From: Eledone cirrhosa
Lineage: Eukaryota
Assembly: GCA_964016885.1 (NCBI GenBank)
Contig: OZ024742.1
Location: 227,664,001-227,728,000, forward strand
Direction of reading: 5' to 3'
DNA length: 64,000 bases
The notes beneath the pieces are model-generated. The model did no database searches. It saw only the letters and a list, made by a program, of their open reading frames with translations, and was not told the origin of the DNA. The translations under genes and the position numbers were made by a program. Position 1 is the first letter of the stretch, and each line of letters begins with the position of its first letter. Positions 1-64,000 of the stretch are shown piece after piece.

Positions 1-319
1 AGAAACCCTTGAGTTTACCTAATGCCACCCCCAGTTGTATCCCTCCAATATTGCAAAGTGTCTCCTTCCCCTCTTGCACTCACCTTAGCTATGTTGCTGG
101 ATGAAGGCCCAAAGCAAATACATATGTGTGTGTGTGTGTGTGAAAAACAACGAAGCTGAAACTTGTCACTGTTACTTTTCTCTTCAGAAAATAAAATTTC
201 CACTCTACTTACATGTACTGAGTGCTCATTCAGTTAATGAATAAGTTTTTAAGTACTATGGCATTTTACACACTACCCTAATATACATTATCATCATCAT
301 TATTTTGTATATACTAGGG

Positions 320-648
320 CGGTGGATTGGCAGTATCGGTAGAGGGTCGGACGCCATGCTTTCCAGCATAGTTACGTCCCTTTACGATCTGAGTTCAAAT
401 CCCGCTGAGGTTGACTTTGCCTTTCATCCTTACGGGGTCGATAAAATAAAAGTACCAGTAATGCACTGGGTAATTGCTGGCCTTGTGCCTAAAGTAGAAA
501 CAATTATTTTGTATATACTTTGTATGATCTGAGTTCAAATCCCGCTGAGGTTAACTTTGCCTTTCATCCTTCCGGGGTCGATAGAATAAAGTACCAGTAA
601 TGCATTGGGTAATTGCTGGCCTTGTGCCAAAAGTAGAAACAATTATTT
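320..648 (+). mobile_element. tRNA-derived SINE family A, one full copy plus a tandem partial copy
   Basis: A-box-like TGGCAGTATCGG, B-box GAGTTCAAATCC, core GACTTTGCCTTTCATCCTT(A/C)CGGGGTCGATAAAATAAAGTACCAG; repeated at 524-648. Confidence 0.8.
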
Positions 649-801
649 TGTATATACTTTCTATGCTGGCATGGGTTGGACGGGTCAGAGTGACCTCAAC
701 TTGCTCATTCGTTCCATTATATATAGCAAGGAGAACAGGCATTAAATGATGATGATGATACTGTATACACACATACATACATATATATATATATATATAC
801 A

Positions 802-867
<66 letters not shown>

Positions 868-2984
868 TATATATCATGTGAGTGTGTGTATGTGTTTATA
901 CACATATACCAAAGAGGAGGGGACGAACCATGTATGAAGTTTAGAATTTTTAAAATAATCTAAAAGAATTATGTCCCTTTAATAATAAACATTTTATATG
1001 TCATCAACACTTATTTATTTCTATTTACTGTGACTAAAAATAGTATTATCAAATGTTTTATTATTTCACAATATTGTGGGTGTTATCAAGTAGATATCAT
1101 CTTACAACAAGTGAAACCTGCAGCATAAGTTCAATTCTCAGATGAGGGACTTCAATTCACATACTCATGGTATGCATGCATGTGCCCTTGACTTCTGATG
1201 GAGTCTTAGGGGCGCCATCATGACATTCAGGGTCTCTTGAATTTTTAAACAAAGCAGAGCCCATTCCTCTCTAGTCTTGAACATAGCTAATTTCTTCCAG
1301 AGTTAGAAAGATAGAAAGCGAGAGAATTGGTTAGTGAGAGAGATATAGATAAAAGAATTGATTCCAGTGCTGGACTGGTCCTTTATTGATTTCGAAAAAA
1401 TGAAAGCAAAGTTGATCATGGCATGATTTAAGTGAGCCCGAACAAATTCTGTGAAGCATTCTATCTGACATTCTAACTACTCTACTAATTTGCTGACTAT
1501 CCTCATGATACCTGTAATTTAAAAAGAAAAAATATTTTTTTTAATGTTAAGGTGCACTCATGACTGTGTGGTTAAAAATTTCGTTAAAAACAATTATGAG
1601 TTTGATTCCACTGCATGGCGCCTTCACCGATTGTTTTCTACCAATGCCCAGTGAGTGAAATTTGGTGTGCATATATGTGTGCAAGTGCTTGTACTTTCGC
1701 CGCCAGTGAGTATGTGTGGTGTATGTGTTCAGGTGTGTCTGTGCCTCTGTGTGTGTGTATGTGTGTATGTATATGTGTATGTGCATGTTTCCACATATGT
1801 CTTCACCAGTAATAAAATATGTTTTAGAAAGAAAAAGGCTATGTAGCCGGTAAGGGTGCCAGACATCATGAGTTGCAGCATACACACACATCTACATGTA
1901 AATACATAAACAGATACAGACAACAGAAGTGCTAACCCACACACACACATATACTCATACATATTCATAAATAGACACATTATACAAAATAATTATTAAA
2001 TACACACACATCTATGTAATGATTGAGGAAGGAAGGTGCTGGTGAAATGCTATAGCGATGTGTGTTGCGTCCCTTTAGGGTTTACCGGCTACATAGCCTA
2101 TTCATTTTAGAAACTAGAACTAACTAGAACTAACTAGATCTGTAAGGGTGAAGTTGAGAAGGAAGAGAGTAGACACTAACCCTACTCTATTAGACTTTGT
2201 TGCAGGTGATGCTTCTTTTATGTTCTGCAGTTCATCAGTAAAATAAAGTACCTTATTTAACCCGCCTGAAAGCACCCCTAGTTCTATGATACAGAACTGC
2301 ATTTATATTTATCTAAAAACTTTCCATCATAGTTTTATGTAAGAACCTTTGTTAAGTTAAGTTCCAAACACCAGCATAATAATTGTTTCTACTTTTGGCA
2401 CAAGGCCAGCAAACACCAGCATAATGATGAGAAAGTTAATTTTATTAATTAAATCCCCCCAAATTCTTGATTATTTTCATAATTTTTTGAAAAATATATG
2501 TTACATCTTTCATTAAAAATATGGTAAAGAAAGTGTTGGCAACAGGAAGGGCATCTGATTGTAGAATAAATACTGCCTCAAAAGCAGTGGTCAAAGTAAA
2601 AAAAAATTTCTTTGCTAATTAAGCCATAATAGGACTGGAACATGTCTGAAGTTGTCTTTATGCAACTGAATATATTCAAAATAATATTAATCATTGATTA
2701 ATATATTTTTGTTTATTTTATATTTTTTTTTAGATAACTTTTAAAAACTCCATATGTTAAAAATGTTAACACTAACTTAACTATTGTTAAATATGTTAGC
2801 ATTGCATGCATACATGATCTCGTAACTCCTGATAGAGTTGTAGGGGTGCTGTATTGGCATACAGCGTTTCTTAGGCATTTTAAGCCTGGCGGAGCCCGTC
2901 CCTTTTCAGGCCTGAGTACAGCAGATTTCTTCCAGAGAAAGATAGAAAGTGAGATAGAGGAAATGAGAAAGAGATATAGAGGAA

Positions 2985-3142
2985 GAATCGATCCCAGTAC
3001 TAGCTGGTACTTTTTTTTATTGACCGCAAAAGGATGAAAGGCAAAGTTGACCTTGATGGGATTTGAACTCAGAGAGCAGAGAGCCGGAACGAATACCATA
3101 AAGCATTCTATCTGACATTCTGACAACTCTACCAATTCGCAG
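2985..3142 (-). mobile_element. SINE family A, minus strand (further decayed copies near 1360-1500, 3545-3670, 5090-5220, 10730-10820)
   Basis: CTGGTACT...AAGGATGAAAGGCAAAGTTGACC...GGATTTGAACTC is the reverse complement of the family A core. Confidence 0.7.
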
Positions 3143-4400
3143 CCTTTTTATATTAACATTAACTATCGTTTAAATACTGTATATATTAAATATATTAAAT
3201 ATACTACCATATTTCTGATGAAATACACAACAGTATGTTTGAATTAATTTTGAAAAGTAACCAAAAATTAGAGGAATTTAGTAAAATAACTAATTTAACA
3301 AAACATTCTTGCATAAAATTAAGTAAGGGGCCTCAACCTTTCTGTAACTGACCCTGCTTCAATGATACTGAACAGATATTTTAAAGCAGTTCATATTTAT
3401 CTAAAAACCTTCCATCATAATTTTATGTAAGAAACTTTGTTAAATTGTTTCAAGCATCAACTTATAATAATGGTTTCTAATTAAGGCACAAGGCCAGCAA
3501 TTTTGGGTAAGGGGTAAGTCAGTTACAATGACACCCTCCCACTGTACTTGACTGGTACTTTATCAGTCCCAGAAGGATGAAAGACAAAGCTGAACTCAGA
3601 ATGCAAAGATCCATAACTAAATACTGTGGGGCACTTTGTCTGACACACTAATGATTCTGCCTATCCATTAGTTGTTTCACTAAACCCATCTAAATTCTTG
3701 ATTATTTTTCAGTAGGATTAAATAAGGAGTTGTTTCAGGTGGACTGGTATCAAAAGATTTAAATATGTCAACACTAACTTTACAATTAAAATACTTTCTA
3801 TATCAGTAAGCTACTTAGGTTTTATAACTATCAGCTGCAGTAGTTGACCCTCAACACAGTCCAGTGGCCAGTGTCTGTCCAATAGTTCCTGTATATAATA
3901 TAGACTGACTATTGGTGACCAAAGGTCACACCAGGAAAATTAATGTCCCCTTTGTCTCTGTCAACCACCATTGATCCCAAATCTCACATTTTATAGTTGT
4001 AGTTGATACAAGTATACACACTTTAATACTGGAGTAAATAGTAATAAATAGCTTAGCTTGTGTATAGAAATGTGTTGCAAGGGTGTACTCCCTTGAAGGC
4101 TTGCCAAATACAAGCCAAAACCACTAGACATCGCAGTCGGGTTTTTACCTTCCTTTATATATATTTATATATATAGACACACCCTGTAAGGTGGTAGTGG
4201 TGGTGCTATGAAAAAAGTTCCCAGTACACTCTCTATTGTGGTTGACATTAGGAAGGGTATCCAGTCATATAAAACAAAACCAAAAACAATACTTGATCAC
4301 TTAACCATAAATTGACAACCTAACCCATGCAAATATGGAAAACAGATGAAAAACAATGATGATGATGATGATGATGTGGGTGTGTACATACATGTGTTTG

Positions 4401-4432
<32 letters not shown>

Positions 4433-4618
4433 GTGTGTGTGTGTGAGTCCCAGGTTCAATCGGGGGTAACTACAGTAAGTAAGGTACTCAATAGAGTATA
4501 TACAAAATTTAATATAGAAATGGCTTCTACAGGACTAGAACTAAAGATCCACATAGGGTGAATCATTGTTATGGTGAACTAACTGTTGTGGAACTACTAC
4601 ATATATATACATATATAT

Positions 4619-4763
4619 ATATTTATTAAAATAATAGATTAAAGTTTAAGCAAAGAATCGCTGCTTTCACTCTTAACGGGATCTTCTGAAACTTAGAAGA
4701 TCCCGTTAAGGGTGAAAGCAGCAATTCTTTGCTTAAACTATAATCTATTATTTTAATAAATAT
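4619..4763. repeat. ~145 bp near-perfect palindrome (69-bp arms, 7-nt loop)
   Basis: ATTTATTAAAATAATAGATT...GGGATCTTCT-GAAACTT-AGAAGATCCC...AATCTATTATTTTAATAAAT with a few mismatches. Confidence 0.9.
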
Positions 4764-6809
4764 TTGCTCTAGGGTTCTTATATATTTGATATATATTTAT
4801 CCTTACCGAGCCCTCTTTGGATTTTAGTCTTCACATTTATTATTATTACATATATATATTCTTCACTCTTTCTATATATATATATATATGCTTTGTGTTA
4901 ATTTATGCATGTGCATGCATGTGTGTGTGTCGGTATAGTAAATATAAAGTGAGAGTAAGAGAAAGAGACAGAATCTAAACTATAATCATTATAAAAGAAG
5001 TAGGTGTTATGTGTTGTCATAGCAACCACTGACCTCTACTTAAACCCTCTCCATCAGATATTGGGGGTGGGAGTAGGAGGTTTAAATTGACCACAGTAGC
5101 TGACTGGTACTATATTTTATCCCCCCCCCCCCCGACAGACTCACCATAATTTGAACTAAGAACATAAAAAGCTAGAGTAAGAATACCACAAGATATATTT
5201 TCCTGACACTCTAGGAATTTCATCTATTTGTGATTGAGTATTGAATAAAATACATATGTTTCAATTAATTTTATACATATTCAAATAATTTTAAATAAAA
5301 TTTATTGGAACATAACTGAAAGTTTCTTACATAAACTTAGATAAATATAAACATTTAACTCTTTACTAACCATATTTGTAACAAAAGCACTGCTTGGAAT
5401 GCTTTTGCTGTCTTGTCCTCCTGGTGCTGCAGCTTAGAGCCCATCACCCTCCTAATTCTTCTGTGACACAAGATCCCTTACCTCTCCCTTCCTTTTCCGG
5501 AGGAAGGGGGGGGGGGGTATTTTTCTTATTTTACATTCCATTCTTTCTTCTCAATTTAAACATTTTTTTTTCTTTTTCTACTAAATAAATTGTTACTATT
5601 ATAAACATCAATTTACTACTGTTTTCTAATAAATAGATAGAATTAATAAATTCTTGAGATAAGTATACATAAAATTTTGAAAATAACCAAGAATTTGGTA
5701 GGATTTAGTAGTTTATTAAGCTGGTGTTTGGAATGTAACTTAACAAAGTTTCTTTCATAATAAAATTTTAGAATCTGGGTGTGGGGAGTCACAGTTACAT
5801 CATTGATTAAAGTTCACAAAACTGAAGAGAGAGTAGGTGAAGGTGTATATAGGTTGCCATGGTTGTTGTTATTTACACTTCCCCACCACCCACCCACTTG
5901 CATGCCACAGGTCATACTTAACCTGTGACCTATGGTATGTCTGACCTCTCTGGCACTAAGCTTTGTCAGTGATGCTGCTGCAGTAGTTATAGTAGTAGTT
6001 GTTTAGTTGTTGTAATTGTAGTAGTTATTATCATAGTAGTTGTTATTGTATTTGAAGCTGTTATGGTTGTTGTTGCTGTTGTAGTTGTCTTGTCAGCAGA
6101 TTAGGTTGGTCAGGTCAGGCCAACTCTCATTGACCTAAGTTACTGTGGGTTCGGGGGAGGGGTAGGGACAGAGACAGAGACAAGGGAATATAGAGAAGGG
6201 ATGTATATATAGTAGAGAGAAAGATTTTTGAGGGAGTGAAGGGGAATATATACACAGAGAGGTTAAGGAGAGATATGAAGAGAAAGGGAGGGAAGGTAAT
6301 AAAATAGTGTGAAAGAGAGAAAGAGAGGGCTAAACAGGCGAAAGATAGGGAAAAAGGGGAGGGAAGGTAGTAAAAGAGAGAGGTCATCTAAGATTCTAAA
6401 TGGTATTAGGTGACCTAGAAAACTGAACTTAATGGATATCATACTGAGATTTTGACCACTTGGTACTGCTCTTTACTCCCTTTCCTCCTCACAACCTTGC
6501 TTATACCACTCATCACCACCACCACCACCACAATCAGCTCCACCAATATCACCCCCAACAACTCTGTCAACATCACCAACACCATCACTACCACCCCTAT
6601 AATCATCATCATTTCAGTGTTGGTGTGGGTTGGATAGGTCATTGGTTTATTTTGAGGAGGGAAACAATGTTTTGTTTTATGTATAGAAGTGATAATTGAC
6701 CCTAGAATATTACAGATATTTAGTTACACCCTCCAATCACCTGAATCCACAGCAAAACATATTCTTCCATGTCTTCATATAGGGGTGGTATAAATAAATT
6801 TAACCCCTT

Positions 6810-7062
6810 GAAGGTGCATGGCCTAGTAGTTAAGGTTTTGGTTTGATTCCTAGACAGAGTGCTGCATTGCGTCCTTCAGCAAAATAGTTCATTTCATATT
6901 GCTCCTGTATACTCAGCTGAAAATATGTACCAGCAGTAACTGGAGAGTTCACCCTGTGATGGAATGGTGTCCTGCCCAAGGGGGAGTCTTGTATTCTCAA
7001 TCACTTTACGCCAAGGAAACCAGGATAAGCACCGGTCTGATGAGCCTCTGAACTTAAGACAG
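6810..7062 (+). mobile_element. tRNA-derived SINE family B
   Basis: GAAGGTGCATGGCCTAGTAGTTA...GTTTGATTCC...TTTCATATTGCTCC...ACTCAGCTG; shared with 30620-30935 and 42997-43140. Confidence 0.7.
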
Positions 7063-8724
7063 ATATTTTTATAATAAATTAAATGAGGGGTCAGGCATAG
7101 TTTGACACATAAATTATAAAATATTTGCTATAAAAAATAAAGTAAACAAAAATTAAATAGCAAATGTAAGGGAAAGGTGAGAGGGAGAGACATACTCTAC
7201 ACTTCAGTCTAGGGTCTATTTCAGGTGTACCCCACAGAAAATGATGAAGGAATTGCTGTGGAGAACAGCCAGTGACACATGCTGCATCAGCCACTCCACT
7301 TTACAGTCTCTTTCCTCAGGTGGGATGCAAAATGGCAGTTCAGGGATCGAAGACATCAGAGGTGTCAATGGCGCCTGGCATGAAATGGAAACAGTCGGTT
7401 GACACTAAAATATTGGTATTTAAATAATTACTCATTTTCCCTTCCACTGTATTGCCTCTAGAAACCATGTGCAAGGTGTTGGTGTTGGTGTTGGTGTTGG
7501 TGATGATAGCGATAGTTGAAGCAGTGTTGGTGTTGTTGTTGGTGGTGATGTTAGTGATAGTGATGGCAGTAGTGATGATGACAATGATGATGATGGTGAT
7601 GATAATATTCCCACCAAAATCCCAAATTCGACCAAGCCATGTTCCAATGCTCTTTACCGATATTCCATGACATAATTGGTTCGTTAGTGAGTCATTGCTT
7701 CATTAATATAAAACTGATTTCATTTAACCTAATTCCCTTCATCCCTGATTAAAAAATTATTAGTAAAAATATTTTTTTAATGTGAAAATTTAAAAAAGAA
7801 ATTAAATTTAAAGAAAAGGGAAAATTTATATATAAAAAAAATAGGGGAAATTAAAAAGAGAAAAATATAAAAGACCAGATTATAATTTTAAAGAATCAGC
7901 AAAAAGATGCTTCCAGTGGGATTGTTTATCATTGGACAAGTGCTCTAAACAGAGATTCTGTCATTAACCCTTTCGTTACCATATTTCTAATGAAAGGCAC
8001 TGTATTATCAATTAATTTTGAAAACCATCAAGAATTTGGAAGGATTTAATAATATAACTAACTTTCTCATTATTAAGCTGGTGGTTGGAGCATAACTTTA
8101 CAAAAGTTTTTTCATAAAATTATGATGGAAGATTTATAGATTAATATAAGCACTTTATCCCTTTCTTTACTATATTTCTAATGAAAGATATTAATGTATT
8201 TTGAAAATAATCAAGAATAGGTAGCAACCCATTGTATTTTTGTGGTAAAGGCTTTATCTTACATAATATTACATCTACAAGATTTTGATGTTATTTATTT
8301 TGAAAACAATACCTTAACGTCAGTATGAGCGGCCAGTTAGAACAGAAAGAGGTGAGAGAATTATGGCCGGATACAGCCAGTTTAAATGCTAAAGGGTTAA
8401 ATAAATAATCAACGAAACAAATATTTTATGAAGCATTGAACAAATTACAATTTTAAAAACATGTCAGCTTACTGTAAGCTGTTACAATGCAGGTTTGACT
8501 ACACTTTAGTCAAGTTGGGCATATAATCCCTAGAAACAGAAAAAAACTGGAAAAAGTTGCCTGCAGGAGTCAAACTTACATCTGCCGTATGCTGGATGGC
8601 TGCATTACCATTACACCAATGTGAGACTGACCTCTTACCTGTCATTTTTAAACCTTATCTATCAGCCAGATGTAAACAAAGAAGCAATGGGTTTATATGC
8701 TTGACATGTTTGACTATTTACTAT

Positions 8725-8940
8725 TTAACCCTTTAGCATTTAAACCGGCTGTATCTGGCCAGAACTCTTTCATCTCTTTCTGTTCAAACCAGCCATAACC
8801 GGCCACTCATACTGATGTTAAGGTATTGTTCTCAAAATAAATAATATCAAAATCTCATAGATTTGATATTATGTGAGATAAAGCCTTTACCGTGAAAATA
8901 TAATAGTATATATAGAGTAATGTAAATGCTAAAAGGTTAA
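8725..8940. mobile_element. TTAA-flanked MITE (piggyBac-like) with TIRs CCCTTTAGCATTTA / TAAATGCTAAAAGG; partial inverted copy at ~8231-8400
   Basis: TTAACCCTTTAGCATTTA...TAAATGCTAAAAGGTTAA; body is the reverse complement of 8231-8400. Confidence 0.75.
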
Positions 8941-9117
8941 ACCAGTATTGTAGCAGCTTTCAATAAGCTAAAATACTTTCAAAATTCAAATTTGTTCAAC
9001 ACTCTGGAAAATGATTGTTTATGACAAGTCACATCAACCATATTTATGACAAGTAATATCAACCATGTTTGTGATGAGTGTTATGATGTTGCTCAGATCA
9101 ATTTTGTTGGCATTATT

Positions 9118-9520
9118 TATGTCCCTTTACGATCTGATTTCAAATCCCGCCGAGGTTGACTTTGCCTTTCATCCTTACGGGGTCGATAAAATAAAGTACC
9201 AGTAATGCACTGGGGAATTGCTGGCCTTGTGCCTAAAGTAGAAACAATTATTTACCTCTTTACATACGTTTATTTTCAGAAATATGACAATACTCTCTCT
9301 TTCTCTATATGAACATTACTGTATATATATCATTATTGGCAGTATCGGTAGAGGGTCCGGCGCTATGCTTTGAAGCATAGAGTTACCTCCCTTTATGATC
9401 TGAGTTCAAATCCCGCCGAGGTTAACTTTGCCTTTCATCCTTACGGGGTCGATAAAATAAAGTACCAGTAATGCACTGGGATAATTGCTGGCCTGGTGCC
9501 AAAAGTAGAAACAATTATTA
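9118..9520 (+). mobile_element. Two tandem SINE family A copies (9118-9252 partial, 9336-9520 full)
   Basis: Nearly identical to 320-648. Confidence 0.8.
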
Positions 9521-11434
9521 CCATTTATATATATATCTATTATGTATTCATCATTGTCACTGTTTAATGTCAATTTTCCATGTTTCCATGGGTCAGACAG
9601 GTTGTCACATTTTGAGACTAGACAGGTCATATGTTGCATTTAGGCATGTTTCTCCAGCTAGATGTCCTTCTGAATGCCAACTACTTTAGAGAGTACGGTA
9701 GATACATTTGTCATGGTACCAGCACTACCTCCCTTACAGCATGTACTGGGTGCCTTTTATTGGGGTACTAGCACTTTACAATATGTACTGGGTACATTTT
9801 ATCATGGCATGAGCACTAACATCTTACAGGGTGGACTGGAATCTTTCCACCGTGGCATCACCACTACCATTTTAGTGTGCTGGGTGCATTTTATGGTAGC
9901 TCCAGCACTCCTCTTAGTGCCAGGTGACTATAGTGTTTAGGGTACCTATTAAATGTATATTATACATTAAAGTAGGGTTTACCTGGTGGTAATGGGAATT
10001 GGCCCTTTCTTTAAACACCAACATCTGCATATACATCATTATCTTGTTTTCCATGATCACATAAATTAGATGAGTCCTCTTCAGTACAGCATCTCTTCAC
10101 TTGTTTTTTCCTTTATGAGGTTCAGCTTTCACCACCTCTACTATACAACAGATCTGTTTCAATGTTAATTACTATCCAGATCTCACTTCTATATAAAAGA
10201 ACTTTTTAAATACTAACTTAGCAAAGTACTTGTAAAAGTTTGTGTTGCTAGCCAAGTAAATTGGTGTTTTTGTGTAAATGTATTTCTGCTGTTTACTATA
10301 TGATCATGGGGTTCAGGCTCCAGGGTGGTAGAGTTGTAGGGCTAAAGGTCACCAAGAAACATTACTTTGGTTTTTAATTTATTGATTTTTAGATCCACTT
10401 CTGTTGATGTAGTGTTTAAAAGTTATCAGTTGTTTTTCATCAGCCATTAGGCCATTACATAAAATTGCAGCATCATCAATAAAAATTAATATAGGAAGTT
10501 TGAGCAGCAGGAAACCTATTGGGTAGCTTTCTGCTGACAGTGTAGGCATCTTCTCAGATCATTATTTTTTCCCTGCAGAAATATGTGTACGAACCAGAAA
10601 CTCCTGGTGGAGTTGTAGGGGTGTTGTAGTGACACATGGCTTGTCTTGGGCATTTTAACCCAGTAGATGTCATTACCTCTCCAGTTCTGAACACAGCTGA
10701 TTTCTTACAGAAGGAAAGAGAGTTAGAAGGCAAAGTTGACTTCTGTGAGTTTTGAACTCAGAGCACAAAATGAATACTGCAAAGTATGCTATCTGACTTT
10801 CTAGTGACTGTCAATTTGCTACTATAATGCAGAAATATACACATTTCAGAATTTATAATAATTACGAAATGGTATGGGTAAGATGCAATCTCTGAAGATG
10901 TTTTAACTCTTTTGTTACCATATTTCTAATGAAAGACAGTCTACTCATGAAGAAAAATGTTATTTAATATAGATTTCTCTGTTGTTAGTGCCAGTAGTCC
11001 TTGTAAAGTGGTTGATGAATGAACCAATACAATGTAATTTACAGAAGATTGTTTGGTTTTGACAATGACTTGATAACCTCTCATGTTGGTGCCATGATAA
11101 AATGCATGGCGGTACACTCTGTAAAGTAGTTGCAATTGAATGAAGTTAACACAGGTAGAGAGGATTGTTTAGTCTTACTGGCAAACTCTCATGTACTGGA
11201 GTAAAAAAATGCAACCAGTACATCTATCAAGTAGTTAGTATAAGAAAAGGCATCAAGCCAAATGTTACATATGAAGTTACCTAGACTTTGACAACCCATC
11301 CTACCAATGTCAGCATGGAAAGTGTATGTAACATGAAGAATATTAATAAAAGCTTCAAGTTTTTCCAGCAAAATATCAATAAAATGAGAGGACATGGACA
11401 TAAAATATTCCAGAAATATGCAAGACCAAATATC

Positions 11435-12036
11435 AGGGAATATTTCTGAACGGCAAAGCATAAACGAATTGAGAGAGAAACTGAGCATAAGACGATTCAA
11501 ATGCTGTGTGCAGGAGAGGAGGTTATGTTGGTATGGACATGTGATGCATATGAAGGATGACAGCTGCATAAAAAGGTGCAGGGCACTAGAAGTCGATGGA
11601 AGACGTGGAGTGGGCAGACCCAAGAAGACCTGGGATGAGGTGATAAAAGCCGACCATACCCAATTGCACCTCTCAAAGGCAATGGCGCAGGACTGTGACC
11701 TCTGGCGTCACGCAGTAATACAGAAGACCCAACTTCCCATGGGTACAAGCCGAAGCTGAAGCATTTAGACAATATGCCCCTACCCCCTCCCACAGCAAAA
11801 AAAGCACCCAGCCCACACTAAAGTGGACGTGTAGGCGCAACGGAAAAAAAGCACTCAGCACTCACTGTAAATGAGGTTGGTGTTAGGAAGAGCATCCAGC
11901 TGTAGAAATCGAGCCAAAATCAGTTCCCGTATGAGCAAGACAAGGTCAACCGACTGGGCACTGCTCACAATAGGACAACTCGTCTAACCCATGCTAGTGT
12001 GGAAGAATGGACGTAAAACAGTGATGATGATGATGA
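11435..12036 (+). mobile_element. 5'-truncated LINE 3' fragment (RT C-terminus + 3' UTR ending in (GAT)n)
   Basis: [12 protein letters not shown]...GRPKKTWDEV in ORF 11394..11759; UTR motif GTTGGTGTTAGGAAG(A/G)GCATCCAGCTGTAGAAA and GAT tail. Confidence 0.85.
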
Positions 12037-12849
12037 TTTCTATTCTCTAAGAGTGATGGATTTTTGTAAAGTTTTACCAGAAAATTCAAGTACCAGTTTT
12101 GTAGTCCTGTCTTTTGATAATGTTATTGATATCCTTTCATAGATGCTGAGATCAGAGATGAAAAGAAAATGCCGCACATGAACATATAACAGAAACAACT
12201 ATTGTCTAAGAGTTCATCCTCTTCCATAATATTTCTATTGTGATTTTCTTTTGACATCCAGTTTAGAAAAGGCATACCATATCCCTGTTGCTAGAAGCAA
12301 CTAAAAGAATTGGTGTCAAAAAGGGCTGTAAAACATTGCCTGGAAAATTCCTGTCCAATTTATGCAAGCATGGAAAAGACAAAAATATGATTTTTAGGAG
12401 ACAGAAGTAATTCATGTCTTTCATTATTTTAGTAAGAAAGTACTACAATGTATTGGTTTAGTTTTTCTTCTTCATTCATCATCATATTACATACATATTC
12501 TATACTGGCATAAGTTGCCATAGTCCAAGATGAGTTTGAGAACCATGTCTTGCCTATACATTCCTTTTTTTGGCATGGCTTCTACAGCTGGATGCCTGTC
12601 ATAACACTATCTAATAGAAAGCAATACTGACCAAGATCGAAATAATAACTTAACTTTTAAAGTGACATAAAACAGCATTCTTGAAAAGTACAAAATGGCA
12701 TTATGGCTTCACGATTTGTGCACTAGTAAAGGATACTATAATCACTTTGTGATGTTTTTAGATATTTTCTAAATTATTACAGGACGTTAAGAATTCATGT
12801 AAGGATTAACAATTGAAGAATTCCGCTTGAGTACTGGCTCAGTCTGTGA

Positions 12850-13352
12850 AGACTCATCCAATCCTTGATAGAGAAGACGGACCTTGTATGATGGTAACCT
12901 TTATTGCAACAGATGTTGAATATTTTAGAATTTTGGTAAACAGGCAACCTATGACAACCAAGACGAAATTTGCAATAAAAAATCTAATTGAGGGTGTGAT
13001 AGTAAAATATACTAGCGTGAAGAAAGGGAATCAAGTCATAAGAACAACGCCAGTAAAGAGGGTGATATTGGGAAGGTCTTCCAATCGTAGGAATCGCGTA
13101 TGTACTGGTGTTACGAAGGGTATCAAACCGCAAGGATCATGTCAGTATAGTAATTGGTGTTATGAAGGGCATCCAGCTGTAGGGACTACGTAAAGTAGTT
13201 GGTGTTGAGCCATGCCACAAATGGAAGATATTGAGCGAGATGTCCCTGAGCCCAGCTAGAACAGTAACTTCGATCAAGTACTGACATGGTCCGTTAGGAC
13301 TTGAACAACCCATACCAATAAGGAAAAACCGGCGTATAATGATGATAGTGAT
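12850..13352 (+). mobile_element. Highly degraded LINE 3' fragment of the same (GAT)n-tailed family
   Basis: GAAGGGCATCCAGCTGTAG, AACCCATACCAA...GGCGTATAATGATGAT tail. Confidence 0.55.
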
Positions 13353-15379
13353 TATAAATCTAAAATCCTCAAATTAAGATAAATTTTCAATCGCAGGATG
13401 TTATTAGCTTTAGTAGTAATAAAAGAGAAACCAGTTATTTGAACAAGTTAATATCTTTATATAAATAAAACTGACCATTTCAACATTTATTCTTCTACCC
13501 CCACTCGCCACAAACTAGTTATAAATTTTATCAGTATCACTTCCAGAAAATTCTAAAGTGATCAAAGTTAGAGTAAAATAAAAATAAAAATCTCTGAAAA
13601 TGAAATGAAACTTAAAACAATTGTCAATATTTAAAGTAAAAAAATATTTTCTAACATTAGAAAATCGTAACAAAAGATGGATTAATTATGTAAAATATAT
13701 TTTAATATATGTCTGTATTTCTCAAGTCTTCACATTATCGATGACACTAATATAATCATGGAATTATAAGGTCTAGATTAATTATTTTCTTTTCGAAAAT
13801 AAACCAAGACTTCTACGCTGTTTATTATTACAAAATCTCGATTTTTTTTCATTTAAAAAATAATTAATCTTTCCAAAACCGAACTTTCCATTGTCATGAG
13901 GCACTCCAGTACATTAATAACCATATTATTTTTAAACTCTAACGTGACATAATTCTAATCCTCAAATAAATATATATTTAAAAAAAAAAATATGGCAATA
14001 AACAATTATTCAAATTTTTATATATAACTTCTGTGACTAGATTTCAGTTTCAATTTCTGAAAATATGAGTTCCGAGAAAGCTGTATATAGAGGAGCCAAA
14101 ATTTTGGTTATATTTGTGAATACTCCTTTCTCCATCCCACCATTTTCCCTACCCATCGAATCCTTACACATCCCGTTTAATCTGGTAGCAGTCAGGTACC
14201 ATAGATGTATCCTCTCCCTCCAGCCTCAATAAAAGTTATACAACCCCACCAATAATGACGTTGACAGGACTAGTTCTAACCCTAATATATACATTACAAT
14301 ACTAAAAAATGGACACACATACAATCGAATTAAAGAATCAATTTAAAATAAAGTAATTAAAACAGGGATAGCCAAAGTTGTCGATTCATTTGTCCCCATC
14401 TCGTCCCAGAAAAATATCTCGTAAGATTAAAACAGAACGAGGTCCATTGAAACTGAATATTATTAGGGAGCAAAAATACTCTGAGTATCATTACAGATTA
14501 ATTAATTACATTTAGTGAGGATAATTAATCAAGTTTGTTTTATTAGGAAAGTTAGTGCCTGGAGTGGAGTAAACGTTTTATATTAAATGTGCTCTTTTCT
14601 TTCTTCCGTTGTTCCTGTAATATATACAAGGAACTTAGTAATTAATCCGTAGTTGAATAAAGTATTTCACGGTTAAAACATCTTGCCTTGGATCGTCTTC
14701 TCAGAACTAAAAATATAAAATATATAAAATTTCAAAAATCGTTTCAATTTATATAATAGTATGAAATGCATGTATTATATAAAATATATCACAATGTACA
14801 TGCAGTGCCCCATTTTTTTTTTTCAGATTCTATCTAACCCCACAAAAAAAATAAATTAAAAAAAATATTTCCATGCTGGGCTTGAAATAAAAAATATAAA
14901 AATGTGAAAGAAGGAAGATTTTTTTTCTTTACAAAAAGAAAGAAAAATATATAAATAACGAGTAAAAATAAAAAATAAAAATCCAAGTTAAATACAATGA
15001 CTGCAATAAGAAATGAAGATAAAAAATAGTACTGCGATGTTAGTGAAACCAGTTAAGATAGAGAGATGAATTTTGTGTTAATATATATATAGATATTATT
15101 ATATGAATGGGCTGAATAAAACACAAGAAGACGATCGAGTAATGTTATTTAGTTATATATATATAATTGAGAGTAAAATTCATTGTCTAGTAGTTAAGAG
15201 TGCAATGTGATGTATTCTTACACCATGAGAGAAAGAGAGAGAAAGAAAGAGACACAGTATATAGCATATTGGCAGCGACGAAACTAACCGAAGAATGGAA
15301 CAGCTCTACTTAACTAATCATATAAGAAATTCTCGGTAACATTCGAAAGTAACATCGGTTAAATCCGTCGAAGATTTAA

Positions 15380-15466
15380 AAGCGACCAATGGCCAAGCAG
15401 TTAAATAATGAGCTAGTCCAATCGAAACGCAGCTTGCATACCTCGTGGTTTCCTACAACATGGCGG
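15380..15466 (+). promoter_or_regulatory. Putative PPP4R1 core promoter: two CCAAT boxes (15386, 15418) and a YY1-like CAACATGGCGG overlapping the ATG
   Basis: CCAAT boxes 32 bp apart (spacing typical of NF-Y pairs); AACATGGCG resembles the YY1 consensus; motif-only evidence. Confidence 0.45.
15460..15466 (+). CDS. PPP4R1: PPP4R1 coding exon 1 (ATGGCGG; M-A-[D])
   Basis: ATGGCGG|gtgagg donor; splices in frame to exons 2-10; downstream of tandem CCAAT boxes in a locally CpG-containing region. Confidence 0.75.
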
Positions 15467-15547
15467 GTGAGGCGTCTTCTAAAGCAGACTTTGTTGCTCT
15501 AATTTGAAGTTTTGCGCCAATTTTAATGCTCTCCCATTTTATTTCAG

Positions 15548-15592
15548 ACATCAACTACTATCGGGTTGTATTGGAAGATACTTCGGAAAGCA
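15548..15592 (+). CDS. PPP4R1: PPP4R1 coding exon 2 (DINYYRVVLEDTSES)
   Basis: tttcag acceptor, gtaagt donor, 45 nt, phase 1-1, open and joins exon 3 in frame. Confidence 0.75.
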
Positions 15593-17028
15593 GTAAGTGG
15601 TTGACTTAGCCTTTAAACTTTCCTAGCTTCTTTGCCCGTGTCCGTTGGCCATCTACCAAGTAGTGGAGCGTTAGACAAATCTAGCTCCTCCTCATTTATT
15701 TAACGGACTGGAGCCTGATCATGGCAAATTTCTTCTCTCCTAGTTCTCACTCTACATTTTACATGTCATTTTTTCCCTTCTTTTCACTGTTATACCTTTT
15801 GTATTGTTGTCCTAGATATTAATGTAATAACTATGGTTGTTTGTTAACCATACAGCTCATATTATTAACTGTGGGTGTTACTGCTTTAACTTAGACCTCT
15901 GGCCATAACTACAAAAGAAAAAAAGGCTGCTTCCTTCCTTTCGGACAAGTACAATCGTACTGAAACTTAAACGACGAAAGAGGGCATGGGATGTCTTTTA
16001 CTCTCTCTAGATCTCATTCTTTACACAGTTGATTACACTTAAATGTTGCCCTAGAACTTAGACATGGAGCTGACATGTTTATCTGAAGCTCCTTTAGATA
16101 TATATATATATATATGTGTGTGTATCTATGTCGCTCTAGCTTTCAAAAGCGTCCTTCTATTCCTCCTCACACTAACGATATCTAATAATTTCTTGTAATC
16201 GTTTCATTCGTCTGTTTAGAATATATTCCCCAAATATATCGACTATACTCTTACATTGTCACGTTTTTTTTTCTTAAATATAGAATTCGACAATAAATGT
16301 ACTTTTAAATCCTCGCCCCTCCTCCACTATATACACACACACACACACACACAAACCAACAAACATTTGCAAATTGTTGTCAATATCCATACCCATACCC
16401 CCTCAAGATAATCACAAAAATAACGTCAAAAAAATAAGTTGACAAATCAGATCCCTCTTTTTATGACCGTAATAAATCTTCACCTATTTGTCTATCATTA
16501 GGATTTCAAATTAACGAAATGGAATTCTATCAAATATATTAATAGTAGTAACACTAATAATAAACTAGTTTGTGTGTCTCTTACTCATTGAGAGATGTCA
16601 TTTTGGTAAATTCTCGTGATGATACTATCGTTGTTGCCTTTCTTCCCTTCTCTCTTTTTTTTTTTTTTTAACGGCTTCTAACTAACATCCACACATCGTG
16701 GTGCAGGTTTTATATATTTATATAAACCATTAAACTTTGCTGTTTTGCTTTCTTTATTAATTTGGGAGTCCGTGTCATCTTGTATTAGTAAAATGTGTGT
16801 GTGTGTAGTATTTAGTAAAATATGTATATATATTGTTTTAGGATTCAAGATTGCAGTTTTGTAATAATATACACACTTGCTGTTTTGAGTATTTTTCCGT
16901 TTGTAAACAAATGACTACCAATTCCTTTTAAATATATATATATATATATATATATTTAGACGAATACATAATACATATATGTTATTACTGACATACTTGC
17001 TTGGTAAATATTCGACTGACCTCTGCCC

Positions 17029-17059
<31 letters not shown>

Positions 17060-20000
17060 TGCATATATATGCGTGTGTGAATATGTAGTAATTCAATGTC
17101 TTAACTATATTTTTATCCCCTCCTATCCATTCATAAGATCTTTGTTTACATGTTAATTTAAAAATAGGAATCCAGTGAGATCTCATCGTTTCCCTTCCGT
17201 GTATCTTCCTTTAGCTACATACAATATGTGTGTTTGTGTGACTTCGAATTTCAAACTACAGTTTGTGTGCCTTTGGTTTACACACACGGCTCTGCCAGTA
17301 CCCTACACTCTAAACACATAGGTTTTATCCTTTAGTTCCCGCACTGCCATAATCAGTAATTTCTCTGCTTGCTTGTATGAAAACCTTCCTCCTTCACAGT
17401 TTCAAATGTGAACCCAGTATAGTGTGATTTAAAAAAAAAAAACTGGCACGAAGGCGGGGAGGTGAAAGCGGGGCATAGATGTACTATTAATACTTTGTTG
17501 GGGTTGTTTTTTTTTTTTTCTAATTTTCTTTCGAGATTTTTTTTTTATTGAAAAACCTCAAAACTTCGCTTATTTCCTCAAATTATGTGTTTTATCATGT
17601 GACCAAGGTGTTTCCTCTCGACCTTTTGAACTTAGCGCTTTTTACCAACGTTCCCGCGTCTTCCCTTTCATTCCCCCTCTGTTCAGTACTTGGCCAACTT
17701 CGCCCCTATATCTTGCCTATCTTTCGTACACCAACCTATAACCAGCAATGCTGAGCTCCCCATAATTTTATCTATTTCACTTCTTTCATCCACCTCATGT
17801 ATTATTTTTTTTAAACTAGTATATATTTCAACTATTTTAATTTCCTAGACATTGTAATCGTTTATAAAACAATTTTCCAATATTATCTGTTTAGTTAATA
17901 TTTACCGGTCTAATATTTTTTTTTAAAGAGTAAAAACTTCGTGGAGGTAGAAGTCTTTTATGATGTAGTAAGTGTAATTTAGTGTATATTTTAAACACAC
18001 CTGATATATTTTATTTTATTTTCCACACAGTTTATTGTATTTGAATAGTTTTTACTTCATTAAGAACTAAATGCATATATTTCCAGCTACATAATTGTGC
18101 GGTTCTAGTCTTTTGTGTTATTTAAAATTCTAGATTATTTATTAAGTGGTGAGTACTTGTTCTTTGTAACCACCATTTCGTCTACCTACACTATATTATT
18201 TAGGTCTTCTCATCCATCAAACTCTGCGATGCTCGTTACCGCCAAAAACTCGCACTTCGTTCAATAATTGGAAACTTTTGTTTTTTTTTCCATTTAAATA
18301 TTAAACTCCTTTTCTGTCTTTAGTCTCTAGATTTTGTTAGATTAAATTGTAGTTTTAAAAAAATATAAAATTTTTATTTTCGTTTTGTAATTTGAAGGAA
18401 AATACATTCTAAATATCTATTGTAGCGGAAGTCATATTTTAAAAAATGTGTTGAGGTTTTAGTTGGCTGCTTATATACACACACACGCACACACGGTTCC
18501 ATTATTAAAAGAAAGTGTTGTTAGTCCTGCAGCCGTAGTTGTGGTGCTTGCTCTATCACCATTACACATATCACCTAAACTGCACGTGATGATTCGCTTC
18601 GGCATTATGTCTGTGAGTTTTCTCTTTATATATATATATATGTATACATACATATACATCCGCACACATACATATATATTTAAACCTGTCACAGTCGGTA
18701 TATTTTGTCCCCCCCCCCCCCCCCCAAAAAAAAAATTAATACATGTGTGGTTTCTAGTAGTTTTCTGTAGTGTTTGTCCCGAGCATGTAAGCAAGTTTTC
18801 AGAATGAAATCGGACAGACTGCTGCTGATAATCTCTTCGTCTTTCCCTTTAATCTTTGCTTTCCTCGTCCTTTTGGTGAGGAAACAAAGCCATTGTGTTT
18901 GTTGTTATATATATATATATATATATATTTACTACTACGCTGTCCTACTACATTTTTTGTATTGTATTTCAAATACAATCTTTATTAATTTAACTTCTAC
19001 AAATAATCTGGATCTTACTACATTACAATATTGACCATTCTACGTCGTTTTTTGTATTGCAATCGGGACAACCTTTGGAACAAATGTTATTTAAATATTT
19101 TAATTTGTATTATTACGAGGGCCCCCCCCCCTCCCTCTCTCATATATACATGCATTATTTTTTGTCGTTTTCTCTCCGTTTATTTTAAAATTAAGCTTAC
19201 ATTCGATCGCAGGTTAGTAAATATTTAACCCTCTAAACTAACCTAGTTTTCTGTTTACATAACACACGCAAATAATTGAAATTAATTTAACATGAAAGTT
19301 TAATTTCTTATACAATAAATCTTTGTATATACATACACGCGTATGTATGTATGTATGTATGTATATATATATATATACTTATTCGAAGTGATATATATTC
19401 CTTTTGCCTATATTTTTGTCATCTTTCGAGAATTTAACAGGTGTTTGTGTGTGTATACATACATATAAACACGTGTGTATGTATATATATATATATACAC
19501 ACACATACACACCAACACCTTGTAAGATGGACAATTTAACAATACAAAGTATGGAGGTAGATGTTTACCAGTATATTTTTGTTATATAAAAGATGTCTTC
19601 TAATTTCATACTTAATTTAAAAATATACTATTTTTTGTTACCGTAAGTTAACTTGTATTGAATACAAAAAAAAAAAAAAAAAAATCATTGGTGGGGGTGG
19701 GGTGTTATATAATGTTGATAAAATTTATATGGAATACGGAAGTGAAAATTATAAATTTAGCTGGTTTGCTTAAATTATTTTTAATTGCGGTTATATTTAG
19801 ATATTCTAAAGTAAACAATATTTGGGTTTACAATTTTTGTATATTTTTGGTGTGTATATATATATTTGGTAGTTGGTTTGTAATTGTTGGCTAAGTAGGT
19901 CACTGTTGTTTGTCGTTCATAATACACTTCTCTTTGTTTACCAGAGTACTCGATCAATTTCTCACTTTTAAATCGATCTTTTGCATAGTTTTTCATACTA

Positions 20001-20564
20001 TTTCATAACGAAGAATATTCTGCTATTCTTGTATTTAAGGTAGGGGTGAAGTAATAATCTAATTTAATAGCGTCAGACTTTATTTTTATTAATTTGATTT
20101 ATTTATTTTTTATTTTTTTTATTCCTCTCTTCACCTCTACGAGTACATATGTTCAAAAGATTTTTTTTTTTATGTACATAATTAAAATATTAGGGATATT
20201 TTAATCAGTGAAGTAATAAAAGAATTGAGTAAGATAAAATTGAGGTCTTATGACAGTTTAAAATGGTCGAAAATGGTTTTTCATTGTGATTAATTGTGCT
20301 GCTATAAAAGGGGAGTTAATTATGATGGATATCTTAACTAGTTAGATCTCCACGAGTTATTTCCCCATTGCTTCCAATTTCACAGCACGTGCTTCTTTGC
20401 CAGTCAATATTTAGAGGGAATTTCGAAAAAAAAATCCCTTCAAATATCATTTTAGCAATCCGTATTAACAAATGTTCTAGCTATAATTAACCTCTTTAGT
20501 CATATTATAGCTTCTAGACTATACACTAGTTTAGAGCAGGGATTTTTACCTAAACGGTTAAAAA

Positions 20565-20595
<31 letters not shown>

Positions 20596-20692
20596 AGAAC
20601 TAGGTGAATAATTTGTATTGTAGAATATTAAACCTATAAACATTGTAGTATATTATCTAACAGTGTATACATAACATTTTGTCTCTTTTCAG

Positions 20693-20804
20693 GAGGGTGT
20701 AGAGTGGAAGATGGCAATTGTGAAGAGAATTACTATTCAGACGATAACCTCACAGCTCTCCAGAAACTGGAGAAGTATATTGATAGTGACAATGCCTTTA
20801 GCAG
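20693..20804 (+). CDS. PPP4R1: PPP4R1 coding exon 3 (RGCRVEDGNCEENYYSDDNLTALQKLEKYIDSDNAFSR)
   Basis: ttttcag/gtaaag sites; LTALQKLEKYIDSDNAFSR resembles the PP4R1 N-terminal LTPLGRLDKYAASENIFNR motif as recalled. Confidence 0.88.
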
Positions 20805-21724
20805 GTAAAGCTGTTATCTGAAATTTATTAAATGTTATACTAAAACAGTACTCCGGATTATCAGTCTAAATTTGAAGCTCATGACCAAGATATGTTTCTC
20901 CGACCAATATATTCTTGGGCTGTGACAACCTTCCCAATTCAATGTCGGCATAGAAAATAGATATAAAATGACAGTGGTCTAAATAATTTGTTTCTCTGAT
21001 CATGACAACCTATCCATGCCAGCCTGAAAAATTTCTGTAAAATGATAAACTAACGTTACTAAATTCTATAATTAGTTTAAAACTTGCTGACGAAGTTTTA
21101 TTCAAATTCATTCCTGGAGGTCAATAAGCTACTTTGCTCAAACAGTTCTTATTTTGAGATTTTAAATTGCTGAAATTGCGATTGATTAATTTTTGGCTAT
21201 TTTCTGGTATCATTACTGCTTTAAGTTCATTTAAAATGTACATATTTTAAATAATTCTATACCTGAGTGGTTTCAATCTGTCTGTGCCTTGACGTTTTTA
21301 GTATCACAAGTGTACTTTGGATAATATACTCAGTGACATACTGTCTCCAATACAATTTCTGAAGCTTCATCCAGCAGTAGATTAAAAACAGCTGGGTAGA
21401 TATTGTTTCAGGGAGGATCAGATAGTTCTGAATAATCTTACATTTCATAGAGTACTTCTGGTTCTGATGCTATATAGGATTAAATTAATTAACCCACCTT
21501 TGATGTTAAGAAGGGCATCTAGTAGTAAAAACCATGCCAAATTATACAACATGAGCAATATGTGGTCTTTGGCTATGGCCATAGAAAGCAGTTGTTAAAT
21601 GACTTTATATTTAATTCAATTTTAATTGTATGCAATAACATTAACACAAAGTGTGCAAAAATGTTATAATTAAATTCCTACCTTGCTGTATTTACAACAC
21701 TGCGGAGAATGGTAAACCAAGACT

Positions 21725-21947
21725 TTAACACTTTTCTAACCATATTTCTTAGTAAAATACACTGCTTGTGTTTTTCATTAGGAAAATTAATTTTGTTTAG
21801 CAATATAGGTTATCTCCTTTAATAAACTGATATTTGGGACATAAAACGTTCTTGCATAATAATGTTGGTCTTTAATTTAAATATAAACAATAAAACTCAC
21901 AGGATTTGTATTGTAGAAATGGATAATTTTGGTATTGAAAGGGTTAA
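21725..21947 (+). mobile_element. Second TTAA MITE family (TTAACCCTTTCGTTACCATATTTCT...AAAGGGTTAA); decayed copies near 3200, 5355, 7964, 10903, 28527, 29277, 29990, 31490
   Basis: Recurrent motifs TTACCATATTTCT(A/G)ATGAAA, AATTTTGAAAATAA and terminal AAAGGGTTAA. Confidence 0.6.
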
Positions 21948-22297
21948 ATACTATCTTTTTGTACTTGTGGAAACATACCTACATATATTCAATTCAGGGA
22001 TTGAATACATGGAGTACTTCTAATGTATATATCTGAACCTAGAACAGAATTGAAATGGTTATGAACTCTTTTGATGCCAGACTGACTCTGGTTCTTTGAA
22101 ACAAAATTACCCATTTTAAAGTTATCCTATCTTCCTGCATAATTTTATATATATATATAAAATTTCAAGCTACAAATATCTTAATGAAATAATAATTTTA
22201 ATTGAAATACTATCATTAGAAATGATAATGTTAATCAGTCAGAAGTTGTCTCTATTCTATTTTGTTGTTGTTTGTAATTGTCATTTATAATTTACAG

Positions 22298-22404
22298 GCA
22301 GATGATAGCACGAGGAATTCTTGACACTTTAAGAGCAGCTGGCAATGTTGAGGAAGATTGTTTAGCTGTATTAAAAGCAATGGTTCATTTATCTAGAGAT
22401 CCAG
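22298..22404 (+). CDS. PPP4R1: PPP4R1 coding exon 4 (QMIARGILDTLRAAGNVEEDCLAVLKAMVHLSRDP)
   Basis: tttacag/gttagt sites; phase 2-1; resembles QMVARSLLDTLR of PP4R1. Confidence 0.92.
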
Positions 22405-23972
22405 GTTAGTACATTTTTAGTAGATTCATATGAAAGCTGTTTTTATTTATTTTATTTTTTTACTCAGACAGTTCAGGCGTTATATTACCTTTCAAGGTGG
22501 GAGGACTGAAAGAAGGTATCCTCATACCAGACATCTTGTCTGATTATTTACAACAGTGACCTCTGCTGTAGGCAACAAAGAACCAGTTGTTTGTGTTTAA
22601 AGAAGCTATGGATTAAGTCTACCATTCAAGTAGGGCGCAGCAGCATTTGAACTGTAAATGTATAGAACTGGATGAAATATAGTATGGTTTTCTATCTGAT
22701 GACTACTTAACAATTCTACTAACCCATCACCATGGACCATTACTTATTAACCTTGGACCAATGAAAGACTTCAGCAATATTTGGACATAGGAACAGAAAT
22801 ACTGCTTGTGATTTCATCCAACAGTAAAAGCACATAGGCCATTATGATTGTGGACATCTGAGCTTGTAGGTTTTGAAAAGATCTGTTATCTATCAAAGTG
22901 ATATCAAGCTTACATTTACTGGTTGGCAGTAAGGAGAAAGATTTTGGCTATTGAAACAATTGCTTCATCAAATTTAATGGTTATAAAATAAATGAAGCAA
23001 TGTTTAACATCAAATGATATAGCAAAAAATATCTAAGTTTATAGTATATTTACTGCTCAAAATTTGCAGTTAAGACTTCTATTTTTAATGTGATGCAGTG
23101 TTTTATGCTTTTTTTTTTCTTTTCTTTTTTTTTTTTTTTTTTTAAGAATGCATTGTTAATGTGGTTGGTTCAAATGTTTATAGTGAACAGATTATTGGAA
23201 AAATTTGCAGTTAAGAGTTAAATATTGAAATTTTGTAGATTACAATGTCAAGCTGGATTGATTTAGGATTGAAGAGAAATGTAATATTTGTAGGCATGGT
23301 ACTGTTACATGAAATGATTGTGTATTTGTACTTGATTGACTTGATTTGAGACTTATGGCAGAAACATGTAGGTTCAGCTGGTCTCCTGTATGGTTTTATC
23401 TTATGAGGTTTCTCAGTTATTTTGATAGGGCTCTGTCATATGTTGTTACAACTCACAATGTAGGCTCAGCTGACCTATTTATCGGGGCCTCATTCCTATC
23501 ATGTACATATAGCTCACACCTGTGTAAGTTCAGCTACAAGGTTGCATCTCAAGTTTCTTGGGTGTTTTAATGATAGGACCCAGTCCTATGCAACATTGTG
23601 GTATTCGTTTAGGTCATTTAAAATGCTCTTAGATATCACATGATCAGTGACACAATCCTTGGGCTATGTTGATGTGGAACAGGTTGTCGGGTTTTATTTA
23701 GTCATTGGTTGGGGTGAGGGAAGAAGGACCATGTTTTGCTCACATACCCATTTTTGGCAGATTTTCTAACAGCAATCATGTCAAGAATTGAAATAATTTC
23801 TGCAGTTTTTAAATGAAGAGGAATGGCATATTTAGTGACTATTTAGATGTATAAAACATAAATGAGTGAGTAGTTATCTATAGCAGACTTGACATTATAT
23901 TTATATAATGATGTTACTGAACTTCACATCCATTGAATCAGTGTCAACTAATATACTTTTGTATGTTTTCAG

Positions 23973-24115
23973 AACCTACTGTTAGGTCCGACTTGGTTGA
24001 ACAAGTCCCTCATGTTGCCATGTACTGTCAAGAAAAAAGTAATTTATTTGCAAATGCTGTTCCTACATATATTCTTCCCTTGATTGTCAAATACCTCAGT
24101 GACAGTGACAACCAG
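23973..24115 (+). CDS. PPP4R1: PPP4R1 coding exon 5 (EPTVRSDLVEQVPHVAMYCQ...LPLIVKYLSDSDNQ), HEAT repeat
   Basis: ttttcag/gtaacc sites; HEAT-repeat motifs; within ORF 23933..24130. Confidence 0.93.
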
Positions 24116-24212
24116 GTAACCCACTTTTAGAGTTCTACTTAATTCTAGTTCTTATTTTAATTACCAATATTTCTAAAACTATAAATTACTTGATCTTTTT
24201 ACAATGTTTTAG

Positions 24213-24273
24213 GTAAGGAAAACCAGCCATGCTGCTCTCGTGGTACTTCTAGAACAAGAGCTTGTAGAACGAG
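24213..24273 (+). CDS. PPP4R1: PPP4R1 coding exon 6 (VRKTSHAALVVLLEQELVER)
   Basis: ttttag/gtaaat sites; phase 0-1; resembles VRKTSQAALLALLEQELIER. Confidence 0.92.
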
Positions 24274-25184
24274 GTAAATTTATTTCTCCTGTCACTTTTG
24301 TATATATTCACAGGCTGATCTTTACTTAAATATTCACTAGCTGAGCCTGTAAATATATTCATGCCATACACATATATATAAATTACATTCACTAGTTGAC
24401 CCTGTGGAAATTCTATGGTTTTAATTAGAAACAATCACCAAGTATTACTAGACCAATATCTTCATATTCACACAAAACTATTAGGATTAAAAAAATAATC
24501 TTGCATTGCTGCTATCACTTCTCTCTCTCTCCTTCCTTTGGTGTGACTGATGCTTTACATGAAATTCTGCTTCTGTTATGCAACTAGGCTTAGTTTGCTG
24601 ATTTTGTATCCACTGGCATGTGTGGTATAATTCATCTAAATTCTTATTTTGAGCTGCTGCAATGTTGTAGGACCACACCTCACTTGTATGTTCAATGTTT
24701 GACATGGTTTCTATAGTTAAATCCCCTTCCTAATGGCAACTATTTATCACTTAAGTGCTCTTGTAAGTTATAGGTTCCACTTGTGAGATATACAACATTG
24801 TGATTTCAATTTTGTTACAATGTTGAAAGGTGAAGAGATTTTATTTCTATTGAGGTAGTTAAAGGGACCTTTCACACCCACCCAGTCAGATTTCCAACAA
24901 TTACCAGCTTTGTTTTCTTCAGTTTAAATATACAATGCTGCCAAAATCAGCAAATTAATGAAGAATTTGGAGGTACCTATTAAAATTATTTCAATATTAA
25001 GATGGTATTTATAACAAGTTTCTTGTAGCTCAATATGGGAAGACTTTCTATAAAATAAAATTAAAATGTTCCTATTTATAGTAACAGGCTGTTTTAGATG
25101 GAATTGTAATATAAATATTTTTAGTTTCTTTACAAATGCTGTATTAATCTGGTGATAAAAAGGTAATATTTTAAATGTTTTCAG

Positions 25185-25270
25185 TTGATGTTGAAGACCA
25201 GGTGGTTCAAGTCTTGTTAGACCTTGCATGTCCAGCAGGTCCAGATGAATTTCGCACAGAAGCTGCTGCC
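25185..25270 (+). CDS. PPP4R1: PPP4R1 coding exon 7 (VDVEDQVVQVLLDLACPAGPDEFRTEAAA)
   Basis: ttttcag/gtaagt sites; phase 1-0; within ORF 25175..25516. Confidence 0.92.
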
Positions 25271-25429
25271 GTAAGTGGATTAATTTCTACTTATTTAATC
25301 CCTAAATCCTCCTTTACACATCTTGACACTAACTACTCCCTCCTCCCTTCATTCCAGCTTTGCTCCTCCCCATTTTTCAGTTTCCAGCTTCGTCCCCTTT
25401 TAATTTTTTCCAAAATAACAATTGTGTTT

Positions 25430-25495
25430 GGCTTGAAAGACACGGGTAGTGAGATGTTATGTTATAAACTTCTTACTACCCTGTCTTTCGAGCGG
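25430..25495 (+). ncRNA. mir-71: miR-71 precursor hairpin (mature 5p ~25434-25456 TGAAAGACACGGGTAGTGAGATG)
   Basis: Matches known miR-71 (UGAAAGACAUGGGUAGUGAGAUG) with 1 substitution; complementary arm TCTTACTACCCTGTCTTTCGAG at 25471-25492. Confidence 0.95.
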
Positions 25496-25530
25496 ATCAC
25501 TTTAAATCCTTGCTGATGAAATGTGAATTG

Positions 25531-25562
<32 letters not shown>

Positions 25563-25702
25563 CAGGTAAAACTGAAGTAGTTTGTCTAATTATCTACTTA
25601 CATATTGTAAAAGTTAGTTTTATGATAATGCTAGTTATTTCTGCCTTTCCCTCTCCATATTTTTACCTTTCAGTGGAACGGAACTTGTAAGTAAACAGGT
25701 TA

Positions 25703-25772
25703 CAAAGGCATCAATGCTGGATGTCATAGTAATTCTAAAGGCCCTATCACAGCCAGCTTTGATGAGCCTTGT
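25703..25772 (+). ncRNA. mir-2: miR-2 family hairpin 1 (3p 25745-25767 TATCACAGCCAGCTTTGATGAGC)
   Basis: Canonical miR-2 mature sequence; 5p arm GGCATCAATGCTGGATGTCATAG; CNNC (CATC) ~17 nt downstream of the 3p end. Confidence 0.95.
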
Positions 25773-25856
25773 GTCCTGACAGTCATCTCTGCTACATTTG
25801 ACTGCATTCCTCACAAATATTTGTAGACTTTGTTTTATAGCTTTTCAAGACAGGAA

Positions 25857-25898
<42 letters not shown>

Positions 25899-25911
25899 CC
25901 TGCCATTTCTG

Positions 25912-25982
25912 TTACTGACCAAGTGGTTGTGAATGTGCTGCTAAATTGATTTTTCATATCACAGCCTGCTTGGATCAGTAAT
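25912..25982 (+). ncRNA. mir-2: miR-2 family hairpin 2 (3p 25957-25979 TATCACAGCCTGCTTGGATCAGT)
   Basis: miR-2 seed ATCACAG; 5p arm TACTGACCAAGTGGTTGTGAATGTG pairs with it. Confidence 0.93.
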
Positions 25983-26071
25983 ATATTTGGTGCACCATCT
26001 AGCTCATTTGAATATAAGAATGGCAGTCATTTATTAAAACACTTCTAACATTGCCTATTTTCTCCTAACCT

Positions 26072-26146
26072 TGTAACAGCTCATCAAAGGACTGTGATAT
26101 ATTGATATTTGAACGTCTCACAGCCAGCTTTGATGAGCTGGCTGTA
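26072..26146 (+). ncRNA. mir-2: miR-2 family hairpin 3, seed variant (3p 26116-26138 TCTCACAGCCAGCTTTGATGAGC)
   Basis: Identical to miR-2 except A>C at position 2; 5p arm CAGCTCATCAAAGGACTGTGATAT. Confidence 0.88.
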
Positions 26147-26252
26147 GGTTGCTTCCCTGCTCTGCTAGCTTTAAACCTTTTTTTTCCTTTCTATTTTTTG
26201 TGGCAATAGCTTTTGTTCAGCTTTATTTTAGAAAAAAATTACTTTTGTCCTG

Positions 26253-26326
26253 TGTTGTATCTCATCAAAGAGCTGGGATATGCTAATAATACGCCGTATC
26301 ACAGCTAGCTTTGATGAGCTAGAACA
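26253..26326 (+). ncRNA. mir-2: miR-2 family hairpin 4 (3p 26297-26319 TATCACAGCTAGCTTTGATGAGC)
   Basis: miR-2 seed; 5p arm CTCATCAAAGAGCTGGGATATG. Confidence 0.93.
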
Positions 26327-26900
26327 GAGTTTAATACAACAGAAATCAAGATTGTGGCTTTAAAATCTACCAATTTTCTTTCTAAAATAAACCCACCAAG
26401 CATAACAATTTATATATATTTAGTCAATTGTTGGTGGTTATTTCTGGTTTCCTGGGATTTGAAGGACTTTTATTTATGTAAAATGTTTGGTGATATATAT
26501 ATATATATATATATAGGACATAAAGGAGTGTTTTTCTTTGCTCTTAAAATGTCTGAATCTGGGATATGAAGGGTCTAACATTACAGCTGTACAATGTCTC
26601 TTCTGACATCACTTCCTCATATTTATATCTATTGATATTAACTGTATTGTATCTTATCACTTGACTGGGATGTGATGTTCTATTAATATTCAACTGTTTC
26701 ATTAACTGATCTATATATTACAGCTTCTTATAACTGGATATGTCTATGACATTGCATGTTTTTACTTTTGCGATATGATGGCTGTGTCATTCAGCGATGG
26801 TTTCTGTCATAAGTTTCTTATTACTGATGTCTCTACCACAACTGGGATGTTGTCTGTCACAACTCCTTATTACGCTGTCTACATGTATTGATATCTAACT

Positions 26901-26977
26901 ATGTTGTATCTCATCAAATAACTGGGATATGGTATCTGTATGACATATCACAGCTAGCTTTGATGAGCTATGACATG
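26901..26977 (+). ncRNA. mir-2: miR-2 family hairpin 5 (3p 26946-26968 TATCACAGCTAGCTTTGATGAGC)
   Basis: miR-2 seed; 5p arm CTCATCAAATAACTGGGATATG. Confidence 0.9.
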
Positions 26978-27083
26978 GTTGTATGCTGCTTAGTTTTTCA
27001 TCAATCTGGTGTTACTTACACCTATCATTACCATTCCATTCTATATATCTCCATATATTGTGTAAGCGTGCTTTGTCTGGCTT

Positions 27084-27158
27084 AGTTGTAACTCATCAAA
27101 TAGCTGGGATATGCTGCTATTAGGACGTATCACAGCTAGCTTTGATGAGCTGGGACTT
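27084..27158 (+). ncRNA. mir-2: miR-2 family hairpin 6 (3p 27128-27150 TATCACAGCTAGCTTTGATGAGC)
   Basis: miR-2 seed; 5p arm CTCATCAAATAGCTGGGATATG. Confidence 0.92.
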
Positions 27159-27345
27159 GGTTTATTTTGGCAAACTTATTTCCTCACTATCACCACCAAC
27201 ATTAGCTGATGGCCAATTTTAAAATGTAGCTTAATGCATTATTTTTACAAACTTCTCATCACCATTTTGCTGTTGGCTAAAGTTTTGAGATGTATCTTAA
27301 TGCAATGTAGGTTTATGATTTGCTAGTTGTCAATTTGTTTGATTA

Positions 27346-27432
27346 TGACTCTGTTGTAGCTCATTAAAGAGCTGGGATATGCTGACTTTATGACATATCA
27401 CAGCTAGCTTTGATGAGCTTCAGCTGGGTCAT
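27346..27432 (+). ncRNA. mir-2: miR-2 family hairpin 7 (3p 27396-27418 TATCACAGCTAGCTTTGATGAGC)
   Basis: miR-2 seed; 5p arm CTCATTAAAGAGCTGGGATATG; extended lower stem. Confidence 0.92.
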
Positions 27433-27574
27433 TGACCACAATGTCCTGTTTGTTTCTAACAGCCATTTATCATATATTTTGATATATTTCTCATTTTAGC
27501 AGTTTAGTTTCATGGATTGGTAAAATGTTGGGATTATTGTCTTGATAATAAATTATCTTGTCAGAGAATTGAAG

Positions 27575-27868
27575 TGAAGGCGTGTGGCCTAGTGGTTACT
27601 ATGTTGGACTCAACAATCATATGGTTGGGTCAGATCCCTGGACCAGATGGTGTGTTGTATCCTTGGGCAAGATGCTTTAGTTAGGGAAAAAAAAGAATGA
27701 AATTTTCAGTTTGCCTCCTACCATGTTGCATCCCATAGGTTTCTCAGTCCTATCATGGAAAGCAACATGAAATGAAGTATCTTGCATGAGAACACAACAC
27801 GCTGCCAAATTCAGGAACCAAACTCGCTTCCCGAGTCCAAAACCTTGGCCACTAGACCATGTCCCATC
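27575..27868. mobile_element. Two SINE family B fragments in opposite orientation inside the miRNA cluster
   Basis: GAAGGCGTGTGGCCTAGTGGTTA...CCTTGGGCAAGA (+) and CTTGCATGAGAACACAACACGC...CCACTAGACCATG (-). Confidence 0.65.
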
Positions 27869-28081
27869 ACATGTTTGACTTGTTTTTATTTTAAAAAATT
27901 TGAATTAATCCATTTGCGATATGTTCTGTTCATATCATTGGCCAGGTTTTATCATTACTATTCAGTATTGAGAACGTGTTTGTTTTTGTTTTTTGTAGTT
28001 GTAGAATTCTGTTATTTCAGACAATTTACTGTTGGAGATTACTCAGCCAGGAAGGTCCCAGTGTTGGGGCTGTTTTCTCTG

Positions 28082-28154
28082 CTTTAAGTCACCAAAGTGG
28101 TGGTGATGTGTTTCTCAACTTATCATATCACAGCCAGCTTTGATGAGCTCAAAC
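28082..28154 (+). ncRNA. mir-2: miR-2 family hairpin 8 (3p 28126-28148 TATCACAGCCAGCTTTGATGAGC)
   Basis: Canonical miR-2; 5p arm GTCACCAAAGTGGTGGTGATGTG. Confidence 0.93.
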
Positions 28155-28176
28155 ATGAGACCACACAGCGATGGCT

Positions 28177-28257
28177 GGGATCTCCTTTCATCAAAGTGGC
28201 TGTCATATGCTTCTCCAATCATTCATATCACAGCCTGCTTTGATGAGAGGAAGCCCT
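28177..28257 (+). ncRNA. mir-2: miR-2 family hairpin 9 (3p 28226-28248 TATCACAGCCTGCTTTGATGAGA)
   Basis: miR-2 seed; 5p arm CCTTTCATCAAAGTGGCTGTCATATG. Confidence 0.93.
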
Positions 28258-30619
28258 TCACTGCAAATTCAGATGCCACCTCTCATACTCACAGTAGCTG
28301 CCAGAATATATATAATTGCTGCACTTTTTTTTTTTTTTTTTTTTAAATGAAAAACGCAGCACCTGTATAAATGTGATAATTTGAGAAGTTTAAATTACAA
28401 ATGTTTTGTTTTTTGTTTGTCTTTTGTTTACCATTTGTATATCAATGTGGTTTGTAATAAATAGGTGGTGGTAAATTTGCATATTTTAGTTCTGTTCTTA
28501 AGTACTATATAGTATTCCAATTATATTTAACCACCCTATTGTTACCATATTTCTAATGAAATACGCTATGGTTTTCATATAATTTTGAAAATAATTATGG
28601 ATGAAGAGATTTAGTAAAACATCTTATCTGGTGTTTGGAGCATAAGCTCTTGCATAAAGTTCTGATGGATTGCTTTTGAGATTAATATAAACACTAAACT
28701 CAAACATTTTTTAGATATTTTCCACACGAGGATGTTAAATTCAAATATTTATAGTATCTTTATTAAGTGGGCCTACTATTGTGAAAATGTGAAGTATTAG
28801 AGTAAAGACTTCAATATTTAATGTTTTATACTTTTCTGCTTTGATAGATGTTATTGCTCTAATCCTCCTGTTAAATGTTTTATGGAACAATTTGGTGTTG
28901 ATTCGAAATAGTTTATTTAAACTCTTCTGTTACCATATTTCAAATGATTTGCCCTATATTTCAGTTTGTGAGGGATTTACAAAGATGGTATTTACAATAA
29001 ATGGTTCTTATATAAAATTGTTGGAAGATTTTAATTCATATAGGAACCCTTTAAATTGGATCATTTGTTTCATAGACTGAACTAATTTTGACTGTCTGAA
29101 AAATGAAAAAATAGGAATATAAATTTTTTTTTTTTATGAATGCCTTGTTAATGATTGCAGTTACATGTTCAGGAAATTGAGTTAATACAGTGCCACCACC
29201 ACTATAGTGGTGACATGTATATAGCTAAGCTTTGAAAATTTGACAAATTTAAAAAAAAAAAAATTTTTTTTATTTTTTAACTCTTTTGAAATCAAGAACT
29301 AGTCAATTCTTCCTTTATTTTTCTCTAAAAGAAATTGGCTGTGTTCAGACATGGAGCAGGATGGGTTCTGCCGAGTTTTTAATGCTCAAGGGCAGCACCT
29401 CTATGACTACATCAGAAGTTTTCCTTCCCGTTTTAAAATTTTTCCAAGGAGCATTAATGATTGAATGAGTCTTGACTATTTTAACTAACTTTATCAATAT
29501 ATCTCTGATGTTTAGTACTTAACTTATTAGGTTCTTAAACTTCTGTATCATAAAACCAGGGCCAGTTTCAGGTGATTTTGTATCAAATGGGTTAATGTTT
29601 TTTTTCTACATCATTATAAATTTCAATTAAATGTGTGACCAGTCATACTGTTATGTGAAGGGCTTTTTCACAACAATGTATTGTATTTCTGAATATTTTA
29701 TTTGTTCATTGCATTGACAAAATGATTATCACTGATCAACCCATTTCTAACCATTGTAATGAAAGACACTGCCAATGATTTTCAAATAATTTTGAAAATA
29801 AAGAATTTTAAGTGAATTACTTAAAATTACAAGAGAACTTTTAGTTGAAAACAGCTTTGTATTGTAGGATCAGGTATGCTTTCAATATTCCAGTGCAGTG
29901 ATAGTTTATCTGCCTAAATGTCCTTTAGAATTGCTGACAAAAGCTAATTTTCAGTTAGCGTACTGTTTATTTTTGTATTCTGATTTAATCATTTTCTTAC
30001 CATATTTTTAAAGAATTGCATTTGAATTAATGAAGAATTTTGAGGGATTTACTAAGATTATACTTCTATTAAGAAGGTATTTGTAATATAACTTAAATGG
30101 TTGTAAAACTGCATAGGTACCTTTTTATATGAGGAGTTTTGCTTCATGGAATCTTGGGCAGTTTTAGGTGGATTGGCATGAAAAGGGTTGAATATTTTTT
30201 TTCTTTTTGTTTGAAAGGATTTCATAGTTATGGTAAAATAGTGTTAGTACTATTCCAAACTTTTTTTTAACTTAAAATTTATAAAAGGCGCAATAAAGTT
30301 AAGCCTTAAATTAATGTTACATCAATACATTGTCAATGAAGTTGTATATTGTTTATTTACTCATTGTTGAATGCCCTTTCTGGTGCTAACTTAGTTGTCT
30401 CTTTTAAAAGAAACACTTGTATATTATATCAAGTGGATGTTTTAATATTTTAAACTTTTGTTTAAAACTGGTTTAATTCAAATGTATAGACATTTTTTTT
30501 CTACTGGACCGATTAAAATTTGCAGTACCAGGCTTCCATTTTGAATGTAATGCTGTTTGTACTTTTATAAAAAATCTCTTGCTAATGTAGTTTAATTCAA
30601 ATATTTATATCTTTAACGG

Positions 30620-30935
30620 TGAAGATGTGTGGCTTGGTGGTTACAGAGTTGAATTCACAATTGTAAAGTTGTGAATTTGATTCTCGTGCTGGGTAATGAG
30701 TTGTCTCTGAGCAAGACTCTTTATTTCTCATTGATCCAATTCACTCAGTTGTAGAAATAAGTTGCAACATCATTGGTGCCAAGCTGTATTGGCCTTTCTT
30801 TCCCTTGGACAACATTGATTGCATGGAAAGGGGAGACTGGTGTGGCTGCTGGTCTATTGGAAAAACACCTTGACAGGGCTTGGGACTTTCTAGGTGCAAA
30901 ACCCATGATTATTTGAGACTGAAAGGGGTCTTTAA
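30620..30935 (+). mobile_element. tRNA-derived SINE family B
   Basis: TGGCTTGGTGGTTA...TGAGCAAGACTCTTTATTTC...CACTCAGTTGTAGAAAT. Confidence 0.7.
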
Positions 30936-31121
30936 CAGATTGTGAAGATTTATTTCTAATGTGAAGCGGTCAATGTTTTGTACTTCGCAAGACTGTCTTG
31001 CCAGTGTGATTTAATTTAAATGTTTATATTTTACTATTGTACAGATTGCGAAATTTTGCTAATGTGATACAGGATGTTAAGAGATAGATTTAAAAGTAAC
31101 TCTGTTGGATTGTTATAAAGT

Positions 31122-31167
<46 letters not shown>

Positions 31168-31355
31168 TAAAACCTGGGTGATTTCATCATTCCATTCACT
31201 GGAGTTTAGAAATACAATGGGCCCCATCTTTTACTTCGCAAATTAGTTTCCTAACCCCTACTGTTATATAGGACCCACGTATGTTTTGGAGGAGGCATAA
31301 AATCAGGATCTCTGTTGGTTGAGATCACTTGGGAAAAAGAATATCAGTAGAGGTT

Positions 31356-31398
<43 letters not shown>

Positions 31399-31822
31399 TG
31401 AACATTAGGTGATGTAGTTTCATGTGGAACTAACTATTTGGAATTTTAAAGCTCTGAATTTTTAAAAGTATCTCCGAACCACTTAGGTTGAACCTTTCAT
31501 TACCATATTTCTAACAAAAGGCATTGCCTGTTTTCAAATCATTTTGAAAATATCTCCTAATTTCATGTTTCAAACATAAGCAAAGGTACTAATTATGGTG
31601 AAGGGTTTTCAGATAAATACAAACACTTCGGAACAGGGGTGGTTTAGTATCTAGAGGTTTTTAACTGAACAAGATTCAGGCCCACTGTAAAGTAATGTCA
31701 CAAAATTTAGTCTTATCAGAAAGTTTGACTTATATTTATTTCTGTGTTACCTATTTTGATATTTTCCTTCCTTAATGTTTCTATGCATGTGCTCACATAT
31801 TTGTCTGGATTTCTTTCAACAG

Positions 31823-31927
31823 TTGATGTGCAAAATGGCACCTTTGCTTGGAAGGGAGATGACAGAACGATTGTTTCTTGCCCGTTTTACTCAGATGTGT
31901 TCAGATCCACTGTTCCATGTCCGAAGG
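31823..31927 (+). CDS. PPP4R1: PPP4R1 coding exon 8 (LMCKMAPLLGREMTERLFLARFTQMCSDPLFHVRR)
   Basis: ttcaacag/gtaagc sites; phase 0-0; HEAT motif ...FHVR(K/R). Confidence 0.93.
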
Positions 31928-32311
31928 GTAAGCTGTGGGCTTGTCAACCACCACCATTGTATTTTTTTCCCCTTTACCACTGCTGAGCACAAGTGACATA
32001 TTGAAAAATATATTGAATTATGATATTTATAAAAATAATTTCTTTCCAAGTGATGTAAGATTTTCTAGAAAGCACTTGGATTCACTTTTCTAATGAAAAC
32101 TTGTTAAAAATATATATTAATTGGGGATCTATTATTGTCTTTTTTTTTTGGAAGGGGAGTAATAGCAATGGTCTGTGAAAATTCTTTGTATCATATGACC
32201 AGGGGAGGGACTGTTTTGGTGTCAAAATGTTTACTTGATTATTTCTTGGCATTAAGTTGGATGCTTTTTCAAGCAATATCTACAATGTATATTATATATA
32301 TATCTTTGTAG

Positions 32312-32377
32312 ATATGTGCATCTAATTTTGGTGAAATATGTACAGTTGTTGGAGGTGAGAGTACAGAGCAAAATTTG
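32312..32377 (+). CDS. PPP4R1: PPP4R1 coding exon 9 (ICASNFGEICTVVGGESTEQNL)
   Basis: tttgtag/gtaagt sites; phase 0-0; resembles VCAANFGDICSVVG. Confidence 0.92.
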
Positions 32378-32507
32378 GTAAGTAGGCACTTTTCTTTTTC
32401 ATATTGAAGTATTCTGTAATTCCCTCTTTGGAGCAAATTGTATCTCCAGCAATGTTTTAGGCACTAGTCATTTGAAATAAATTCTTATGCCAAAAATATA
32501 CTACAAT

Positions 32508-32545
<38 letters not shown>

Positions 32546-32809
32546 CTCCTAACCCTTCTGTGTGCAAAATATATTGGGTTTGTGTCTTTGTTTGGATCTG
32601 CCCATTAGAACTAAAGTAAAGCAAATTTGGTCAAAATACCTATTTTATTTGGCTTTTACAATGCGGGTTGTAGGACCAATTCTTGGATTAGGTATCTTGT
32701 ATTCATGTCTTATGTTTCATTTCAAGATAGAACTGGAGGCTCTCTATCATTAAAACACTTATGAAACTTTTCATGAGGTTCAACCTCACAGGAGGCTAGC
32801 TACACCTGC

Positions 32810-32840
<31 letters not shown>

Positions 32841-32927
32841 ATACTATTAAAGGTTGTGTATATGAAATCATGTTTGCTGTGATCATGTCATGGATACTTC
32901 AGCAACGGGGTAAGAGTGGTGAATGCA

Positions 32928-32962
<35 letters not shown>

Positions 32963-33536
32963 ATTAGTTCGTCAGCATTTATTTCAAGGTGTGTGAAACA
33001 TTTTGTATCAATTTCAATCAACAATGGCACCCATGCGTGTTAAATGGAATTTTACTCCTAGTTGAACCTACCCCCCTCCACTTCTGAATATGGCTTTCTT
33101 CCAGGGATGAAAGATAGTGATGCAGACTGGCCTCGGCCATAAAAGGATGAGGCAAAAATGGCCTGAATATTTTATAGATTTTGTAAGCAGGTATGAATGA
33201 TATCATTTTACATCTGCTTTGGCATTTCTATGGGTGAATGCCCTTCCAAACCTCACCCACCTTATATGAATATTTGGTGTATTCTTTCCTGATTCCAACA
33301 CCAATGCTTTACAAGGTGTACTGGGTGGGTGCATTTTATCATGGCACAAGTAAAAGTAGTGAGACCAGGGCTTAGTGTTCACAATATTAGGCTTGAAAGG
33401 ACCCTACAACCTGGTTGAGCAAGTCGCCTCTCTAATGCTGTTTACTTGTAAAAGTGGGCAAGTTGTTTGTATTATGGCATACTATCTTGTGGATGGTTTT
33501 GTAAAAAAAAATATTCTTTTTGTTTTTCAATTTCAG

Positions 33537-33695
33537 CTTGGAAAGTTTGGTTCACTGTGTGAAGACAGTGTTTGGGGTGTAAGGAAAGGCTGTGCTGAGT
33601 CCTTTATGCCATTAGCATCTATATGTTCAGTAGATGTGAGAAGAAATGTTCTTACCTCATTATTTGTCAATTTACTCTGTGATCAGTCTCGCTGG
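33537..33695 (+). CDS. PPP4R1: PPP4R1 coding exon 10 (LGKFGSLCEDSVWGVRKGCAESFM...LFVNLLCDQSRW); gene continues beyond window
   Basis: tttcag/gtaaga sites; LCxDxVWGVRKxCAE and DxSRW are characteristic PP4R1 HEAT motifs; no following exon recognised in the window. Confidence 0.94.
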
Positions 33696-34184
33696 GTAAG
33701 AATATTGAATCTTTCTAATTTTATTGTATTAAATTATGTAGTGAATCTCCAATTTTGACAAATATTCCAGTTTGAGCATTGCTAATTCCATAGACCTATA
33801 TATTGTTCTCAGAGATTTAGCATGACTGTGTGAGAAGGCTGATCCTTTGAATTAAAACTTTTAACTGAGTGGACTGGAGAAAATTGAAATAGTCTTGCTC
33901 AAGGACATGGGAACTCCACCAGGATTCAAATTCTCTACATTACAATTGTGAGCTGAACCCCATAGCCATTGTCGCTTGTTTTTAGAATATTATTTCACCT
34001 TGGATTTACAAACCAGAATAGTCTGACCATTCACTCTACATATAGATATGTGCACGCACACTTGTATATATACAAATGTGCACCTTTTTGTATATACATA
34101 CATACCCAGGCTGTTACATGCACATATATATATCTGTACTCGCACATGCTGCATGGTGTATCCGTGTGTGTGTGTCTATATATA

Positions 34185-35358
34185 ACAAAGAGGTGTGGTA
34201 AGATACCAGGTGAACCATAATGCACCAGAGAACTCAATATTTAGGGTAGTTTTTTAAGATATATTTATCAAACTTGGGCCAGCTTGTCTTCATGACTTGT
34301 TCTTTCGATCTCACTCGAAAAACCTGCCATTGGCTTTGATGACGGCTTCAGCTAGATCTGTTGGTGTCTCGTTCCACTGCGCCTCACACAAAGAAGTCAA
34401 GGGGGTTGCAGTCAAGTGAAGTGTGGTCGACAAAGTTCTGACAGCAAGGCTCGGGTCTTTCGGCTGGTATGGCAGGGTGCTGAGTCTTACTGCCACATGT
34501 ACGGCCTACCTGCAGCTACCTGGTTGATCCAGGGCTTTACTACCTCCCTCAGAACGCGGATGTAGCCATTGGTGTTCGGCTTGAGGCCCTCAGGGAAGAA
34601 GTGAGGTGGCACGACGTTAACTTGACTGCTGACGACACCTAAGACCAATGTTGTCGCTGGAAACTTTGTCTGCATGACTCTGGGCATGTCTTTGGATGAG
34701 ACAGCGAGCCACCTATTGTTCTGGGAGTTGATCTTCTGGTCTTGGCAGAAGTTTTTCTCGTCGGAGACAAACCACAGCATGTCTGACTCCAGTGGGTGTT
34801 TCAACTTGTTGATCAGCTTTGCGTGCTTCAGTTGCTTTTCTTGCATCGCCTTTGACAGAAATTGTCCTTTCCTCAACTTGTATGAAACGTAGCGAATGTC
34901 TGCATGTACCGACAACCTAATGATCTTTTGATCCACGCCTTTCTCCCTTGCAATGGCATGCATCGACTTACTAGGTTCGTTGTTGATGACATCTGAACTT
35001 CAGCGACGAACTCGGGCATTCTATGGGCGTCAGATCGTCGATCATGTGTTTTCCTCTCTGATGTTGCTTCGTAGTCGTATCCTGAATCTTCCAATTCCTT
35101 TCTGACCTTTTCCACCATTCTCCTGCTGTCACTGAGACGGTCTGAAATTTCCTTATTTGCCCTCCCGGTGCGGATGCCAAGTAGAACTCCGTGTCTCTTC
35201 CACAATTGTGGAAGTTCAAAATTATTCATCAAATATTCTGAAAATAAATAATGGAAATATAATCAGTTTTTATGAAGACAAGAGTGACAGCGGAAGTATA
35301 AAAAAAAATATATGTATTAGCAGTTGAAACTTGCGCACGAATATCGTCCACACCCTGT
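34185..35358 (-). mobile_element. Decayed Tc1/mariner-superfamily DNA transposon (maT/DD37D-like transposase pseudogene)
   Basis: Frameshifted ORFs 34873..35232 and 34487..34963 with WFVSDEKNF, NSQNNRW, W-Q-stop-DSAPCHT and (S)LDCNPLDFFV motifs; right end reads CAGGGTGTGGACGATA on the minus strand, with a degenerate left counterpart GAGGTGTGGTAAGATA. Confidence 0.85.
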
Positions 35359-35512
35359 GTGTGTAATCGGTGGTACACCCGCGCAATTGGAAGGCCTCCA
35401 CGATGAGTTACTGTTTTAAGAATACGATTGGGACTACATGGATGAGGAATGGATGGCGTGCTGTAACCACCGGCGCCGAATGTACGCCCACCAGACTGGT
35501 CGGTCCAGGTGA

Positions 35513-36964
35513 TACACACACACATGCACATATATATACGTGTATATATATATATGTGTATGTATATATGCGTATGTATATGTATATGTATATATGCGTA
35601 TGTATATGTATATATATATATGCGTATGTATATGTATATGTGTATATATATATATGTGTATGTGTATGTGTATATATATGTGTGTGTATATATATGTGTA
35701 TGTATATATATGTGTATGTATATATATGTGTATGTATATATGTGTGTATGTATATATATGTGTATGTATATATGTGTGTATGTATATATGTGTGTATGTA
35801 TATATGTGTGTATGTATATATATGTGTATGTATATATATGTGTATGTATATATATATGTGTATGTATATATATGTGTATGTATATATATATGTGTATGTA
35901 TATATATATGTGTATGTATATATATATGTATGTATATATATATGTGTATGTATATATATATGTGTATGTATATATATATGTGTATGTATATATATATGTG
36001 TATGTATATATATATGTGTATGTATATATATATGTGTATGTATATATATGTGTATGTATATATATGTGTATGTATATATATATGTGTATGTATATATATG
36101 TGTATGTATATATATGTGTATGTATATATATATGTGTATGTATATATATATGTGTATGTATATATATATGTGTATGTATATATATATGTGTATGTATATA
36201 TATATGTGTATGTATATATATATGTGTATGTATATATATGTGTATGTATATATATATGTGTATGTATATATATATGTGTATGTATATATATATGTGTATG
36301 TATATATATATGTGTATGTATATATATATATGTGTATGTATATATATATATGTGTATGTATATATATATATGTGTATGTATATATATATATGTGTATGTA
36401 TATATATATATGTGTATGTATATATATATATGTGTATGTATATATATATATATGTGTATGTATATATATATATGTGTATGTATATATATATGTGTATGTA
36501 TATATATATGTGTATGTATATATATATGTGTATGTATATATATATGTGTATGTATATATATATGTGTATGTATATATATATGTGTATGTATATATATATG
36601 TGTATGTATATATATATGTGTATGTATATATATATGTGTATGTATATATATATGTGTATGTATATATATATGTGTATGTATATATATATGTGTATGTATA
36701 TATATATGTGTATGTATATATATGTGTATGTATATATATATGTGTATGTATATATATATGTGTATGTATATATATATGTGTATGTATATATATATGTGTA
36801 TGTATATATATATGTGTATGTATATATATGTGTATGTATATATGTGTATGTATATATATGTGTATGTATATATATGTGTATGTATATATATGTGTATGTA
36901 TATGTGTGTATGTATATATGTGTGTATGTATATGTGTGTGTATGTATATGTGTGTGTATGTATA

Positions 36965-36999
<35 letters not shown>

Positions 37000-38740
37000 G
37001 TGTGTATGTGTGTATGTGTGTATATGTGTGTATGTGTGTATGTGTATATATGTGTATATGTGTGTATGTGTATATATGCGTATATGCAGATATATGTGTA
37101 TATGTAGATATATGTGTATATGTAGATATATGTGTATATGTAGATATATGTGTATATGTAGATATATGTGTATATGTAGATATATGTGTATATCTGTGTA
37201 GATATATGTGTATATCTGTGTATATATATGCATATATATATTTATATATGCATATATATATTTATATATGCATATATATATTTATATATGCATATATATA
37301 TTTATATATGCATATATATATTTATATATGCATATATATATTTATATATGCATATATATATTTATATATGCATATATATATTTATATATGCATATATATA
37401 TTTATATATGCATATATATATTTATATATGCATATAAATATGTATAGATGTGTATATATAGATGTGTGTGTGTGTATGTATGTGTATATATGTGTGTGTA
37501 TATATATGTGTATGTATATATATATGTGTATGTATATATATGTGTGTATATATGTGTGTATATATATATATATGTGTGTATATATGTATGTGTATATATA
37601 TGTGTATGTATATATATATGTGTATGTATATATATGTGTGTATATATGTGTGTATATATATATATATGTGTGTATATATGTGTGTATATATATATGTGTG
37701 TATATATATATGTGTGTATATATATATGTGTGTATATATATATGTGTGTATATATATATGTGTGTATATATATATGTGTGTATATATATATGTATGTATA
37801 TATATGTGTATGTATATATATATGTGTATGTATATATATATATATATGTGTATGTATATATATATATGTGTATGTATATATATATATGTGTATGTATATA
37901 TATATGTGTATGTATATATATATGTGTATGTATATATATATGTGTATGTATATATATATGTGTATGTATATATATATGTGTATGTATATATATATGTGTA
38001 TGTATATATATATGTGTATGTATATATAGATATGTGTATATATATATGTGTGTATATATATGTGTGTGTATATATGTGTGTGTATATATATGTGTGTATA
38101 TATATATGTGTGTATATATATATGTGTATATATATATATGTGTATATATATATATGTGTGTATATATATATGTGTATATATATATATGTGTATATATATA
38201 TGTGTATATATATATGTGTATATATATATATGTGTATATATATATATGTGTATATATATATGTGTGTATATATATATATGTGTATATATATATGTGTGTA
38301 TATATATATGTGTGTATATATATATGTGTGTATATATATATGTGTGTATATATATATGTGTGTATATATATATGTGTGTATATATATATGTGTGTATATA
38401 TATATGTGTGTGTATATATATGTGTGTGTATATATATGTGTGTGTATATATATGTGTGTGTATATATATGTGTGTGTATATATATGTGTGTGTATATATA
38501 TGTGTGTGTATATATATGTGTGTGTATATATATGTGTGTATATATATATATATGTGTGTGTATATATATATATATGTGTGTATATATATATATGTGTGTA
38601 TATATATATATATGTGTGTATATATATATATATGTGTGTATATATATATATATGTGTGTATATATATATATATATGTGTATATATATATATATATATATG
38701 TGTGTATGTGTGTATATAGATATATATATATAATGTGTAT
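35513..38740. repeat. Compound (TA)n/(TG)n microsatellite array with internal 18-mer and 20-mer minisatellites
   Basis: Direct reading; 18-mer AGATATATGTGTATATGT x~6 from 37088; 20-mer GCATATATATATTTATATAT x10 from 37230. Confidence 0.97.
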
Positions 38741-38742
38741 AT

Positions 38743-38936
38743 CATCATCATCATCGGGTTTAGCGTCCGTGTTCCACGCTTGCATGGGTTTGGACGGGGG
38801 TTTTCCCACTTGAGGCAAGAGTGGTTGTCTTGCTCGCATAGGACTGTCTGGCGGGTTTTCTACAGCTGGATGCCCTTCCTAACACCAACCACATTTACAG
38901 TGTGGGGCTGGGAGGCTTTTACCGTGTTGCCTACAC
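38743..38936 (-). mobile_element. LINE 3' UTR/tail fragment embedded in microsatellite
   Basis: (ATC)n followed by CGTCCGTGTTCCACGCTTGCATGGG...GGATGCCCTTCCTAACACCAACCAC, matching 54823-55018. Confidence 0.8.
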
Positions 38937-41155
38937 GTGTGTATATATATATGTGTATATATAGATATGCGTATATATGTGTGTATATATATATATGTGT
39001 GTATATATATATATGTGTGTATATATATATATGTGTGTATATATATATATGTGTGTGTATATATATATATGTGTGTATATATATATGTGTGTGTATATAT
39101 ATATATGTGTGTATATATATATATGTGTGTATATATATATGTGTATATATATATGTGTATATATATATGTGTATATATATATATGTGTATATATATATAT
39201 GTGTATATATGTGTATATATATATATGTGTATATATATATGTGTATATATATATATGTGTATATATATATGTGTATATATATATATGTATATATATATAT
39301 GTGTATATATATATATGTGTATATATATATATGTGTATATATATATATGTGTATATATATATATGTGTATATATATATATGTGTATATATATATGTGTAT
39401 ATATATATGTGTATATATATATGTGTATATATATATGTGTATATATATATATGTGTATATATATATATGTGTATATATATATATGTGTATATATATATAT
39501 AATATATATGTGTATATATATATATAATATATATGTGTATATATAATATATATATGTATATATATATATAATATATATATGTATATATATATATAATATA
39601 TATATGTATATATATATATATAATATATATATGTATATATATATATATAATATATATATGTATATATATATATAATATATATATGTATATATATATATAT
39701 AATATATATATGTATATATATATATAATATATATATGTATATATATATATATAATATATATATGTATATATATATATATAATATATATATGTATATATAT
39801 ATATATAATATATATATGTATATATATATATATAATATATATATGTATATATATATATATAATATATATATGTATATATATATATATAATATATATATGT
39901 ATATATATATATATAATATATATATGTATATATATATATATAATATATATATGTATATATATAATATATATATATAATATGTATATATATATATATAATA
40001 TATATATGTATATATATATATATATGTATATATATAATATATATATGTATATATATATATAATATATATATGTATATGTATATATATAATATATATATGT
40101 ATATGTATATATATAATATATATATGTATATATATATATATAATATATATATGTATATATATATATATAATATATATATGTATATATATATATATAATAT
40201 ATATATGTATATATATATATATATAATATATATATGTATATATATATATATAATATATATATGTATATATAAATATATAATATATATATGTATATATATA
40301 TATATAATATATATATGTATATATATAATATATATATGTATATATATAATATATATATGTATATATATATATATAATATATATATGTATATATATATATA
40401 TAATATATATATGTATATATATATATATAATATATATATGTATATATATATATATAATATATATATGTATATATATATATATAATATATATATGTATATA
40501 TATATATATAATATATATATGTATATATATATATATAATATATATATGTATATATATATATATAATATATATATGTATATATATATAATATATATATGTA
40601 TATATATATATATAATATATATATGTATATATATATATATAATATATATATGTATATATATATATATAATATATATATGTATATATATATATATAATATA
40701 TATATGTATATATATATATATAATATATATATGTATATATATATATATAATATATATATGTATATATATATATATATAATATATATATGTATATATATAT
40801 ATATATAATATATATATGTATATATATATATATATAATATATATATGTATATATATATATATATAATATATATATGTATATATATATATATATAATATAT
40901 ATATGTATATATATATATATAATATATATATGTATATATATATATATAATATATATATGTATATATATATATATAATATATATATGTATATATATATATA
41001 TAATATATATATGTATATATATATATATAATATATATATGTATATATATATATATAATATATATATGTATATATATATATATAATATATATATGTATATA
41101 TATATATATAATATATATATGTATATATATATATATAATATATATATGTATATAT

Positions 41156-41224
<69 letters not shown>

Positions 41225-42524
41225 ATATATATATGTATATAATATATATATATAATATATATATGTATATATATATATAATATATATATGTATATATATA
41301 TATATAATATATATATGTATATATATATATAATATATATATGTATATATATATATATAATATATATATGTATATATATATATATAATATATATATGTATA
41401 TATATATATATAATATATATATGTATATATATATATATAATATATATATGTATATATATATATATAATATATATATGTATATATATATATATAATATATA
41501 TATGTATATATATATATATATAATATATATATGTATATATATATATATAATATATATATGTATATATATATATATAATATATATATGTATATATATATAT
41601 ATATAATATATATATGTATATATATATATATATAATATATATATGTATATATATATATATATAATATATATATGTATATATATATATATATAATATATAT
41701 ATGTATATATATATATATATAATATATATATGTATATATATATATATATAATATATATATGTATATATATATATATATAATATATATATGTATATATATA
41801 TATATATAATATATATATGTATATATATATATATAATATATATATGTATATATATATATATATAATATATATATGTATATATATATATATATAATATATA
41901 TATGTATATATATATAATATATATATGTATATATATATAATATATATATGTATATATATATATATAATATATATATGTATATATATATATATAATATATA
42001 TATGTATATATATATATATAATATATATATGTATATATATATATATAATATATATATGTATATATATATATATAATATATATATGTATATATATATATAT
42101 AATATATATATGTATATATATATGTATATATATATATAATATATATATATAATATATATATGTATATATATATATGTATATATATATATATAATATATAT
42201 ATGTATATATATATATATAATATATATATGTATATATATATATATATAATATATATATGTATATATATATATATATAATATATATATGTATATATATATA
42301 TATATAATATATATATGTATATATATATATATATAATATATATATGTATATATATATATATATAATATATATATGTATATATATATATATATATAATATA
42401 TATGTATATATATATATAATATATATATGTATATATATATATATATAATATATATATGTATATATATATATATATAATATATATATGTATATGTATATAT
42501 ATATATAATATATATATGTATATG

Positions 42525-42572
<48 letters not shown>

Positions 42573-42587
42573 ATATATATATATATG

Positions 42588-42619
<32 letters not shown>

Positions 42620-42680
42620 ATATATATATATATGTATATATATATATATGTATATGTATATATATATATATGTATATATG

Positions 42681-42720
<40 letters not shown>

Positions 42721-42870
42721 ATATATATATGTATATGTATATGTATATATATAATATATATATGTATATATATATATATGTATATATATAATATATATAT
42801 GTATATATATAATATGTATATATATATATATATATGTATATATATAATATATATATGTAAATATATAATA
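38937..42870. repeat. (TA)n-based array with a ~22-26 bp higher-order unit (TA)nAT(AT)nG
   Basis: Direct reading; alternating AA and G interruptions from ~39500. Confidence 0.97.
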
Positions 42871-42996
42871 TCTTCATCATTTTACGTCCGCTTTTCCCTG
42901 CTTGCCAGGATGGGACGGGAACTGATTCTGGCTTGATTTCTACAGCTGGATAATATATATATGTATATATATAATATATATATGTGTATATATAAT

Positions 42997-43142
42997 GGAG
43001 GCACATGGCTTAGTGGTTAGAGCATTGGCCTTGCAATCGAAAGGTTGTGAGTTCAATTCTCAGACCGGGTGATGTGTTGTTTCCTTGAGCAAGACACTTT
43101 ATTTCACATTGCTCCAGTTTACTCAGCTGTAGAAATGAGATG
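42997..43142 (+). mobile_element. SINE family B head fused to a LINE-type tail (to ~43335)
   Basis: GGAGGCACATGGCTTAGTGGTTAGAGC...GAGTTCAATTC...CCTTGAGCAAGACACTTTATTTCAC. Confidence 0.75.
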
Positions 43143-43344
43143 ATAGGGACTGGGGTCCCTATCGTTCCACTGCAAAGTGGTCGTGGAGGTGCCACGGCAA
43201 AAAAGCACCCAGCACTCACTGTAAATGAGGTTGGTGTTAGGAAGGGCATCCAGCTGTAGAAATCAAGCCAGAATCAGTTCCCGTCCCACCCCTGCAAGCA
43301 GGGAAAAGTGGACGTAAAATGAAATGATGATGATAATATATGTG

Positions 43345-43672
43345 TTGAGAGAGAAACTGTGTCTGAGAGGGATAGAATGTAGTGTACGGGAGAGGAGACT
43401 GAGGTGGTATGGACATGTGATGCGCATGGAGGATGACCGATGGGTGAAGAAGTGCCAGGAAATGCCAGTTGAAGGAAGACGTAGTAGAGGTAGACCACGA
43501 AAAACATGGGCGGAGGTGGTGAGAACAGACCTCAGATCATTGAAGCTCACGGTGGAGATGACGAGGGACCGTGACGAGTGGAGAGATGCTGTGCTGAATA
43601 AGACCCGTCCCACCCTTGCAAGCAGGGAAAAGCGGACGTAAAATGATGATGATGATGATGAAAATGATGATA
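43345..43672 (+). mobile_element. LINE 3' fragment (RT C-terminus) with (GAT)n tail
   Basis: [12 protein letters not shown]...[12 protein letters not shown]...[10 protein letters not shown] in ORF 43324..43641. Confidence 0.88.
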
Positions 43673-44183
43673 TATATAATATATATATGTATATATATAA
43701 TATATATATGTATATATATAATATATATATGTATATATATGTATATAATATATATATGTATATAATATATATATGTATATAATATATATATGTATATAAT
43801 ATATATGTGTGTATATATAATATATATATGTATATAATATATATGTGTGTATATATAATATATATATGTATATAATATATATGTGTATATATAATATATA
43901 TATGTGTGTATATATAATATGTGTGTATATATAATATATATATGTGTATATATATATAATATATATGTGTATATATATATGTGTATGTATGTATGTATAT
44001 ATATGTATGTATGTATATGTATGTATGTATATGTATGTATGTATATGTATGTATGTATATGTATGTATGTATATGTATGTATATACATATATATATGTAT
44101 GTATGTATATGTATGTATATACATATATATATATACGTACGTATGTATGTATGTATATATATATGTATATATGTATGTATGTA

Positions 44184-44216
<33 letters not shown>

Positions 44217-44552
44217 ATATGTATGTATGTATATATGTATGTATGTATATATGTATGTATGTATGTATGTATATGTATGTATGTATGTATGTATGTATAT
44301 GTATGTATGTATGTATGTATATATGTATATATATATATGTATATATATATGTATGTATGTATATATGTATATGTATATATATGTATGTATATATATGTAT
44401 ATATATATATGTATGTATATATATGTATATATATATATGTATATATATATATGTATATATATATATGTATATATATATATGTATATATATATATGTATAT
44501 ATATATATGTATATATATATATGTATATATATATATGTATATATATATATGT

Positions 44553-44593
<41 letters not shown>

Positions 44594-44617
44594 TGTATAT
44601 ATATATGTGTGTATGTA

Positions 44618-44653
<36 letters not shown>

Positions 44654-44901
44654 TGTATGTATGTATGTATGTATGTATATATATATGTATGTATATGTAT
44701 ATATGTATGTATGTATATATATATATGTATGTATATGTATATATATATGTATGTATATGTATATATATATGTATGTATATGTATATATATATGTATGTAT
44801 ATGTATATATATATGTATGTATATGTATATATATATGTATGTATATATATATGTATATATATATGTATGTATATATATATGTATGTATATATATATGTAT
44901 G

Positions 44902-44960
<59 letters not shown>

Positions 44961-45467
44961 ATATATATGTATATATATATGTATATATGTATGTATGTAT
45001 ATATGTATGTATATATATATGTATATATATATGTATGTATGTATATATATATGTATATATATATGTATGTATGTATATATATATGTATATATATATGTAT
45101 GTATGTATATATATATGTATATATATATGTATGTATGTATATATATATGTATATATATATGTATGTATGTATATATATATGTATATATATATGTATGTAT
45201 GTATATATATATGTATATATATATGTATGTATGTATATATATATGTATATATATATGTATGTATGTATATATGTATATATATATGTATGTATGTATATAT
45301 GTATATGTATGTATGTATATATATATATGTATGTATGTATATATATATATGTATGTATGTATATATATATATGTATGTATGTATGTATGTATATATATAT
45401 ATGTATGTATGTATATATATATATGTATGTATGTATGTATATATATATATGTATGTATGTATGTATG

Positions 45468-45499
<32 letters not shown>

Positions 45500-45593
45500 T
45501 ATATATATGTATGTATATATATATGTATGTATGTATGTATATATATATATGTATATATGTATGTATGTATGTATGTATATATGTATGTATGTA

Positions 45594-45629
<36 letters not shown>

Positions 45630-45703
45630 TGTATGTATGTATGTATGTATATATGTATGTATGTATGTATGTATATATATATGTATGTATGTATGTATAT
45701 GTA

Positions 45704-45739
<36 letters not shown>

Positions 45740-45817
45740 TGTATGTATGTATATATGTATGTATGTATATATGTATGTATGTATATATGTATGTATGTAT
45801 ATATGTATGTATGTATG

Positions 45818-45851
<34 letters not shown>

Positions 45852-45892
45852 TGTATGTATGTATGTATGTATGTATGTATGTATATATGTAT
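43672..45892. repeat. (TA)n/(TATG)n array
   Basis: Direct reading. Confidence 0.97.
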
Positions 45893-47402
45893 GAGGGAGC
45901 TTATAGATAGGACAACACACGCTGTCTCTTCGTGGGGTAAGTTTTTAATTAATTTTTGTATTCTGAAACATCAAAATACAACAATTTGTTGGTTACTGGT
46001 CTCGGGAATGTCACGACAGAAGTTTGTGGAAGTTACACAAATATTTTAGTATATTTTAGCAGAGCAATCCTTATTTATATTTTACATTTACTTACATCTC
46101 AATATAACATGGCTAGAATTCAAATTTTGCTAAGAGAAGAAAACGGTCAAATGAACTAGATACATCTCACTGTCCACACCACCACAATAACGTCTACACT
46201 CTCTCCCCACCATCACATGTCATTACCATACCATACCCTATCGAGACTAAAGTCATCGACCTGTTGTCAAACTCTCTACTCTCTGATGAATGTATATATA
46301 TATATGTGTGTGTATGTATATGTGTGTATATACATCACTCAGTCAAACAACCAGATTTCAACCCCAACATCTACAACAACAACAACACCGGCCCTAATGT
46401 TTACAGCAACAACAGCTTCAGAATGAACTGAAATGAACATTTACAACAATTACAACAACAACAACAACAGCGGCATCAAAACATAAAAAAAGGAAGGGAA
46501 AAGAAAAAAGAAAAGGGAAGGGGAAAAAAAAAAAAAAAAAAAAAAAAAAAAGGAGAAAAAAAAAGAAAGGAAAAAAAAAAAAAAAAAAAAAAAAAACTCA
46601 AAATAACAAAACACACACACACACACACACACACACAACAGAACAACAACATCAACTGCCACCACCACCACCACCGCCACCGCCGTCGCCATCACCATCA
46701 CCAGCGACCTGGCCTTAAGAACAACTTTAATAATAATTTTTCTGCTTTTGGCACGGATCCAGCGACTGGCCAGCGCATCACTGGTACTCTCTTTTGTTGA
46801 CTCCGTGGAGAGCCATAACTCTATGCTGTAAAGCAATTATAGTAATACTGGACTGTAATACGATCGGCTTCAACTATACAAACTCTTGAAAGTCAACAGT
46901 TGACATAATCTGGTAATCTTGTATCAGTAATGACGGTAATATATATATATATATGTGTGTGTGTAAGTGAGTAGAGTAGCGTGTGTGTGTGTTTGTTGTG
47001 TGTGTGAGTGTTGCTGTGTGCACGCATATGTATGCGTGTGTGTGTATGTCGTACGTATAAGTGTCAATAAGTAATTTTTTTTTTTTTTTTTTTTTTTTTG
47101 CGCGGGGACATAGAAATAATCGGGCTGGATGCCCGATCGCGCAGTTAAACCACTGGGAGTGAAGAACCCCTAGCCCATGTCAGGGTATTCTTCTAGGAGA
47201 AGGCATCTCAGGAAACTGGGTTAACTCCGATATAAAACCTGCGGCTCAGTAGTTACCGATGATGTTGATCTTTTCTTCTTTTCGGGTTATAGCTACTGTC
47301 GCTCAGAGAGTGGGATTGGTTCAGTGCACAGTCTTTCCTCACTTTAAAAATATTCGTCACGCACAGGCATTGCACGAGTGCATTAATAATTATTAATAGT
47401 GT

Positions 47403-47437
<35 letters not shown>

Positions 47438-47442
47438 TATTA

Positions 47443-47498
<56 letters not shown>

Positions 47499-50400
47499 CC
47501 CAATTCAATGATGTTCCAGAACAATGTAAACGAGATAATTGCCAATTTGGGTTCTGGAACAAAAAAGATCATTGGCAATAAGGGCAGGGGCCCCAAGTTA
47601 TCACAACCTGGGCCCGCCCGTCATCGTGCCATTGTAATAGAGCCAAACAGGGCATTTAGTCTTGGCTGCTGGAACGTACGGACGCTGCTTGACAGGGATT
47701 CTTTGGAGCGTCCTGAACGAAGGACCGCTCTTGTTGCGAAGGAGCTTCGACGTTACGATCTTGACATCGTGGCTTTGTCTGAGACGAGGTTAGCTGGAGA
47801 TGGTCATCTTACGGAATTTTGTGGAGAATATACATTCTTCTGGAAAGGAAGAGATGAAGGAACCAGAAGAGAGGCTGGGGTAGGATTTGCTGTTAAGACT
47901 GTACTGGTGAATAAATTGGAAGAATTCCCAGTGGGGATTAGTGAGCGTCTTATGTCCATGAGAGTTCCGCTGGACAAGGGAAGATATGCTACCCTGGTGA
48001 GTGTGTATGCTCCAACTATGAATTCTGTCGATGAAGAAAAACTGTCCTTTTACCATGCCTTGAAAGGTGTTTTAAGAAATATCCCTCAGGCAGACAAAGT
48101 CATCGTGCTTGGTGACTTTAATGCTAGAGTGGGTAGGGATTTTAACACATGGAATGTAATCGGAAGGCATGGGGTGGGAAAGTGTAACAGCAATGGTATG
48201 CTCTTGCTGCAGATGTGTGAGGAGCTGGATCTGTGTGTTACCAACACCATGTTCCAACAAAAGAACAAATTCAAGACCACATGGATGCATCCTGCATCTA
48301 AGGAATGGCATCTTTTGGACTACGTCCTAGTCAGGATGCGTGACAGACAGGATGTGCGGTGTGTTCGTGTTCTTCGTGGAGCTGAGTGCTGGACGGACCA
48401 CCGCCTGGTACGCGCAAAAGTGAATCTAATCACCAAACGTAAAATCCGGGCTCCTGGTGTTGCCCTGCCCAAAAGATTGAATGCTGCTCGTCTTAAGGAT
48501 AAAAATGTGAAGAGGACATTGGAAGAAGAGATGCAGGCTGCAGATCTTGGTGAGGATTGGCCGACCCTTAAAAAGTCGGTTTATGATGTAGGCAGACGTG
48601 TTCTGGGATTGGTGCAGAGAAAACATCAGGACTGGTTTAATGAGAAAGATGTGCATATAGATGACTTGTTGGCTGATAAGAGGCGCGCTCTGTCACGCTA
48701 CTTGACGGCAAGACCACAGGAGAGGAATACGTTGCATGAGGAGCTCAGGGATGTAAAATCACGTGTTAGGCGGAGTCTTTCTCAGATGAAGGATCAGTGG
48801 TGGAGTGAGAAGGCTGGTGAGATACAAACTGCGTCTGATTGCAATAACACAAAGCTGTTGTACAGTCTCTTGCGTGAGGTTTATGGACCGTCTTCTTCTC
48901 TGGTGACACCGATTCGCAGCAGGGATGGCAAAGAACTTCTTCGTGACTCGCAGGGAATTCTACGAAGGTGGCGGGAGCACTTTGATGATCTTTTGAATCA
49001 GCCGTCTGTCGTCGGTGAAGATTTCCTCAATCTCATTCCGGAAAGTCCTGTGAAAGTAGCTCTCGCAGAGCCTCCGACACTTGTGGAGGTTGCAGTGGCT
49101 ATTTCGAAGCTGAACAGTGGAAGATCTCCAGGTATGGATGGCACACATGCTGAGCTCCTACAATATGGTGGTGAGAGACTCCTGCAACATCTTCACTCTC
49201 TGTTTGGAAGGATATGGGCTAATGAATCCGTGCCTGAGGACTGGAGAGATGCAGTAATGGTGGTCTTGTACAAGGGAAAGGGTAACAGGAATGATTGTGG
49301 GAACTACAGAGGTATATCATTGCTTTCTGTCGTGGGGAAAGTTTTATGTAGGGTGCTTCTGGACCGTCTGCTGACACACATTGCAGATTGTGTCCTTCCT
49401 GAAAGTCAATCTGGTTTTCGTGTTGGACGCGGCACTACTGATATGATCTTCTCAGCTAGACAGCTCCAGGAGAAGTGCATTGAACAGGGCTTGGATCTGT
49501 ATCAGGTTTTTGTCGATCTGACAAAGGCTTTCGATACTGTCAACAGAGATGCATTATGGAAGGTTCTCCAGAAACTTGGTTGCCCTGATAAGTTCCTTGC
49601 TTTAGTTAGGTCTTTCCATGACGACATGAAGGCTTGGGTTAATGTCGGAGGTAACATGTCGGAGCCTATCTCAGTAAAAAATGGAGTGAAACAGGGGGAT
49701 ATTCCAGCACCGACCCTGTTTGCCATATACTTTGCAATGGTTTTCTGTATTGCATTCAGGAATTGCGAGCATGGTGTTTACATCCGATATCGAACCTCAG
49801 GCAGCATATTTAACATCAGGCGCTTTGCTGCGAAGACAAAAGTATTTACATCAGTCATAAGAGACCTCTTGTATGCAGATGATTGCGATCTTGTAGCGCA
49901 CACAGAGAGTGATATGCAGCACATTTTGAATGTATTTTCTGACGCTTGCACTGCCCTGGGTTTGACTGTCAGTCTCAAGAAAACCGTCGTCATGTACCAA
50001 CCTGCACCTGGTAGGCAGTACACTGAACCAAACATCTATGTGTATGGCAAACGACTTGGAGTGGTTGATCAGTTTGTCTACCTGGGAAGCACTGTCAATC
50101 GATACGGCAACCTTGACAGTGAAATCTCACTTAGGATTAGGAAAGCAAGTGATGCTTTCGGAAAGCTAGAAAGGCGACTCTGGGGTCGGCGAGACATATG
50201 CAGGAGGACAAAGGTAAAGGTGTACAGGGCATGTGTACTCTCTTGTCTTCTTTATGCCTGCGAGACCTGGGTCACATATCGACGCCACCTTAAGCAATTG
50301 GAGCGTTTCCATCAGATGTGTCTCAGACGGATACATGGCGTTCGCTGGAGGGACCACATCAGTGATGTCGAGATTTTGGAAAGCTCTATGTGTGACAGTA

Positions 50401-51061
50401 TAGAAGCTCTTGTGCTTAAGCAGCGACTCCGTTGGAGTGGTCACCTTGCCAGGATGAAGGATTCTAGAATACCAAAACAACTCTTCTATGGAGAGTTGGT
50501 TAAAGGAAAACGACCGCCACATAAACCAAAAAAGAGGTATAAGGATTCCTTGAAGGCCTCTCTGAAAGACGCTAACATCTCTGCTGATACATGGGAAAAT
50601 ATTGCTGCTGATCGTAATAAATGGAGAAAGACTGTATATGAGGGAAAAGTTGCCTTTGAGGCATCTCGAATCGCACACGAGAAAGTAAAGCGGGACGTGA
50701 GGAAGGGTATTGCTGTTGCACTTCCAGACGGCGAGGGTCCTCCTATGTTTCTGACATGCAGCGTCTGTGCGAGACTCTGCCTAAGCAAAGCTGGACTCGA
50801 AAGTCATCTTCGCAGTCATAAAGTAAGACCAGTGGTTGACTACCAGGCTGCTGTTGGAGATGCTACTCATCATGCTTGCCAAACATGTGGTAGAGAATGT
50901 AAATCAGCAGGAGGACTCAAGCGACATGCAAAAGTACACGAACTCCAACCACAGCCGACTATTCCCAGTAAATGTTTTGGTTGCCGACTCTGTGCAAGAC
51001 ATTTTGGATCATTGGCTGGGCTAAAAAGCCACATTCGATCGCAGCACTGTTAGTTGCTATC

Positions 51062-51099
<38 letters not shown>

Positions 51100-51178
51100 G
51101 CTTATGTGCGTGCGTGTGTGTGTATATATATATGAATATGTATATTATTATTGTTGTTGTCGTTATTATTATTATTGC

Positions 51179-51261
<83 letters not shown>

Positions 51262-51302
51262 TGTGCAATGGCCATACTCGATAACGAGGGGGCAGCCATC
51301 AT
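45893..51302 (+). mobile_element. Apparently full-length RTE non-LTR retrotransposon inserted in a (TATG)n array, sense to PPP4R1
   Basis: Single intact ORF; RTE-type 5' motif TCTAGGAGAAGG...AACTCCGATATAAAACC (~47192-47239); 3' stem-loop ATGGCCATACTCGATAACGAGGGGGCAGCCATCAT then microsatellite tail; 5' boundary inferred from the flanking array. Confidence 0.8.
47508..51050 (+). CDS. RTE-clade LINE polyprotein: AP endonuclease + reverse transcriptase + three C-terminal C2H2 zinc fingers (~1180 aa)
   Basis: APE motifs [31 protein letters not shown]; RT motifs [27 protein letters not shown] (49872), YLGS, RLRWSGH; three CxxC-x12-Hxxx(x)H fingers; no internal stops. Confidence 0.96.
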
Positions 51303-51323
51303 ATATGTATGTATATATGTATG

Positions 51324-51354
<31 letters not shown>

Positions 51355-51383
51355 ATATGTATGTATATATGTATGTATGTATG

Positions 51384-51417
<34 letters not shown>

Positions 51418-51793
51418 TATATGTATGTATATATATATATATGTATATACATATATGTATATATATATATATATGTATATGTATGTATATATGTATATGT
51501 ATATGTATGTATATATGTATATATGTATATGTATATATGTATATATGTATATGTATATATGTATATATGTATATGTGTATATGTATATATGTATATATGT
51601 ATATATGTATATGTGTATATGTATATATGTATGTATATGTATATATATGTATGTATATATATATGTATGTATATATTTATGTATGTATATATTTATGTAT
51701 ATATATATGTATATATATATGTGTATGTATATATGTGTATATATATATATGTGTATATGTATATGTATGTATATATATATGTGTATGTATATA

Positions 51794-51824
<31 letters not shown>

Positions 51825-52629
51825 GTATATATGTGTATATATGTATATATGTGTATATATATATATGTGTGTGTATATATATATATGTGTGTATATATAT
51901 ATATGTGTATATATATATATACATATATATATATACATATATATGTATGTATATGTATATATATGTATATGTGTATATATGTATATGTATATATGTATAT
52001 ATATGTGTATATATATGTGTATATATATGTGTATATGTATATATGTGTATATCTATATATATGTATCTATATATGTGTATATATATGTATATATGTGTAT
52101 ATGTATATATATATATATATGTATATATATATGTATATATGTATATGTATATATGTATATATATATGTGTATATATATATATATGTGTATATATATATGT
52201 ATGTATATATATATGTGTATGTATATATATATGTATATGTATACATATATATATATATACATATATATGTATATATATGTATATGTATATATATGTATAT
52301 ATGTATATGTGTATATATCTATATGTATATATGTATATATATATGTATATATATGTGTATATATAATGTGTATATATATGTGTATATATATGTGTATGTA
52401 TATATATGTGTATATATATGTGTATATGTATATATGTGTATATATGTGTATATGTGTATATGTGTATATGTATATATGTGTATATATGTGTATATCTATA
52501 TATATATCTATATATGTGTATATATATGTATATATGTGTATATGTATATGTATATATATATATATGTATATATATATGTATATATGTATATATATACATA
52601 TATATATACATATACATATATATATATAC

Positions 52630-52694
<65 letters not shown>

Positions 52695-52695
52695 C

Positions 52696-52758
<63 letters not shown>

Positions 52759-52789
52759 CATATATATATACATATATATATATACATAC

Positions 52790-52820
<31 letters not shown>

Positions 52821-52915
52821 CATACATATATATATATATATACATATATATATACATATATATATATACATATATATACATATATATATATATACATATA
52901 TATACATATATATAC

Positions 52916-52978
<63 letters not shown>

Positions 52979-53003
52979 CATACATATATACATACATATA
53001 TAC

Positions 53004-53057
<54 letters not shown>

Positions 53058-53099
53058 ACATATACATATATATATACATATATATACATATATATATAC

Positions 53100-53132
<33 letters not shown>

Positions 53133-53317
53133 CACATATATATATATTTACATATATATATATATATATATACACATATATATATATATATATACACATA
53201 TATATATACATATATATATATACATATATACATATATATATATACATATATACAGATATATATTTACATATATATATATATATATATATACACAGATATA
53301 TATATATATATATACAC

Positions 53318-53348
<31 letters not shown>

Positions 53349-53367
53349 CATATATATATATATGTAC

Positions 53368-53427
<60 letters not shown>

Positions 53428-53578
53428 GTATATATATGTATATATATATGTATATATATATGTATATATATGTATATATATATATATGTATATATATATG
53501 TATATGTATGTATATGTATATATATGTATATATATGTATATATATATGTATATGTATGTATATGTATATATATGTATA

Positions 53579-53619
<41 letters not shown>

Positions 53620-53669
53620 GTATGTATATATATATATATGTATATATATGTATATATATGAATATATAC

Positions 53670-53700
<31 letters not shown>

Positions 53701-53820
53701 CATATATATACATATATGTATATATATGTATATATATATATATATATACATATGTATATGTATATATGTATATGTATGTATGTATGTGTATGTATGTATG
53801 TATGTATGTATGTATGTATA
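51303..53820. repeat. (TATG)/(TA)/(TACA) array
   Basis: Direct reading; C-containing block at ~52590-53420. Confidence 0.97.
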
Positions 53821-53824
53821 ACTA

Positions 53825-64000: not shown

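Follow-up and report, generated by a model that had tools for sequence, protein, structure and literature searches.

In protostomes, miR-71 and miR-2 generally lie in an intron of the gene for protein phosphatase 4 (PP4) regulatory subunit 1, and miR-2 acts via K-box sites. [quoted passage not shown] The number of genes and clusters differs among the animals described: five clusters are given for planarians, and a figure of '15 expected paralogs' of MIR-2 is quoted for a lepidopteran analysis (MirMachine 2 preprint). The described molluscan cluster used here for comparison is that of the gastropod Biomphalaria glabrata, which contains miR-71, 2a-1, 2d, 2b and 2a-2 in one intron (PMC11353429). 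In Caenorhabditis elegans, mir-71 lies within an intron of the phosphatase regulatory gene ppfr-1, and the region upstream of it, inside this host intron, is active in reporters (PMC3410857). In Octopus vulgaris, Ovu-Mir-71_5p, Ovu-Mir-2-o21_3p and Ovu-Mir-2-o24_5p are reported with thousands of reads in tissues (Zolotarov et al., 2022; PMC9699675). Products with a displaced 5' end have also been described in this family, e.g., the miR-2 product of Drosophila mir-2a-2 and mir-2c, which is offset by 2 nt and, for mir-2a-2, loaded into Argonaute (PMC3384581), and the offset form of the land snail bsi-miR-2b, with 1299 reads vs 1285 for the canonical form (PMC7838618).

The locus presented here is a cluster of this type, composed of one miR-71 and nine miR-2 hairpins located in sense orientation in intron 7 of PPP4R1. 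In the window, i.e., the whole 64-kb stretch of DNA that was analysed, miR-71 stands upstream of the miR-2 copies and the ten hairpins share the plus strand between 25428 and 28252, well within 10 kb (Table 1). An Rfam profile search of the window returned one match to mir-71 (RF00832), above the 50-bit cut-off of this family and with the predicted mature sequence on the paired 5p arm, and nine matches to mir-2 (RF00047), all on the plus strand, eight of which exceed the gathering score of 45.5 bits. The match below this score is copy 1 (E 1.6e-5), whose arm and loop-side letters are, by eye, similar to those of cte-mir-2b and bmo-mir-2a-1. Each of the ten sequences forms one hairpin in which the mature arm is paired, and their z values range from -2.3 to -9.6 when computed against 200 dinucleotide shuffles per hairpin. 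The number of shuffles that folded equally well was zero for seven hairpins, one for two hairpins and five for copy 8. Folded jointly, copies 8 and 9 give two separate hairpins. Both the Rfam matches and the folding of each sequence thus bear out the ten intact hairpins (one miR-71 and nine miR-2) proposed in the initial annotation of this DNA.

Membership of the miR-2 family is also evident from the 3p arms. The nine-letter miR-2 start TATCACAGC occurs eight times in the window, against 0.86 occurrences expected, and always within the cluster, and the canonical MIR-2 seed ATCACAG is found at 3p positions 2-8 in eight of the nine copies. The 3p pattern that the initial annotation ascribed to all nine arms therefore holds for eight of them and fails in copy 3 (3p start at 26116), which has a C at position 2. 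A 20-letter pattern covering the nine 3p arms has exactly nine matches in the 3.0-Gb genome, all of them in the cluster (reversed control, 0); with this pattern, no miR-2 3p arm was found elsewhere. Rfam searches of the genome gave no other miR-71/miR-2 locus among the best 60 candidates scored. The CNNC motif, which marks processing by Drosha, is present 17-19 nt beyond the 23-nt 3p product in seven of the nine copies, the exceptions being copies 6 and 9 (background 0.105; binomial p 4e-6, for a distance window picked post hoc, after inspection of the data). The arms are more conserved than the loops and flanks, both across species and among copies, as in bona fide microRNAs.

Table 1. Features of the cluster of miR-71 and miR-2 and of its host gene PPP4R1 (positions are those of the 64-kb window).
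Feature	Position	Strand	Details
PPP4R1 coding exon 1 (ATG)	15460..15466	+	GT donor; joined frame matches reference protein from residue 1
PPP4R1 exon 2	15548..15592	+	
PPP4R1 exon 3	20693..20804	+	
PPP4R1 exon 4	22298..22404	+	
PPP4R1 exon 5	23973..24115	+	matches O. vulgaris PPP4R1-like isoform X2 at 47/47 residues
PPP4R1 exon 6	24213..24273	+	
PPP4R1 exon 7	25185..25270	+	just upstream of cluster
miR-71 hairpin	25428..25497	+	RF00832, 66.1 bits; fold z -9.6; predicted mature 5p 25434-25456; sole locus among best 60 genome candidates
miR-2 copy 1	25704..25771	+	3p start 25745; 40.5 bits; fold z -3.2; old paralogue type
miR-2 copy 2	25912..25983	+	3p start 25957; 47.1 bits; miR-2d type
miR-2 copy 3	26077..26142	+	3p start 26116, C at 26117; 48.8 bits
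miR-2 copy 4	26258..26323	+	3p start 26297; 50.9 bits
Decayed miR-2 copy	26635..26707	+	3p arm eroded but 5p arm still recognisable; does not fold into a hairpin
miR-2 copy 5	26907..26972	+	3p start 26946; 47.8 bits
miR-2 copy 6	27089..27154	+	3p start 27128; 53.7 bits
miR-2 copy 7	27357..27422	+	3p start 27396; 46.9 bits
Two inverted dispersed-repeat fragments	27572..27830	.	between copies 7 and 8
miR-2 copy 8	28085..28152	+	3p start 28126; 60.7 bits
miR-2 copy 9	28184..28252	+	3p start 28226; 58.4 bits
PPP4R1 exon 8	31823..31927	+	closes host intron

The host gene is represented by eight GT-AG exons that, joined from 15460 to 31927, form an open frame of 222 aa. This frame is identical to the PPP4R1-like protein of O. 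vulgaris at 217 of 222 residues (98%), and to the PPP4R1 proteins of Argonauta and cuttlefish at 212 and 179 residues, respectively. These identities place the genome among the octopods, probably in a species other than O. vulgaris. The 47-aa exon is identical to [quoted passage not shown] of O. vulgaris (eight of ten candidates passed, including Argonauta and cuttlefish PPP4R1); searched singly against Pfam and PDB, the exons gave no useful match. The cluster occupies the seventh coding intron (25271-31822), sense to PPP4R1, in agreement with the placement first proposed, and the miR-71 hairpin is separated from exon 7 by 157 nt. A promoter independent of PPP4R1 is possible for the octopod cluster by analogy with C. 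elegans mir-71, since the reporter-active upstream region of the latter lies within the host intron. The repeat of which two fragments separate copies 7 and 8 has at least 44 matches genome-wide and very high contig depth, and the stretch with the two inverted fragments folds back on itself (z -5.2). The tRNA-like box letters of the repeat suggest a SINE-like element; no tRNA genes were found in the 64-kb window.

Contigs from four runs were aligned on positions 25100-28500. In organism D (X6), pieces or joints were found at all ten hairpins, in unchanged order and with several spacers replaced, while organism C (X5) has copies 2-9 (eight of the nine miR-2) and organism B (X4) has miR-71 and copies 1-7 (seven of the nine). 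Coverage holes, which comprise copies 8-9 in B and miR-71 and copy 1 in C, of whose run 88% was read, are not counted as losses. In organisms C and D the hairpins can be aligned where the spacers are replaced, and in D a further match to the 3p arm lies at a distance of 81 nt behind copy 1. The X1 contigs, which possibly stem from the assembly's own source, show 0 differences across copies 2-9. By their likeness, organisms B, C and D are probably octopods, and, as judged from these alignments, they have the nine-copy state in common, with some turnover at its edges, and the count is not specific to one species. The enlargement of the cluster to nine miR-2 by tandem duplication is likely to have taken place before the split of the octopods examined. 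The count is thus not novel with respect to relatives, and the lineage-specific expansion put forward in the initial annotation stands in comparison with the gastropod (four miR-2 in Biomphalaria), where it concerns copies 3-7, and not as a property of this species, because it is shared with B, C and D. Nine miR-2 is a large number beside the four of Biomphalaria and lies near the known range, of which the eight of Drosophila and the 15 quoted for a lepidopteran analysis are examples.

The similarity among copies is informative on how this number was reached. Over a stretch of 91 nt, copies 4-7 share 75-78% of their letters and the other copies 49-64%; in the tree, copies 4-7 group with moderate clade support (76). 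Copies 1, 2, 8 and 9 are distinct types, with pairwise identities of 49-63%, and copy 3 is 63-70% identical to copies 4-7, with a tree support of 29 for its place. All six pairs formed by copies 4-7 have the same 24-nt 3p arm (100% identity), while identity is 86-95% in the 5p arm, 43-71% in the loop and 35-62% in the flanks. Copies 4-7 would thus be old enough to have lost their flanks, yet their arms have been held, which supports purifying selection on the survivors. As the order of the cluster matches that of the snail, copies 3-7 probably occupy the single slot of snail miR-2b, and the excess over the four miR-2 of Biomphalaria can be traced to this one slot. A copy-number history of tandem birth-and-death, with purifying selection on the surviving copies, is supported by the presence of a decayed copy here and of the extra 3p-arm match in organism D, and the same conclusion was reached for the family in PMC3384581.

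The decayed copy sits between copies 4 and 5. Its local alignment with copy 5 has a score of 52, compared with a maximum of 42 in 1000 spacer shuffles, and it is detected by nhmmer with an E of 0.028 in the masked window; its fold z is +0.4. Two other candidate decayed copies, at 26709-26752 and 26816-26857, were rejected with scores of 29 and 26, which are inside the shuffle range. Neither the decayed copy nor the altered copy 3 was mentioned in the initial annotation.

In the reading that we favour, and consider highly probable, the conserved protostome miR-71/miR-2 cluster in PPP4R1 intron 7 has been enlarged in tandem to nine miR-2 copies, the guides of which are mostly redundant and raise the dose of one seed. 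In this pathway, the hairpins would be co-transcribed with PPP4R1 and cropped from the host transcript by Drosha and Dicer, with the 3p arm as the dominant guide. Eight copies would yield the canonical seed and, from what is described for the family, act redundantly and at a raised dose, and neural and apoptosis transcripts would be repressed as in flies and worms. Dominance of the 3p arm may not be valid for every copy, because one Mir-2 paralogue of O. vulgaris is listed by its 5p arm (PMC9699675), and dosage is the presumed cause of the expansion, with which other reasons for retaining the copies compete. Of the six Hairy_orange loci, the four with a recognisable C-terminus and stop were considered as possible targets and the two that have no defined stop were excluded. 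Behind these four Hairy/HES-like genes miR-2 sites are not enriched over permuted words, with one site within 2 kb. One of the genes has K-box-type sites 11, 2032 and 2793 nt behind its stop, and the other three have none in 3 kb.

The extra copies might instead be the product of neutral tandem duplication and drift, being alike through recency or gene conversion and not through selection on dose. We regard this as improbable, although drift-driven turnover is favoured for the miR-2 family in PMC3384581, failed births are represented by the decayed copy here and the partial duplicate in organism D, and some secondary contig pieces hint at conversion at the level of the arms. The arms are 86-100% identical while the loops and flanks of the very same copies are 35-71% identical, and every copy is retained even where the spacers of a species can no longer be aligned, both of which speak against neutrality. 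A large cluster ancestral to cephalopods or to molluscs, from which the gastropods lost copies, would do away with an octopod expansion. The high numbers of MIR-2 paralogues described in other protostomes would fit such an ancestor, and the gastropod comparison consists of one cluster only, but copies 4-7 retain alignable flanks and an identity of 75-78%, above that of the proven-old copies 1, 2, 8 and 9, and we regard this scenario, too, as improbable. That the miR-2 repeats are an artefact of assembly, a view to which nothing but the repeated arms could lend support, has a negligible probability: loops and flanks differ from copy to copy, and this explanation was discarded on account of the same order in the contigs of three other species and the X1 contigs free of differences.

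Within the favoured reading of a tandem-enlarged cluster, copy 3 is a special case. Its 3p arm is TCTCACAG where TATCACAG is expected, with a C in place of the A at seed position 2 (26117). By descent, copy 3 is a MIR-2 paralogue that stands outside the canonical-seed members. In three other species the C at 26117 persists in four of four orthologous contigs, two of which come from separate runs of D and one each from B and C. The 81-nt stretch 26070-26150 is fully spanned in these contigs (B, C, D and D) with 0, 2, 2 and 2 differences, respectively, and the list of differences includes 26103 and excludes 26117, both of which are 34 letters from an end. Position 2 has a pairing probability of 0.07 in copy 3 and of 0.77-1.0 in the eight remaining copies, the helix of copy 3 is perfect from position 3 onward, and its CNNC is 1 nt more distant than that of copies 4, 5, 7 and 8. 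A 24-nt product from 26116 together with a 22-nt 5p arm fits the hairpin, as in copies 4-7, and the CNNC spacing and hairpin geometry are compatible with starts at 26116 and at 26118.

Three products of copy 3 can be envisaged. We see an even chance that it is cut 2 nt downstream, from 26118, with a predicted shift of the seed; such a cut would leave the C outside the guide, which would explain the tolerance of the changed letter. If copy 3 were cut canonically, its guide would have a changed seed and a different set of sites, and copy 3 would be a conserved neofunctionalised octopod miR-2 paralogue. The persistence of the C in all four orthologous contigs of the three species with 0-2 differences over 81 nt, the fit of the 24-nt 3p and 22-nt 5p arms with a CNNC at 18, and the absence of the change, by eye, from all 62 precursors in the alignment of PMC3384581 are consistent with this possibility. 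However, position 2 is unpaired in copy 3 only, in front of a perfect helix, the CNNC is displaced by 1 nt from that of copies 4, 5, 7 and 8, and a +2 product has already been described as an abundant form (PMC3384581, PMC7838618). Moreover, the whole hairpin is conserved, so the C itself need not be selected. A canonical cut with a new seed is for these reasons somewhat unlikely, and a weak or mixed product of copy 3 is less likely still. Neither the shifted product nor the one with a new seed can carry the canonical seed. A wider scenario, in which one slot was expanded fivefold in octopods and copy 3 was freed for a new seed letter, so that the polycistron would combine a high dose of canonical miR-2 with a conserved retargeted paralogue that has targets of its own, is tentative and, in our estimate, slightly less probable than the new seed itself.

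While the cluster itself is textbook knowledge, the conserved altered copy 3 is an under-described point. The octopus locus offers a case of microRNA birth-and-death in which old copies occur next to a younger series of four nearly identical ones, a dead copy and a conserved non-canonical copy. A retargeted and conserved miR-2, if true, would be an exception to the reported redundancy of the family, and the diversification of an old neural family would add to the expansion of new families already described in coleoids. The altered 13-letter arm of copy 3 has no occurrence in the relevant paper texts searched, and neither the octopus miR-2 count nor the altered copy was found in the published texts searched, the supplementary tables of which may hold both. 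It is likely that the octopus cluster, and perhaps the true product of copy 3, is already in MirGeneDB.

In its architecture the octopod locus agrees with the known protostome cluster, which also begins with miR-71 followed by tandem miR-2 copies with a conserved 3p arm (PMC3384581). It differs in having nine miR-2 in one cluster, where most insects have five in each cluster and the eight of Drosophila are spread over several loci (PMC3384581), and in the altered position 2 of copy 3. The families are those of O. vulgaris, for which Ovu-Mir-71 is annotated alongside no fewer than two Mir-2-o genes, o21 and o24 (PMC9699675). The Biomphalaria cluster is likewise intronic and has the same order (PMC11353429): the 23-nt 3p sequence of copy 2 is exactly that of bgl-miR-2d-3p as printed in PMC7328434, and the 5p arm of copy 8 is similar to bgl-miR-2a-2-5p (PMC7328434). 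From this order, the single miR-2b slot of the snail would correspond to five copies and a decayed one in the octopod, whereas copy 9 has no counterpart among the snail microRNAs listed, in lists that may be incomplete. Finally, the product predicted for copy 3 resembles the seed-shifted miR-2 of Drosophila mir-2a-2 and mir-2c and of the land snail bsi-miR-2b in its 2-nt offset, but position 2 of the fly mir-2a-2 and mir-2c hairpins is still the canonical A, which copy 3 has replaced.

Inside the cluster of miR-71 and miR-2 hairpins, the two SINE-like repeat fragments listed in the table form a long stem (fold z -5.2), and one contig of organism C, a relative, joins across this region. The pair is a possible candidate substrate for A-to-I editing. 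Behind the decayed miR-2 copy, which lies between copies 4 and 5, two weaker 5p-arm-like fragments (26709-26890) were not significant when compared with shuffles.

Repeat features of the window and their positions
Feature	Position	Details
Inverted pair of SINE-like repeat fragments	27572-27830	inside the cluster of miR-71 and miR-2 hairpins
Tandem duplication	51301 to window end	period ~5.6 kb; 91% identity

In contigs of a second relative, organism D (runs X6 and X7), an additional exact miR-2 3p-arm match, which is preceded by letters resembling the loop of copy 1, follows at a distance of 81 nt the stretch that matches window 25747-25767 and has no counterpart in the window. This additional match is read as a partial tandem duplicate in that species. 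At the positions of copies 4, 5 and 7 in runs X7 (organism D) and X5 (organism C), some secondary contig pieces differ at 0 positions from the 3p arm of copy 3, where 1-2 differences were expected from the window's paralogues. Such pieces may stem from polymorphism, from gene conversion at the level of the arms or from an oddity of the counting.

Downstream in the host gene, no PPP4R1 exon past residue 300 was found in window 33705-64000, which implies an intron of >30 kb. Simple repeats are abundant in this intron, which also contains the tandem duplication given in the table and fragments that we take to be LINE-like.

Among possible targets, the Hairy/HES-like locus L023 (G000:C399:74580-77579) carries three miR-2-type sites at most 2.8 kb behind its stop codon, that at 2032 being a full 8-mer. 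These sites were not significant over the Hairy/HES-like gene set, and L023 is put forward as a candidate miR-2 target.

As for known O. vulgaris miRNAs, the 5p arm is the one under which table S4 of PMC9699675 enters Ovu-Mir-2-o24. The entry has 1450-7197 reads and suggests that O. vulgaris has a miR-2 paralogue whose mature arm is the 5p one. Judged from its predicted ends, and if positions are 0-based, Ovu-Mir-2-o24 would be of the copy 8 or copy 9 type.
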